A program made the position numbers and the translations under genes. The notes beneath the pieces were generated by a model, which did not search any database, was not told the DNA's origin, and saw nothing but the letters and a program-made list of their open reading frames with translations. This document shows positions 1 through 64,000 of a stretch of DNA of 64,000 nucleotides, in pieces. Positions within the stretch are counted from its first letter, which is position 1. Every line of letters begins with the position of its first letter. Origin of the DNA: Prorocentrum cordatum (taxonomy: Eukaryota); contig CAUYUJ010000240.1 of assembly GCA_963575745.1 (NCBI GenBank), positions 1 to 64,000 on the forward strand, in the 5' to 3' direction.

Positions 1-1779
1 GCCGACAACGACTTTGTGGGTCTCGCCCCTGGCTCTCTTCCCGGGGTGCTGAATGAGACCCACCTGGGGGTAGCCGCGATCGCACGCAGCAAAGACCTCC
101 CTGTCGCGGCGTGTCGGGTCGTCGGGGCGCGGGGCGCTCCCGCGCCACGAGAGCTTCTGAAAGCCCGTGTGGTCGTCGATGTTTAACATCTCGACGTACG
201 GCCCCCGAGGGAACGGCAGGCGATGCACAGCCTGCTCGGAAGGCCGGAGCGCGCCGAAGCTGCGCAGCACGCCCTCGTGTGCGGAGTTGGCGATCTCCAC
301 TGCCATGTTGTCACCCATGGCCAGCGCATTAAGGCAGGGACAAACGTCCAACCCCTCAAGGTCTGCCCGCCACGCGTTGAAGCCTCTGAACCGCGAGCTG
401 GGTAGCTTGACGCGGAGGGCGTTGCGGCGTGCACGAGCGGGCGGGACCTTGAACGTGTAGTAGAACTCGCGCAGGTCGTCACACGAAACCACCAGCCATT
501 CCCCGGGCGCGAGCCCCAGGCGGCACAGGAGGAAACCCTGGCCGAGGCGCTGAGTGCTGGAGGACACGCTGCTGCAACGACTGTTTACTACCGTCGGATT
601 CAGGATGAGACGGTCATGAGCCTCGTCCTTCGGGACCCTGAACGCTCCACAAGCCTCGTCCCAGGCGAGGTTGTCGGAGGGAGTCAGATACAGGGCGCCA
701 CAAGAGTCCCACTTGCGCAGGAGCTCCCACAGCTGCTCGCGGTCCATGTGCACACGAGCACCCGAAAAGCCCGAAGGCCACTCGTCCTCTGGTAGCCGCA
801 TGACGTCGGGGTCATGAAAGGCGGAACGTACCAGATCGTCGGACAAGTACGGAGTGGGATCAAACGTAGGAGAGTAATCCCACTTGATGCGGGACGCCTG
901 GACCCGAAGGTCGAAAGGCTCAGCCTGGGTGGAGTCCCAGCCTGCCGCGGCCGCCAACGAGCTTGCCAGGGGCGTCGCGCTGACGGGGAGTTGCCGCATG
1001 GGGGCGGGCACTTGTGAGGAAGAGGTGAACGAAGCCTCAAGAGCTGCAACATGGGTAGCCAGGCCATGGAGCGAGACTTCGGTGGAGTCGAACTTGGCGA
1101 AAGCCCGACCAAGGCCGCTCTTGCCACCACGGGCAAGGCGAACTGCGATCCGACACAGACGCTCGAGGCGACTGCGAACTCCCTCCTGGCAGGGTGTGAC
1201 CGTTTCCCGCACCCGAGCTTCGGCGGGAGCGAAGCTGGGATGACCCAAGGTGAGCCAGTTGAGCGCAACGACAGCATGCTGCGACAACGTGCGGGCGGCG
1301 CGCCTCACACGCCAGCGCTCCCGCGCGCGACCCGTAAGGTGACCGGGTGGCGGCGGAAGAGGCGGCGAGGGAGGGCACGGCCAAGGATCGCGGGGAGCCG
1401 ACCCCGACAAGTACGAGTCGTCCCATTCCAGCGCGCAGAAAGATGTGCGGGTAAAAGCGGCAAGGGAGCATCGAGTCCCCATCCCGACCTGGGCAAGAGC
1501 AGCGGCCCAGTGGGTGACGTCGATGCTGGCGCCTGGAAACAGGCGCAGCAAGGCGGACAGATCGGCCACGAAAGGCGCAGACCTGCCAGTGCCAGTGCTG
1601 GCACGGGATGTGCTGGGAAAAGGGCAAGGCGCGAAGGGCGCAGGGCGCGCCCCGACGCCCACGCTGGGACCAGGATGGCCAGGAGGAGCGGGGGTAGCGC
1701 CTGGGAGCGATCGAGAATCACCATGGCGGCACGCACGGGGCCCAGCGGCGCCGAAACCGGCGGCGGCGGCCGAGCACAT
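1..1779 (-). CDS. Reverse transcriptase ORF of a probable DIRS/tyrosine-recombinase-type retroelement; runs off the left edge, so it is absent from the ORF track
   Basis: Manual translation: the frame is open from 2304 to 1, with the first ATG at 1779. Motifs: GAFRVPKDEAHDRLILNPTVVNS, SCDDLREFYYTF, LAMGDNMAVEIANSAHEGVL, catalytic LNIDDH, GLIQHPGK. The DIRS assignment is inferred from motif style and the overlapping-ORF layout. Confidence 0.8.
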   Translation of the reverse strand, partial: MCSAAAAGFGAAGPRACRHGDSRSLPGATPAPPGHPGPSVGVGARPAPFAPCPFPSTSRASTGTGRSAPFVADLSALLRLFPGASIDVTHWAAALAQVGMGTRCSLAAFTRTSFCALEWDDSYLSGSAPRDPWPCPPSPPLPPPPGHLTGRARERWRVRRAARTLSQHAVVALNWLTLGHPSFAPAEARVRETVTPCQEGVRSRLERLCRIAVRLARGGKSGLGRAFAKFDSTEVSLHGLATHVAALEASFTSSSQVPAPMRQLPVSATPLASSLAAAAGWDSTQAEPFDLRVQASRIKWDYSPTFDPTPYLSDDLVRSAFHDPDVMRLPEDEWPSGFSGARVHMDREQLWELLRKWDSCGALYLTPSDNLAWDEACGAFRVPKDEAHDRLILNPTVVNSRCSSVSSSTQRLGQGFLLCRLGLAPGEWLVVSCDDLREFYYTFKVPPARARRNALRVKLPSSRFRGFNAWRADLEGLDVCPCLNALAMGDNMAVEIANSAHEGVLRSFGALRPSEQAVHRLPFPRGPYVEMLNIDDHTGFQKLSWRGSAPRPDDPTRRDREVFAACDRGYPQVGLIQHPGKRARGETHKVVVG

Positions 1780-4700
1780 CCAGCACCCCGTTCTACCCGC
1801 CCGACGTGGGCGGCTCCAACTGATTGGGGGTAAGAGGCACCTTGGTCGGCGGGGCCGGCTCGGGGCTGCCCGGAGCCCTCTTGGTCCATGGCAGGGCCAC
1901 CGACAGCTTGGAGCCGAGGAGGCTCGTCGGGGGCTCCGCCTTGGTAGCCGCTGGCCTGGGCGGCGCGTGCACCCCCCTCCGCGGTGACCCCGTCGGCGGC
2001 ACGAGCCCCTTCCTGCGGGGCCGCACCAGCATCGCCGGCAGAGCACATGCCTACCGACGGGGCCACCGCAGCTTCGGCTGAAGCTGAAAACCGTGGCGGG
2101 GCTCCAGCCGCAGGAGGCACGGCAACGGGCGGTGCACTTCCGAAGCGCAACATTGCTGCCGCTTCCTCGCGCACGCTCCGATTGAAGCGCGAGCGGCGGC
2201 TCCCTTGGACAGGGGCCCCAGAAGCGGCCTCTGAAGCACCAGAAAGGGCGTCCGTAGACGAGGCAGCTGCACCAGCATGGGCTGGAGCGTGAGCGGCACG
2301 GCAGCTACCATCGACGGCCCGACGACCCCGCCGTCCTCCACGCCGAGTGCGGACCCGACGAACTCGTCGGAGCCTGAAGGCGGGGAGTGCGGCAGCGCTG
2401 TTGGTGGAGGCCGAGCGGCGTCGGGGCCGCGCTGGAGTGGCAGTGGCTGCGGCGACGCCTTCATCCGAGGAGCCCGCGGCGAAAGCGGCCCCTCGGACAG
2501 AGCGGAACGCAGGGGCCGCATCCCGGGGCGTCGCGGCCGCCGCGGACGAGCCCGCTCCTGACGTCCCACCGGCGGCACGAACCCCTCCCTGCGGGGCCGT
2601 AACAGCATCGCTGGAGGGGCGCATGCCTACCAGTGGTGACGGAGAAGGGCTCAGACCACGAGGGTCGGCCCGCAGGCGCTCGCGAGCGCGAGCAGGGATC
2701 GACGCGGCGAGGCCCTGGATCCGATCGCACGAGAGGCGTCGGGGCCGCGCTGGAGTGGCAACGGCTGCGGCGGCGCATTCGCCCGAGGAGCCCGTGGCGA
2801 AAGCGGCCCCTCGGACAGAGCAGAACGCAGGGACCGCATCCCGGGGCGTCGCGGCCGCCGTGGACGAGCCCGCTCCTGACTTCCCACCGGCGGCACGAAC
2901 CCCTCCCTGCGGGGCCGTAACAGCATCGCTGGAAGGGCGCATGCCTACCAGTGGTGACGGAGAAGAGCTCAGACCACGAGGGTCGGCCAGCAGGCGCTCG
3001 CGAGCGCGAGCAGGGATCGACGCGGCGAGGCCCTGGATCCGATCGCACGAGAGGCGTCGGGGCCGCGCTGGAATGGCAGCGGCTGCGGCGACGCCTTCAC
3101 CCGAGGAGCCCGCGGCGGAGCCGACGAGGCCTGGAGTTGACTCCGCTGCTTGAGTGCCCGCTGCGTTACAAGTGCAAGCGCCCCGAGGCGTAGGGATCGC
3201 AGCTTCGGTCGAGGCTGTGCGGACGGGCGTTCCTGGCGCGTCCACCACGCTACCGATGGCAGCGGGCGCCCTCGCAGTGGTGGGACTGATCGCAAGCGAA
3301 ACTGCGCGCACCGCAGAGGGTCCCCCGAACATCGCCGGGGGCCCGCCATTGGCGAGTCTGGGAGCAGCATCCGGGTCCGAAGTGCTCGAGGCGACCCCCC
3401 GCCCACCGACCCCCGGCGTGGCGGCGAGGGGGGGCGTCAAGGATGACTCGCGAGCAACCGCTGCGCGGGCCGCCCAGGATGTACTGGCGGTGGCGCCTGG
3501 CTCCAATGCAACCGCCACATCGTGGCGCGGCGGGCCGATCGGGGGCGTGGGTGGGCCCCCGCTTAGCCCGAGCGACTGCGAAATGTCAAGGAAGCTTGAA
3601 CGGGCGGCACCGAGCGCAGGAGGTTGCGCCGGAGGCGGGGGCGGGGTCCGCAAGAACGGGATCACGGTTCGCCCCGAATCGGAGGCCCACAGGTGGGTCC
3701 CGGCACTAAGCATGGGGACCCCCACCTCGACAACGGTCGAGCAGGGATGACGCGACGGCGGCATCCGCACGCCCGCCTCCAAACCGGTGAGGTCCAGAGG
3801 CGGACCCGCACACCAGGCCTCGGGACCCGACAGCGCCTCCAGCCCAGGTGGTGGGCGGTGACACCGAGCCGTCGAGGTACCACCTGGCGTAGCGACCAGG
3901 TGAATATTGCTGCCAAGCGCCGGAGTCCCAACCAGCGCAGCGGTCGCGCAGACGTGCGTCGACGGCGGCGCCACGGCGCTGGACTCCAGGCTGGTGAGGC
4001 CCAGAGGAGGCTGAATGGGTGACAGTGGGTGCTCCAACCCTGGCGGGGGTTGGGGGCGCTGCGTCATGGCCGTCGACTCCAGCGCAGCGGATGGCAAGCC
4101 CGTCGCGGCGCCCCAACGATGGCACGGCGGTTTCGACTGGGTCTCAACGCCAGACCAATGACCCCAAAACGGAGCAGTGAGGGGCCGCAGGGGCGCTGAA
4201 GGTGGCACGCGATCGCTAGCCTCATCCTGGGACGTCGGCGGAATCAGAGTCCCCCCCAAGGGTCTGGCGCACGAGCCTTCAGGTGCGCTCGCCAGCAAGG
4301 CGACCGGCTCGAACGACGAAGGCAAGACCGCCGCATGGGCACCTGCGATCTGATGGGCCGCGTTAGACGGCCTCCGTGTGTCCGCTGCACACGCGGGGCC
4401 CCGGGTGAGCCGCGGCGCTGCGAGGTAGGGAGGGGGAGGGGCGAGGAGGTGAAGGTTAGCAGGATTCCCCTCATCCGTCTCCCCCACCCTTCTTGCGGTT
4501 ACCTTCGCGCGCCGCGCCTCTACGTCTTCGATCCGACCGGCACGGAGCGGCGGGCACTGAGGGTTGCGCGGCGGCTGACGTCTGGCACGGGCCGGCGGGC
4601 ACTGAGGGTTGCGCGGCGGCTGGCGTCCACTGGCGAGTGCGGGCTGAGGCGGTGCAACTCGCGAGGCACCCGAATCTAATGCGTCCTCCTCCTCGTCCTC

Positions 4701-4802
4701 CTCCCTGCCCGCACCCCCCGTGTGCGGAGAAGAAAGGGGGAGGGGAAAGGAGAGGAGTGTTTGGAGGAGCTCAGCCGCTGGCGCCGTAGGGCACGACGCC
4801 AT
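1305..4802 (-). CDS. Low-complexity Ala/Pro/Arg-rich ORF1 (gag-like position) of the same element, overlapping the RT ORF
   Basis: 1165-aa open frame upstream of the RT frame and overlapping it; contains an in-frame 106-aa tandem repeat. No recognisable domain. Confidence 0.5.
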   Translation of the reverse strand: MASCPTAPAAELLQTLLSFPLPLSSPHTGGAGREEDEEEDALDSGASRVAPPQPALASGRQPPRNPQCPPARARRQPPRNPQCPPLRAGRIEDVEARRAKVTARRVGETDEGNPANLHLLAPPPPYLAAPRLTRGPACAADTRRPSNAAHQIAGAHAAVLPSSFEPVALLASAPEGSCARPLGGTLIPPTSQDEASDRVPPSAPLRPLTAPFWGHWSGVETQSKPPCHRWGAATGLPSAALESTAMTQRPQPPPGLEHPLSPIQPPLGLTSLESSAVAPPSTHVCATAALVGTPALGSNIHLVATPGGTSTARCHRPPPGLEALSGPEAWCAGPPLDLTGLEAGVRMPPSRHPCSTVVEVGVPMLSAGTHLWASDSGRTVIPFLRTPPPPPAQPPALGAARSSFLDISQSLGLSGGPPTPPIGPPRHDVAVALEPGATASTSWAARAAVARESSLTPPLAATPGVGGRGVASSTSDPDAAPRLANGGPPAMFGGPSAVRAVSLAISPTTARAPAAIGSVVDAPGTPVRTASTEAAIPTPRGACTCNAAGTQAAESTPGLVGSAAGSSGEGVAAAAAIPARPRRLSCDRIQGLAASIPARARERLLADPRGLSSSPSPLVGMRPSSDAVTAPQGGVRAAGGKSGAGSSTAAATPRDAVPAFCSVRGAAFATGSSGECAAAAVATPARPRRLSCDRIQGLAASIPARARERLRADPRGLSPSPSPLVGMRPSSDAVTAPQGGVRAAGGTSGAGSSAAAATPRDAAPAFRSVRGAAFAAGSSDEGVAAATATPARPRRRSASTNSAAALPAFRLRRVRRVRTRRGGRRGRRAVDGSCRAAHAPAHAGAAASSTDALSGASEAASGAPVQGSRRSRFNRSVREEAAAMLRFGSAPPVAVPPAAGAPPRFSASAEAAVAPSVGMCSAGDAGAAPQEGARAADGVTAEGGARAAQASGYQGGAPDEPPRLQAVGGPAMDQEGSGQPRAGPADQGASYPQSVGAAHVGRVERGAGCARPPPPVSAPLGPVRAAMVILDRSQALPPLLLAILVPAWASGRALRPSRLALFPAHPVPALALAGLRLSWPICPPCCACFQAPASTSPTGPLLLPRSGWGLDAPLPLLPAHLSARWNGTTRTCRGRLPAILGRALPRRLFRRHPVTLRVARGSAGV
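2413..3120. repeat. 318-bp tandem repeat (~2.2 copies) inside ORF1
   Basis: Unit GAG(C/A)GGCGTCGGGGCCGCGCTGGA starts at 2413, 2731 and 3049; the period is a multiple of 3. Confidence 0.9.
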
Positions 4803-5276
4803 GACGACAGGCGCCTAAGGCTAGGCCGCCTGGTGGGCGCCCCCCCCAGCAGGGAAAGGGGCCCGCTAGGGAAACTGGCGGGAGCCAGTGCAAAGTACCG
4901 CGGGCGCACGCTGCCAGGGAGCAGCGGCGCCCGAGCGGAAAGGGTGAACCTTTTCCGCCGCCGACAGCCGCGGGAGGCGGTCGGCCGCGCCCCGCGCGAG
5001 CTCGGTCCGGCGGGGCAAAGGTGCGAGCCCCGCCCAGTCCGAGCGCGCAGGAAGCGCCGGGACAACCGCCTTTGGCGGCGTCCCGCGTGTAGCCCAAGAG
5101 GAAGAATACCGCCGCGTAGAAGTCGAAGAGACCTGCGCGGCGGTGGCGGGCGCGGGCCCCTCGGCGCCTCGGCCGCGCGCGCGGCGGGGCGGGGAGGGGG
5201 GCGAGCGCCGCAAGCTTAGGGCCGAGAAGCTGCAGACGACTGCAATCAGCGGGCGCGATGGGGATAAGAAGGAGCA

Positions 5277-5285
5277 TGATGGATG

Positions 5286-5317
<32 letters not shown>

Positions 5318-5763
5318 GATGATGACGATGACGATAACGATGATGATGATCATGATGATGATGATGACGATAACGATGATGATGATGATGACGATGACGA
5401 TGATGATGACGATGATGATGGTGATGATGACGATGACGATGACGATGCCGATGATGATGATGATGATGATGATGATTACGATGACGATGACGATGACGAT
5501 GACGATGTCGATGATGAGGATGATGATGATGATTACGATGACGATGACGATGGCGATGATGATGATGATGACGATGACGATGATGATGATGATGATGATG
5601 GATGATGATGATGATGACGATGACGATAACGATGATGATGATCATGATGATGATGATGACGATAACGATGATGATGATGATGACGATGACGATGATGATG
5701 ACGATGATGATGGTGATGATGACGATGACGATGACGATGCCGATGATGATGATGATGATGATT

Positions 5764-5799
<36 letters not shown>

Positions 5800-6028
5800 A
5801 TGATGATGATGATTACGATGACGATGACGATGACGATGATGATGATGACGATGACGATGACGATGATGATGATGATGGATGATGGATGATGATGATGATG
5901 ATGATGACGATGACGATAACGATGATGATGATGATGATGATGATGACGATAACGATGATGATGATGATGACGATGACGATGATGATGACGATGATGATGG
6001 TGATGATGACGATGACGATGACGATGCC

Positions 6029-6061
<33 letters not shown>

Positions 6062-6171
6062 CACGATGACGATGACGATGACGATGCCGATGATGATGAT
6101 GATGATTACGATGACGATGACGATGACGATGATGATGATGACGATGACGATGATGATGATGATGATGATGA

Positions 6172-6215
<44 letters not shown>

Positions 6216-6280
6216 GTGGAGGGGGAGCAGGAGGAGGAGGAGGAGGAGGAGGAGGAGGAGGAGGACCAGGAGGAGGAGGC
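5277..6280. repeat. Compound (GAT/GAC)n microsatellite with ~280-320-bp higher-order duplication, followed by (GGA)n
   Basis: The same order of interruptions (GATAAC, GGT, GCC, GATTAC) recurs three times, separated by ATGGATG phase slips. Confidence 0.95.
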
Positions 6281-7139
6281 GGAGTTGCACAGTATTAACT
6301 GATTTAGTCTGGCTCCCCCCCAGTAGGATCTAGCACGGGGATGAGCTGCGTGGGAACATACGCGCACGGGCCATGTGCGATTGGATTGGATCGCATTCGG
6401 CGCTGGGGTCCAGACTAGAACAAAGTGGAGCTTCTCAAGACCCTCTTCCCTTGGGGGAAGGGTGCCCTCCCCCCCTCATCCCTCGGGTTTTTCGAGGGGG
6501 GGGGGGGGCAGATGGGTTAGAGCGTCCAATAGTTGCGCAACGTAGCCTCGTGAAGGACCTCCGATGCTGCAAGATGCCCCAATATAGCCGAAGATGCAAG
6601 ATAGCCCCCGATGCTCCAGAGGCCCCACAGACCGCTCCAAGACGGCCCCAAGTGCTCTCGGAGTCCCAACAGGACCCTCCCAAGAAGCCCAAATCCTGCA
6701 AACACCGACGGAACATATATGAGTAGTGCCTTCTCGCCTTTTCGCTTCCGATGGGCTTCTGAGGCCTCAAGATGGCCCAAAACGGGGCCCGAGAAGGGCC
6801 CAAGAGGCCACGAGGCTCCCCAAACGGCCCCCAACGCGACCGCGATCGGCCCAACAGCGTATCAAGAGATGATTTAGAAGACCCCCAAGGGGGGGGGGGG
6901 CTAATCTAGGATCCCCCATTCTTTGATCAACGCGCTGCTCAATAGCACCAGAAGGCCTTACAGGGCCCCCAAGAGGGCCTCAAGAGAGCCCCGCGAGGTC
7001 CCCAAGACACCTTTACAGAGCCCTATGAGGACCCCAAGGCCTCCCAAAAGAGCCCCAAGAGGACAGCAACCCGCAAGAGGACCCCACGAGCGCCCCAAGA
7101 AGACCTTAATATGGTTCAACGAGTTCTTTTCCTCATTGC

Positions 7140-7546
7140 CCTCCTCCTCCTCCTCCTCCTCCTCCTCCTCCTCCTCCTGCTCCTCCCCCCTTCGTCGTCC
7201 TCATCCTCGGTCTCGTTTTCCCCGTCATCGTCGTCGTTTTCGTCCTCGTGATCGTCGTCGTCTTCCCCGTCTTCGTCCTCCTCCTCCTCCTCCGCCTTGT
7301 CCTCGTTCCCGTCCTCGTTCTTGCCCTCGGCTTCGTCCTCCTTCTCCTCCTTCTCCTCCTCCTCCTCCTGTTCCTCCTCCTCCTCCTCCTCCTCCTGCTC
7401 CTCCTCCTCCTCCTCCTCCTCCACCTCGTCCGCTTCCTTTTCGTCCCCCTACTCGTTGTCCCCAAGGGGGAGCAGAGAGAACCCCAATAAGTCCTCAAGA
7501 AGATACAACATGGCGTCAATAACCACCCGTGCACTCGTAATCGTGT

Positions 7547-7580
<34 letters not shown>

Positions 7581-7960
7581 CATCCTCCTCCTCCTCCTCC
7601 TCGCCCTCGTGCTCCTCGTCCTCGTTGTCGTCGTCGTCGTCCTCCTCCTCGTCGTCGCCCTCGTCCTAGTCCTTCTCCTCGTCCTTCTTCTTCTCCTCCT
7701 CATCCTCGTCCTCGCCCTCCTCCTCCTCCGAATCCTGCTCCTCCTCGTCTTCGCCCCCCCTTATACTCGATATCATCGTCCTCCTCGTCTTCCTGCTGCT
7801 CGTCGTCGTCGTCGTCCTCCTGATCCTTCCCGTCCTTGTCCTAGTCCTCGTTAATTATGGTCATCGTCATGTTCCTCCTTCACATGTATCTCCTTGCCCT
7901 CGTCCTCGTCCTCGCCACCACCTCCTGATCCTCCTGCTCCTCGTCCTCCTCATCCTCCTG
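7140..7960. repeat. Degenerate (CCT/CGT)n microsatellite tracts
   Basis: Seen directly; explains the poly-E/R/L/P ORFs. Confidence 0.9.
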
Positions 7961-8504
7961 GTTCTGCTTGCCCGGTTCATTTCACCCATTTCCCCGTCAT
8001 TATCATGGGCAACGCTTCTGCATAGGGTGGCGGGGATGCGCGAAGCGTGAAGAATTGTTGTAGCACCTTCGCGACGCCTTCGGCGAGAACAGGGTGAGGT
8101 CAGACGGCATTGCCCTCGAAACCCCAAACGAGAATTGGAACGTCATAAGGGGGACCACGTCATGTCCTCATCATCGCCGCCGCTGCTGCCATCAACGAGT
8201 ACCGCCGGAGGGCGATTTGACAGCCTACAAGGCAGCACGAGATAACGATGTTGAGTCTGCCGGGCAGAAAGGGGATCGCATGCGCCTGACTCTTTTGGTG
8301 GCCAGACGATTCAGATGGACATGACACGCTACGCGTTGAAAAGGTTTGTGGTTGGGTCTGGATTAGACCCAAATCGAGGAGGGAGTCCATCAAAAGGGGA
8401 AGCAGGAATATCATACTTTCACTGTCTACACGCACGCGCGTACCCAGGCAGATAGTGACAAAAGTGATGCTTCAAAGGATCGCGCTCCCTTGAAACCCCA
8501 ACTG

Positions 8505-8649
8505 AAGAGGAGGAAGAGGAAGAGGAGGAGGAGGAGGAACAATGAGGAGAGGAGGATGGGGAGGAGGAGGAGGAGGAGGAGGAGGAGGACGAGGACGAGG
8601 AGGAGGAGGAGGAGTGGAAGGAGAAGGAGGAGACGGAGGAGGAGAAGGA
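8505..8649. repeat. (GGA)n microsatellite, the LINE insertion site; continues at 16659-16735
   Basis: Seen directly. Confidence 0.9.
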
Positions 8650-8690
8650 ACCCACGCCTCAAGGAGAGTCCCCATCCCAGCCGCACCGCT

Positions 8691-10669
8691 CTAAGCAGCA
8701 CGAGGCGCGCCGCCCGCGGCCCGCGCGGGGCCTGTCCTCAGGTCCTCCGCCGTGGAGACGAGCTGGTCGCCGAAGTCGTCGTGGTGGAAGCTGGCGACGT
8801 CGGGCGACGAGCCAGCGACGGCAGCACCGTCAGGAAGTAGAGGCCCAGCATCAAGAACAGGACCAGCAAGAAGGACGACACCGTCGCCGTCCGCAGGGAG
8901 AACACCTCCAGCATTTGCAAGATCAGCAGGAAGAAGTGTGTGGTCAGCCATCGCACTGCGAACATGATCGGGGCAGGCGCCACTGTGATCTGAATCGTCT
9001 AGCCCAGGAACGCCTTCACCGCTTGGCAGATCACCAGAACTGACACCAACTGTTGAATCGCCGCCAGCCATCATTGGGATGCAGCTATTGCCAAGGCCGT
9101 CGGTCCGCACATCTTCAGTGGCTGAAGCTGGCACCGCAGGGGTCGTCAGAACCAGGGCAGAAAGCTCCGCATGTTGGTCATCAGGATATTCTGGGTCCTC
9201 TGGTGAAGCAGCAACTACCACAACCTCGGACTGGGCCGCAGCGAAGGCGTTGCCTTCATCCTCTTCCGCTTCCAAGAAAAGAGCCAATCCATCCTCATCG
9301 TCCTCAATGAGCATCGAAGTGCCATTGTTAGCTGAAGTCGCAGCAGCAGGTGGCGAGAAGGAAGCGGCAGCCACAGCATCGGGAGGCACATCATCACCAA
9401 TAACTACACTGCCAGAGGATTGGGCATCCGCAGCGACAGCATCATCAGCTTGAACGTGACCAGGGAGCCTCAGCAGATTGCGGTGATGCTCCCGCAGGGT
9501 TAGCCTGCCAGGAAACGCGAACACGATTGGTAAACCCATTAACACGCGGTCGAGAAGCGCCCAGGCCTTGTCCCCAGCTGAGAAGGCTGAGCAGGGCCTG
9601 ACCCAGATCGGTTGTCGCCCTCGCTGTCCGACCCCAGCAGCTCGAGGTCCAGACCGCCGTCTTCGTCGCCTTCCAGTGCACTACCAGGGTTCTGAAGCAT
9701 CCAGATAACCAGGCTCCGCTGCTCGTCCGAAAGGTCGTAGTTCTCGCTCAGGTAGCCCATCGCGTACGCCATCTGTCGGACTGAGAGCGGCTCTGGAGAT
9801 TCCGGGGCCGATCGAGCGGCATACAGGGCATCACGAACAGCAGCGCTCCAATGCCGAAGTCAATTGAGGGTATCTGCGCTCGCTGTAGCAGAAGCCGACG
9901 AGGTCGCAGGCGCCGCGGCCCCCGAGGGAGAAGCACCCGAAGCACGACTTGCCATTGTCAGCCTCGCAGCGCCACCAACTGACCCATCTGGATATATGAC
10001 CCCAAGCCCGTGCGCCGCCATCGTCTCGTTGAAGCGGTCGTCGGAGCTGCTGGAAGAGGTTGTCTCATGTGGTTCCGCAAGGGAAAGAGGAGCTGCGGCT
10101 GGTAGCCTAGAAGAGGAGGCCGTAGGGCCAGACGGCCCGTCTGTGTCCATCCTCGAGCGACGCGCGGCAGCCTGTACTTGAGCTTCGAATTCCTCGTCTG
10201 TCAAGATCGGCCCAAAATGATGTGACTATTCGTCGGCCGCCATCTCAGTGTCGTCGCCATCGTGGGTGCCCACACCGCTCGCCACAGCAGTAGCCTCCAT
10301 GTGTTCCATGTCCAGGTCTGTGGGCTCAGGGTAGCCGACGGAGTCGACGCTGCGGTTGTCCCCGTCGGGCGGGAACGGAGCGTCGCTGTCGTTGCAGTCG
10401 CCTTCCTCAGGCACAAGGTGCGGCAGCAGGCGCGAGAGTGGGTTGAGCAACATCGGAGGCCCAGACGGAAATACCTGGCGCATTCGAAGGAGGTCAGCCT
10501 TTTCCGCTTCACTAATACACGTCAAATCGGCGGCCCAGTCCCGTTGCCGAAGGTGCGCGAGGGCACGATGCCGAAGGGAGCGCACGCGACGATGATCATG
10601 GATGGGGCCACGGTTGACGGAGATGCTGGCGCGCCTGTTCCCTGGGAATTGCCGACGAGTACCAGCCAC
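8691..10669 (-). CDS. Abutting acidic/disordered ORFs in the LINE 3' extension (10226-10669, 9860-10204, 9539-9772, 8691-9545)
   Basis: Co-oriented, D/E/A-rich and inside the TSD-bounded unit; possibly one frameshifted tail. Function unknown. Confidence 0.45.
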
Positions 10670-13600
10670 TCATACAAAGTCCGATCGCCGTATTCCATCG
10701 CTCCGGGGCACATGTCACTGCGTCCAAGGCACCGCGCGCTGGGGTGCTGAAAAGACCGAAAATCACTATAGCGTAATAAGTCTGCCACGTATGGAACACA
10801 CCACTCCATCCATTGCTGGAAACCAGACCCAGAAAGAGAAACGTACAGCGATGGCAACCACTGATCCGCCCATCGAGAAATAGCGTCCAGCAGCTGCAGG
10901 CGACGCAGGTGTCCTTGATCACCTTGCACCCCCTGGGGTACTTGACGCGTCGGCGGGTCCTGAGCGAACAGCGGGTCCTGCTCATGATGGTCACGACAAG
11001 ACGGTGGAAGCCACGATGCAATCGAGCGAGTAGAACAGTCGGGACACGATTCCTCAACCACTGATTCTGCCGAGCCAGGGTGAACAGCAAAGTACACCTG
11101 ATGATGAGGCCAGCCACGTATAAGCATGTGCTCGTCTGCACATTGCCTCAATGCTGTCAGCCGCGACGATTCGACCGTGCCCCATGATGTCGAGAGGTGA
11201 TGGTATAGCCGAGCCCTCCCCACCGACGAACTGTGCCACGCGGCATGGCACATGCTGGAGCCAAGAAAGCACCTCTCCTGCACAATCCCTTCAGGGGTAG
11301 CAAACCGCCTACAGAAAGCCCAGTATTGAAACACGCGGCTGGAAAACTCTGTACCCAAGAACATCCAGTCGTCGAAATCGCTGCGCGAGTTAGGCTCCAA
11401 GAAGAGCGAGGGGGCCCAGTTCCGCGCCCAAGAATCCAGCAGCACTGCAAATTGTGCCAATCGCCGAAGCATGATAGGACCGACTCCAGGCGGCGGCATG
11501 GCAGAAAACCTGACCTCGCCCATGGCATCAGGATAACGCACGCGACGCGGTAGGGCGTCGCGAAGGAAACGGCGCCCGACTGGCAACATATCGAGAATAT
11601 CATCCCACCGCGCATGCTCGACCGACGGAAATTCGAGACAGACGACAGGTAGAGGGCCGGCTTGCTCCGGAGGGCGGCGCGTGATCCTGACGCGCCCAGC
11701 AGAAGGAGGAGCCAGCGCACGTGTCCGCACTGCGCCTCTCAGCGCTTTGAGCAACTGTTCGGGAGGCACGTGGTGCAGCTGCCGAAGACCATGATATGCA
11801 ATAGTGGCTAGATGCATATTCAACAAATCCTCGTCGAAGCAGCCCCGGAGACCCCATCGATCAAGAACGTGTGCAGGTAAGTATCGTCGTCCGCCTGACT
11901 TTACCATGGCAAGACCCCATGCAAGTCCACGACATTCCCAATAGTGTGCCATGTCGTCGCGCTCGCCACTGCACCCAAAAAGGCACGGCTTGACATCAGA
12001 CGCGGACGTAATGCGTGACGAAGTTAACCAACCGCCACAAAACGCTCGAATAATGCTGGTGGCCCAGGCTACGGGGCATGCCGACATCTTCTTGCGCAGG
12101 GCGTCCCAATCCAGCTCGTTAATCTCGTTGCCGAGCTGCGGGTGCCATTAGTCCACCGCGTGGCGAAGGTGGTGACCAAAGGCGATGTGCAGGTAGACTG
12201 TGAGGGCTGATGTACGCCAATATACTCAGTTGATAAAGCCTGGTACGCAATCCGCTGGGCTCGCTTTTTGACTGAGTCATCCCCGACCATGGCAAGGCGA
12301 ACGGCAGCAGCACCCGATGACGCTGAGACCTTACAAGCATCCGACAGAAACTCGACGAAAGACGGCAATTGCAAGAAAGAAGGCGAGAGTCCGCCACAAA
12401 GATCAGCCAAGACGCGCTCAGTAATCCACCTCGATGATGCCCTTTTCAGATATGCCAGATAAGATGCATGCTCAGGATGCGTTGCAAGACCAGATCGAAT
12501 AAGCGCGGACTTCGCTGAGATGGCCAGGCTGCGAAGGCGAGGCCCGCCCCAAGCACCGAGCGCATGATAGTCAACTTGTCGCAGGGCTCCACCTGGGAAG
12601 CGCAGCAGCTTCACGAGCACATGTATGTCCTTTCAGCTTCTCGGGGAGCGGTAAGAATTGTGCCACATAGCCCATGATGGGCAAGCATCTCGTAGTGTAG
12701 TTGATGCCCTTCGAGCTCGCGGGCGCCGCAGAGGCGGCAAGGGCACTGACTCGAGTGCGGTATTTATCCCATGGCGTCGACCATGACTGAAGGAGCGATG
12801 CCGCAGGACCCACCCAAATCCCCAGGTACAGCAGAGTGGCCTCAACTTTGAATGTAGACCAGGCTGACAACTGTTGTTGCAAGAAGACAAGCACACGCTG
12901 CTGAAGCACAGCCGAGAGTGGACCTGCCAGTGGAACAATCACACACTTAGCTGGTTTGAGCTTCAAGCTGGCCAGTTTGGCTGCCACCGCCATCGCAAGC
13001 GAAAGGAATTTCAGATCGACCATATCGAATAGCACTCCCCCGATGTCATCAGCACACGCGCGAAAGACCCCCCGATGTCGAAATTCGATCCCCTGCCTGA
13101 TGTCTTCCAAAATCGGCGATGTAGCTGCCGCGAACGAGCTCCCAGATAAGGCGCAGCCCTGAGTGATGCCGCACCAGACTCGGAAGAGGACCTTTGTGAC
13201 GCCTGCAGCTCTGCCCAAGGCTGTGATAATCGCGTAGAGGGAGCGTATCGCCTGTAGTAGCGCTGTTGGAAGCCGAAGATGTTCAATAATGATGGAGAGG
13301 TAACTCTGGCTGAGGCTGGGGAACGCTTGCCCAAAATCCAAAGCCACGAGCAACGGCGCACGCTCCAGCGGGTCGGGCATCAGCGAGGCGGCTCTGGCTA
13401 CCACGTCGAGCTCCAGGATGTTTGAAGTGAGTTGTCAGCCCGAGATAAATCCACGCTGCGCTGCCGATGCAGAGCTCTGCGCGATCGGGGAGAAGGCGAC
13501 GTCGAAGGTGGCCGAGATAACTTTCATGTCCGTGTTGCGTAGCCCGAGCGTGCGCACCGTGTCAGGGGACATGTTGACACCTCTGGCATCATCGCCACCT

Positions 13601-15300
13601 GCTTGACAGCCTTTGGGAAGAAAAGCTTGAAGAGTGTCGCCGCACTGTGCGAATAAACGTTGCCCGTCCATCATCCGTACACATGGGAGCCAGGGGACCT
13701 TCGCGCCCGTCTCGTGGGCGGCCCAGGCGGCGCACGGCAGCCCGTCGACGCCGGGAGAGGATCGCGACGGCGCAAGTTTTACAAGCACACGCTGCAGCAT
13801 CTCAAGAGACGGAGGTACTGGCCCATCAAACGCACAAGGGTGCAAGAATCGTTCAGCATATCGCCTTGTGTGTGCAGGAAAAGCTTGGGGAGCGGCAGAT
13901 ATTGGTGCCCAATGGCGCGCGAGCGCGTCCAACTTCTCGAAGGGGTCGGTGTAGGCGACGCCGTCGACCTCGATGGAACGCAATGCTAGCTTCTTCGGGA
14001 ACGGAACCCAAAACCGAGCTTTCCGTTGCACCGCTGCAATCGCGCCAGCTGGTGGGCGCTGACGACCTTCCCCGTGAACCGCATCATGATGTAAGCGCTC
14101 CATTTCCAGCTCAGCCGACCGATGTTGAATAGTTTCCACCCAAGCCTGAAAAGCTGCATAATCCGTGATGGTGACCTGGGTGTCTTGTACCTGCAAGCAC
14201 GATCGCGCAACTTCAGAGGCATGGCATAACTTCTGAGCAAGAGTAGCATTCTCCCGCCAGGCGCGTCGAGCGGCTTGACGAACAAAGATCAATAAGGCTT
14301 CCAGGGAGTCGCTCTCGTTGACCAAGATACTCTGCGTTGTGTCGAACGCTGCTGCTTGAACCAAGTCCTTATATCGTAATAATTGCCTCGGTGGTGACAT
14401 GCCCAAGAAGAACTGACCATCGTTGTCGAGAAGCACGCCTAGGCGCCGCTGGAACTCAGGCCGTTTATAGATATGCGCAGGGACGGGCTTACGGTAGCAG
14501 CCGTCCAGATCTCGATGCCGAATATGAACACGAATCGCCGCGTGATCCGAAAGCTCCTTGGCGTGCATCTCTTCGTGCGTTGAGACGACCGACACGGAGT
14601 GCTGGATTTGGCACGACACCCAATTCGGTTCAGAAAGCCAGAGCCGATCGATCTGCGACATGGCCTTCGTGTCCTGGCAGTAGTGAGTCGGATCCTCAGA
14701 CGCTACCTCCAACATCCGATCGAAAACCGAAGACCAAAGCCTGGCGTGGGAGCGAGAGTCGTAACTTTGCGTGGCTTTGCTGCCGTCGGTTGCGCCAGGT
14801 GGAGCGCGTCGTGGGCCGCGAAGTTGAGGTCGCCACACACGACTACTCATCGAGAGCTGTGACTGAGAGAAGCCCAATCCATATCAGCCTGAACTTCTGC
14901 CGCCGAGAGCCCATGATTGTGCATATTGTAGCGGCGAATCTCAGCGCACGAGCCCACCAAGATTGAACGCAGGACTCTGCCCCTGATGAGAGGTGCGGAC
15001 GAAGAAGCACGTGAATAAGGCAAAGATAGCGCCCCGATAGTAGCCACACCACCTCGGCCACGACATGTCTCATCATCACCATCATGTACATATTCGAAAG
15101 AACCAAAGACAGTAGCTGATGGTGCGACTCTGCGCTTGTAAAGTTCCAGCTCGCCCTGGGTCTGGTGCACCTCTTGGATGGCGACGACGGATGACGAGAT
15201 GCCAATCAGGTCCAGGTAGGAGGCCTTGCACATCGAGCGTGCGCCACGAAATTGCAGCGACGCCCGAGCATTCCACGACGCAAACGTGAACTCCTGGCAA
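10522..15300 (-). pseudogene. LINE ORF2: APE endonuclease, reverse transcriptase, Cys/His Zn motif and ~430-aa unknown C-terminal extension; frameshifted
   Basis: APE motifs FASWNARA, VAIQEVH, GGVAT, GDLNF, SQIDRLW, LSDHAA. RT motifs SPGVDG, RTLGLRNTDMK, QRGFISG, LDFGQAFPSL, GITQGCALSG, ACADDIG, YLGIWVG. Zn motif CLFGC..DDMAHYWEC. Confidence 0.9.
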
Positions 15301-15351
15301 CGCGGCGGCAGGCCGCCGTCAACCTTGTGGTAGAAGATGTCATCGTACGTG

Positions 15352-16527
15352 CTAAATAGTCTGGCTCCGCGTTGGGCTTGAGGATGTGCCCGATCGGCTT
15401 GTTGATACCAGCGCGCGTCCAGCCTCGAGAGGCGAGCGCGGCATTGTGAAAGTAGCAGAGCGTGGGGTCGCGGCCAGGCTGAGGTTCGAGTCGTAGCACA
15501 GGGTTCCAGTTCTCAGATAGCCAGCCTTTTGCCGATCGAAGAAGAACTTGCACTGCGGGCGCACCTCGCGGAGCACGTTTGTGACCTTCTTGCCAGCGAT
15601 CTCGAGCTTGATTTGGCGCGGCGGCTTATCTGGCCCGGTGCGCAGCTGCGTGGACCCGCCAGAAGCAGCGGGCACGGGGAAACGCCCCCACTGACCCTTG
15701 CCGAGGCGGAGCGCTGCCAGGGCCTGGGAGACACGCTTGCAGGCGAGGCCGACGGCGCCTGTGAACTGAATGACGATGATGCGGTCCTGTTCATCTCCAT
15801 CAATCTTGAAGCCTTCGATCTTAGCGTCCTGGGGCCACTTCTCAAACGAGGAGACCACATCTTTCTTTCAGACCGTCGTGGGCGCGACGGCTTTGAGGAT
15901 GGTGCCGTCGATTTTCCGCTGGAAGCAAATGCCAGCGGGCTTGGGGGACTGCGGGGCGTTGTTGGCCATGGCAAGCTCCTTTCGCATTTCCTCCATAGAG
16001 CTCTGCATGTCGGCAAGCTGCCTGGCGAGGTTCTCGGCGCGAGCATCCACGTCGCCGATCTTGGCAGCCACGGTGTCCAACTGGCGCTGGATGCGCTGCT
16101 CGGGATCGTTGAGTTCCGATCGCAGTTGAGCTTCCATTTCGTTCTTGCAGTTCCCAGGGACGGCTTTGATCGCGTCCTCGAGCGCGCGGGCGGCAGCCGT
16201 AACTGGGCCCACAGCCTTGCCAGCAGCGTCGGTCGCGGAGGTAGACGCGATAGTGGCCAAGTCATCCTTGAGGGTCTTGAACTCCCGCGGGAGGCGCTTG
16301 CGGAGCTGCTCGGCAATGAGGCCGTTTACGCGGGCACCCCAGTCGTCATCGGCCACGTCGCATGCGAGATCTTCAGCCTCGGAGACGTCAGGGCTCGACC
16401 TCGAGCGATCATCGTCCACCCGACCGCCAGCAGAAGCATCGTCATCAGCACCACCCCGCACAGCTGCTGGCCGCTCCGTCGCATGAGGCTTCTTCTCGCG
16501 CTCGGGGGCGCCGCCATTCGGGGGCAT
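15352..16527 (-). pseudogene. LINE ORF1 (coiled-coil plus putative RNA-binding region)
   Basis: ORFs 15868-16527 and 15352-15858 share a frame and are split by one TGA (15868-15870). Heptad-rich segment LEDAIK...MEEMRKELAM. Confidence 0.75.
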
Positions 16528-16637
16528 GCGAGGGCCGCGCGCGCCAAGGGCAAAATGGCTGCACGCGTTGTTGGATCTGGCCGCGGATCAGCGGCGCCCC
16601 TGCTGCCTGGAGGCTGAACAGCCCCCCAGGTAGACAT

Positions 16638-16658
16638 CTCGAGCCAAAAGGCTACGGA
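16638..16658 (-). other. Dinoflagellate spliced-leader relic at the LINE 5' end
   Basis: Minus strand TCCGTAGCC-TTTTGGCTCGAG versus DinoSL DCCGTAGCCATTTTGGCTCAAG: one deletion and one substitution. Confidence 0.9.
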
Positions 16659-17457
16659 CGGAGGAGGAGAAGGAGGGGGGGGGGAGGAGGGCGACGAGGA
16701 GGAGGATGAGGAGGGCGAAACAGAGGGCGAGGGCGAAGACATTGACGAACAATGACGCCCTGCTCCTCTGTCGTTCGTGGGGCGCGTGCTCTGACCTCTG
16801 ACCTCGCATCTTGGCGCCCGAAATGTGCGCGGGGAGAATTGGCGCGAAACTCAAGGACAAATGTGGTCCAACAGCGACGGCGGCCGCTGTTGCGCAGGCC
16901 GCCCTCTATTTCAAATGGGCAAAATCCGCGGCGGCGCGAACAGCGAACCCTACGCATTCGAAATGCATCGTAACTGCTGTTGGGCACCGTGCCCATTCTT
17001 TCCGTGCGCATCTTTCGAGGAGGGGGTCGACTGCAGAATTTGCTTGCCCCCAAAATTGTATTTTTCTGCTTTCCGCCATCCGATCCCGCCGCTCCTCCTC
17101 CTCCTCCCCCCCCCCCTCCTCGTCCTCGTCCTCGTCCTCCTCCTCCTCCTCCTTCTCCTCCTCCCCCTCCTCCTCCTCCTGCAAATCCCACGCGCTTGAG
17201 TGCGTCCGAGTACTCGGTCTCCTTCGCTGATGACCGATTTCCCCCTGCAGCCTTTTCTGAACCTGCGCTCGCCCCCGGGGCGCTGGCTCTCTGAAAAAGC
17301 TTGATCAATATTGATCTGCGGGCGGAAGCACGCGCGCGGGCATGTGCGCGCACGGGGCAACAGGCAAATGCACTGAAATCCACATGCGCTACAACATCTC
17401 GTTGCCTGTTGCACGCCCCCTCTCCCTCTCACTCCTGGGCCCTCGACCACGCGGCGC

Positions 17458-20400
17458 CTAGGTCTCCGGTCCGCGGAGCTGCTTCTCAGCCTCCAGCGCG
17501 GGCATCTCCAGGCCAGACAGCTCCCTCATCATCCTCAGCAGGGCATCGCGCTGGCCCGCGTAGTTGGACATGTTCCCGATGACTGCGCACGCGGTGCACG
17601 CTAGAGCCTTCTGGTGGGCCGGGCCCTCCTCTGGGGGCGCCGGGCGTTCGAGCTTAATGAAGCCAGCCTCCTCCTCCTCCTTCTTCACGAAACTCACTGT
17701 CATTCCCTGACAGTCAGTTTCACGAGGAGGGAAACGCATGACTGGCCGTAGGTGCTCAACGCCGGAAGGCATCTCCATCTTACGCGTCGGTCCGCTCTCG
17801 ATCTTGTCGTAGTAGCCGCGCTCCGGTTCGATCATCTGGCTGACTATCGCGTCCTAGATGGCTGCTGGACACGACGCCTGAACGCAGCTCGAGCTGTTGT
17901 GGCATGACAGCGTCACCTTCATGTGTCGGTTCGGTCTCAGGCCACTGTCGATCACACCAGCTGGGACCTTGACCGTCATCTTGCGGGTCGTCGTTACACA
18001 GCTCACCAGCTCCCAGCTCCTGGCGGGCTGTCTCTGCATCGGCCAGGCTCTGCAAGAGGCTGCGTGCAGCACGAGGATCACCATTCGCAGTGAATCCAAC
18101 CACCAGGGCTGCCGAAACATTGGCAGCTGGCTGCGCCATATCAACGGATTCCACGGTGATGCCCCCCTCCGTTGCATAGCCGGTGTCGTCGCACTGATTG
18201 CGGAGCCACCCTGGGCCTTCTTGAGACTCTCGTTCTCCCTCTTGGCAAAGTCCGCGTGGGTCATCATCCTGAGATCCTTGAGAGGAACCGAGAAGCATCG
18301 AATCGTGAGATCCTTAGTTTGACGTGCACGGTGTACTATCAGGTTGGCATCTTTATCACCTTCACAGTCGGATGGGCAGTACCTGCTGATTCATGCTCAC
18401 CTGGTAAGATAGATCAGGCCTCGACTAATCTGCCAGCCACTTGCCAGCTTGGTTCATCGAGATCTGCGCAGACTTCTCCTTAGGCAGTGCCTTGCTCGAA
18501 TTTACGGCGTGACGTTTCAGCTGGACAGGTTCCATGGTTTCCGCATATGCTCTTTGTGACTGAACAATCGTAACCGAGCCGTCCGCATGCTGCTGTAACC
18601 AGGACCCCGTAAATTTTCCGGAACCGTGTCTCCATTTCCTCCAAGGGAACCGCTGTTTCAGTTTAGCGATAGCTGCATCCCGCCTGTCTTCTCGACCCCC
18701 CCCCCACCACCCCACCCACCCCCACCGCATCGTCCACATGTATCCCCATCACACCACAGAGAGCGCCTGGTGGTCCTTGAGAGGGCCCAGTCGGCGCGCA
18801 CCTAGGCGCTGTGGGCACTGCATGTCCGGCCAGAACGGGCTCGAACATCATGCACATACATGGGTCAAGAGGATGGGCTGCGAAGCCGATCTCCTCAGCG
18901 CAACGCGTAGAAGTCGAAAACCACCGTTGTGGCTGATCCGCGCCACCGCAGCCGTTCACAAGCTCATGCAGTTGGTCCGGATGATGTCCCTCTGGTGCAT
19001 GGTCCCTGGGGGCCGTCGCAAACGCTGGCCCGTTCGGTCGCTATTCCGGATGTGCTTCCAGGAAAGCCCCTCGGATGTCTCCCAGGACAAACGGGAAGCT
19101 AGCAGAGGCCACCAACTGAAAGACGGTCGCCTTTCCTGTCGCAGATCGCGTAGGGCTCTGCGTCTTGCCATCCCCGGCCATCTCAAGCGCGTCGGGATCC
19201 TTGAAACCTTGCAACGTTAGCCTACATCGCAACTCCGTGCCCCCCATCACCCTCGATCTTCCAAGTCAGCACGGGTCAAGACGGTAAGGCTCGATCTGGA
19301 ATATCAAGACGAATGGCGGCGATATTCCCCGACCGAGCGAGCATTCCAAGCCGTCTGATCGACGATGAGCTTCAGAAATTCCTTCTGGCGCGCCTCCTCC
19401 ATATGACGCTTCCCCTCCTCCGTCTGCCACCTGGGATCCCTCTCCCGTTCCTCCTTCCTTCCTCGAGCGAGATGAACCTCGGTCTCGGCCGCTGCCGGGA
19501 TCGGGGCCCCCTCATCTCCTTCACAAGTGACTGCTCCGCAGCCGCTGGGGTCGGAGAGACCGGGAGGTGCATCCAGGCGCGGCTGCTTGGAAGGCTGAGG
19601 CTCTATCGGCCCCTCAGCGCTGCGCACTAGCTCCTCCTTCATTGCGCCAGCCTTTGCCCCGAGGGGAACTCGTCGGGGCCCCGCCAGATGCTCCGGAGAC
19701 CCCGCCGGCGCATGGTAGGGATATGAAAATGGAAACCTCGCGGGAGCCGTCGCTGGAGTCGGATCGCTCGGTTGCGTCGGCGGCGTCGGCGGAGTCGAAT
19801 CGGCCGGCGTCGGAGCAGGCTGATTTTCCGACCCTGGCTCCGGAACCACCCATGCTGAATCGTCCACATCATATCTGGGGGGCCCTCTGGAGGCTCGGGG
19901 CCCTTTGCGATGTCGTCGAAATACTGCCCAACCAGACTGTCAAGATCATCTGTGGTCGTGCGTCGTTCGGCCTCCACGAGCCTCCACGCTGCCCCCCCCT
20001 CCTCGGTAGCCCCCCGCATCTTCCGGCGAAGCCTTTGCCCAACTCCCAGGAAGAGCAACCCGTTAGTTCCCTTGACAGGCCCCGTGCAGATACCTGGTCG
20101 CCATCTGCGCGAAGACTGCGCGCCTGCAACCGCTCCCTTCATCTTGCGCGACGCTGCGACCATATCGCCTGCCTGAAAAACTCGTTGCTCTCCCGGATGA
20201 CAGTCGAGAACAACCCTGGCAGCCTTCTTCTCATTGTGCGCAAAATCGCCCGACGAGCCATTGCACGGACGCTGACGACACTTGCCGCCGCTGAGTCGTG
20301 CAGCGCGCACCTGTTCGCCACGAGATCCGGGTTATCCTGAAGCAAATCCTTTGGCATCTCCAGATTTCTGCCAACAACCATCTGACATGGGGAAACTCCG

Positions 20401-23140
20401 TTCACACTCAGCGATGAGTTCTTTGCTTCCTGGAGCTGCGCGGCACATTCAAGCCATCCTTCCTCGCCCTGGGGATGAACCTCCTCGATCATAACCTGCA
20501 ACCTCTGTTCAAATAAATTCCCGTGCAACTCCACCATTCCATGATGTTAGTTTGCCGCCCCCGCTGTGTCAACCAAAATCGCTCCGTGATTAGCCATCGC
20601 ATCCTGAAACTCACCCGACAAATGTGCACTCGCAGCATCCACCTTCAGCCACTTCGGCCTCATGTATGGTCGGGTCCAACTGTCCCAGTAGGTGCGAAGC
20701 AGCACGATGGATGACTCCGTCTCTCCAAGTCGGAGTGGAGCAATCACATGCAGAGACGAGGCATCGCACGCAATGTTGGGACACTTCCGCCGCTCCCCTG
20801 GAAGGTAGCACGGGAGCTCTTGCGCGTCCATCGCCACTGATTTCAGGGGAGGCTGTAAAGTGGAATGGGCACTGTACCTCGCAATGCCTGGCTGTCGTCG
20901 TGATTCGCAATCGTCGCATTGGAAGCTCGTCGCCTGTCGTATCGCTTCGGGGCTCGCATTCGCATGCCGGAGATGTCGTAGCATCGTAGCCGTCGTCGCA
21001 TGGCCTAGATTCACATGGAGTCGTTGGAGCGAAGCCCCGGGGCTCTTCGGGCGCCGGGAGCGCACCTCATCACCGCCCCCTTCGTCGTCGTCAACGTCAA
21101 CGCCATGGGTCACACTGGCCTTCGAGAGCCCCGGAGGGGCATCCTCTTGACAAGCTTCACCGGGTAGATTTGGGCGGGGGAGCGACATGCCGATGCCTGG
21201 TAGTGGGCTACCACCCTCAGTCCGCACGTAGACATGACCGCCCTGGCACGGAATTGAAAGCTCGCTTGCCACCTCAGGCGACGACGATGTCACAAACTTT
21301 CAGCGCTTGCTCAGGAGAGCTCCTGGGATGGGGCGTCTGAAGCCCACGCGGCGCCCGCTCGTCGCGCCCGCGTGTGCCACCGGGTCTTCCAACAATCGTC
21401 GCATTGACCTCATGCTGTAGGTAGCCGCCGTCGGAGGCGCTTCAACAATGAAACGCCTGCTCCGAGAGAGCTGGTGCTCGGCCATCTGAACGCGCGCCCC
21501 GGAATAAGGTTTAGCTTCCAGAAGTTCCCGAAGGCGTCGTTTCAGACCTTTTCGTTTCTCATCCGAAGTCATGTTCCAGAAGACGGTTAGCTTTTCACAT
21601 GGAGGGCTCATGATGACGCAGAAGGGGTTATCCGTCCTGATTGGTCCCCGCTGTTCTTGCGCATCAGCTGGCGCGCGAGCGCCCCAGCCTGCGACCTTGT
21701 CGAACGAGCCGAGGTCGCTCATGCCATGCTGCGGCGCCAACGGACACACCCTCGGTGGTGAGAAGATCCCCATCGCGCCCGGCACCCGGCGCATCACGCC
21801 GACAATTTGGCAGCCCTGGCCCTCCCTGGCCTGAGGGCGCCGGCCCGGCCCTGCTGAAAAGACTGCTCCATGTCCTCGATCCTCGCCCTCGCGTCGCCCA
21901 CCGTCGCGCTGGGATCTGGACTCCGCTCAAACTCGCGCCCCAGCAAGTCCACCTCGCAGCGCGCACTACCCTCGGCTTCTCGCGCGGGAACCGACACTTG
22001 CAGCCGTCCAAGCCACAGGCGGTTCTCGCTAATGTCCAGGTTGGCCTGGGGCATCTTCATCGCCTGCTTGCTGATCAGCAGCCCGGCCATGCCCTCGATC
22101 GCGTAGACCAGGATCTCCACCCGCTTCGTCGCCCTCGGAATGAGCTATTGGATTCAGCGTGTCTTCTGTCCTCGACGAATCTTGCCGTCGTAACTCTTGA
22201 ACCTGACCGTCGGCTCGTTCTCTCCCCACTCTGGCTGCAGGCCCGTCACCTTCTCATATTCTGACAACGTGTCCGATCCAATCAGGGCCATGCGGCAGCC
22301 CGAGTCGAGAGCGCCACGGCCCGGCGCATGACACCTACACGCCTCGACGGTATCCTCTTCGTCCTCTGCCTCACCGATCGTCCGCGTCGACGTCCTGCTC
22401 TCCTGTGCATCGTTCATGCGCCAGCCTCCTGAACTTCTCATGGTTCGTCAGCTTCGCGATGAGGTTGGCCCGACCGTCCTTCGACCATGACGCCAGCAAC
22501 ACATCCACCTCGGGCCAAATCTCGTCGTCCTCGATCACGGACTGTGTGGTCAGCACCGGGGGCGCTGCTTCCTGTCGAACCGTTCTCTGTCCTTGCTGGT
22601 ACGGCTTCGTCGCGAACTTCTTTGAGCCATTGTGTTGGGGCTTTGTTCGCTTCGGGCAATCCCGACTGAAAAGGCCCATGTCCTTACGTGGAAAGCGTCG
22701 CACCCGATCCTTCAACTTCTTGAAGCTTGACGCATCACGGGTTGGTAATCCTCTCTGCTGCTTCTCTTCGGTCATCGCCGTCCTAGTCTCCTTCCACGTA
22801 TCCAACACATCGATCGCGTCCTCCTCATCTATCGGCTCCTCCTTTCCAGCAGCTCGTCGATCTTCGCCTCGACCTCTTCGTCCAGCGTGGCCAAGGCCTC
22901 TGCTGCTGGAGAGCTCGCCAATGTCGCGGACCTCTCATCCCACGCATTGACCTCATGCACCTGCGCAGTCGGCATCTGCTTCGGATAAGCTGTCTGGATC
23001 GCCGCCGACATTCCTGGAAAGCCCCAGTGACGCTGTCTCCCCGCCAGCACTACCGCCCGACGCTCCATGCCCATTCTTGCCCCCTTCAAGGGCAAGAGCC
23101 CATGTGTTGGGCACGTCTGAGGCTGAGGGGCCAGCGCTAG
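17458..23140 (-). mobile_element. Decayed Copia-like retrotransposon internal region: gag fragment, PR, MTase-like domain, IN, RT, RNase H; no LTRs found
   Basis: Degenerate Zn knuckle FSRDCP; protease GALDSGC; IN zinc finger LHVNLGH...CDDC and core WLKVD...GMVELHG; RT motifs RCRLTLQGFKDPD, GDIRGAFLEA, LDPCM, GIHVDD, SRPDLS; RNase H-like region ~17900-18270. Many stops and frameshifts. Confidence 0.85.
21190..21800 (-). pseudogene. C5-cytosine-methyltransferase-like domain between protease and integrase
   Basis: IFSPPRV (motif I-like), VIMSPPC (PC motif IV), FIVEAP (ENP/ENV-like motif VI), later CQGGH. Confidence 0.5.
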
Positions 23141-24919
23141 CTCGAGGCCAGAAGCGCACCACACTCGACGCCCACACTCGCCGGACACACTCGCGCCCAC
23201 ACTCCGTGCCGACACTCGCGCTCCATACTCGCCTTTCGCACTCGCGCACTCTCGCACCCCACACTGCATGCCCACACTCGAACCCCACACTCACACCCCA
23301 CACTCTGGGGCACACGGTGCTTCTTCACGTGAAGCACCCTTTCCAAGGGCTCGCACCCCGTTTTTGGGAAAGCGAAGGGTCGCCCAACCTGGGCCCCTGG
23401 CCCCCGACCTACAGCAACAATGGCTCCCGCCGGAGACTCCCCCACAGGTATTCTCCAATGGCGCTCTCGCGCGGGACGTCCTCACATCTTATGGAAAGGG
23501 ATCGCGCCCTCAAGTGGGACGCCTTCGCAGTTAGTGCAGACGCCGCGCTTTCGACACTCAGGAATCGCGCTTTCGCTGCGGATTTCCTGGCGATGTATTT
23601 GGGGATTGCGTTGTCGCTGGAGTTCTCCATGCGATTCATGCAGTGCGCACGTTTCAGCAACCCGCCTGCTCGACCGACTCATGCAGGACGCGCCATTCAG
23701 CAACCCGCCTGCTCGACTTGGCCGCCTGGGCCCGCTTTCCCAACCCGCCCGAGCTGCCCGTGTGGTTCTGCCATGTGTTTTCTGCTCCTGGCTCCCTTCC
23801 TGCTACTCTCTCTCGTGCTCCATCCTCCTCCCTCCCCTTTGTCAGCTCGTTTCATCCATCCTCCCTCCCCCTGCCTTAGGGGCTGCACGAAATACGCGCT
23901 GCAGGTAAGAAGAAGATATCACCAAGGGGGTACGATCGGAGACGAACAAGGCGGGTATAGAGGGTTTGGGACATACGCGCGGAAGAGCGAGCAGCCTTGA
24001 ACTGATTGTTGTTGTTGTTGTTGCTGCTGTTGCTTCTGCTGCTGTTGTTGTTGGTGCTGTTGCTGTTGGTGTAGCTGTTGGGTTTTCATGTCTAAAGAAC
24101 AATTATTGTTGAAGCCCTGCATTTCTGTTACCACGGACAACTGGGTGTGACCAAACTGGGCCGTTGGGCCCCGAACCATGACAGCAACGGCTCCCGCCGA
24201 ACACGCGCGGGACGCCCTCGCGATTTCTTAGGGCGCCGCGCCCGCGACACTCCGGCAGCACGCTCTCGCCGTGAATTTTCCGGACGACTCACTGCGGAAT
24301 CCTGCTGTCGCTCAGGACTTCCTCGCGATTCATGCAGGAGGTCGGCAGCCCGCCTGCTGGACCTGGCCGCCTGGGCACGTCCTCCGAACCCGCCCGATAG
24401 GGCCCACCCGCCCGCTCTGCCCGTCTGGTTCTGCCACGTGCTTTCTGCTCCTAACCCCCTTCCAGCTGGTCCCTGTCGTGCTCCATCCTCCTCCCTCCCC
24501 CATTGTCCGTTCCTTCCATCCGTCCTTTCTCCCCATGCCTTAGAGCCGGCGCGAAACACACGTTGCAGGTAAGAAAAATGTACCCGCAATGGGGGCACGA
24601 TCGAAGACGAAAAGGGCGGGTATCGACGGTTTGGGATACAGGTGTTGAAAGGCACGCGAGCAGATAGGAGTGACCAACCTTCAGAATATTGCTGTTGTTG
24701 CTGCTGCTGCTGTTTTTGGTGTTGAATGTTAATTACTAAACAATTTTACTGTTGGACCCCCCAGGCGCCTTGGCGCTCTCGCCTCGGCGCCGGCTAAATT
24801 GTCATTGAAAATGAAGCTCACGCTCGAGCGGTTTGGGGGGGCGCCAAAACCGGCCCCCCGATAACAACAACAACGTTCCTGCTCGAGACTTCCTTTTTTT
24901 TTCTCAGGGCCGGTGCCTT

Positions 24920-25560
24920 TGCTCGCCGCCGAAAGCCGCCGTCCCAACAAAACCAACGCTACCGCTCGGGACTTCCTCCCGTTTTACTTTGGACTGGCGC
25001 GCTACTCTTTCTCTCATCGGCGCCGCCACCAGCAAGAACAACGCTCCCGCTCGGGACGTCGTTTTTTTACTCAAGCCGGTGCGCCTCCTCGCCGCCGAAA
25101 ACCGCCGTCCCAACAAAACCAGCGCTACCGCTCGGGACTTCCTCCCGTTTTACCTTGGACTGGCGTGCTACTCTTTCTCTCATCGGCGCCGCCCCTAGCA
25201 AGAACAACGTTCCCTCTCGAGACGTCCTCTCTTTTTTACTCAAGCCGGTGCTCCTCCTCGCCGCCAAAAGCCGCCGTCCCAACAAAACCAGCACTACCGC
25301 TCGAGACTTGTTCCCGTTTTACGCTGGGCTCGCGTTTTTGTTGTTTTGCAACGGCGCCGCTCCCAGCAAGAACAACGCTCGAGGTTTCCTCATTTTCTCC
25401 ACAGGACGGTGCTGTTCCTCGCCGCCGACAGCCAACGTCCCGACAAAACCACGACTCCCGCTCGTCACTTCCTCCTTTCATACTCAAGGCGGTGTTCCTC
25501 CTCGCCGCCGACAACCGCTGTCCCAACAAAACCAGCGCTCCCGCTCGAGACTTCGTTTTG
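24920..25560. repeat. ~167-bp degenerate tandem repeat (GCCGCCGAAAGCCGCCGTCCCAACAAAACC...)
   Basis: Unit starts near 24925, 25091 and 25260, then decaying partial copies. Confidence 0.8.
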
Positions 25561-26542
25561 TTGGACGCTAAACTAGCGCTCTACTCTCTTCTGCATTGGC
25601 GCCGCTCTCAGCAACAGCAGCGGCCCTGCTCGAGATTTCCCCCATTTCTATTCAGGGCCAGGTCCTTGTCTCGCCGCCGACAACCCCCATCCCCACCAAG
25701 GCAATCCTGTCGCTCGATACTTCCTTGCGTTTTACCCTAAGGCCCTTGGCAGGGGCTCCACTGGCAGTCTCGCATCGGCGCAACAAGGCGTGGGCATGCG
25801 CTTTTCGAAGCGTGATATGTTGAATTTCCTCGGAGAAGGTGTTTGCAATACCTCATTGGGCGGGAGATCTGGGAATGGGAACAACGGACCCCGTCATAGA
25901 ACAAGATTCCCCAATGATGGGGATGGTTATCATGATGGTCGCAAACTTCGTGTGGAAGCATCGCGCACGCGGGTCAGATGATTGTCGTTGTCGTTGCTGC
26001 TGGTGTTGTTGTTGAGCTCTGATTTCTCAAGAACAATTGTTATTTATCCTCCCTGCCTGCGCGGTAATTATCCACTGGTTTGTTCAATTACTGTGCTCCT
26101 CCTGGGGCTCGCACCCTGCTTCTTAAAGGGGAGGCGAAGTGCCACCAAACTGGGCCCCTTCTTCCCCCGACTTACAACAACAACAACAACAACAATCAGT
26201 TTAAGTCTGTTCGCCCTTATCTGCTCGAGTGTCCAATGACGCGTATTTCCCAAACTCTCGATACCCGCCCTCTTCGTCTTCGATCGAAGCCCCCTTTTGG
26301 GGGGTATACCTTTCTTCCCTGCAGGCCGGGCCCCGGCAAGCGGCGGGGCGGTCGCTGACCGTCGGCCTGGCCAGCGGCAGCGCTGATCGGCGGGGCGGCC
26401 GCGGACCGTCGACGCGACCCCAAGAGGGACGGACAGGGGACCGACCACGACGACGACGACGACGCCGACGACGACGGCGACAACGACGACGACGGCGGCG
26501 GCGACGACGACGAGCGAAAGCGAGAGCGAGAGAGAACGACAG

Positions 26543-27297
26543 CAGGGCCACGAAGGACACGAAGTAGGCCACGAAGGGCGACAACGGGGGCACGAAGGAA
26601 ATTCGTACGGGGCCACGAAAAGCGCGAACGAGTGGGGGCCACGAAAGGCAGATAATGCGGAGCCACAGAGGGCAACGATGGGGCCACTGAGGGTAGCAAC
26701 TGGGCCACGTAGGACAGTGAGGGGGCCACAAACGGCGACAGCGGGGCCACGAAGGGCATGCACATGGGGCCAAAACGGGCGCGAACGAGCGGGGGCCACG
26801 AAGGGCATACGTATGCTGGACCGCGGAAGGCAAAAACGGGGCCATTGAGGGCAGCAACGGAGCCACGAAGGGTAGCGAGGGGGCCACGATCGGCGACAGC
26901 GGGGCCACGAATGGCATGCATATGGGGCCACCACGGGCGCGAACGAGCGGGGGCCACGAAGGGCATACATGTATGGGGCCACGAAGGGGAGCGAGGGGGC
27001 CACGAAGGGCTGCAACGGAGCCACGAAGGGCAACGAGGGGGCCACGAAGGGCACGGAGCCACGAAAGGCTGCAACGGGGCCACGACGGGCAGCGAGGGGG
27101 CCACGAAAGGCTGCAGCGGGGTCACGAAACGAAGCGAGAGGGGCCACGAAGGGCTGCAACAGGGCCACGAAAGGCTGCAACGGGGCCACGAAGGGCAGCG
27201 AGGAGGCCACGAGGGGCTGCAACGGGGCCACGGAACAAAGCGAGGGGGCCACGAAGGGCTGCAACGGGGCCGCGGAACAAAGCGAGGGGGCCACGAG
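26543..27297. repeat. GGGGCCACGA-core minisatellite (~19-22-nt period); shorter copy at ~29470-29700
   Basis: Dozens of GGGCCAC(GA) cores with short, related intervening sequence. Confidence 0.9.
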
Positions 27298-27755
27298 AAC
27301 CCGATTCCTAGGTAATCTGTGAGGGGGTCCTAAATGTGAGCGCGACTGGGTGCCTGGGTGTCGGGGGCGCGGCGATTGAGTAAATTTCAAGAAATTACAG
27401 CGCAAAGGCGCTATTCGTCGGTAAAATGCAAGCAAGTCTCGAACGCAAGCGCGACTCCAGAGCGCCGGGAAAACGATTCCTTACTACGTTGCAAGGAAGT
27501 CCCCAGCGAGAGCGCAATTTCTGCATAACATGCGAGGAGGTCTCGGGCGGGAGCGGGGGTCCTGGCTAAATTGTGAGGAAATCTTAAGCGGGGGCCGTTG
27601 TATTTGTGACCCGTGGGCCAAGGGCTCGGTTTGAGCATCCAGACTTTCCTTGTCAAAAAACAGGGCGCGAGCGTCGAATGGCACACTTTGATGGAGAAAT
27701 ACAATATGCACCGGTGGGGGGATCAAACATAATTGTTCTTCAGAAATGAAAACTC

Positions 27756-27810
<55 letters not shown>

Positions 27811-28149
27811 GCAACAATCATTCTAACACTGTTCGCTCTTACTTGCCCATGTGCCGTTCAAACCGAGTTCCCCGCACCCTCGGTACCCGCCTTTTGTCTT
27901 CGGCCACTCCCCCTTTGGAGGGATTATTTCTCTTTGCAAGAGGCGGCGGGCTTAGACAGGCGGGCAAACCTGAACGGGCGGACGATCCTTCGTGGGCGTA
28001 CATGTGCCCGCCATTCGAATTCGCGTGGGCCCTGCAAAGAAAGGAAGGGGGGAACGAGAAAGAGTGGGAGGAAGGGGGGGGCACGAAGAAACAAGGAAAA
28101 CGCTAGGAGAGGAGGAGCGAACAGGGGCGCGGGCGATTGATTAGAGGCA

Positions 28150-28460
28150 GAGAGAAATATATCTAGAGAGAGAGAGAGAGAACAAACCAACAACAACAGC
28201 AACAACAAAAGCAACAACAAAAAAACAGCAACAACAAACATAATATATGTAGAGAAAGAGAAAGAAAGAGAGAGGGGAGAGAGAGAGAGAGAGAGAAGGA
28301 GAGGGAGAGAAAGAAAGAGGGAGGGAGGAGACAGGAGAGGGAAGGGAAAAGGGAGAGGAGGGAGAGGGGATAGGGCAGAGAGGCATAAGGATGAGGGAAG
28401 AGAGGAGGGAGAGAGAAGGGAGTAGAAGGGGGGAGGGGGGAGAGGGAGGAGGACCAGGAA
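28150..28460. repeat. GA/CAA low-complexity tract
   Basis: Seen directly. Confidence 0.85.
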
Positions 28461-30117
28461 GGTAAGAGCGTGAACGTCCGAGGAAGTCCTGAACGAAAGC
28501 GCCGTTCCTGAAGGAAGTCTCGGGCGGGAGCCCACGACGGGCGGGCGATCCCTTGACGGGCGGGTCGGGCGGGTGGGACATTCAAGCGGGATGCATGAAT
28601 ATCGCGAGAGCGCGATCACTAAGTAAATTGTACTGGCGTCCTTGTCGCAGCGTGTGTCCTGAGCGTCGGAAGCGCGATTTCTGAATAGATTGCATGGAAG
28701 TCACACGCGAGAGCGCAATTCCTGAATAACATGTGAGGGGTTCTCTGGCGGGAACGGGGGTGCGAAGGAGTTTTGACTCAATTGCGAGGAGGTCTCAAGC
28801 TGGAGCGCCCTCCCTTGGTAAATTGTGAGGAAGTCTCAGATGGGAGCGGGGGTCCTGACTAAATTGAGAGGGCGTCACAGGCGGGACCACCGATCTTGAG
28901 TAAATTGTAAGGAAGTCTCAGGAGTGGGGGTCCTGAGTAAATTTCGAAGAAATCTCATGCGGGAGCCGTTGTTGTTGTAATCCGGGGGGGCAAAGGCCCA
29001 GTTTGAGCACGAAGACTGTCCCCGTAAAAAAAAGGTGCGAGCGCCGAGGGGCACACATTGATTCAAAATAGCAGTATGCACTGGTGAGGGGGGATCAGCA
29101 ACAATTTGTCATCAGACATGAAAATTCAACAACAACAATAACAATCAGTTTAAACCAGTTCGCCCTTATATGCTCGAGTGTCCAATAACGCGTATTTCCC
29201 AAATCCTCGATACCCGCCCTCTTCGTCTTCGATCGAAACCCCCTTTTGGGGGGTATACCTTTCTTCCCTGCAGGCCGGGCCCCGGCAAGCGGCGGGGCGG
29301 CCGCGGACCGTCGGCCTGGCCAGCGACAGCGCTGATCGGCGGGGCGGCCGCGGACTGTCGACCCGACCCCAAGAGGGACGGACAGGGGACCGACAACGAC
29401 GACGACGACGACGACGACGTCGAAGACGACGGCGACGACGAGCGAAAGCGAGAGCGAGAGAGAACGACAGCAGGGCCACGAAGGGCACGAAGTAGGCCAT
29501 GAAGGGCGGCAGCGGGGACACGAAGGGAATGCGCATGGGGCCACGAAGAGTGCGAACGAGCGGGGGCCACGAAGTGCAGATAGTGCGGGGCCACAGAAGG
29601 CAACTATGGGGCCACTGAGGGTAGCAACTTGGCCACGTAGGACAATGAGGGGGACACAAATGGCGACAGCGGGGTTACGAAGGGCATGCACATGGGACCA
29701 CAACGGGCGCGACTCCTGGGTGCTTGGGTGTCGGGAGCGCGGCGCTTGGGCAAATTGCAAGAAATTCCAACGCAAGGCTACAGTAAGTTGTAAGCAAGTC
29801 TCCAGCGAGAGCGCGACTCCAGAGCTCTGGGAGAGCGATTCCTCAATAAATTGCAAGGAAGTCCCAAGCGAGAGCGCGATTCCTGTACAAAATGCGAGGA
29901 AGTCTCGTGCGGGAGCAGGGGTCTTGCCTAAGTTGTAAGGAAGTCTCAGGCGGGAGCCGTTGTTGTTGTAACCCGGGGGCCAAGGGCCCAGTTTGAGCAG
30001 GAAGACTTTCCCTGTCAAAAAACAAGGTGCGAGCGTCGAGGGACACACTTTGATTGAGAAAAAACAATATGCACCAGTGGGGGGACCAACAATAATTATT
30101 CTTCAGAAATGAGAGCT

Positions 30118-31099
30118 CAACAACAACAACAACAACAACAATCATTTTACCCGAACGCGTGGTGTTCTCCCCAGTGCCAGGGTTTTCATACGACACCAGG
30201 CAATACCCCCACTTCGTGGGGGGGCATTACAAGCTCTACCAAATATCCAAACGACTCTTCGCGACCACCCAAACCCAGCTTCCCGCCCTATGACGTTGGG
30301 ACACTTCACTTCGTGGCGTGCGGACGACCGTGGCTACTACACTGGCGTGGGGTACACACCCACAGAACTTGGTCACTTATTCGGGGCGCGCATGTGCCCA
30401 GCATGGTGCAATTGTGCCATACAATACATAATACAGAGAGACAGAGAGAGAGAGACAGAGAGCAGACAGAGAGAGAGACAGAGAGAGACAGACAGAGAGA
30501 GAGACAGAGACAGAGAGAGAGAGCAGACAGAGAGAGAGACAGAGAGAGAGAGACAGAGATTTCGGCGTGCGCGCGCGAAGAAAAAACGAATCTGTCCCGC
30601 ATGGTATTATTTGACAGGGATGATGGCCCTGGCAGGTGCGCAACCGTTGTCGCAGAAGTTCGAAAAAGTTGCTCGCAAAAGCCCGTTTGACAGAAATGTT
30701 TAAAAAGTGTTGGGTTTCCTACGAATCCGCAAGAGCGCGCGGGATGAGATTTTGACATTTTTTTGTTGAAAAACCATTGGTTTTTTGATGTTTTTATGTT
30801 AAAATCGCTCCGAACACTAAGCTTTTGGAAGGATTTCGTCTTGCGCGCGCGAATGTCCACTTTACCTTATTTTTTGCAAGGGATTCTTGAAATTTGATTA
30901 TATTAGAACAAGAAATGTCATTTTATAGTGTTTTTTGCAAGGGAAAGCGGGGGGAACAAAACAACCGGATCTTGATCACATCGAATTACCTGAGGCTTCC
31001 TCACGAAAATGATGAAAATGTAGCTGCGGCCTAGGCGGCGCAGGGGGGCCGTGCACCAGGGGCCCCAACAATAATTATTCTTTAGAATTAATAATGTTC

Positions 31100-31132
<33 letters not shown>

Positions 31133-33280
31133 CATTTTACCCGAACGCTCAGTGTTCTCCCCAGTGCCAGGGTTTTCATGCGACGCCAGCCAATACCCCC
31201 ACTTCGTGGGGGGGCAATGCAAGCTCTACCAAACATCCACACGACTCTCGGGAACCACCCACACCCAGCTTCCCGCCCTATGACGTCAGGACACTTCACT
31301 TCGTGGCGCGCGGACGATCGTGGATACTACACTGGCGTGGAGTACACCTGGCAGGCGCGCGAACCCCGTTGCAAGAGCGTGCGAAAGTAGCTCGCGCGAG
31401 CTCATGTAACATAAATGTTGGAAAACCATTGGTTTTTTTAGGATTCGGACAGCGCGCGCGGGTGGAAATTTTGAAAAGTCGTGCAGGTGTTTTTCGAGGA
31501 CCTACGGTGCGATTCGTGTGATTTTATGATGCGCGGTGCTAAAATTCTTAAAAACCCAATGGTTTTTGGAGATTTCGGCGTGCGCGCGCGAAGAAAAAAC
31601 GAATATGTCCCGCATGGTATTATTTGACAGGGATGATGGCCCTGGCAGGTGCGCAAACGTTGTCGCAGAAGTTCGAAAAAGTTGCTCGCAAAAGCCCGTT
31701 TGACAGAATTGTTTAAAAAGTGTTGGTTTTCCTACGAATCCGCAAGAGCGCGCGGGATGAGATTTTGACAGTTTTTTATTTAAAAAACCATTGGGTTTTT
31801 GATGTTTTTATGTTGAAATCGCTCCGAAACCTAAGGTTTTGGAAGGATTTCGTCTTGCACGCGCGAATGTCCACTGTAGCTTATTTTTTGCAAGGGATTC
31901 TTGAAATTGGATTACATTTGAACAAGAAATTTCATTTTATAGTGTTTTTTGCAAGGGAAAACGGGGGGGAACAAAACAACCGGATCCGGTACTAATCCAC
32001 TTTTCTGAAGCTTTCGCGAAAAAATGATGAAAATGTAGCTGCGGCCTAGGTTTTGGAGGGGGGTCGTGTACCAGGGGTCCCAACAATAATTATTCTTTAG
32101 AAGTAATAAATGTTCAACAACAACAATCATTTTACCCGAACGCTCAGTGTTCTCACCAGTGCCAGGGTTTTCATGCGACGCGAGACAATACCCCCACTTC
32201 GTGGGGGGGCAGTTCAAGCTCTACCAAATATCCAAACGACTCTTCGCGACCACCCAAACCCAGCTTCCCGCCCTATGACGTTGGGACACTTCACTTCGTG
32301 GCGTGCGGACGACCGTGGCTACTACACTGGCGTGGGGTACACACCCACAGAACTTGGTCACTTATTCGGGGCGCGCGTGTGCCCAGCATCCTGCAATTGT
32401 GACATACAATACATGACACAGACAGACAAGAGAGAGACAGAGAGCAGACAGAGAGAGAGACAGAGAGAGCGGAGTTGGTCACATTTTTGGGGCAAGTTCC
32501 TAAGATCGTCGTGTTTTTTGTTGGTCTTGCGCGCGCGAATGTCCACTTTACTTTTTTTTGCAAGGGAGTATTGAAATTTGATTATGTTAGAACAAGAAAA
32601 AGTAGCTCGCGCGAGCTCATGTAACATAAATGTTGAAAAACCATTGGTTTTGTGGGAGTCGGACAGCGCGCGCGGGATGAAATTTGGACATTTTTTTTTG
32701 AAAAACCATTGGGTTTTTGATGTTTTTATGTTGAAATCGTTACGAAACCTAAGGTTCTGGAAGGATTTCGTCTTGCGCGCGCGAATGTCCACTTTACCTT
32801 ATTTTTTGCAAGGGATTATTGAAATTTGATTATGTTAGAACAAGAAAAAGTAGCTCGCGCGAGCTCATGTAACATAAATGTTGAAAAACCATTGGTTTTG
32901 TGGGATTCGGACAGCGCGCGCGGAAGGACATTTTGACAATTTTTTCTTAAAAAACCATTGGGTTTTTGATGTTTTTATGTTAAAATCGTTACGAAACCTA
33001 AGGTTTTGGAAGGATTTCGTCTTGCGCGCACGAATGTCCACTTTACCTTATTTTTTGCAAGGGATTCTTGCAATTTGATCAAGTAAGAACAAGAATTTTC
33101 ATTTTATGGTGTTTTTTGCAAGGGAAAACGGATTACAACAAAACAACCGGATCCGGTACCAATCGTTTTGCCTGAGACTTCCTCACGAAAATGATGAAAA
33201 TGTGGCTGCGGCCTAGGCGCGGCGGGGGGGTCGTGCACCAGGGGTCCCAACAATAATTATTCTTAAGAAGAAATAATGTT
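30118..33280. repeat. Three head-to-tail ~1-kb AT-rich units with internally shuffled sub-blocks
   Basis: Each unit opens with (CAA)n ATCATTTTACCCGAACGC (~30140, 31131, 32126) and closes with CCAGGGG(T/C)CCCAACAATAATTATTCT. Repeated AAAACCATTGG(G/T)TTTT near-palindromes and GCGCGCG tracts. Confidence 0.9.
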
Positions 33281-33334
<54 letters not shown>

Positions 33335-34002
33335 CGGCTCCCGCCTGATACTTCCACACAAGTTATTCCCAACATCGCGCTCTCGTGCGGGACTTCCTCG
33401 CAGTGTATGCAAGATCCGGCTCTCGCGCGGGCCGTCGTCGCAATGTATTCCGGCGCCGCGCCTTCGACACTCAGGCATCACGCTCTCGCTGTGGACTTCC
33501 TCACGATTTATTTGGGAATCGCGCTGCCGCCCAAGAACCGAACCAATTTACCCCGAACCGAAACGAACCGAACGGAACCGGGGACACGCTGTTTCTTTCT
33601 CGCGACTCATGCAGGACGCACGCTTCAGCAACCCGCCTGCTCGACCTGGCCACCTGGGCCAGCCTTCCCGACCCGCCTGTTAATGTCTACCCGCCCGATC
33701 TGCCCGTCTGTTTCTGCCACGTGTTTTCTGTTTCTAGCCCCCCCCCTGCTAGTCCTTTTCGTGCTCCATCCTCCTCCCTCCCCCTTGTCCCTTCCCTCGA
33801 TCCATCCTCTCTTCCCCTGCCGTAGGGGCTGCACGAAATACGCGCTGCAGGTACGAAAGGTATCCCCCCAAGGGGGCACGATCGAAGACGAAGGGGGCGG
33901 GTATCGAGGGTTCGGGATATACGTGTTGAGTGTCACGCGAGCAGATCAGAGAGAACAGCCTTAACATGAATCATGTTAATGTCGTCGTCGTCGTCGTCGT
34001 CG

Positions 34003-34040
<38 letters not shown>

Positions 34041-35501
34041 CTTGTTGTTGTTGCTGTTGTTGTCGTCGTCGTGCCCAACGCGACCTGGCCCCCGACCCAC
34101 CCGCGACCCACCCGCGAACCGCCCCGCGTCGCGCCCGCGACCCGCCCGCGACCCACTCCGCGACGCGTTGGCGACCCACCCGCGACCCACCCGCGAGCCG
34201 CCCTGCATCACTTCTGCGACCCACCCGCGACCCCTCTGCGACCCACCCACGGTGTTGTAGCAAAAGAGCGGCGCTTGCAGCGGGCTCGCTGCATACTTTG
34301 TACAAGCTAGGTGCCTGCGGCAGGCTTCTTTCAAAGCCTCGCAGACTGCCGACGTCCTCGCCGCCCCCTCACGCTTACCTGGAACTGCGGGGGGCCACGT
34401 TATTATCACGACGATGTCAGAGAAGTAGCAAGGCGTTACCTTTACATGTTATTTTCCACCTGACACGTAAGAGTTGTTAGATCTTAAGAAGAGGCCTCCC
34501 GACCCGCCCAGTCTGCATACCGCGGCCGCCAGATCCTCAGGTCCACCGAGTATCCCGCGAGTTTCCCGCCTCGCGCTCGATCTTAAGAACAAGCCTCCCG
34601 ATTCGCCCAATCTGCATTAACCGCGGCCGCCAGATCCCTGGGCGAGCTCTCCATCCCGAGTCTTTCTGTTGACGGCCGCAGGGCCTGGCGATGGCCCCCC
34701 AGAGGCCGAAAGCGGAGAAGCAGCTTCTGATTGGATGCTTCAGTGCGTCGGAGGCCTGGCACGATTCGTCCTCATCCCATGCCTGCTCGACGGAGGGACA
34801 GCGAAATGGGGGGCACCAGCTCAGGCGGGGACACGTTGACCTGGAATCGGCGATACAAGACCGATGGATCGGGCACAGGCCCCCGTTCGCGAAGCCGAGC
34901 GTTCCTGGGCAGGGTGGGCTATACCAGGCCCCCATATCCGCGATCCATGGGCGATCAGGGCTCGGTGCGTCTCCCGTGGGGAGCCGATCCAAAGGAAGGA
35001 GCGACTGCATAAACGCAAACTTTCGGACCTCCCGCGATTAATGTTTTATGCTGCACTCTCTTCCTCGACTCCCCCCCCCCAAGACGTGGCCCCTCAGAGG
35101 CTTGCCCGACCGTCTGCTCCTCGGCACCCTCCAGGAGCCCGCCCTGCGCCACCACGGCGCGCTGCAGGTGCGCCAGATGCCACAGCGCGCGGTCCGCCGC
35201 GGTGAAGCGGCAGTGGCACAGGCAGCACACCTCCCGCGCCTCCGCCGGTGCGCCGGCCGCTGCCATCGACGGCCCGGCGGCGCTGGCCTGGGGAGCCCTG
35301 GCCGGCTGGTGCGCGGCGCGCCTCGGAAGACGACGCCGACTGTACATCCGCCGATCCCGGCCAGGCCCACCCTGGGCCCAGGATCGCTGGATAGGCCGCC
35401 CTGGCCTGGCCAGCACCGACCCTGAGCCCAGGATCGGACTGGCCAGCATTGGTGTAACTAGGTGTAAATCGAGGCCCTGCAGATGGGGTCGGAGCAGATG
35501 G

Positions 35502-35648
35502 GGTCGGAGGATCGCGCTGCATCGCCCATGCATCGCCGATGTATCAGCGACGTCGGCGGCGTATCGGCGACGTCGCCGTGGAGAAAAATCAGGCTCCGCA
35601 CCGCGCCGCATCGGCGATGCAGCGGTGATGCGGCGCGATCCTCCGACC
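35502..35648. mobile_element. Small fold-back/MITE-like element with ~40-bp inverted repeats
   Basis: GGTCGGAGGATCGCGCTGCATCGCCCATGCATCGCCGATG (35502-35541) is nearly the reverse complement of 35609-35648. Confidence 0.6.
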
Positions 35649-35892
35649 ACACCTAGGAGACCTAGAGTACAGTGGGGAAGCTACAAGATACCGATACCAC
35701 TACTCCGCATACCTCTCCCGGGGTGCGCTCTGACCCGGATTCCGGGGCGCGAGTCCAGCGGGTGGCGACGAGGGCCTCCCTGGAGCCCCCCCCGCAACAC
35801 GGGGCAAATGGGCGCAGGGCAGAGGCATGGGTACGCTTTTGTCCCTCCTCTGCTGCGGTGGGCGCCTTCTTTGGACGCCCGGAATGGGCACG

Positions 35893-36060
35893 GAAACAAT
35901 GGGCACAACGCCCAACAGCAAATGTTGCCCCGAACCAACAGCGGCCGCTGTTGGGCAGGCGGCCTTCTGTCTCGAATGGACACAGGCCGCGGCGGCGCGG
36001 ACAGCGAGTCCTGCTCAAACGGAGCAAGATCCGCTGTTGGGCATCGTACCCATTCTTTCC
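35893..36060. mobile_element. MITE-like element with ~27-bp TIRs; related partial copy at ~16865-17003
   Basis: GAAACAATGGGCACAACGCCCAACAGC ... GCTGTTGGGCATCGTACCCATTCTTTC. Confidence 0.55.
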
Positions 36061-36063
36061 CGA

Positions 36064-36198
36064 CCAGCCATAACTGGGGGAGCTGTGGTCCTTACACCCC
36101 TGGGGGAACTCATCGCATCGACGATCTCTCGAGAGGGGTGTCGAAATCGATGGGTCCCCCAGGGGGGTATGGACCACAGCTCCCCCAATTGTGGCTGG
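36064..36198. mobile_element. Fold-back/MITE-like element with ~50-bp near-perfect inverted repeats
   Basis: CCAGCCATAACTGGGGGAGCTGTGGTCC... (36064-36115) versus ...GGACCACAGCTCCCCCAATTGTGGCTGG (36148-36198). Confidence 0.7.
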
Positions 36199-36317
36199 CC
36201 TGTCTTCCCGTGCCCATCTCGTTCGTGCAGACCCTCCGACCTCGGGCACCCGCTGCGGCCCGGCGGTTGACCGCGCGGGTGGCGAGCCGGCGGGCGGCGC
36301 GGGAGTGCGGCGGTCCG

Positions 36318-36868
36318 CCCCCCCCCCTCCCCTCCTCTCCTCCTCCTCCTCCTCCCCTCCTCCTCCTCCTCCTCCTCCTCCTCCTCCTCCTCCTCCTCCT
36401 CCTCCTCCTCCTCCTCCCTCTCGTCCCCCTCCCCTCCTCCTCCTCGTCCTCCCTCCTCCTCCTCCTCCTCCTCCTCCTCCTCCCCCTCCTCCCTCCTCCC
36501 CCTCCTCCTCCTCCTCCTCTCCTCCTCCTCCTCCTCCTCCTCCTCCTCCTCCTCCTCCTCCTCCTCCTCCTCCTCCTGCTCCTCCTCCTTCCTCCTCCTC
36601 CTCCTCCTCCTCCTCCTCCTGCCTCCTCCTCCTCCTCCTCCTCTCTCCTCCTCCTCCTCCTCCTCCTCCTCCTCCTCCTCCTCCTCCTCCTCCCTCCTCC
36701 TCCTCCTCCTCCTCCTCCTCCTCCTCCTCCTCCTCCTCCTCCTGCCCCTCCTCCTCCTCCTCCTCCTCCTCCTCCTCCTCCTCCTCCTCGATCCTCCTCC
36801 TCCTCCTCCTCCTCCTCCTCCTGCCCCTCCTCCTCCTCCTCCTCCTCCTCCTCCTCCTCCTCCTCCTC
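36318..36868. repeat. (CCT)n microsatellite
   Basis: Seen directly. Confidence 0.95.
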
Positions 36869-39121
36869 GAGGCCGCGGGATGCCTCAGGCAAGGCAGGGC
36901 CGCGGCTGAGCGGTGTGGGAGGAGCGCGTCGCCAGGCGGAGAGGCGGAGTGCAGGAGGCGGCTAATCGCAAGAGTGGTCTCTGGTGCGCGGCTGAGCGGG
37001 GGGCGCGGGGGGCCCACACCTTGGCGCGCAGGCCGCCGCTGCCGCGTCGCGTTCAGCGATCGGGGGACCCCGTTGGGCCCGCACCTTCAGGCTACTCCAG
37101 CGAAAGGTTAGCCGAAGGAGGCGGTGGCAAGAGAGGGGGGAGCATGTCGGCGGTGAGGCGCAGGCGCGGGCGCAGGAACACTCGCGCAAGCTTGTCCCTC
37201 CACCGTCGCGATGGAGCAAACATTTGCCGATTGCTTTTCGTTTTTGTTTTCTGTTTGTCTGTTGTGATGTTTGTTTCCATTTTTTCTGGGCCGAAAATGT
37301 CAAGTTGCACGGAAACGCTACTCAATGTGCTCTAACCCCTCCGTGTAGTCCCGTGTGAGAAACGGGCAGGATTAAGCGGTGCATGAACACCAGGCGTGGT
37401 AAGGAAGCGAGCGTGAAAGCATAAACATAAGGCAGCGCGCAAACGCACAAACGCTCAACTATATAGAGCAACTGTGGCCCGCATGCAAGCGTAAACGCAC
37501 GCAACAGTGCAAACGACTCACGTAGCACACGCCAGCACACTTACGCACGTACGGCAACAGACACGCGAGCATGCTCTTTGGCGTCGCGGCCGCGCGCGCA
37601 GCGGCGCAGCGTAGTGGAGAAGGCGGGAAGTGCAGGAGCGTGGGGACGTGGCCTCACGCTGCACCAGGCGGGAAACACGGTGCTCACAGGTGTTCACCCG
37701 TAGGGCACCACGCTGTGCAAGCGCCTCGCGGAGGGGCATCCGAGGAGGGGGGGCGAGCGGGGGTGGCTGCGCACGGTGCCCACCAGAGGCAGACCGGCGA
37801 GGGGGGGATGCGCGAACAGCGGCCATGGAGCCGACGGCGCTCCGTGGAACGGTAGAGGGACCGCTGTGGCAGTTCGCGTGGCTGGCAAGTGAGGAGTGGT
37901 ACGGACGGGCCTCGGCCAGAAGCACACCCCTCAAGACCATGAGACACTCCGCCAGCCAAAACGCACAGCACATGCAAAGGCACCCTCCCCAGGGTGCACG
38001 AGAGCATCCAACAAACACGAAGAACACGAGGGTATCCTCCTCGAGCCGACCTCGATCTTATATCTCGGTCCAACTGTAGGGGGACGAGGGAGCAACGATC
38101 CAGTGAGGCGAAGCAGGATGCGGCGAGCAGGGCGCTACGACCCACACGAGGGGATCGGCGGCAGGCCGTGGCAAGGCGACGGGCGCAGCAGTACGGCTTG
38201 TCACAGTCCTCCTCGGCGGCGGTGCATCGGCTGTTTCTTGACCGACGGGGCAACACACGAAGAGACAGGCGCAACCACCAACAAACACAAGCGCGCAGCA
38301 TATTGGCCGATTGGCTCTGCTACTCGAAATATCCGTAAGTATTCGTCACGCCTGCACTTGGCATCGCAGCAGCGTCGCATACTCGAGCAGTGGATTGCAA
38401 ATGTCAATATCTGCCCGGGAACTCTCCCTTCCTTCTCTCGTGTCTCCCCTGCACTCTGTCCCCTGCTTCCCACTCTTCCATCCGCTTTATGAATCCTGCT
38501 GCTGGTGCCCAGTGTCTCCGCCAGCCGCCCTTTCACATGCAGACGCGCGCCAAACAACAACATCTCTTATAGCTGGGCTGAACTGCAAACAAAATGGGCA
38601 CGATGCCGTTGGCATGAGCAGCCCAGGTGATGAATTCAACAAATAGGGTGGTGGTGAGGCCAAGAGAGCACTCAGCCGACGTTGCAAAGACAACCCCTCC
38701 CATCCGGCCAGTGCAAGGGGGCAGGCTTCCGACCGAGTCCCTGGAACCCGGCGAAGAAATGCTGGGCGCAAACTTCGAGGGGTGTGTGTGTGTGTGTGCA
38801 TATAATTATATTTGCCCATGGTCGGAGCAAGTGCGAATCGGAGATGAAGAAGGAGATGCCGGAGACCACAGGATAGGGGGCAGAGAGGAGATGATGAAGA
38901 AAACATCAGGAGGCAGAGGAGACGCAAGGAGGAAGGACTGAAAAACCCTCTTCCCCTCATGCTCGCCCTCTCGGTCCCAGCCGTCATCGTCCTTACCTTC
39001 CTCCCCCAGGGCCCTCGGGATCTCCCCACACGCCACGCTGAGGGTCGGCACTTCTGCCCCCTGCCCGCCCGATTACTGGAAATGTTTTCAGGCCCACGTC
39101 GCTGCCCGGCGGCCGTTGCCG

Positions 39122-39266
39122 CCTCCTCCTCATGCTCCTGCTCCTGCTCCTCCTCCTCCTCCTCCTCCTCCTCCCTCTTTTTCCTCCTCCTCCTCCTCCT
39201 CCTCCTCCTCCCCTTTCCTCCTCCTCCCCCTCCTCCCCCTCCTCCTCCTACCAGCCCCCCTCGTCC
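39122..39266. repeat. (CCT)n microsatellite, insertion site of the giant LTR element; continues at 62322-62350
   Basis: Seen directly. Confidence 0.85.
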
Positions 39267-39608
39267 AGTCTTTCCTCTGAGAATCGGGGTAAGATGACAA
39301 AGGGATTAAGATCTCATGTTCACTCTGCTCAGGGAGAGCGGAGGCAGGATTATACATTGATAAGACAGATATCCGTTCAGCTAAACCACTCTATCAGGAA
39401 TAGGAAGGGGGGAGGAAGGCCGAGGACGGACGACGACGAATCGCCCGCGCGCCCCAGCGCGCTCCTTTTCTCTCCTGCCAGCCGAGGTCGGCTGGTTTGA
39501 GCAGTTATACAGTTGCAGAAACGCAGCATCAGTTCACGCGGACAGTTCATTGCATGCAATCTAAGTTGTGTTCTAATTGAGTATGAGGCGGAGAGGAGCA
39601 TATTTACT
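39267..39608 (-). repeat. 3' LTR (AGT...ACT termini)
   Basis: Direct repeat of 61980-62321; contains the hairpin CCAGCCGA-GG-TCGGCTGG. Confidence 0.95.
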
Positions 39609-39618
39609 CCCCCCGCGG
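39609..39618 (-). promoter_or_regulatory. Short polypurine tract (G6) before the 3' LTR
   Basis: Minus strand ...CCGCGGGGGG|AGT. Confidence 0.55.
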
Positions 39619-40026
39619 CGGGCCGCGTAGAGCCCATCCAGCCACAGCACCCCGGGCCTGTAAATTTGCACAACCACCGGAGCCAACCCCCAAAAGCTTT
39701 TACGGCTCAACGGTGGCTGCCAGGGGGCCAAGGGCCGAAGAGGCTCGACGTTTCCAACCACAGATATAAATAGTTTTTCTCCGCTGGACCAGCTTAGCCG
39801 ACCAGTAGAGAGGTCCGCGCCCAGCACGCTTAGCGTGTGGGTAAAGTGTTTGGTGTGCGCATGCCGCGGACGGAGTCGCGCGGGCCGCACTCAGTTGAGG
39901 TCCCCCCACGGATTCCACGAACTCTCTCGCCTTGGCGGCGCCGGAGGCGGCGGGTTTGAAGTCGCCGATCCTCCCGTCTGTACGTCCATGCCACGAGGCG
40001 TGCGAGACCGCCCTCTCTCTCTGTCA

Positions 40027-42674
40027 TTATTTCCAACCTGTGCCGCCTCTCGGCGGGAAATGATGATTATGCCCCCGCTTTGACAGCCAGGTCCAGTAAG
40101 GTAAATTGCACCATTCATCGTTATTAAGCCACGTGATCCTGTTCCGATGGAGGTGATATCCAACAAGGATTCCATTCACGTGGGTCGGGTAGGACTGGTC
40201 AGGGTCGAATGTGGAGCCGTGTCCTGCGGCGCCGCTGGCAGCATCCGAGGCAGCGCCTGCGGCGGCGCCCGCCGCCGCGGGCAGCGCAAGGCCGGCGGCG
40301 TCATCGGCGGCCGCGGCAGAAGCATCATCTATGGCTGCATGGCGCGCGCGTCGCAAATCCGACCGATCCCTCGTGTTGGGATCTTGTAGGTTAGCGTCTC
40401 CGGTCGGCACGGCTGAGCCGGCGACAGAACGTGGGGAACCAGTAGCCTACTCAGACGCCTGAGCATCTGAGATGCCAGGTCGAAGAGACGGCGTGCGAGA
40501 CAAAGGTCTTGCCTTTGGTCCAGCAGGCACACGTGGCCCCACGATCTCGGCTTCGCCGTCGTGCTCAGGGCCATTATCCCTACCGTTCATAAATTGCAGT
40601 ATACTTCTGGCAGCAGTTGCTGCAGTGACACCATATAGTCCGCATGAAGTGCGGAAAGGGCCATCTTCCTTGTCCTGAAGAACGGTGCTGGGGTCAGGAT
40701 ACTTATCCTGTAGCCAAGTTATGGCTTCTTGTATTATAGCACCGTGGTGACGGACGTCATTCTGTACTGTCCTGCCCATCTTGTGGGCCCATGTTTCTAT
40801 AATGTCGTCTGTCTCAACAGCCGCGCGAATTCGGCAGTCCAAGGCATATGCGTCGGTTCGTTTCTTTGATTCAATTTCATCCGTGCTCATCATTTCGGGA
40901 CGAATGATTCGCCCCGGGTACCAATAAAGTGGTCCTCCGATATGAAATAGCTGATTATCTCATGAATAATTGCGAAAATCCTTATGGGTCGAAGGCCCAG
41001 TTCCATATTTTGTGATGTTACTAACCAATTGTCATCCACTATTTTCTTGATGATCGCCGGGATCGCATAGTCTGCCGTTCCAGTCAGGGTAACCCTGCAG
41101 GGTGTAGTAGGGCTTATTCCCGTGTGTTCAATTATGCAATGAGCGGCAACCTCTCGAACCTCGTCCCCGAACAATCTTATTTTAATCAGACGGTCCTCAT
41201 GCTGAAAGTACACGTGTCCCTCAGGTTCGTCAAATGCGAGGAGTCCGTCAGTTATCGACGCGGCCTTCGGCCCGCTGATTACTTTGAGGTCCAAATCCAT
41301 TTGTGTCTGTTCCCGTGCCCTCGCGGCTGAGCCGGAGGCATGTCGCAGCGCGGGAATTATAAGACGATGGTCCCGACACATGCCGACCCGTCTTGCAACG
41401 GAGTGAGAACTGCGAGTCGGTCGCGCTCTAAAATTGTTCTCCCAGGCGACCAGTAACCTCGCAGGAGGGTTGTCGTTGTTGGCGTTGTTTCCAGTATCTT
41501 CAGGAAATACGCCGAACCATGACATGTCAAACTGCATGGCATCATCTACTGTGGCAAGTGTAGGAACAAAGAGGTTTGCTCTCCTCATTTTGTTGAACCA
41601 TTGTGCCCAGCCAGTCCTAGGTGTGATCAAGTCATCTGGTTCATCAGGCCAGTGACATGCTTGTAGTGCCGGGCAGGATCTGGGGCGGGCGTACTGATCA
41701 AAACCAGTCGCCCACAATTTTGGCCACCATTTGTTAATGGGCGGGGTTCGCCTGTGTACATTTGTGGCCGAGTGTTCTTGCCACGATATAAATCTCTTGA
41801 CCAGAGGCCTTGAGTATTCAAAGAAAGGAGCATGTCGCGCCGGAGGCTGAGCCTCGGCGTTCTCTGGGATCCAAGCTGGAAAGTTTCCCTGCTGACTGTT
41901 GCCAAATATTGTGCCAGCAGCCGCCATTGTGGCAAAGCTGGTTTCCCATTGTCGCTCCTGCTGATTGTTGTTGGCGACGTTTTTCGCAACGTTAGCAGAA
42001 GCTCTCCCTTGTCTCCTTATCCGCGCCTCCATGTATACACGACGATCCCATGACAGAGATCCTTCGTCCTCCACAATTATCCAAATACCATGTGCCTCAA
42101 GGGATTGCGGGATAGTTTTGTACTTCCATGTCTGGGTGATGTAATCATGTGAGATCCTATATTTATATCGGATTGGGCAATTACAGACGGGACAATTGGC
42201 AAAACCCGTCCTCACCCAGTGGTAACGGAAGCAAAGGAATCTCCCATCGTCATCCCACGGGGTAGATAGAATTCGATCTTGAATCGAGCTATCCAATCTT
42301 GGTTCGTGTTCCCAATTAATAATCAGTCTCTCGTCTGTATTAACCCAGGCAATAATCGACGCGTTGTCGAAGATGACCTCGTGCGAAGATAATTCGCGGT
42401 CAAAGAGTACCGTCCAGCGCATCTGATTCATCTGCCTCACGAGCGAGACGGCTTTGTCGATGTCTGTGAATCTCGGTACCTCCCGGGGCACCAATGTCCC
42501 GTCTGGGCATACTCTGTACGAGAAGCGGGTGAGTACTCTGCCGGTGAAAACAAGGATCATATCCCATTGTTCATGATGCTTGAGGTTGGGGAGACATGGC
42601 CAGAGGTGGCGTATGTCTTCCACGTTCAAGGTGCCCACCTTTGGCGGCTTCCCATCCCGAGCCTGGTTGCCCAT
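40027..42674 (-). CDS. Distal cargo ORFs (40890-42674, 40447-40893, 40027-40410); CxxC ribbon, otherwise unknown
   Basis: Abutting co-oriented ORFs up to ~400 nt from the PPT; CPVCNCP motif. Confidence 0.55.
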
Positions 42675-43300
42675 AGATGCTACGGTTTTTATGGTGGGCG
42701 CTTGTCCATATCTCCTTTGGCTTAGCCACGGAGGAAAATCCGAGGGTTAGACATAGTTGGGCAGTTGTGTGCCGGAAGCAAACGCAATGAATCGTAACCT
42801 ACGGCATGACACAGCCCAGAATTGCCCTTTGGAAAGCAAACATTTCCACTCGTAGACTCCAAAAATGCCTGTAGGCTCGTAATCTGTAGAAGAGATCCGC
42901 GACTCCTGACTTGGCCAGGGCCGCACGGGACATACATTCTTTCAATCGAAGCGGTAAACGTTGAATGCCCCTGACATGCCCTATAGAATATCGATATGGG
43001 CATTTCTCTTCCATTGATCTCTTGTAGAGATCTTTTATTGTGTTTGTCCCACAGAGCGTGGATTAGTGTTCCAGCAATATTGGGGCTGTCTTTGGGGGAA
43101 ATCCCCAGAACATCGGTCGTCCCTGCCGGCAACGCAGCTAAGCTGTGCGCAGCCAAGGCGTACCATTGGAAAGTAAAACCGTCATCATATAACTCCTGCA
43201 CCAGGTCCCCAAAATAGACCCAGCCTCCTGACGATCTAGCATAATCCGAACAGTGCCTCGCGATGTATACAGCACATTGGCCTATTATTTATTTTGGCCA
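42440..43300 (-). pseudogene. Tpt1/KptA (NAD-dependent RNA 2'-phosphotransferase)-like domain, split by frameshifts
   Basis: Manual translation upstream of ORF 42722-43201 gives VYIARH...GGWVYFGDLV, followed by HNKRSLQ and the signature YRACQGHS. The C-lobe-like DMILVF...YRVCPDGTLV...IDKAV lies at the start of ORF 40890-42674. Confidence 0.7.
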
Positions 43301-44458
43301 AATCATCCGCTCGGAAACTCAGGCCGCTCCAGGTGCCCGAACTGCCTAAGACAGCCGGGTTTTCACCGTCATCTTCTCCAACTAAAAGTGGCCGCAAGCA
43401 CGAATAGGCGCCTGGAGAAAATCCATCAGGACAATCATCGGACTGAAATTCGGCTCTCATATAATCCCTTGCATACGCGAAAGATCCGTCGTCTTGATTG
43501 AGACCTGCCAATATAGCAAATATTGGATCTTCCACAAATTCTGCCATGTATCTAAGCGTAATTCCCGATTGTTTACGGATGGCTTCGACGTTAGGTGGTA
43601 CAGGGCCCGTAATATGGGCGTCCTGGAGCATCTGCTTTAGAGGCCCAGGCGTAGCCTGAAGTATGCGATGGCGTTCGTCTGTTGTCGCATACAATCGTTT
43701 CTCCTTAAATTCAGCAGCATGCCCCACCGTTACATCTCGGTCCCCATCGTAAGGGTCCCTATACTGCGGCCGTCCCTGCCTTTTATCTGGAGTAGGCGGA
43801 AGGCGCAATCTTCGGAACATATTCGTAGACGCCGGTCCATGTGGAAGAGCTTCATCATCCATTGACTCCAGAAATTGAGGATCTTTCTCGCGCGGATACT
43901 TTGAGCAAGAGTCCTCCGATTCTGCGTCCATTTCTTGTACTTCCGGGTGGCCTGAGGCCCCCGGTGGCGACGGGGCTCGGCCTTTAGGAACGTGTTTTGT
44001 CCCATCATCGTTAATATGTGATGCTCCCTCGTCCGACGGCACTTGCGTCGGACTCTCGATTGCTCATCTTGCGCATCACGGCGGCTCTCTCGTTCCGCTC
44101 CGGCTGAGCCGGGCGGAAGGGCAAGAGGAGTAGGCACTCTGACCATGCTCCCAGAACCTTCTGCCTTTTTACGTCGTGACCATCGAGGTCCGTCCGCTAT
44201 CATCGGAGTGCGCACAAAATTGCTGTCCACCTTCAAAATTTTTTTTCGACGATAGCATTTGCAAAATCATTCCACGCGGGGGAGTGTGTGTTTAGCTGCT
44301 CCAGCTCATCTGGTATACTTATATCGTAAATGGTTTCGCTGCCTTGATGTACGATGCAGCAGCAACTCTGAACCTTTTCATCAGAGCAGTGTTGTCCCGG
44401 GCGTCATCTGCTCTCGATTGTAGCCCTCGCAAGTGGTGAAAGAAGTCTTTTCCATTTC

Positions 44459-46177
44459 TCAGCGCTGAACTGGATTTTGGGCATTCAAAATACAAGCACG
44501 AGACATATTAATTGTCATTATGATGGTAGTAAAATCATCATCTCCTTCCAAGTCAGGTGAATGCAGAGATGAATGGCCCCCGTCCGACTGAGCCGTGGGG
44601 CTAACGTCGCGCATGTTCGGTACATCGTCGTTTCCATCTCTTTCAGGAACACCAGCATCGTCAGAGGCCGCCTTCGCCTCTGTAGGTGTAGCATGCGCAG
44701 ACCGGGATCGTTCACCCGCGGGACCGCCATCGCCACGAGGCGGGTCGTCCCGGCGCCTGGTCCAACTGGGTGCCTGCTTGGAAGGTGCTTGCTTAGAGCG
44801 AAGCTCATTTGTCTGAGGACTCCGAGTAACAGACGAGGAGCCAGAAACGTTGGCCCCGGCGAATAAATTTAATTCTGACGGAAGATCAGCAACGCTCGGC
44901 CTCCAAGGTCTGCTACCAACTGCATCTGAGCCACTCGACTTAGCCGGTGGCTGGGCAGTCATAGAAGTATCGGGATCTCCATCATACCGAGGCATCTTCG
45001 CTGGCGGTTGACCTAAGTTCTCCGGCCTGGGATCGGTCCTCGGGGGGGGAGCCTTCTCGGTTGAAACCTCTTTCGCAGGTGGAGCACGCGTCTGCTTAGT
45101 AACATTCGGCCGCTGTTCCGGAGGACTCGATGGAATGCGAATCGCTGGCGGAGCCTTCTCGGCAGGAATCTCTTTCGGTCCACCAGGAGGAGGAGGAACA
45201 GGGGGCCGACTAGCAGCCCTCGGGGGCGGTGCCTTGTAGGCCCTCTCGGGCTTCGCAGGCGCCCTTCCAAGATCAGGGAAGTCCTTTTTATCAATTGAAA
45301 ACGGAATGCCGGGCGGCTTAGCCGCCGGCAGCACCTTTTCGCCCCCCTCAGCTGCCCTCTCTTTCTCCTTTGCAATCTGCTCGACCAACTGAACTGATCT
45401 ATCCGAGGCCTCGCCCCTCTGTATGGGGTGAATCTTGGTCAGCCTGACTCCTTTGTCTTGGAGCCACGGCCAAATATCATCATATTTTTCTTCGTATGTT
45501 TCGCCTGCTCCCCTCAAATCGGGGCGCGCCCCCTTCTGCCATTCGAAGGAAGTCAAGCCAGGGACCCGAGCCTTTCGAGCATCGCGGACTTTGTCCGTGC
45601 GCTGGGTCCGTTCCGGGGCTCGGCGCCTTTCAAACTCAAAGTCCACCTCCAGGTTCCATCCTTTATCTCTGGCAATATGCAGCAAATGCGCCCATCCTTG
45701 AGTAAGCCACGCGGCTGCTGCAGTCCAACGATAGAGCCTCAACTCGTATAAAGTGTCAGTCTCTGGATTGCTCACGTATTGAGTCGGTGATCCTCTATTG
45801 GATTTGGTCGTCTTGGCATAGTAAACAATCTCGGCCGTGACCCAAATGCCGTCTCCAAAGGTCTCCTCCACAATGGAGTAGGTGGTGCGAGTGCTGGGAT
45901 TGTCAGTACATGGGAACGAGTACACCCCAACCGCATGTGTCTTCACGCTTCCGCCGTATCGAGGATTTGACGGAAGCAATTGATGTCCCTCCAAAATAGC
46001 ATGACATGTTGACACTGACGTGCCATGCGACTGCTTTGTCCAGCTGGTGGATGGGTCTGAGACCTCCGCAAGCTTATCTTTTGTCAGGAAGAAAGGCAGC
46101 GCTAATTCGACGCAATGGGCTTTGCCCACGTTGTGGGATGTCAACCTCAAATCTGCCCAATTAAAGCGATCGGCCAC
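44459..46177 (-). CDS. Cargo ORF with N-terminal PARP-like (H-Y-x) ADP-ribosyltransferase domain and Pro-rich tail
   Basis: WTKQSHGT...AILEGHQLLPS...GVYSFP...TTYS...QYVSNP (nt ~45720-46050). Confidence 0.6.
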   Translation of the reverse strand: MADRFNWADLRLTSHNVGKAHCVELALPFFLTKDKLAEVSDPSTSWTKQSHGTSVSTCHAILEGHQLLPSNPRYGGSVKTHAVGVYSFPCTDNPSTRTTYSIVEETFGDGIWVTAEIVYYAKTTKSNRGSPTQYVSNPETDTLYELRLYRWTAAAAWLTQGWAHLLHIARDKGWNLEVDFEFERRRAPERTQRTDKVRDARKARVPGLTSFEWQKGARPDLRGAGETYEEKYDDIWPWLQDKGVRLTKIHPIQRGEASDRSVQLVEQIAKEKERAAEGGEKVLPAAKPPGIPFSIDKKDFPDLGRAPAKPERAYKAPPPRAASRPPVPPPPGGPKEIPAEKAPPAIRIPSSPPEQRPNVTKQTRAPPAKEVSTEKAPPPRTDPRPENLGQPPAKMPRYDGDPDTSMTAQPPAKSSGSDAVGSRPWRPSVADLPSELNLFAGANVSGSSSVTRSPQTNELRSKQAPSKQAPSWTRRRDDPPRGDGGPAGERSRSAHATPTEAKAASDDAGVPERDGNDDVPNMRDVSPTAQSDGGHSSLHSPDLEGDDDFTTIIMTINMSRACILNAQNPVQR

Positions 46178-47360
46178 GGAGGCATTCAGCGTTCGTATCG
46201 ACCTGTCCGCTTTGACCCTGAAGAAGCGAGCTCAGTTCGGCACTAGATAGTTCTTGGTCATCGGTGGAAATCTCGTCGTTGGCTGGAGCATCTGGTAGGC
46301 AAGCCACACTGGGCTGCTCGCATCTTTTAGAATCGTTTTCCGTTCCGAGCTGTGAGGTGGATCTCTTCCCTCGGCGACCTCAGCAGCTCGCCCCTCTTCG
46401 CCTGGGTATACATTGGACGGCATCATGCCCCGGTGAAGTTTGTCGCTGGCGACCGTTAATGGGCAGAGCACATTACGACGAGCGACCTCATCCGTCTTTG
46501 CATCTTTTTTTCTGCAGATTCTTTATCTGCTGATACTCCATATGGATCGGCCACAAACATTCTTCCTCTCCAGGGCATCCTTCTTTCGCCCCCCTTGGAA
46601 ACTTGCTCTTTTGCTACACTAATCAAAGACAACCTACCCTCGGGGCAGTTCTCCCGAATGGTCCGTCAGCTGTTTCCCCAGGGGGTTCGATATCCTTGAT
46701 ATTGGTCGCAGGAGCCAACGGAGGGGTGCGCGGCGACTGAGCCGTCATTGCGCTAGAACCAGAGCCCGTTCCGGCTGGGCCGACGGGTTTGGCCTTGTCA
46801 GTTGCGGCAACAATGCCGGGCTGGCCGGTCAAAACTTTAGTATATACAGGGGCCGCAGTGTCACCTGGCGCTGCACTGCTCGCCGCAACGGCTCAGCCGC
46901 TCGGTATCGCCGTTGGCGATGCTTTGTTGAGTTCCTTGAGTACGGCACGCATTGGCTCATCATCCTGGACTCCCTCGGTCGCTGGTCTCTGGGTCTCCCC
47001 CCTCGGTGGCATTCCAGGACGGAAGACTTCTCCTCGGGGCAAAAAGTAAGCATCATCTTTCCGTAGGAAGAAGTCCTCATAGACACCTCCCCTTTTAAGG
47101 AAGCCTTTAGATTCATTTGAATGGAGCGAGTATCTAGCACTGCCTCCAGTTCCGTTCGAAACGACAGGGAAGCGTTCGTCGGTCAGTCTTTCCTTGAATG
47201 GGAGCGCGCCAAGTATCGACCTTGGAATGCTACCTTCTGTGGGGGACCAGTCCTGCCAATGCATGATAAGATCTTGGACGTTCGCCTCCTGTTGGGCGTA
47301 CTAGTCCTCCCTCACCAGACAGGTTATGCGGCCTTCCCCGACGGCTGAGCCGCAGGCAGG

Positions 47361-48392
47361 CTAACAGAAAAACAGCACAGCCAGTTTGGCCAGTTTAATC
47401 ATGTATTCGACACACAATTCCGCGGCAAGGACCTTTCGGGATTTTCCCCCGTCAAACACTTGATAGTCATCATGGGAAGCACAGAAATGGAAAGCATCCT
47501 CATTGCGGTGCCTAAGCTGGCGGCATAGGCTGACACCGTCGAGGATCATTACTCTGGGGAACAATCCTATCGTTTTAAAGTGTTCAATCCGACGGTTCAT
47601 TCTGGCTCGGACCATAGTGGCAACATCGCCCCACATCGGGCCGACGCCGTCCTCACCTATTTGCCAAAACGTCGAGTCCCCGCCGACGTACATTATGTCA
47701 GTAATCCCCTGTTGGGACCGTTTCATTATGTCGTCGATCAAATCCACGGCGTCCTTTATCATCTCCCTGATGCTCCCTGCGAAAGTAAACGGGTTGTCAG
47801 TTCTTTTGACTCCACTGCCTACTCCGTTCAATTTGCCCGATTGGTCAACAATGTCGTTGAGATTCCAGAAAGTGAAGCGAATTGGGGTGTGGGTCCCTTC
47901 ATTATAATACCATTGTTTGCCCCACTGAAAGTTCGCGGAGTCGGCGGCAATACCGTTGAGTGGTGCTCCACTCTTGGCCGACTGTGCGCTTCCAAATGCC
48001 GGATTTCGCAGGTGATATTCAGGCATAAGGCTCGGCTTAGGCGCCCCTGGTGCGTCCTTGAACGCAATTGTGGAGTCAGACACGATATGTACGGAACATG
48101 ACCAACTACGATAAGTCCCATTCTTCATCTGGGTCAGAGGCCGGAAGAAGTCCGTCACAGATTTCCCCGTGGACGACATAGTGGCGAGGTCTTCTCCGGT
48201 GAATGGAATCCACGAGTGACCATGAACCTCGGCGATCTTTGTAATCGCCTGACATTTCTCGGCAAAATCCATGTTACCTGACCAGAATCTCAATTTTGGG
48301 TCCGTGACTTCCATATAAAGGTCCAGGATTTCGCCCACTATTACTCGCCATCCATCCCGGGGGGGCGGAACACGCCCAAAGCCCCCTTTCAC
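47361..48392 (-). CDS. Cargo ORF with SGNH/GDSL-hydrolase-like domain
   Basis: VHIVSDS (block I), AKSGA (II), WNLND (III) and DAFHF (V), in the correct order and with plausible spacing. Confidence 0.6.
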   Translation of the reverse strand: MKGGFGRVPPPRDGWRVIVGEILDLYMEVTDPKLRFWSGNMDFAEKCQAITKIAEVHGHSWIPFTGEDLATMSSTGKSVTDFFRPLTQMKNGTYRSWSCSVHIVSDSTIAFKDAPGAPKPSLMPEYHLRNPAFGSAQSAKSGAPLNGIAADSANFQWGKQWYYNEGTHTPIRFTFWNLNDIVDQSGKLNGVGSGVKRTDNPFTFAGSIREMIKDAVDLIDDIMKRSQQGITDIMYVGGDSTFWQIGEDGVGPMWGDVATMVRARMNRRIEHFKTIGLFPRVMILDGVSLCRQLRHRNEDAFHFCASHDDYQVFDGGKSRKVLAAELCVEYMIKLAKLAVLFFC

Positions 48393-49888
48393 GCGAAGGT
48401 ACTCAAGGACGTTCCACGGGCCGCGACCGATGTGAGGTTTGTCTTCGGGCTCGGGTTCTGACGCTGCGGGCCCCGAGTCCGGCGGTCCACCTCCCCCTCC
48501 CCCCCCTGTAAGGGGGGGTCGTCTCGTGAGGGGAACCCGCCAGATGGTGGTTGATCCCCATCATCGCCGGATGAGCCGTGAGGGGGAGCGCCACCATTGC
48601 CTCCGCTGGCTAAGCCAGGAGGATTCTCAATGTTGGGAGGTTGGCCGGCAGGTGCCCCGCCGGCCGCCTGTTCCCCAGTCCCATGGTCATCCAATGATGG
48701 CTGATATTGGCCCTCGACTGCTGATTGGCATTCCTCGGCGATCACGTCGTCGGGCGCCTCCGTTGCAGTCTTCGGCTTCTTTTGCGGCGAGTCCTCATCA
48801 GCATCCGGGCTGAGTCCGTCTTCGGCAAGCCATTTCTCACAATTCTGTGGCCTCTTCCAGGGGCGTTGTCTTTTCCTCCAGTGCACTGCCTGCTTGGGCG
48901 CGTCCTCGAAGTACGCCGCCTTTGCGGCGGCAGTAAGGGCTTCCTCGACCACGCGCACGGGTGCACTGTATTTTCCTTTGACCACTGGAAAAGCGAACAT
49001 CGTTCCCCACCCTTCCCCAACGGCTGAGCCGCGGGGAGGCTTTCGAGGGGAAGGCCTCCAAATATCAATCCAGACCTTCTGGGAGCTTTTTTCCCGGTGG
49101 TCCGCCACTGGCACACTCGCATAACTGCCCCAGTGGGTCTCATGCCGAACGGCTGGGCCGACAGTGGGGCCAAACACTTCTCCCGGCTCTAGCGTCCGCA
49201 TTATACCACGAAAGCTCTCTTCGGGGCTTTCCGTGTACACCCTACTGATCAGCTTCGTCTTTTCATCAGGGTACGTTTGGAGGAACGTTCCCACGGGGAT
49301 TTTGGCAACGTCAGGAGGGGCACAATCGAAACGGCAAGTGTCCTTCCGCTCAAACATAGTCCAATGTACGGTCCACGGGTCTTGGGAAATCTGGGAGTAG
49401 AAACGCTGGAATATCGTCTGAGACGTTGTTTCCAGGTCCGCCCTCAATGCAGTCACGACGGCGTCATTTCTCGTGTAAAGTATGTCGTTCTTCCACATCG
49501 TGTAGCGCCAACCCCGGCCCTTTGACGGCGCCAATGACATGGTTCCGTCTTTGGGTCCCGCACGGGACCACTCCCTCAGTTTATCAGGGAGGCACTTGAA
49601 GACTTCTTTATTTCTCCATGGTTCGACGTCTTCTACATTGGGATCAATCACTTTCTTTGAGCGAGCATTGTTTTGAGGGGCAGTTTCCATGTCAGCATCA
49701 TTTTCAAATATAATGTCATTTGGGCTGAACTGTTCATGCCCTGTCCGATCCGGCTGAGCCGGTGGGCAAGCCATCCCGCTCGGCTGAGCCGGCGTTGCGG
49801 CTTTCCGAATTGTGGCGAGGACAGCATTATTGTAATCCTTTTCCTCTCTGCCCTTGTCAACAACAACGTCCGAATCAATTTCATCCAC
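48389..49888 (-). CDS. Cargo ORF, unknown function (499 aa; aromatic-rich core with disordered tail)
   Basis: Long co-oriented ORF inside the LTR element; overlaps the next ORF by 4 nt. Confidence 0.6.
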   Translation of the reverse strand: MDEIDSDVVVDKGREEKDYNNAVLATIRKAATPAQPSGMACPPAQPDRTGHEQFSPNDIIFENDADMETAPQNNARSKKVIDPNVEDVEPWRNKEVFKCLPDKLREWSRAGPKDGTMSLAPSKGRGWRYTMWKNDILYTRNDAVVTALRADLETTSQTIFQRFYSQISQDPWTVHWTMFERKDTCRFDCAPPDVAKIPVGTFLQTYPDEKTKLISRVYTESPEESFRGIMRTLEPGEVFGPTVGPAVRHETHWGSYASVPVADHREKSSQKVWIDIWRPSPRKPPRGSAVGEGWGTMFAFPVVKGKYSAPVRVVEEALTAAAKAAYFEDAPKQAVHWRKRQRPWKRPQNCEKWLAEDGLSPDADEDSPQKKPKTATEAPDDVIAEECQSAVEGQYQPSLDDHGTGEQAAGGAPAGQPPNIENPPGLASGGNGGAPPHGSSGDDGDQPPSGGFPSRDDPPLQGGEGEVDRRTRGPQRQNPSPKTNLTSVAARGTSLSTFA

Positions 49889-49947
49889 GATGTCGTCAGA
49901 ATGGATTGAGATCGCGTCATCACCCAGTGGTCCGTCCGCCTACTTCT

Positions 49948-50830
49948 TCAGCGGACGACGCATGGGTTCAGTCGTCGGTATCTCCGGCGCGCGGGAACCG
50001 CGGCAAGCGAGATTCGAGCAGTCGCGGCAAGGCAACCGCTCGCCTCTAGGGGGGGCGGTCGCGGGGCAGCCCGCGCAGGCTGTTGAGCCGAAACGGCAGC
50101 GGCGCATATAGGATTGGGAAATGAGGTAGGGCGACGACGAGACGACCCACCTCTCTCTGCGGCGGTGGCGACGGCAAAATGAACTTGCTTGGCAAATTCA
50201 TCGGTGTAATCTTCAGCGCTCTTACACCCTCGCCCCCTAGCCTCAACATGCTCATGTGTGCCATCACATCTACGCTCTAACCCCTCCGCAACAAACGAAG
50301 AGGCGGTGGCAATCTCCCAGGGCTTTTTCATGAAATTGCCCTTGCTATCCTTCAATCCGCACGCGCGCCCGCGCAACGCCGCCTCGGCAAATCCCAACTC
50401 TCGAAGAAAACTCTTTTCCTGAGGGTCTCTCCAATAATTACATTGGGTAGGCCATTCGATACATACAACGCCCCCCGCTTTGTGCACAGCACGGGCAATC
50501 TCACGGAAATTCCAAAATAGATAACGGAAATCAGTTCTAATGCCCCGAAATTGGCGCATGGCCCTGTGCTTTCCGGCACGGAAATAATGCGCCTCGTTCG
50601 CATACTGCCAAGGGGAGCCTCCTGTACACGGCATGGGGCCCCACAACGTGATATGTTTCCCCTTAAACGCAGCTGTGCCGTTGAGCGCTATTTTGAATCC
50701 CTCATCCGTCCTCATGTCTTCTTCCTCGGTGTATCGAACCACTTTACATGAGTTGTCAACGAAATTCTTCGGGTCTCCTATGCTACTTTGGGGGCCGCAA
50801 CAGTACTCCAATAAAAACCTTTCCCCGGTC
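49948..50830 (-). CDS. C5-cytosine-DNA-methyltransferase-like domain downstream of RNase H
   Basis: LLEYCCGPQS (motif I-like), LWGPMPCTGGS (catalytic PC), VCIEWP (motif VI-like), CGL...KKPW, CDGTHEH...G...AEDYT (motif IX/X-like). Confidence 0.65.
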
Positions 50831-51679
50831 CACTGAGTGGCCGGGAAGCAATCGTCTCGGATTCAAAAATTCTGTGTGTCCCGTCCATTTGTTGAGGCAA
50901 TAATCACCGTCGCTAGAATCGCCATCTGAGTCATAATCACATGGGTGATGATATCTGCTTTCTTCGTCACGCCAATTATCGGTGCGATCTATCGTCAAAC
51001 CTTGTTGGGAGTTGACGGCATGTGTGCGACGTTGATCATCGAGCTTATCAAGCTCGACGGGACAATCCCCGATTGTCGGCATAAATGTGACAATTCTCGG
51101 AACATAATGATGTCGTGTCAAATTCTGTCCTTGTCTCATCCATTCATCCCTTTTGTCAGAGAAGTTGGCAGCCACCGCAGAGTGCGGATTGTGAGGCGGG
51201 CGATCGTCGTTAGAAGCAGCCTCCCTGTTTTCAGGTCTCAGGGAAGGCTCTGATTCGCTTTCACTGTCCGATATTCCAAACATGGTTTTCGTCTCACGAT
51301 CGGAGCTTCTTTTTGTTGCGTTTTCAATCGCTTTCGTTTTCTCGGAGCTTCTGCTGCAACACTCTTTGCCCATTCGAGGAGTGACATTACCCGCAACATC
51401 AGCGGAGCTGACTGCATTCTTCGTCTTCAATAATCCCTCGGCTTGGCCGGGGGCAGCCACAACGGGTTTGCCTTTGTTGGGGCGCTTTTTCGGTTTGTTT
51501 GACTTTCTGCTAGGTATGGTAGCTCCTCTCCGCAAGGCCGAACTAGGGCCCGGGCGGGGCTTGAGAACCCCAGAGGGTTTGAGGGGAAGTCCGTCAGAAA
51601 ACATTGAATCCAGATCATCTTGGCGCCGCTTAGCGGCCCAGCACTTAGGCGTCACTATGTTGACGAGGTATAACACTTT

Positions 51680-53640
51680 GACCCATGCCATTGGGTCAAC
51701 GAATCGTTTTGTTCCAGTATCTGCAGCCTCGTTTTGCGTTCTTTCTGATTGTAATTGAACAAGGCCACGAGACAATTGTTCGGACACAGCTGCTGCATCG
51801 ATTCATTACGTTCTTGGTAGGTGCATCAGCTTCATTGACCCGCCTGCCTTGATGACTTTGCAAACTGCTTGGTTATCTCCCAAGAATAAACATCGCGCAG
51901 ATCTATCCAGCAGGATCTCCCACAGCGGTAATGCCGCAAGCAGCTCCTTGCGCAACGCAAGGTCGGCCGCAACGATCTCGGCCTCAAGTGTACTATGAGA
52001 TGCGCATGTTTGTCTTTGCGAACTCATCGACTGTCCTGCCCGTGTATATGGACCCCATATTGCTTGGTAGCTAGCGCTCGTGCTCCTGTGCGTTCGGGTG
52101 TCACTCGCCAGATCTGCATCAGAGTATTGTTTTAACAGGGCGCCCTCCTTTTCTATCACCCACCCACGAGGTCATACGATAATGAGATGTACATTTTATG
52201 TAACATATGAGGCGGAAGGTCCATGTCCTGTTGTTCTGTCCATTTTGTGATGCAACTGGCAGTTTGACACACGGCACGGAGTAAGTCGTATCTTGCCATC
52301 CTAGCCCCGTAAAGTATGTTCATCAACACTTTTGCTGCAATTGGCTGAAGCACTCCCGACTGAGTCGGTGGCCCAGGGTCATCAGGGCTAGCTGCTGCGG
52401 CATCGAGGCCAATCACCTCTATTTCTTGATCAGGAGGGCTGGTGTCAACGTTGATCTGTAACGCTGATGCTATAGCCTCCTCAGCTGGGGAGTAAATCTC
52501 TCCTCTGGGGCCGCCCTGCCCGTCTTCTAAGTCAGTAAGTTCTGGACCGAACGGGGTACCCGCGGCCGGATATGCGGCCGGGTCTGCGTCCGTCAATTGA
52601 GCGTATAAGGTAACGCAGGAATCGAACAACTCTGTCATATCGTATTCGATGACTTTTACTAGTTTCGGTTCTATCGGCTGGTATGGCTCGGTCATCTGAG
52701 ATGCCGAGTCCCCCCCCCGTTTCCTCCTCACTACTCTCGTCTGTGACGGAGGCGTTTTTCTTAACTATTGGAGGAGGCGGGTCGAGTACCGTAGGTAACT
52801 CTCCGTGCCACTCAATTGTCTGAGTTGATAATCTATGCTCGCATCCTAAATATCGTCCAACAGCTGTTGGAGGATATATTTCTATGCCCCTAGGGCAATT
52901 GTTCGAAGGCTCTTGAAGTAAATTCCATCCCTGGGCCAGCTTGTCGGCAGGTCCTGACAATGCGAAATCATCGACACAACTGAACAAGAAAATTTGCAAT
53001 TCTTTGTTGAAGTAACAGCTTCGCCACGGACTACATTTCACAAAACCTTTCGCCGTGACATGTCCCTCGCAATGCTGTTCCCAGTGCCCGCCCAAAATCG
53101 GGATGTCCGTGCAGAGATAAGTACACAGGACATACGGGGTTTCTCATATTGGACCATGCTTTGGGCCATTCGTCACGAGGCAAGAAAACCCAAGTAGGAG
53201 TGCCTCCCAACTTTGGCTGCGTGTAAGCTTGCCGAGCGTCAGCTTGTTCGATGTTATGGCCTTCAAACAGCCCGTCAGTATCGGCTGCTTTGCTGGCCTG
53301 CATTGTCGCGGGATTGCTGGGAAGTTCCTGAAATAGTGCCACATCTTTGTTTTGATCTCTAACACTCGAACCGTCAAAGACCACCCGACCTTTGTGCTTG
53401 CGGTCTTTGTGTCCCAGTGGTAACTCTGAGTTCTTTTCAACAAAGATCGCAAATAAACGGCCAAAATGAGCCGTCTTCCCTGTGAGTTCGGCAACAATTC
53501 CCTAACACCATCTTCGATCCACGTGACAATGTCGCGCAGTCTGCCCCATTCTTTTCTCAGGGCAGCTTGAGCGTCTTTGTTTGCCTTTGCCTCGTCTTTT
53601 GAGACAGATCTGGCGACAGCGGCATCCATGCGATTGCATT
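51680..53640 (-). pseudogene. Copia-type reverse transcriptase plus RNase H
   Basis: RT motifs KGRVVFDG, QADARQAYTQ, LSLHGHPD, SCVDDF (YVDD-like), RYLGCEH, LYGARMARYDL. RNase H motifs YSDADLA...RSTS, SHSTLEAEIVA, GDNQA, AADTGTK. Confidence 0.92.
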
Positions 53641-54999
53641 GCCAGTCGTTGGGAAGTTGGAAAGGCTCATCGATGACAGATATTACATCTGTAAATGGAT
53701 TATAGAAGTATTGCAATTCAAACCTTTCTTTGTCACGATGATTGATATTTGTGTCTGAGCTGTCTCGTAACGGCATTCGAGGAACGCTTCGCCGCGACGC
53801 GGCGGCCGCCGGACTCGGGGTCAGGCTTGCCTCGTCGTTGTCCTCAGATTTTCCGTTATCATCATCGGACAAGAGATCCCTGTCGGCTGAGCCGGAGGGT
53901 AGCCCGTCTCTTGCTATAGTGCCTCCATACCATGTTTGTTTCCACCAGATGTCTTCGTCATCTGACAGGTGTCCGTCAGGAGCGTCTTCTTCTGAATCGT
54001 CAGTTTGAGATGTGGTTTGATAGACCTGGGTGTGTCGCGACGCCGCCCCTCGCCCACTGCCAGGGGTGTAGCACAGGCTGTCGCTTTGTATTCGACGTAG
54101 CTGCCCAGCCACCTTAGGTGCAGTTAGCCTGGCTTCGGGGAGAGCCGCAAGCGGCTGAGCCACTGCGGGATCGGGCGGAGTCGGTGGGTCATCCACATCT
54201 AGACCAATATCACGCAGAAGGCCTAGGCAAGGACTGGGATCCTCTATACCGAAGATCCCTCTCTTTTCAGCCTTGTATTGTTCTACGGCCTGTCGGCGCT
54301 GCGCTTGCGGCATGTTAAACCATCGTCCAGGGCGTATCCCGGGATTGGTAGAATCGGGTAGCTTCTTTAACCATTGGGCACTGCATTTTGGGCCCGGGTC
54401 TGTGACCCACAATCGGGTTATAGGTGCATAATCAGGGTCATAATAAGGAACAACTCGTATGCTGCATGTCTTTCGACGACCTGTCAACGGGAAATTCTGA
54501 ATTAATTCGCCTTTTGTAAGTCCAGCAACAATCCGTCTGTCTTCGAAATATTCCATTGTATCGAAATTTTGAATTGTTCGGGCAAGAAGCTGCCCTTTCC
54601 CTGGGACTTTCTCACTCGGCTTAGCCGCTGAGAAGTTGGACTGTCTGTCCAAACGCAGGATGGGAGTCGCGCCGAGGGTCCCCGCCGTCAACTACCAAAG
54701 GCACATCACCCACATACAAACCCCCAGGACCGTCGTCATCAAGATCGGCCTCGGATTCAATACGTGGTGCGTCCTCGCCTTCCTGGGAAGGCGGTGGCAC
54801 CGGAATGGCAGGATCATCAGCATTAAACATGTTGTCCGGTCTTATCCCTGTGGCTGGTTGCGGTCCGTCTGAGACGGCCGCACCTTCTCCTGTTTCTGTA
54901 GGGATTGTGGCGGAACGTACCTCCGTCGCCGCTTTCTCGTATGCTTGTCGCAAGGGAAACTGAGGCGATTGGTCGTCAGCAGTACCATCTAAGATGTTG

Positions 55000-57570
55000 C
55001 TGTACACTTGGTCAGACTTCTCGATCGTGGGTTGTTTTCCCTCTGGAGTGCGTCCTGACTCCATATTCAGTCCGTCCAATTGTCTCAGAGGTATTACGTA
55101 ACTGTCAGGTCCAACCAATCCCCCCGCTTTGTGCACATACCCCAAGTATATCCCTGTAATCATCGTTGCTCCAGTCTTGGCAGTGCGGAAGCGGGATTCA
55201 GGCGGAGGCACATAACGGATCAGTGATCCGAAGGGAAGAAGCGGAGCATTGAATTGGCATCCGAAGCGCCTTTCCCAGCTGGGCTGCCCTTCAGCAGGGG
55301 TCCTTGCATTGTAGCATCAGCAGAAATATCGAACTGCATAGGTCCAACATGGCGGTGGAAGACCAGCCTGCATGAGTAAGGCTCTAGCACCCATCTGCAC
55401 CGCGCCGTTCGCGCGCTCGGCGACAGCATTTTGTTTCTTGTTTCCTGGGGTGGTAGGATCATGGGCAATATTGAGCTCGCAACATGCCCTAGCGAGCTCT
55501 CTTGCACCATCTGTATAACAATATTCTAACTTTTTCCTCCGGGGCTCTAAGGTTTACTAAGAAGTTACAAACATGAACCGCAGACTTGTCGTGTACACCC
55601 TGAGCGGCAAGAACATCTGTAGCTCGGTCGCGAAAAGTCACACACGCGGTCTCATCGTGGAGTCCCCGCGAGAGTTCATCCATCGCAAACCAATGATCCA
55701 TCGTCGTCAGTTGCCCGAACGAAGTGGGGTTAGCGTATGGGCGAGGAACCTTTAGCCCTTTGTTCTGCGCTTTGCGCTGTTGTTTTCTGATAGCTTTGGC
55801 CCAATTGCACACTGGGCAATGGTTCTTAGGAGTATGAGTTAGAAGGTGCGGTAGGGAGGCTGCAGCCTTTTTGAGCCGCTCGGCAAGGGTCTCCGACACC
55901 TCAACTTCCGCAACGTCTGGGTCTAAATCTGGCGGTGCGTCGACGTCGACCAAGTCGACACCGTCAGCGTCTCCAGCTTCACCCTCCTTGGGTCCTGGGG
56001 CCGCGTTGCGCGCATCGGAGTCCAGTCCTCCACTTGCTTCGTGCGGGAGGTATCCTGAAACTCCACATCCAAAATGGCATCTATATGCGGCAGCACAAGC
56101 CTCGGCTTTGCCGGGCTGCTCGTCGAATGGACCGACGGCTTGACCGTGGTCGGGCAAAGCTGAGAGACTATTGGAGGCAGCAGTACCGGTTGGCGTCCGA
56201 TTCCAACCGCATTCGCTGGCCAACTGAAGCGAATAGTAGAAGTAGGTGATGGTATCCGCAGAGTCTATCGAAGACGGGAAAACGGGCGCGATCTCGGTCG
56301 GCCGCCCATCAGCGTAGCGGCGGGTACCAATCAGCTCATGCGTGTGCAGGTCTATGGTTGCGCGAGTCTGGACAGCGTGGGGCGGAGGGCCTCCCGCAGA
56401 TTCCACGTTGTCCAGGAATGCCTTGGCGCCCGGCGTCACGCAGCGCCACCGCTCGAGGGGCTCGCTCCTTCCGGCGGCAGCTGCGCACATCCACTGACCC
56501 AGCGCCTCTTTGCCTGATAGGGTAAAGTATGGTATCTTGCCCTCAAGGGCTAGGTCCACTCTTTGGCCGTTGGGCAACAGTTGGCAGGGCCTTTGGCCAG
56601 CTGGCCAAAAGAAACTAAAGCCGTGATCCATGCACCGCTCTCCTACCGAGATCACGCACGGGGTCTCCGGCATGACTAAAGCGTTAAAACTACCACCCTT
56701 AAATTTGGGACACGCGATGCGAACTGAACCGAGGGCCTTAGACTCCCCCCCGGCAGTGTTCAGAGTGATCGATTGCGGCAGCTTTCGCATCAATGTCATT
56801 GCACCGGCGCTCCTACTGTATTTTTCCGCATTTAGGTTGTACCCGCACCCGGTATCTATAATGAAGCTCAATGCCCCCAGATACGCAGCGTCTTTGTCTG
56901 TGCATCCAGCAGCGGCTGAGCCGCGCGGGCTTTCTTTCCCCTCTTCGTCTTTCAACCAGAGATGCCAGACGTGATCTTGCAGGTCTGATGCTCTGATCAA
57001 AGCCTCTGCGACAGACGCCCTCGACTGTATCGACATCTGTCGGCGCATCCCCCCTGGGAACTTCCATCTGTCTTTGCTACTTGAAGACAACTCTTTCAAG
57101 TCGTGGCGACGGGCCTTTCTCCAAGTGATAGTCGGCTCCTCAGTAGAGGGGTGAAAACGGACACGGAGATTGCATCGGTTGCTATCCCGATGTCGCATGC
57201 AACTCTTACTAGGGGGAACGCACCAGTACTTTTTGATCGCGTCCCGAGAAAGAGGGTGCAGGAAATTCGCAAGGACATTGACGAGTCTCTCGACCTCTTC
57301 CCTGCCGTCCTGTTGAAACTCACCTTTGGAGGTATCCCAATAGTCTCCTCCGTCGGCACTAGAGGCAATAGCCAAAACATTAAGGCCGTTTTGTTTTTGC
57401 CCTGGGAAGCCCCGGAATAATGGGGCGGGGCACGCGACGGCACCCAAGCTGATTGAATCAGTGGGTCTCTTCCAGCCCCCCCGTTTTCTACTCAACCGAC
57501 GCATGCTTCGCCACGTCTGCCGAACGAGGACGACAAGAAAGAAGACCATTAACAAAATTATGTCTGTCAT
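55000..57570 (-). pseudogene. Aspartic protease plus integrase
   Basis: Protease FIIDTGCG, LNTAGG, TPCVISVGERC. IN zinc finger HLLTH...HCPVC, then TMDH and RDRAT. After a frameshift: YTDGAREL...QNAVAERANG...AGLPPPCWTYA. Confidence 0.9.
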
Positions 57571-57612
57571 CCCTCCAGCAATGACGGCTGAGCCGCCAGT
57601 GCGGAGCCATTG

Positions 57613-59593
57613 TCACGTAACTGGATGACCTGGGGTGGTCTTGGCGAACCAGCATTCTCTCCCGCGTGAGCACTTTCCCGTTTCTCTGTAGGAGCGACAG
57701 ACCATGTCTTTGCCTTTGCCACCGCCTTTGTTTTTCCCTCCATCATTTTTGCGTTTGTCGGAATCAGCGCTAGCGGCTCTGGAGCCACCATTACTTCCCG
57801 TCGAAGAGATATTGGCAGCAGCAGCAGCATTGGCCTGTTTGGATGTACGCTCATATCCCAAAGATTGTCAAGCGTCAAGTTTCGCTTGTTCCCACTTGTC
57901 ACGCTTCAGCTTCTCAGCATCGGTTAGCCTTCTATGGGCCTTGTGACATCCGTCTTCGGATCCTCGACAATTCGTGGGGTCTCGGGAGTATGCGTAACGC
58001 GGAATATTACTGTCTTTCCCACGTGACTGACTTCTATTATTTTGCTGTCCTCCTTTCCCTCGGTTTCCAGTCGGGGTCTGGGATCGGCCCTGCCCCTTTC
58101 GGCCCCTGTCCTTCGATCTACCTCTAAGGTTCTTATCCTGGGCAGGGGCGGCGCTGGTCTTCCGTCCCGCACTCGGCTGAGCCGGTGCGGCGTTCTTGGG
58201 CTTCTTGTGATTGAAGGGACAGCCTTTTCCTGCGCGCGGGCAAGTTTCGCCCTTGGTAACGTATCTGCAAGTGGTTTCGCCCTTGGTTTTCGCCCCTTTC
58301 ATGACATCCGAGGATTGTCCCAACTTAGTGGCAATCTCTGCCGGGGCGGCTTTATTGCCTGCATTCCTCCGATTGTCATTGCCTCCGCCTCCGCCGAATC
58401 GTGCTTGTCTGGCACGTTGGTCTAAGGTTTCCTCATGCACGCAGATGTTCCAGTCTTCTTTTTCTCGCAACATCACTCCTTCAATCTGCTCCATCAGCCA
58501 TTCGTGAGTTTTGACACCTTGTCCCGTTCTGTCTTTCGACAAGTCATATAACTTACATACAAAATCCAGTTTGTTCGGCTTTCTGCATTGTTCAAGGAAG
58601 TACATGAATCGAGGCCCTCATCTCGTCGGACGGAGGCTTGGCGCCATAAAGCTGTTGATACACGTATGTCCATTCATTGTAGAAATGATACAGGTCAGCA
58701 TCAGGCTCGTGCGGGTCTATCTTCACTTTGAAGAGGTCGCGCGAAATGCGATGTTGTCCCAACTCCGACCTTACCTAACACCAGTGACAAATAGCCCGCA
58801 CCATCTCGCGTCCAGTCATGAGCCTTCCCTCGGCCTGGGCGCTGAATTCCACGCGAGTAACCTGTTGAAGGAAATGGGTATGATGAGGAGGCTGATATCG
58901 ACTCTTTCGCATCTTGTTGAACTTCTCGATAAGATTCGCTGCGATCATAAGGCCGAGACGCTGGAATCGTCCAACATATTTGAGTTGCTCATCCTCCACG
59001 GCTGGATCCATAGCCTCGGCAATCCAGTGCTGTGCTGCCTGGCTCTCGGGCGATGACCCAGCGATGGCGCGTATTGCGTGCATTTTCCACTCGCGAATGT
59101 TCGTAATGTCAGGGATGTCCAACAAATCAATTTTCTGTTTGTTACCGACCTGTCTCCACTGATCTAACGGCGTGCTCTCGTCAATTACTACCGAGTCGCG
59201 CGGTCCGCCGGGGCCTTGAGGCCCCCTGCGTCCACCCCCACCATCAGAGGGGTCTGACCCCCCTGGACTTCCCGGAGGCGATCCTCGTGGTCCTCTGCCA
59301 CGATCATCTTCGTGCGAAGATGCGATCTCGGTGTTGGGAGCGTCGCTCTTGTCGTCATCTTCTCCGCCCTGTCCTGCATTGCCCGACGACTTAGTCGCCG
59401 TCGTTCCATTAGGGCCGTCTCCATAGGTTGTGCGGAGATTGGCAAGAGCGTTATGTTCGTTAGGTCCAGTTAGCCTCATCCCTGCAGGGAGTCCACTTTC
59501 AGCGGTGCTCGGCTTAGCCAGACCTTCAATGGCAGGTCCTGGGACAGAATGTTGATGCAACAACGGCCCCACGGGGTTCTCTTGCGAAAACAA
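57613..59593 (-). pseudogene. Gag-like region with CCCH-type zinc fingers
   Basis: Helical core IREWKMHAIRAIAGSS...GREMVRAICHW; CRYVTKGETCPRAGKGCPFNH; CRSYRETGKCSRGRECWF. Split by stops and frameshifts. Confidence 0.7.
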
Positions 59594-59672
59594 CGGAAAT
59601 CCGAACGACTTCGATGTGAGTCCGACTTCACGTTTAGTTTCAGTATACGGATTCGGGTCGGTGATGATAGCC

Positions 59673-61593
59673 TTAATTAAGCCTCATCTGTCCTATCTCT
59701 TTGTTAGCCGCGTTCGATGCAATCTCTTCTTCTCGCATGTTAGCCGCTGACCTTTCACTCTTCCACAGGTCGCATCTAGAGCATCTCGTCGTACTCGCAT
59801 CGATATGCTCGTCGCAAGCCGAGCTGCCACATCCGACGCAATCCTCTGTCTTTGGACGAAAACAAACGGCACAACATTGGTCCACGGAAAGCGCGATTCC
59901 ATTCCCATCGGGAGGAGGGCGTGTTGCACCTCCTACCAGCATGGTCGATGCTCCCGCATTCGCCACGGTCGTCTGGTCGAACTGCGTAGGGGCAGATGCA
60001 ATGCTCGACGACTGGGCCGTCGATAGCTGGTGTATGCTCGACCCGAACGGCTTAGCCGGCGGGCATTTAGTGTTGCTCGACATTATACGCTGAAGAGACG
60101 GTCTGGCTTCTTCATGCGATTTAAGCTCTTCCAGATAGAGATTGCTCTGGTTAGTTATCTTCGCAGCTACAGCTTGGGTGTTGTCTGCTTTCAGCCTGGC
60201 GGCTGTGAGTTCTTCTTGTAATCCCTGCTTTTTCTCGTTCCGCCACGGCTGTCGCGATTTGTTCCCCTTCTATCTTGGCCATCGCAACGGCAGCGGCAAC
60301 CGCATGGGCGTCCGCAGATTCTTCGTTCGCCACCATGACGGCCCGTCTCTCCGAACTCAATAATTCTCTGTATTTGTCTTCTGCTTCCCTCTCCACTTGC
60401 CATTTCACGGCCTCAGTCTGATTGTACAGGTGTTCTATCGGCGCTTGTTCACGCTCTCGAGCGGCCATGGCTAGGGCGATCCGCTCAGCCTCAAACGTTT
60501 TCCTGGCTTCGATCACAGTTTCAATGCATTCTTCTCTGTCCAATCGAGCCCCTTCAGCCAGATTCGCCTCATTAGTCAGAAACTCTCTCTGAGTGTTGAC
60601 CTCTGCTAGCCTGGCCTGGTCTTGAATAGACTGCAAGAAGAGGTATGTGCAGTTGTGCTCGTCCATTGGGTAGCACTCCGCGCGTAGCCATTGCATGTTA
60701 CACTTGTTGCAAACGTCCGAGCCATTCCTGCACGCTGGGTTCCTACATGCGCCTTCAGGCTTGTTGGCTTTTCCTTGGCATCTGTTCTCCGCCTGAGGCG
60801 CGCAGCCAGGATTGGGATTCCCACGTACCTCCATCATAGAAACTGCACTGTTGCTCCTAGAGGTAGACCTCGCCCCTGATCTTTGTATTTTGGGCGTTCC
60901 CCTGCTCGAAGCATTCGATCTGGGGCAGGCAAAAGTGCGTTCTCGTGGTTTGGGCGCATTTAAGAACTCCTCGTCCTTCTCGTCCTGTTTGATTAGCTGA
61001 GAGTAAATACCTTGTTGTCCGACCATTTCGCCCTCAACAACAGCCGGAATGGGTTGCCACTCACCTAAGGTGGTGGCGTTACGGAAGAAGCCATCCTTTA
61101 ATGGCGAGACGTTTAGCTCATAGTCCTCATTCCGTTGTTTCTTGAGGTTAGGCGCAGGAGTTCGCCCAGTGGACTCCCTCTCATGCTTCGTTTGAGTCTC
61201 CACCCTGTCCGCCTGAGGCGCCAGGATACTTGTGTCTTCGTCGGATCCATCTGGGGACCAACTTTTGTCTCGAGCAGGGATGCCTTCATCCATCATCACG
61301 GACAACGCTCGGCTCAGGGAAATATCACTATTGATGCTACCAAAAATTTCTTCCATGGAATATATTTCGTGATTTTTGTCTATCGGATCATCGCTATCCT
61401 GACCGAATTGTCCGTTAAGTGCTATAGGGGTTCGGGCAGTAACATGCATACCCACCCAATCTACGGGGATATTTGGATGCGCATTCGGATTCCCTTGGGC
61501 TTCCCCTGGACGGCTGGCTTGGCCAGCGGCAATGGCTGTAGCTTGTTGAGCATTCTGAATGGGACTTATCGACTCCGTCGAGTTGGCACTCAA
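59673..61593 (-). pseudogene. Pre-gag region: acidic/coiled-coil protein with two Cys-rich Zn-binding clusters
   Basis: ORF 60151-61593 (CRNPAC...CNKC...C...HNC, then E/A/R-rich coil) and ORF 59673-60083 (CAVC...CVGC...CDEH...CSRC). Confidence 0.6.
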
Positions 61594-61959
61594 CCTTGAA
61601 GAGAATGCACCTGGTCAGGGCCTTGGCGTGACGCCTTCTCGCCCGTGAGGGTCGGGGGTTTGCTCACGATCACCTATCGGAGCCCCTACTGTGGGTATGT
61701 CTACCGACATTTCGGTTATCCCATCAGTACTTCTCCCCCTCATGACCCGGTCGGCGATATGTGAAGGAGGGATTCGGTCTTGAATAGGACCGATTCTATA
61801 TGTATCGTGTCCATCATGTTGTTCAACGCGCCAATCTGCGCTTCTCGAGATATTAGACACGATATTAGTATTATCGTAGCTCTCTCCCGCAGCGACTGAG
61901 TCGCGGGGCACGACTGAAAGCTCTTCATTTGCATCTAATGGCCCCGCGTCGACTGAGTC

Positions 61960-61979
61960 GCGCGTTTCGGCTGATAACC
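61960..61979 (-). promoter_or_regulatory. Primer-binding site of the half-tRNA type
   Basis: GGTTATCAGCCGAAACGCGC abuts the 5' LTR. Its complement reads TTCGG-CT GAT AA-CC, a tRNA anticodon arm ending at AACC, as in the Drosophila copia PBS GGTTATGGGCCCAG. Confidence 0.65.
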
Positions 61980-62321
61980 AGTCTTTCCTCGGAGAATCGG
62001 GGTAAGATGAAAAAGGAATTAAGATCTCATGTTGACTCTGCTCAGGGAGAGCGGAGGCAGGATGAGACATTGATAAGACAGATATCCGTTAAGCTAAACC
62101 ACTCTATCAGGAATAGGAAGGGAGGAGGAATGCCGAGGACGGACGACGACGAATCGCCCGTGCGCCCCAGCGCGCTCCTTTTCTCTCCTGCCAGCCGAGG
62201 TCGGCTGGTTTGAGCAGTTATACAGCTGCAGAAACGCAGCATCAGTTCACGCGGACAGTTCATTGCATGCAATCTAAGTTATGTTCTAATTGAGTATGAG
62301 GCGGAGAGGAGCATATTTACT
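61980..62321 (-). repeat. 5' LTR (AGT...ACT termini)
   Basis: Direct repeat of 39267-39608. Confidence 0.95.
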
Positions 62322-62800
62322 CGTCCTCCTCCTCCGCTGCCGCCTCCTCCCGCTTCATTCACATTTTCCGCGTCCTCCTTTGCCGATGGAGACCGCCGCG
62401 CCCGTTGACCTGCCGCGCCCCTGCTGCGAGTTCGAGGCTACGTCGTCGAACGAGCTCCATAGACGTTGTACCACTCATCTTGATGAGGCTTCCATCAACG
62501 TCCCCGGCTGAGGATGTGCAAGGCTCTCTGAATCTTCTTACATTCATCCCCATCTTCATCATCAATATGACATCGACACCACCGACGCCACTGGTACGAC
62601 GCCGACGACGCCGGCACCACCGTTACCACACCGAAGCCGTCAGAACAACCCCGCCTCCATTACGACGCCGACGCCGCCGGCGCCGCCATTACGAGACCGA
62701 CGCCGCCGTTGCGACGCCGCCGCCGTTACGACACCGACGCTGCCGTTACGACGATCTGGGAATTTCCTGAAGGGTCGCGATCATGACATCGTCTCTGCAG

Positions 62801-62875
62801 GTATGAGGGTCGAATTCGTGCCACCACTTTTTGGTTTGTCTCCCACACTCCGACATCCCCTGTGCCGGGATGGAG
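62801..62875 (+). other. Candidate 75-nt host exon
   Basis: Acceptor tctctgcAG|G and donor AG|GC (GC donors are common in dinoflagellates); open frame YEGRIRATTFWFVSHTPTSPVPGW. Confidence 0.3.
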
Positions 62876-62942
62876 GCCTGGCAGCTCGGCGCCGCTGGCG
62901 AGAGAGTCCGTGCCGTGGGTGAAAAGCGTCGCGTTGTGGCAG

Positions 62943-63063
62943 TGTGTGGTGGTGGTGGTGGTGGTGGTGGTGGTGGTGGTGGTGGTGGTGGTGGTGGTGG
63001 TGGTGGTGGTGGTGGTCGTGGTGGTTGTGGTGGTCGTGGTGGTGGTGGTGGTGGTGGTGGTGA
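62943..63063. repeat. (GTG)n microsatellite
   Basis: Seen directly. Confidence 0.95.
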
Positions 63064-63839
63064 TGTGGGGGGAGGGCGATCCGCACGCGAAGAACATGAA
63101 GAAACTCCTGCTGCTGGTGGCGAAGCTCGGCCTGAAACGCGCCCGCTATGTGCGCGCAGTTGATGCCGTCCTGTTCAGGACGAGGAAGCTCGAGCACGGC
63201 AGCGCGATCGCTCATGCTGCTCTCGAGGCCGTGAATGCTTGGGCCGACGGCGTTGAGGAGATGCAGCCTGAGCATCCGCCGGCTGCGTACACCTGGGCAG
63301 CCATCACCCGTCCAGCGGCCGCCGTCCAGGGCGCGGGTGGCATCGAGCCCGTACCCCTGCAGATGGTCTTCTGGGAAGCATGCACTATGCTGTGAGCAAC
63401 GACATTATCAACAAACCAACACTGCCGCCAACGCCAGCGACTATATATGCAAAGAGGCGCTGGCAATGCTCGCCCAGTCACCCGCTGGCCAAGCTAACAG
63501 GCCAACCGCCTTCGCGCAAATCTTCAACGACGGCTGCCGCGTGAACTCCTGGGGGCCTTCGCCTCCTTGCTGCGTTGCCGCTGCTATTTCATAGCCTTGC
63601 TCCTGCGCGTGGCCCCGCAGACGCGGTGGCCATTGGTGGCGCAACGGCTACGACACGCCACGTTGTCTTCACCCGTCCCGGAATACCAGGGCCGACAGGC
63701 CGCGAGTCGCTACGGGGGTCAATGCGGCCACAAATGATCCCGATCTAGTTGCCGACGTTGCGCAACATGACCATCGGTGAAGCAAGGCAGTCGGGGATCT
63801 ACCGACCCAGGTCAGGCCAGACCCGGGTCAGTCAGGCTG

Positions 63840-63927
63840 TGCAGGATCCTGCAGGATCCTGTAAGACCCTGCAGGATCCTGCGCCCAAGCCTGGGCCTAT
63901 GCAACACTGGCTCTGCAGGATCCTGCA
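63840..63927. repeat. Cluster of palindromic GCAGGATCCTGC repeats
   Basis: Four CAGGATCCTG copies in ~90 bp. Confidence 0.7.
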
Positions 63928-64000
63928 AGATAGGGCGCTCTGACTGACCCTCGTTTGCATCGACCCGCGTCTCTTGAGCTCCGATGCAGCATGGGCACGA

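What the first reader, a model, noticed from the sequence alone, without database searches (positions are those of the whole stretch)
42440..43300. Tpt1/KptA-like RNA 2'-phosphotransferase hidden across frameshifts in the retrotransposon cargo
Seen: ARH...GGWV, KR and YRACQGHS in the Tpt1 order, with a C-lobe-like segment continuing into the 594-aa ORF. Established: Tpt1 uses the Arg-His-Arg-Arg tetrad and NAD+ to remove RNA 2'-phosphates, and some homologues ADP-ribose-cap 5'-phosphorylated nucleic acids. Inference: it could heal the cleaved half-tRNA primer or cap/protect element RNA or cDNA ends. The HGT motif is not clearly retained in this copy.
Basis: partly seen in the sequence, partly recalled or inferred. 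Interest (0 to 1): 0.8.

Follow-up and report, generated by a model that had tools for sequence, protein, structure and literature searches.

The report
Tpt1-like domain in algal retrotransposon
A broken copy of an extra gene carried by a 23-kb jumping element of a green alga encodes a domain resembling the RNA-gripping half of the RNA-repair enzyme Tpt1, but the NAD-using catalytic half could not be shown.

Summary
The motifs are real. ARH, GGWV and YRACQGHS lie in one 188-codon minus-strand frame (42722-43288), cut off from the rest of a roughly 990-codon gene by two frameshifts that intact relatives lack. The gene sits in the 3' half of a 23-kb LTR-flanked, copia-like element (345-bp LTRs, 96.5% identical, 5-bp target duplication).

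At least 75 relatives exist, and the named ones are Pyramimonas. They conserve Arg-His, Gly-Gly-Trp and Arg-Ala-x-Gln-Gly-His-Ser.

Evidence for a Tpt1 link:
- Profile-profile comparison with a KptA alignment matches two separate collinear segments (P 2e-5 and 3e-4). No shuffle reached either score.

Evidence against full membership:
- Neither Pfam PTS_2-RNA, NCBIfam nor PDB sequence profiles hit any member.
- The stretch after QGHS shows no similarity to the NAD+ lobe (P 0.46) and did not fold confidently.

Verdict: a likely distant homologue of the Tpt1 RNA lobe in a retrotransposon accessory protein. Enzyme status is unproven, and this copy is dead. The tRNA-primer healing and capping ideas remain speculation.

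The parts
61979..62320 (-). 5' LTR of the element (the element reads on the minus strand)
   Evidence: blastn pairs 61978-62322 with 39265-39609: 345 bp, 96.5% identical. The ends were read.
39266..39607 (-). 3' LTR
62321..62325 (-). 5-bp target-site duplication GACGA, upstream copy. The downstream copy is at 39261-39265.
   Evidence: Read directly. The same five letters abut both LTRs when the LTR is taken as GTAAAT...GACTG.
61959..61980 (-). Primer-binding-site-like stretch beginning TGG next to the 5' LTR
   Evidence: Read. Its tRNA partner was not tested.
57640..58269 (-). Gag-like region with three CCCH zinc knuckles
   Evidence: Pfam zf-CCCH E 6.2e-4, 20.1 bits against a cutoff of 20.5. 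Motifs read.
55404..56865 (-). Protease (DTG at 56836-56865) and integrase (HHCC at 55792-55848; D, D, E between 55404 and 55707)
   Evidence: Motifs read by eye. Pfam rve_3 only E 0.054. Atlas leads to gag_pre-integrs, rve and Pol_BBD at scores 0.75-0.80.
51809..53399 (-). Reverse transcriptase and RNase H of copia type, itself split between frames (xVDD box at 52958-52984; RNase H-like stretch 51809-52126)
   Evidence: Three-frame translation. Likeness to the copia consensus is by recall. There is no Pfam RT hit.
44462..50862 (-). Four further long frames between pol and the gene in question (49951-50862, 48392-49939, 47364-48560, 44462-46231), none with a family match
   Evidence: PDB phmmer on 49951-50862 found nothing relevant.
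40890..43862 (-). The accessory gene (about 990 codons once read through), from the Met that matches the start of relative P0007 to the stop of the 618-codon frame
43275..43290 (-). Frameshift 1: four extra bases (AATA repeat)
   Evidence: Contigs lacking these 4 bases occur in 4 of 4 runs laid.
42743..42748 (-). Frameshift 2: one base missing
   Evidence: Contigs with one extra base here occur in 4 of 4 runs laid.
42962..43330 (-). Tpt1 RNA-lobe-like winged helix (Arg-His, Gly-Gly-Trp, Arg-Ala-Cys-Gln-Gly-His-Ser). It begins in the upstream frame and crosses frameshift 1.
   Evidence: hhalign with shuffle controls. AlphaFold model of relative P0013, residues 125-237, pLDDT 85-96. Fold search.
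42773..42961 (-). Conserved stretch after QGHS (IERMYVP, LLQIT in place of the family's LLHIT, LRLLP). It sits where the NAD+ lobe would be, but no likeness to that lobe was shown.
   Evidence: Conservation. hhalign score 10.5, P 0.46, inside the shuffle range. pLDDT below 50.

Best explanation
The window holds a decayed copy of an accessory gene of about 990 codons. The gene is carried in the 3' half of a 23-kb copia-like LTR retrotransposon of a Pyramimonas-like green alga.

The middle of the protein is a distant homologue of the N-terminal RNA lobe of Tpt1/KptA. This is a winged helix that keeps three of the four tetrad residues. In Tpt1 those three sit in the RNA lobe and hold the 2'- and 3'-phosphates of the junction nucleotide (Arg-His, then the Arg of RAxQGHS). 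It also keeps the buried Trp.

In intact sister copies this module most likely grips a phosphate-bearing RNA nucleotide of the element's own RNA, its primer or its cDNA intermediate (inferred). What follows QGHS is conserved within the family, but it cannot be shown to be the NAD+ lobe, so catalysis is open.

This particular copy cannot make the protein. It has two frameshifts, it reads Gln where the family has the His of LLHxT, and its pol gene is also split between frames.
For: **Family is real and repeated.**
- 12 relatives at E <= 0.01 (11 named Pyramimonas sp., 1 unnamed).
- 75 representatives at E <= 0.001.
- 611 contigs of run X1 lie on the stretch.

**Intact state is one frame.** P0013 reads through both junctions.

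**Conservation**: Arg 22/30, His 28/31, GGW 26/29, 27/29 and 25/29, Arg of RAxQGHS 36/41, Gly 35/38, His 30/38.

**hhalign, family against 25 KptA sequences.**
- 47-48 columns over the RH...GW segment: probability 64-77%, P 6.6e-5 to 2.1e-5.
- 0 of 100 column shuffles reached the score of 39.8 (maximum 25.8). Reversed profiles scored 22.4 and 22.9.
- With the N-terminal segment cut away, a second hit appears: FfRAcQGHS on IRAxQGHS, 15 columns, P 2.8e-4, score 31.6. 0 of 60 shuffles exceeded 19.7.

**AlphaFold2 without templates** on P0013 with 85 sequences gave pLDDT 81-97 over residues 61-230.

**VIA-align against all 48,161 PDB representatives**.

**VIA-align on 288 of Foldseek's 295 weak candidates** (7 could not be aligned).
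- These are ranks 1 and 2; the next row is 3.9.

**Tpt1 anatomy.** The RNA lobe plus NAD+ lobe and the Arg14-His15-Arg63-Arg116 tetrad are taken from passages of PMC10622864.

**Element.** LTR pair, GACGA duplication, and PR, IN, RT and RNase H motifs in copia order.
Against: - Pfam PTS_2-RNA hits neither the window frame at E <= 10 nor any of 49 relatives. The same model scores 160.9 bits on E. coli kptA.
- NCBIfam gives no Tpt1 hit in the 49 relatives.
- PDB sequence searches find no Tpt1, whether by phmmer or with three family profiles.
- A KptA HMM scores family members at most 9.2 bits, against 6.7 for the best of 850 shuffled sequences.
- The hhalign P values are for one comparison that was chosen because of the motifs. 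Multiplied by the roughly 25,000 Pfam families, they would not be significant on their own.
- Foldseek alone gave no match at E <= 0.001.
- Residue-level superposition of the Arg-His-Arg on Tpt1 could not be inspected.
- The first Arg is Gln or Gly in 7 of 30 relatives.
Confidence: 0.6

Rival explanations
1. One reading: intact sister copies encode a complete two-lobed, NAD+-dependent Tpt1-type enzyme. The stretch after QGHS would be a very diverged NAD+ (ADP-ribosyltransferase-fold) lobe. The enzyme would remove RNA 2'-phosphates or ADP-ribosylate phosphorylated ends of the element's RNA, primer or cDNA.
For: - All the evidence for the RNA lobe applies.
- A conserved Leu-Leu-His-x-Thr (His 29/35, Thr 21/34) follows QGHS at about the distance of Tpt1's LYHGT. 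At a very permissive hhalign setting it falls on LYHGT, but with no confidence.
- The low-confidence model has strand, helix, strand in the order expected for the start of that lobe.
- The stretch is as conserved as the RNA lobe.
Against: - With everything up to QGHS removed, hhalign against the KptA NAD+ lobe scores 10.5 (P 0.46), below the mean of 60 shuffles (11.6).
- pLDDT is below 50 for residues 238-398.
- No ADP-ribosyltransferase or Tpt1 chain was found by PDB profile search of this part.
- No counterpart of the fourth, distal Arg can be assigned.
- A long Pro-rich spacer interrupts the region.
Confidence: 0.25
2. The domain is an ordinary winged-helix nucleic-acid-binding domain with no specific kinship to Tpt1. 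The RH, GW and QGHS matches would be coincidence or convergence.
For: - No family or PDB sequence profile detects Tpt1.
- The comparison partner was chosen after seeing the motifs.
Against: - Two separate collinear profile matches exceed every shuffle (0 of 100 and 0 of 60).
- In a search that did not know the hypothesis, Tpt1/KptA chains from Runella and mouse plus entry 9ld3 took ranks 1, 2 and 8 of 48,161 chains. They had the highest sequence identities in the list (14-22%, against 3-18% for most others).
- Two more Tpt1/KptA chains took ranks 1 and 2 of 288.
Confidence: 0.15

Closest known systems
Tpt1/KptA RNA 2'-phosphotransferase (Pfam PF01885; PDB 7kw9, 9ld3/9ldi, 8tfz, 7yw2)
   Same: - A winged-helix N-terminal lobe.
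- The Arg-His dipeptide at the end of the first helix.
- Gly-Trp a few residues on.
- Arg-Ala-x-Gln-Gly-His-Ser on the last strand, all in the same order.
   Different: - It is not detected by the family HMM.
- An insert of about 35-40 residues (two helices) lies between the third helix and the RAxQGHS strand.
- No NAD+ lobe could be demonstrated.
- The domain is embedded in a protein of about 990 residues with a confidently folded helical N-terminal domain of about 125 residues that has no clear PDB match.
- It is encoded by a retrotransposon, not a cellular gene.
Ty1/copia LTR retrotransposons that carry extra open reading frames (for example env-like ORFs of plant Sireviruses; recalled, not looked up here)
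   Same: - LTRs with a 5-bp target duplication.
- A TGG-initiated primer-binding site.
- The order gag, protease, integrase, RT, RNase H.
- Additional coding sequence between pol and the 3' LTR.
   Different: - About 11 kb of extra coding sequence in at least five long frames, none with a known family.
- Gag has CCCH, not CCHC, knuckles.
- pol is too diverged or decayed for Pfam RT models.
Generic winged-helix domains (ESCRT-II VPS22/VPS25, ScpA and Scc1 C-terminal domains, Z-alpha, RPA32 C-terminal domain)
   Different: They lack the RH, GW and RAxQGHS motifs. Sequence identity in the structural alignments is mostly 3-18%, against 20-22% for the four best Tpt1/KptA chains (mouse Tpt1 14%).

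Membership tests
Tpt1/KptA (PF01885, PTS_2-RNA) | Match to the family HMM at or above its curated cut-off (26 bits) | tested here: not met
   There was no hit at E <= 10 for the window frame or for any of 49 relatives. NCBIfam also gave none. As a positive control, E. coli kptA scores 160.9 bits.
Tpt1/KptA (PF01885, PTS_2-RNA) | N-terminal RNA lobe with winged-helix fold | tested here: met
   [not shown]
Tpt1/KptA (PF01885, PTS_2-RNA) | Arg-His and third Arg of the catalytic tetrad (RNA-lobe part) | tested here: met
   hhalign places the family's RH on KptA's RH and RAcQGHS on RAxQGHS. They are kept in 22/30, 28/31 and 36/41 relatives, and in the window copy. Their arrangement in space was not inspected.
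Tpt1/KptA (PF01885, PTS_2-RNA) | C-terminal NAD+ lobe (ADP-ribosyltransferase fold) with HGT and the distal fourth Arg | tested here: inconclusive
   There is no sequence signal (score 10.5, P 0.46). pLDDT is below 50. LLHxT is conserved in the family but reads LLQIT in the window. No fourth Arg could be assigned.
Tpt1/KptA (PF01885, PTS_2-RNA) | NAD+-dependent removal of RNA 2'-phosphate | not testable with these tools
   This needs a biochemical assay.
Ty1/copia LTR retrotransposon | Long terminal direct repeats with a short target-site duplication | tested here: met
   The LTRs are 345 bp and 96.5% identical, 22,713 bp apart. GACGA lies on both outer sides.
Ty1/copia LTR retrotransposon | pol with protease, integrase, RT and RNase H in that order | tested here: inconclusive
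   The motifs were read by eye in that order, and the Atlas gave leads at 0.75-0.80. However, there was no Pfam RT, RNase H or integrase hit better than E 0.054 and no PDB hit.
Ty1/copia LTR retrotransposon | Primer-binding site complementary to a host tRNA | not tested
   No tRNA gene lies in the window and no genome is held.

The most novel reading that the evidence does not exclude
Intact copies of this retrotransposon gene encode a working two-lobed Tpt1-type enzyme whose NAD+ lobe has diverged beyond sequence recognition. If so, an LTR retrotransposon carries its own NAD+-dependent RNA 2'-phosphate remover or nucleic-acid end ADP-ribosylase. It could use this on its genomic RNA, its tRNA primer or its cDNA ends. 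No such activity has been reported for any retroelement in the literature searches run here.
Probability: 0.25. Interest if true: 0.8.

Novelty: new variant of a known kind. Interest (0 to 1): 0.45.

Why it matters
Tpt1 is known as a cellular tRNA-splicing and RNA-repair enzyme whose role outside fungi and plants is still unclear.

This would be an uncatalogued family: no Pfam, NCBIfam or PDB sequence match. It keeps the phosphate-gripping RNA lobe of Tpt1 and is multiplied in a green alga by a 23-kb copia-like retrotransposon. That gives a new setting in which to ask what that lobe recognises.

If the NAD+ lobe is also present, it would be the first retroelement-borne enzyme of this type. It would point to 2'-phosphate or end-modification chemistry in a retrotransposon life cycle.

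If only the RNA lobe is present, it shows that this lobe can be reused as a stand-alone RNA-recognition module.

Tried and rejected
- **First AlphaFold run.** The window frame with 10 close relatives gave mean pLDDT 38.9, which is unusable.
- **ESM Atlas.** P0013 residues 115-335 gave no usable hit.
- **Foldseek.** Against PDB there was no match at E <= 0.001 and no Tpt1 among the rows shown. Against BFVD viral structures there was nothing at E <= 0.001.
- **Locus searches.**
  - With the single protein, the metagenome scan gave two loci, L003 and L004. On reading, both are chance pattern hits: a bacterial contig beside a gyrase-like gene, and an out-of-frame match in an unrelated gene. They were dropped.
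  - The viral scan found nothing.
- **Whole genome.** None is held for this window, so copy number, context of sister copies and tRNA genes could not be examined.
- **PDB phmmer on neighbouring frames.** The 618-codon frame, the 304-codon frame and the 707-codon pol frame gave nothing relevant.
- **Sequencing runs.** No RNA holder was listed.
- **Literature.**
  - Four searches were run: Tpt1 + retrotransposon (51 papers, 15 listed), KptA + transposable element (2), PTS_2-RNA + retrotransposon (0), and phosphotransferase Tpt1 + transposon (9). None of the listed titles or abstracts describes a retroelement-borne Tpt1. Only the listings were seen, apart from passages of PMC10622864.
  - Pyramimonas + retrotransposon returned 14 papers, 10 listed, none on such an element by title or abstract.
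- **Earlier scan findings on other Tpt1 variants** concern phage, giant-virus and bacterial proteins. They did not bear on this locus.
- **The KR match to Tpt1's KKRF** was rejected, because the position is not conserved.
Full report
**What is in the sequence**

On the minus strand there is a stop-to-stop frame of 188 codons at 42722-43288. It holds ARH (43253-43261), GGWV (43217-43228), NKR (43031-43039) and YRACQGHS (42962-42985). The four motifs are in one frame.

The frame is bounded by two frameshifts. The intact relative P0013 (398 aa) aligns in three pieces:
- frame -3 from 43694 to 43305;
- frame -1 from 43285 to 42743;
- frame -3 again from 42746 to 42495.

The DNA at the first junction has a four-base AATA repeat that relatives' reading does not allow. 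The second junction lacks one base.

When contigs of four public runs were laid on 42400-43900, every run had contigs without the four bases at 43285 (3, 1, 1 and 1 contigs). Every run also had contigs with one extra base at 42743, 42746 or 42748 (4, 2, 1 and 2 contigs). In run X1 these are a minority by depth (44 of 291 at 43285).

The undamaged state is therefore one long frame. It runs from a Met at 43862, which matches the start of relative P0007, to the stop at 40890-40892, about 990 codons. The window copy is damaged.

**Where it lies**

A 345-bp direct repeat, 96.5% identical, lies at 39265-39609 and 61978-62322. Taking the repeat as GTAAAT...GACTG, the five letters GACGA abut both outer ends. 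This is a target-site duplication, so the 23-kb unit inserted as one piece. All long frames inside run on the minus strand.

Reading them by eye gives, in order:
- three CCCH knuckles (57640-58269; Pfam zf-CCCH E 6.2e-4, just under its cut-off);
- a DTG protease motif (56836-56865);
- an HHCC plus D, D, E integrase (55404-55848; Pfam rve_3 only E 0.054);
- an RT with an xVDD box (53399-52958, split between two frames);
- an RNase H-like stretch (52126-51809).

That is the Ty1/copia order; the consensus motifs I compared with are recalled. The ESM Atlas gave gag_pre-integrase, rve and Pol_BBD clusters as nearest neighbours of the 707-codon frame at 0.75-0.80, which is a lead only. No Pfam RT or RNase H model hits.

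Between RNase H and the 3' LTR lie about 11 kb of further long frames with no family match. The last of them is the gene in question. Calling this the "cargo" of a retrotransposon is a fair description. The retrotransposon label itself rests on the LTRs, the duplication and motif order, not on profile hits.

**The family**

The 188-aa frame has 12 relatives at E <= 0.01 in the 5.8-billion-protein collection, at 43-86% identity. Eleven are named Pyramimonas sp. by EukProt and one is an unnamed ENA protein. A profile search of 1.84 billion representatives found 75 at E <= 0.001 (48 at <= 1e-10), mostly fragments. One longer intact form, P0013, was found.

Conservation in the 85-row alignment:

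| Position | Kept in |
|---|---|
| Arg of RH | 22/30 (Gln 4, Gly 3) |
| His of RH | 28/31 |
| Gly, Gly, Trp | 26/29, 27/29, 25/29 |
| Arg of RAxQGHS | 36/41 |
| Gln, Gly, His, Ser of RAxQGHS | 30/38, 35/38, 30/38, 29/39 |
| His of LLHxT | 29/35 |

The window reads Gln at that last His.

**Is it Tpt1? Sequence tests**

The direct tests are negative:
- Pfam PTS_2-RNA does not hit the window frame at E <= 10 or any of 49 relatives. It scores 160.9 bits on E. coli kptA as a control.
- NCBIfam gives nothing.
- PDB sequence searches find no Tpt1, whether with the frame alone or with three family profiles.
- A KptA HMM built here scores family members at most 9.2 and 8.8 bits. The best of 850 shuffled sequences scored 6.7, and the best reversed sequence 2.1.

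Profile against profile is more telling. I fetched E. coli kptA, collected relatives and aligned 25 of the 120 listed, at 58-74% identity to the query.
- hhalign of the family against this alignment gives one local match of 47-48 columns. It puts the family's helix ending in RH, and its GGW, on KptA's SKFLSxVLRH ... GW. Probability is 64-77% and P is 6.6e-5 to 2.1e-5.
- None of 100 column shuffles of the KptA alignment reached the score of 39.8 (mean 13.7, sd 3.0, maximum 25.8). Reversed profiles gave 22.4 and 22.9.
- When the family alignment was cut to start just before QGHS, so that the first match could not contribute, a second match appeared: FfRAcQGHS on IRAxQGHS, 15 columns, P 2.8e-4, score 31.6, against a maximum of 19.7 in 60 shuffles.

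These are two collinear, separately scored matches. The caveat is that Tpt1 was chosen as partner because of the motifs. Corrected for a whole family library, the P values would be borderline.

**Is it Tpt1? Fold test**

The first AlphaFold run (10 close sequences) failed, with pLDDT 38.9. The second run used P0013 with 85 sequences and no templates. It gave mean pLDDT 68.9, with 81-97 over residues 61-230 and below 50 for most of residues 238-398.

Foldseek found nothing significant.

VIA-align, which compares the model with every one of 48,161 PDB representatives, gave:

By passages of PMC10622864, Tpt1 is an N-terminal RNA lobe plus a C-terminal NAD+ lobe. The tetrad is Arg14-His15-Arg63-Arg116 in the A. 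pernix enzyme, and the first three lie in the RNA lobe, where they hold the junction phosphates. That is exactly the part matched here.

With 8tfz_A the model's residue 130 pairs with chain residue 1. If there is no gap in the first helix, this would put Arg143-His144 on Arg14-His15. I could not inspect the residue-level superposition.

**The NAD+ lobe**

With everything up to and including QGHS removed from both alignments, hhalign scores 10.5 (P 0.46). This is below the mean of 60 shuffles (11.6, maximum 17.9).

The region is conserved within the family (IERMYVPYDPG, LLHxT, G-x-V-x-FP, SGLC, DY-x-LLRLLP). In the low-confidence model it has strand, helix, strand in the order of the start of an ADP-ribosyltransferase fold. 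A Pro-rich spacer follows it, and no counterpart of the fourth Arg can be named.

So the catalytic half is neither shown nor excluded.

**How it most likely works**

- Shown: a repeated, conserved gene family; this copy broken; residence inside an LTR-bounded unit; likeness of one domain to the Tpt1 RNA lobe, with three tetrad residues kept.
- Inferred: in intact copies the domain binds a phosphate-bearing nucleotide flipped out of an RNA, as the Tpt1 RNA lobe does, and serves the element's replication.
- Open: whether it also transfers the phosphate to NAD+ or ADP-ribosylates ends.
The stretch next to the 5' LTR begins TGG and could pair with the CCA end of a whole tRNA. No tRNA gene is in the window and no genome is held.

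**Comparison and novelty**

By the family's own HMM this is not a member of PF01885. It is best described as a distant relative of the Tpt1 RNA lobe, founding an uncatalogued family.

The literature searches found no report of a Tpt1-like domain in a retroelement. I saw listings only, apart from passages of PMC10622864.

I rate it a new variant of a known kind, with interest 0.45. The likeness is real but of moderate strength, the enzyme half is unproven, and the copy in the window is dead.

Noticed in passing
window 12571-13434 (-), within long minus-strand frames 8691-15512: A second, different retroelement. It gives a Pfam RVT_1 hit (E 2.7e-8, 34.2 bits, above the cut-off of 29.6), which is the only curated RT hit in the window.
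   Followed up: no
window 51809-53399 (-): The RT and RNase H of the 23-kb element are themselves split between reading frames. The whole element copy is decayed, not only the accessory gene.
   Followed up: partly
window 44462-50862 (-): Four further long frames (304, 516, 399 and 590 codons) lie between pol and the Tpt1-like gene. None has a Pfam match, and the 590-codon frame has a long Pro-rich stretch. What an LTR element does with about 11 kb of extra coding sequence is unexplained.
   Followed up: partly
[not shown]
   Followed up: partly
window 42081-42746 (-): Downstream of the spacer there is a second conserved block shared with relatives P0042, P0053 and P0065 (RF-x-YR...DGTLV, then a Cys-rich TPW...CPxC stretch). 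It has no family match.
   Followed up: no
window 61959-61980 (-): The primer-binding-site-like stretch starts TGG directly at the LTR end. It was not tested.
   Followed up: no
window 26498-27332, 29426-29740 and 30130-33239: There are 21-nt and 157-nt tandem arrays and a tandem repeat of about 1 kb (three copies, 75-95% identical), with a direct repeat 26178-26477 / 29127-29426 (94%) around them.
   Followed up: no
window 57640-58269 (-): The Gag-like region carries CCCH knuckles. By recall, LTR retrotransposon Gag proteins usually have CCHC knuckles.
   Followed up: no

What the first reader, a model, noticed from the sequence alone, without database searches (positions are those of the whole stretch)
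45720..46050. PARP-like ADP-ribosyltransferase domain in an LTR element
Seen: W-x4-HGT, IL-x-G-x2-LLPS, GVYSFP and a downstream Tyr, matching the H-Y pattern of diphtheria-toxin/PARP-type ARTs; Q appears where the catalytic E is expected. Inference: a mono-ART or NAD-binding effector, and a second NAD-using module next to Tpt1, reminiscent of conflict systems.
Basis: partly seen in the sequence, partly recalled or inferred. Interest (0 to 1): 0.72.

Follow-up and report, generated by a model that had tools for sequence, protein, structure and literature searches.

The report
Possible ADP-ribosyltransferase domain in giant retrotransposon
A dead copy of a very large, high-copy jumping gene carries a conserved, enzyme-like accessory domain whose key motifs resemble NAD-using ADP-ribosyltransferases, but no statistical or structural test could confirm that identity.

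Summary
The motifs are real. They lie in a 590-codon stop-to-stop frame (44459-46231, minus strand) and are conserved in a small orphan family: H69 15/19, Y104 18/20, E134 18/18, E122/E123 17/17, Q151 12/12.

The frame sits in a 23,058-bp element bounded by 345-bp LTRs of 96.5% identity. By eye the element has the protease-integrase-RT order of Ty1/copia.

The window copy is dead. Its TGA at 46232-46234 is private: all 12 public DNA contigs covering that place, and seven related proteins, read Trp. The element is highly repeated (1120 contigs on 3 kb).

The ADP-ribosyltransferase reading is neither confirmed nor refuted.
- For: motif order and spacing, protein-language-model neighbours labelled PARP, and weak profile alignments that anchor on the H-G-T motif.
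- Against or silent: no Pfam or PDB sequence match, two poor AlphaFold models, all structural Z below 4, and a shuffle test without signal.

Invariant glutamates exist, so "Q replaces E" is unnecessary. The neighbouring "Tpt1" has weak profile support only (P about 6e-4). I put the ADP-ribosyltransferase fold at about 0.4.

The parts
61978..62322 (-). 5' LTR of the element (the element reads on the minus strand)
   Evidence: 345-bp direct repeat, 96.5% identical to 39265-39609
39265..39609 (-). 3' LTR
   Evidence: It is preceded on the minus strand by a G-run (...CGCGGGGG), which is polypurine-tract-like by eye.
61963..61980 (-). Primer-binding-site-like TGG/TTATCAGCC at the LTR-internal junction
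   Evidence: Sequence. The likeness to the tRNA-iMet PBS of copia elements is recalled, not tested.
57616..58617 (-). gag-like region with CCCH zinc knuckles
   Evidence: Pfam zf-CCCH E 6e-4 (20.1 bits, just under the cut-off of 20.5) in frame 57616-57867. Torus E 0.0038 in 57868-58617.
54624..57612 (-). Protease-like (IIDTGCGYNL, 56833-56862) and integrase-like motifs (H-x4-H...C-x2-C at 55795-55848; D/D region at 55615-55707; RRFGCQF at 55251-55271)
   Evidence: Read by eye. No Pfam, PHROGs or PDB sequence hit.
52535..54691 (-). Reverse-transcriptase-like frames (FSCVDDFAL at 52958-52984)
   Evidence: Read by eye. No Pfam or PDB hit.
44459..47264 (-). Accessory gene holding the finding: N-terminal part, conserved domain and Pro-rich tail. 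It is broken in this copy.
   Evidence: P0009, P0028 and P0030 align across the frames. Frame changes lie between 46522 and 46896.
46232..46234 (-). Private in-frame TGA in place of a conserved Trp
   Evidence: 'PNWARFF' or similar with W in P0003, P0004, P0018, P0020, P0031, P0033 and P0034; P0030 reads R there. At 46232, T>C in 12 of 12 contigs of run X1, giving TGG.
45557..46231 (-). Conserved 225-aa domain (the query used throughout)
46019..46042 (-). W-x4-H-G-T motif (H69 at 46025-46027)
   Evidence: W64 16/16, H69 15/19, G70 17/18, T71 15/18
45911..45928 (-). G-V-Y-S-F-P motif (Y104 at 45920-45922)
   Evidence: G102 21/21, Y104 18/20, S105 17/20
45818..45868 (-). EETF-x-D and AE[IV][IV][FY] motifs (E122/E123 at 45863-45868; E134 at 45830-45832)
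   Evidence: E122 17/17, E123 17/17, D127 17/19, E134 18/18
45779..45781 (-).
   Evidence: 12/12
40893..44063 (-). Downstream accessory gene with Tpt1-like motifs (ARH...GGWV at 43199-43261; YRACQGHS at 42962-42985; LLH-x-T in relatives, Q in this copy at 42875-42895)
   Evidence: Family A6. P0047, P0044 and P0045 bridge the three frames. hhalign to a Tpt1 profile gives P 6e-4 to 1e-3. No Pfam hit.

Best explanation
Shown or well supported:
- The region encodes the conserved core of an accessory gene of a giant (23-kb), high-copy LTR retrotransposon. By eye the element has Ty1/copia order: gag, protease, integrase, RT, then about 12 kb of extra genes.
- This copy is dead.

Inferred, my best guess:
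- The domain is an enzyme with a very divergent ADP-ribosyltransferase (PARP/Tpt1/DarT-type, H-Y-E clade) fold.
- H69-G-T plus the following helix (ILEG) and the G-V-Y104-S strand would hold NAD+.
- An invariant Glu would activate it: E134 in 'AEIVY', or else E122/E123. ADP-ribose would then go onto a protein or a nucleic-acid end.
- Together with the Tpt1-like gene next door it may act on the element's own RNA or cDNA, or on host factors that restrain it.
- The fold, NAD use and the target are all inferred.
For: Element: LTRs; one-strand frames and copia-order motifs read by eye.

High copy number and decay:
- 1120 contigs of run X1 lie on 44400-47400 (72 at >=99%, 229 at 95-99%, 400 at 90-95%, 419 below 90%).
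- The TGA and five further private changes revert to the family consensus in those contigs (C76L, V121A, N145I, T160V, R168H).

Enzyme-like conservation of polar residues down to about 33% identity in the ENA members P0009, P0011 and P0027.

ADP-ribosyltransferase leads:
- H-G-T, +10 I-L, and G-x-Y 35 residues after the His. This is the same order and nearly the same spacing as in PARP catalytic domains (PARP spacing recalled, not from a call).
- ESM Atlas feature search: 16 of 30 neighbours at >=0.90 are PF00644 PARP clusters. The distant member P0011 gets one DarT/PARP-labelled cluster among 30.
- hhalign places H69-G-T plus helix on the catalytic H-x-T plus helix of a Tpt1 profile (P 0.075 and 0.12), a DarT profile (P 0.14) and a 154-aa bacterial protein that passes Pfam PARP (P 0.1). 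Six reversed controls gave 0.3-0.8.
- 12 of the 50 best VIA rows for model 1 are PARP catalytic or pseudo-PARP domains (Z 2.5-3.2).

Against: - No Pfam hit at E<=10 for the domain or for any of 32 members.
- No NCBIfam, PHROGs or PADLOC hit.
- No PDB sequence hit to any ADP-ribosyltransferase by phmmer or by two profiles.
- AlphaFold left the motif region unfolded in both models.
- Foldseek against PDB and BFVD gave nothing at E<=0.001.
- All VIA Z are below 4, under the tool's own noise level. GntR/UTRA-type domains score as well or better in both models (Z 3.0-3.8). Model 2 shows no PARP row in its top 50.
- All hhalign P values are non-significant. Against single KptA the alignment fell on a different HG site.
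- The family HMM against 26 real ADP-ribosyltransferase sequences, each with 500 shuffles, ranked only 3 at <=1/500. Seven of the 26 real sequences were not reported at all by hmmsearch, and the PARP-like one ranked 127/500.
- The stretch between the second Tyr and E134 is far shorter than in PARPs (recalled).
Confidence: 0.4

Rival explanations
1. The domain is a lineage-restricted enzyme or ligand-binding domain of a fold unrelated to ADP-ribosyltransferases. The H-G-T / G-V-Y resemblance is convergent or coincidental.
For: Every statistical test for ADP-ribosyltransferase kinship was negative or non-significant. AlphaFold did not fold it as a PARP. The most repeatable weak structural neighbours in both models are GntR/UTRA (chorismate-lyase-like) domains, at Z 3.0-3.8. 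The invariant EETF-x-D and G147/Q151 motifs have no counterpart that I know in PARPs.
Against: The language-model neighbours are mostly PARP-labelled. Three independent ADP-ribosyltransferase profiles or sequences all anchor on the same H-G-T site. The UTRA matches are as weak as the PARP ones.
Confidence: 0.42
2. The domain is a non-catalytic structural or nucleic-acid-binding part of an accessory protein (for example a particle, movement or silencing-suppressor protein). It would be conserved for binding rather than for chemistry.
For: Additional ORFs of LTR retrotransposons are mostly non-enzymatic (titles and abstracts listed, for example PMC7264820). The protein has a long Pro-rich, low-complexity tail. 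Pseudo-PARP domains such as TASOR are among the weak structural rows.
Against: The invariant residues are mostly polar or charged (H, K, E, E, D, E, Q) and sit in short motifs, as in active sites.
Confidence: 0.15
3. It is not a real gene: a chance open frame in repeat DNA.
For: No ATG start, no RNA run listed, and the copy is broken.
Against: 27 related proteins down to 33% identity have conserved columns, three of them (P0009, P0011, P0027) from other assemblies (ENA). Private changes of this copy revert to a protein-level consensus.
Confidence: 0.02

Closest known systems
PARP/ARTD catalytic domain (Pfam PF00644), H-Y-E clade of ADP-ribosyltransferases
   Same: The order H-G-[ST], helix with I-L-x-G, G-x-Y-[FS] strand, second Tyr, then Glu at a strand 'xE[IV][IV][FY]'. 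The H-to-Y spacing is 35, against about 34 recalled for PARP1. The language-model neighbours carry this label.
   Different: No HMM match. No confident fold. The segment between the second Tyr and the Glu is far shorter (recalled). There are extra invariant EETF-x-D and G-x3-Q motifs. It sits in a retrotransposon accessory gene rather than a host gene.
Tpt1/KptA RNA 2'-phosphotransferase (PF01885) and DarT (PF14487), nucleic-acid ADP-ribosyltransferases
   Same: Both have an H-x-T plus helix NAD motif, on which the domain's H69-G-T aligns. The neighbouring gene carries ARH, GGWV, RAcQGHS and LLH-x-T motifs in Tpt1 order. Tpt1 can ADP-ribosylate 5'-phosphorylated RNA/DNA ends (abstract of PMC6182162, listed).
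   Different: P values are 0.075-0.14 for the domain and 6e-4 to 1e-3 for the neighbour. No Pfam hit. The Arg of the KKRF motif is not kept in the neighbour's family.
LTR retrotransposons with additional ORFs or captured enzyme domains
   Same: There is a conserved extra coding region between pol and the 3' LTR. Examples seen as listing and abstract only: PMC7264820 (additional ORFs in plant elements), PMC5408684 (bdelloid elements), PMC9289625 (m6A demethylase domain in orchid Ty3/Gypsy). An earlier scan note reports a Tpt1 domain in another giant copia-type element of this genome.
   Different: Here the extra region is about 12 kb with several long frames. None of them matches Pfam, PHROGs or PADLOC. 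None of the 12 papers listed contains 'ADP-ribosyltransferase domain' or 'PARP domain'.

Membership tests
PARP/ARTD catalytic domain (PF00644) | Significant match to the family profile | tested here: not met
   0 Pfam families at E<=10 for the 225-aa domain, for the 590-aa frame and for 32 family members. A 154-aa bacterial protein does pass (27.5 bits), which shows that the search can find small PARP-like proteins.
PARP/ARTD catalytic domain (PF00644) | Conserved H-Y-E triad in the right order | tested here: inconclusive
   H69 15/19, Y104 18/20, E134 18/18. Equating these columns with the PARP triad rests on recalled motifs and on non-significant hhalign anchors.
PARP/ARTD catalytic domain (PF00644) | ADP-ribosyltransferase split beta-sheet fold | tested here: inconclusive
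   AlphaFold pLDDT 58.9 and 51.7 with the motif region unfolded. PARP rows reach Z 2.5-3.2 in model 1 only. No PARP row appears in the top 50 for model 2.
PARP/ARTD catalytic domain (PF00644) | NAD+ binding and ADP-ribosyl transfer | not testable with these tools
   Needs protein biochemistry.
Tpt1/KptA (PF01885), for the neighbouring gene 40893-44063 | Match to the family profile | tested here: inconclusive
   Pfam hits 0 of 11 members. BLASTP against E. coli KptA gives E 32. hhalign against a 10-sequence Tpt1 profile gives probability 21-28%, P 6e-4 to 1e-3, and aligns GGWV and RAcQGHS. The matching reversed controls gave P 0.38-0.8, but one unrelated reversed control reached 0.023.
Tpt1/KptA (PF01885), for the neighbouring gene | Catalytic Arg-His-Arg-Arg tetrad (recalled definition) | tested here: inconclusive
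   'ARH' is kept in 7 of the 8 members that cover it (P0048 reads ARR). The K-R of the KKRF position is not conserved. An H-x-T is kept in relatives but reads Q in this copy.
DarT (PF14487) | Profile similarity | tested here: inconclusive
   hhalign of the family against a 15-sequence DarT profile gives P 0.14, with H69 on the DarT His. One DarT/PARP-labelled cluster appears among 30 Atlas neighbours of P0011.
Ty1/copia LTR retrotransposon | Long terminal direct repeats bounding one-strand coding DNA | tested here: met
   345 bp, 96.5% identical; element of 23,058 bp.
Ty1/copia LTR retrotransposon | gag, protease, integrase, RT/RNase H in that order | tested here: inconclusive
   DTG, HHCC, FGC and xVDD motifs are read by eye in that order. 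No Pfam, PHROGs or PDB sequence hit for these frames.
Ty1/copia LTR retrotransposon | Target-site duplication | tested here: not met
   The five bases outside the LTRs differ (AGGAC against ACGAG on the minus strand). They may have decayed, given 3.5% LTR divergence.

The most novel reading that the evidence does not exclude
A family of giant copia-like retrotransposons carries its own two-gene NAD+-using module: a minimal PARP-like ADP-ribosyltransferase and a Tpt1-like RNA 2'-phosphotransferase/ADP-ribose capping enzyme. The element would use the module to mark or repair its own RNA or cDNA ends, or to disarm host restriction. That would be a use of ADP-ribosylation by a eukaryotic mobile element that I did not find in print (searches only).
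Probability: 0.2. Interest if true: 0.78.

Novelty: new variant of a known kind. Interest (0 to 1): 0.45.

Why it matters
LTR retrotransposons rarely keep extra enzymes. This element family keeps about 12 kb of conserved genes that match nothing known.

If the domain is an ADP-ribosyltransferase and its neighbour a Tpt1 relative, nucleic-acid or protein ADP-ribosylation would become part of a retrotransposon life cycle. So far it is known mainly from DNA repair, toxins and bacterial conflict systems. It would also give Tpt1-type enzymes a testable job outside tRNA splicing.

If it is not an ADP-ribosyltransferase, it is still a conserved, enzyme-like orphan domain under selection in a very abundant element.

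Tried and rejected
Relatives elsewhere:
- IMG/VR viral contigs, none.
- Prokaryote genomes, none.
- No second copy in the window (tblastn).

Structure:
- Foldseek PDB and BFVD gave nothing at E<=0.001.
- VIA wide searches on both models gave all Z below 4.

Building a PARP profile for hhalign failed for lack of sequences:
- PF00644 was found in 0 of 401 Pseudomonadota and in 1 of 401 Actinomycetota.
- PF18760 was found in 0 of 401 genomes.
- Nothing was found in the E. coli K-12 record or in the 14 control genomes.

Expression: no RNA holder is listed for 44400-47400. Runs X2 and X3 laid nothing.

Readings considered by eye and dropped because motif spacing or conservation does not fit: 2H phosphoesterase (the second H-x-T is not conserved), GIY-YIG nuclease, macro domain, Nudix box, PD-(D/E)xK nuclease.

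Earlier scan notes: no look-alike by sequence for the domain, the RT frame or the Tpt1-like frame, and nothing near this place.

The window's genome is not held, so other copies could not be fetched.

Full report
**Observation.** On the minus strand a stop-to-stop frame runs from 46231 to 44459 (590 codons). It holds WTKQSHGT (46019-46042), ILEGHQLLPS (45968-45997), GVYSFP (45911-45928), a later Tyr, TAEIVYY (45818-45838) and SPTQYVS (45770-45790). The frame has no ATG before its residue 413.

**A real, small family.** A HMMER scan of 1.84 billion representative proteins with residues 1-225 of the frame gave 29 hits at E<=1e-3. Two of them (P0025, P0026) are repeat proteins, which I dropped.
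- Word-index searches added a few more members.
- Most members are 56-170-aa fragments (P0030 has 277 aa) carrying one EukProt label.
- Three longer ones come from ENA assemblies and are about 33% identical to the window (P0009, P0011, P0027).
- In BLASTP-anchored columns over 38 members the best-kept residues are W64 16/16, H69 15/19, G70 17/18, T71 15/18, S88 19/21, P90 19/21, G93 19/21, G94 20/21, K97 21/22, G102 21/21, Y104 18/20, S105 17/20, P112 19/20, E122 17/17, E123 17/17, T124 17/18, F125 17/18, D127 17/19, A133 17/18, E134 18/18, G147 12/12, Q151 12/12, R165 13/14 and W169 12/14.

**The window copy is dead and the element is abundant.**
- Relatives read Trp where the window has the TGA that bounds the frame: 'PNWARFF' or similar in P0003, P0004, P0018, P0020, P0031, P0033 and P0034; P0030 reads R.
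- On 44400-47400, one public DNA run lays 1120 contigs: 72 at >=99%, 229 at 95-99%, 400 at 90-95% and 419 below 90%.
- At 46232 all 12 covering contigs read C, which gives TGG.
- Five more differences shared by all covering contigs turn window residues into the family's majority residue: C76L, V121A, N145I, T160V, R168H.
- The gene continues upstream to about 47264. The N-terminus of P0009 matches frame 46896-47300, and P0028 and P0030 match 46235-46522. This copy changes frame in between.

**Context.**
- Direct repeats of 345 bp and 96.5% identity lie at 39265-39609 and 61978-62322, bounding 23,058 bp. All long frames are on the minus strand.
- By eye I read, in order: CCCH knuckles (the one weak Pfam hit: zf-CCCH E 6e-4, 20.1 bits, just under its cut-off of 20.5), a D-T-G protease motif (56833-56862), an H-x4-H...C-x2-C integrase finger (55795-55848) followed by an FGC motif (55251-55271), and an xVDD RT motif (52958-52984).
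- That is copia order. However, Pfam, PHROGs, PADLOC and PDB sequence searches find nothing in these frames, so the class is an inference.
- A PBS-like TGG/TTATCAGCC follows the 5' LTR and a G-run precedes the 3' LTR (the likeness is recalled). No target-site duplication is visible.
- About 12 kb between the RT region and the 3' LTR holds further long frames, including the gene in question. None has a library hit.

**Is it an ADP-ribosyltransferase? Sequence tests.**
- Pfam at E<=10 gives nothing for the domain, the frame or 32 members. NCBIfam gives nothing relevant.
- phmmer and two family profiles against all PDB sequences find no ADP-ribosyltransferase.
- For profile-profile tests I built a Tpt1 profile of 10 sequences and a DarT profile of 15 of 19 fetched loci.
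- I also found one small bacterial protein that passes Pfam PARP at 27.5 bits.
- hhalign put H69-G-T and the following helix on the catalytic H-x-T plus helix of Tpt1 (P 0.075; 0.12), of DarT (P 0.14) and of the PARP-like protein (P 0.1).
- Six reversed-sequence controls gave P 0.3-0.8. The known remote pair DarT against Tpt1 gave only P 0.008. The test therefore has little power, and the results are non-significant.
- Against single KptA the alignment fell on another HG site.
- The family HMM was run against 26 real ADP-ribosyltransferase sequences, each with 500 shuffles. Only 3 ranked at <=1/500, seven were not reported at all, and the PARP-like protein ranked 127/500.

**Structure tests.**
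- AlphaFold with 32-33-row alignments gave pLDDT 58.9 (window domain) and 51.7 (P0011).
- In the window model the motif region (residues 76-126) is below 50; in the P0011 model the matching stretches are 76-101 and 104-137.
- Foldseek against PDB and BFVD gave nothing at E<=0.001.
- VIA against 48,161 chains gave no Z of 4 or more.
- For model 1, 12 of the 50 rows are PARP or pseudo-PARP domains (Z 2.5-3.2) and 15 are GntR/UTRA or chorismate-lyase domains (Z 2.8-3.8).
- For model 2 the UTRA rows recur (Z 3.2-3.8) and no PARP row is listed.
- By the tool's own notes these values are within noise.

**Other leads.** The ESM Atlas feature search places the domain among PARP-labelled clusters: 16 of 30 neighbours at >=0.90, best 0.93, but recognition is below the tool's threshold. 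P0011 has one DarT/PARP-labelled cluster among its 30 neighbours. From memory, the PARP1 His-to-Tyr spacing (34) and the I-L ten residues after the His match the domain (35 and 10).

**The 'Tpt1' neighbour.**
- The only QGH[ST] motif in any frame of the window is at 42962-42985.
- It belongs to a conserved gene whose relatives bridge frames 43239-44063, 42725-43288 and 40893-42746.
- The family keeps ARH, GGWV, YRAcQGHS and LLH-x-T, in the order of Tpt1 motifs. The window copy reads Q at the His.
- Pfam PF01885 hits none of 11 members. BLASTP to KptA gives nothing.
- hhalign to the Tpt1 profile gives probability 21-28% and P 6e-4 to 1e-3. The matching reversed controls gave 0.38-0.8, although one unrelated reversed control reached 0.023.
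I could not compare the two sequences.

**Verdict.**
- The element context is right.
- The gene is a conserved, enzyme-like accessory gene of a high-copy giant retrotransposon, present here as a dead copy.
- I rate the ADP-ribosyltransferase fold at about 0.4: plausible from motifs and language-model features, unsupported by any significant statistic.
- A two-gene NAD-using module is a bold but open reading (about 0.2).
- I found no paper joining LTR retrotransposons with an ADP-ribosyltransferase or PARP domain in two full-text searches (listings and abstracts only).

Noticed in passing
window 39265-62322: A 23-kb LTR-bounded element. Its roughly 12 kb between the RT-like region and the 3' LTR holds at least six long minus-strand frames (for example 50786-51802, 49951-50862, 48392-49939, 47364-48560 and 40893-42746). 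None has a Pfam, PHROGs or PADLOC hit.
   Followed up: partly
window 49951-50862 (minus): The frame holds 'LWGPMPCTGGSPWQ' and 'VVCIEWP'. By eye (recalled motifs) these faintly recall the PC and ENV motifs of cytosine-5 DNA methyltransferases. Pfam finds nothing.
   Followed up: no
window 12571-13434 (minus): Pfam RVT_1 reverse transcriptase (E 2.7e-8) in a different retroelement, outside the LTR element.
   Followed up: no
window 5189-5940, 7082-7834, 36324-36621: Long arrays of 9-, 12- and 15-nt periodic repeats shared between distant places. They are probably low-complexity coding repeats.
   Followed up: no
window 26498-27332 and 29426-29740; 30130-33239: 21-nt and about 158-nt repeat arrays duplicated about 2.9 kb apart, and about 1-kb tandem units in an AT-richer stretch (GC 0.47-0.49).
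   Followed up: no
proteins P0030-P0052: Family members carry a EukProt label of a prasinophyte green alga, while earlier scan notes call this genome dinoflagellate-like. One of the two labels may be wrong.
   Followed up: no
L035:1261-1722: A 154-aa actinobacterial open frame passes Pfam PARP (27.5 bits) and weakly matches ART-PolyVal. It is a very small PARP-family protein. It was the only PF00644 match in 401 Actinomycetota genomes, and 401 Pseudomonadota genomes gave none.
   Followed up: partly
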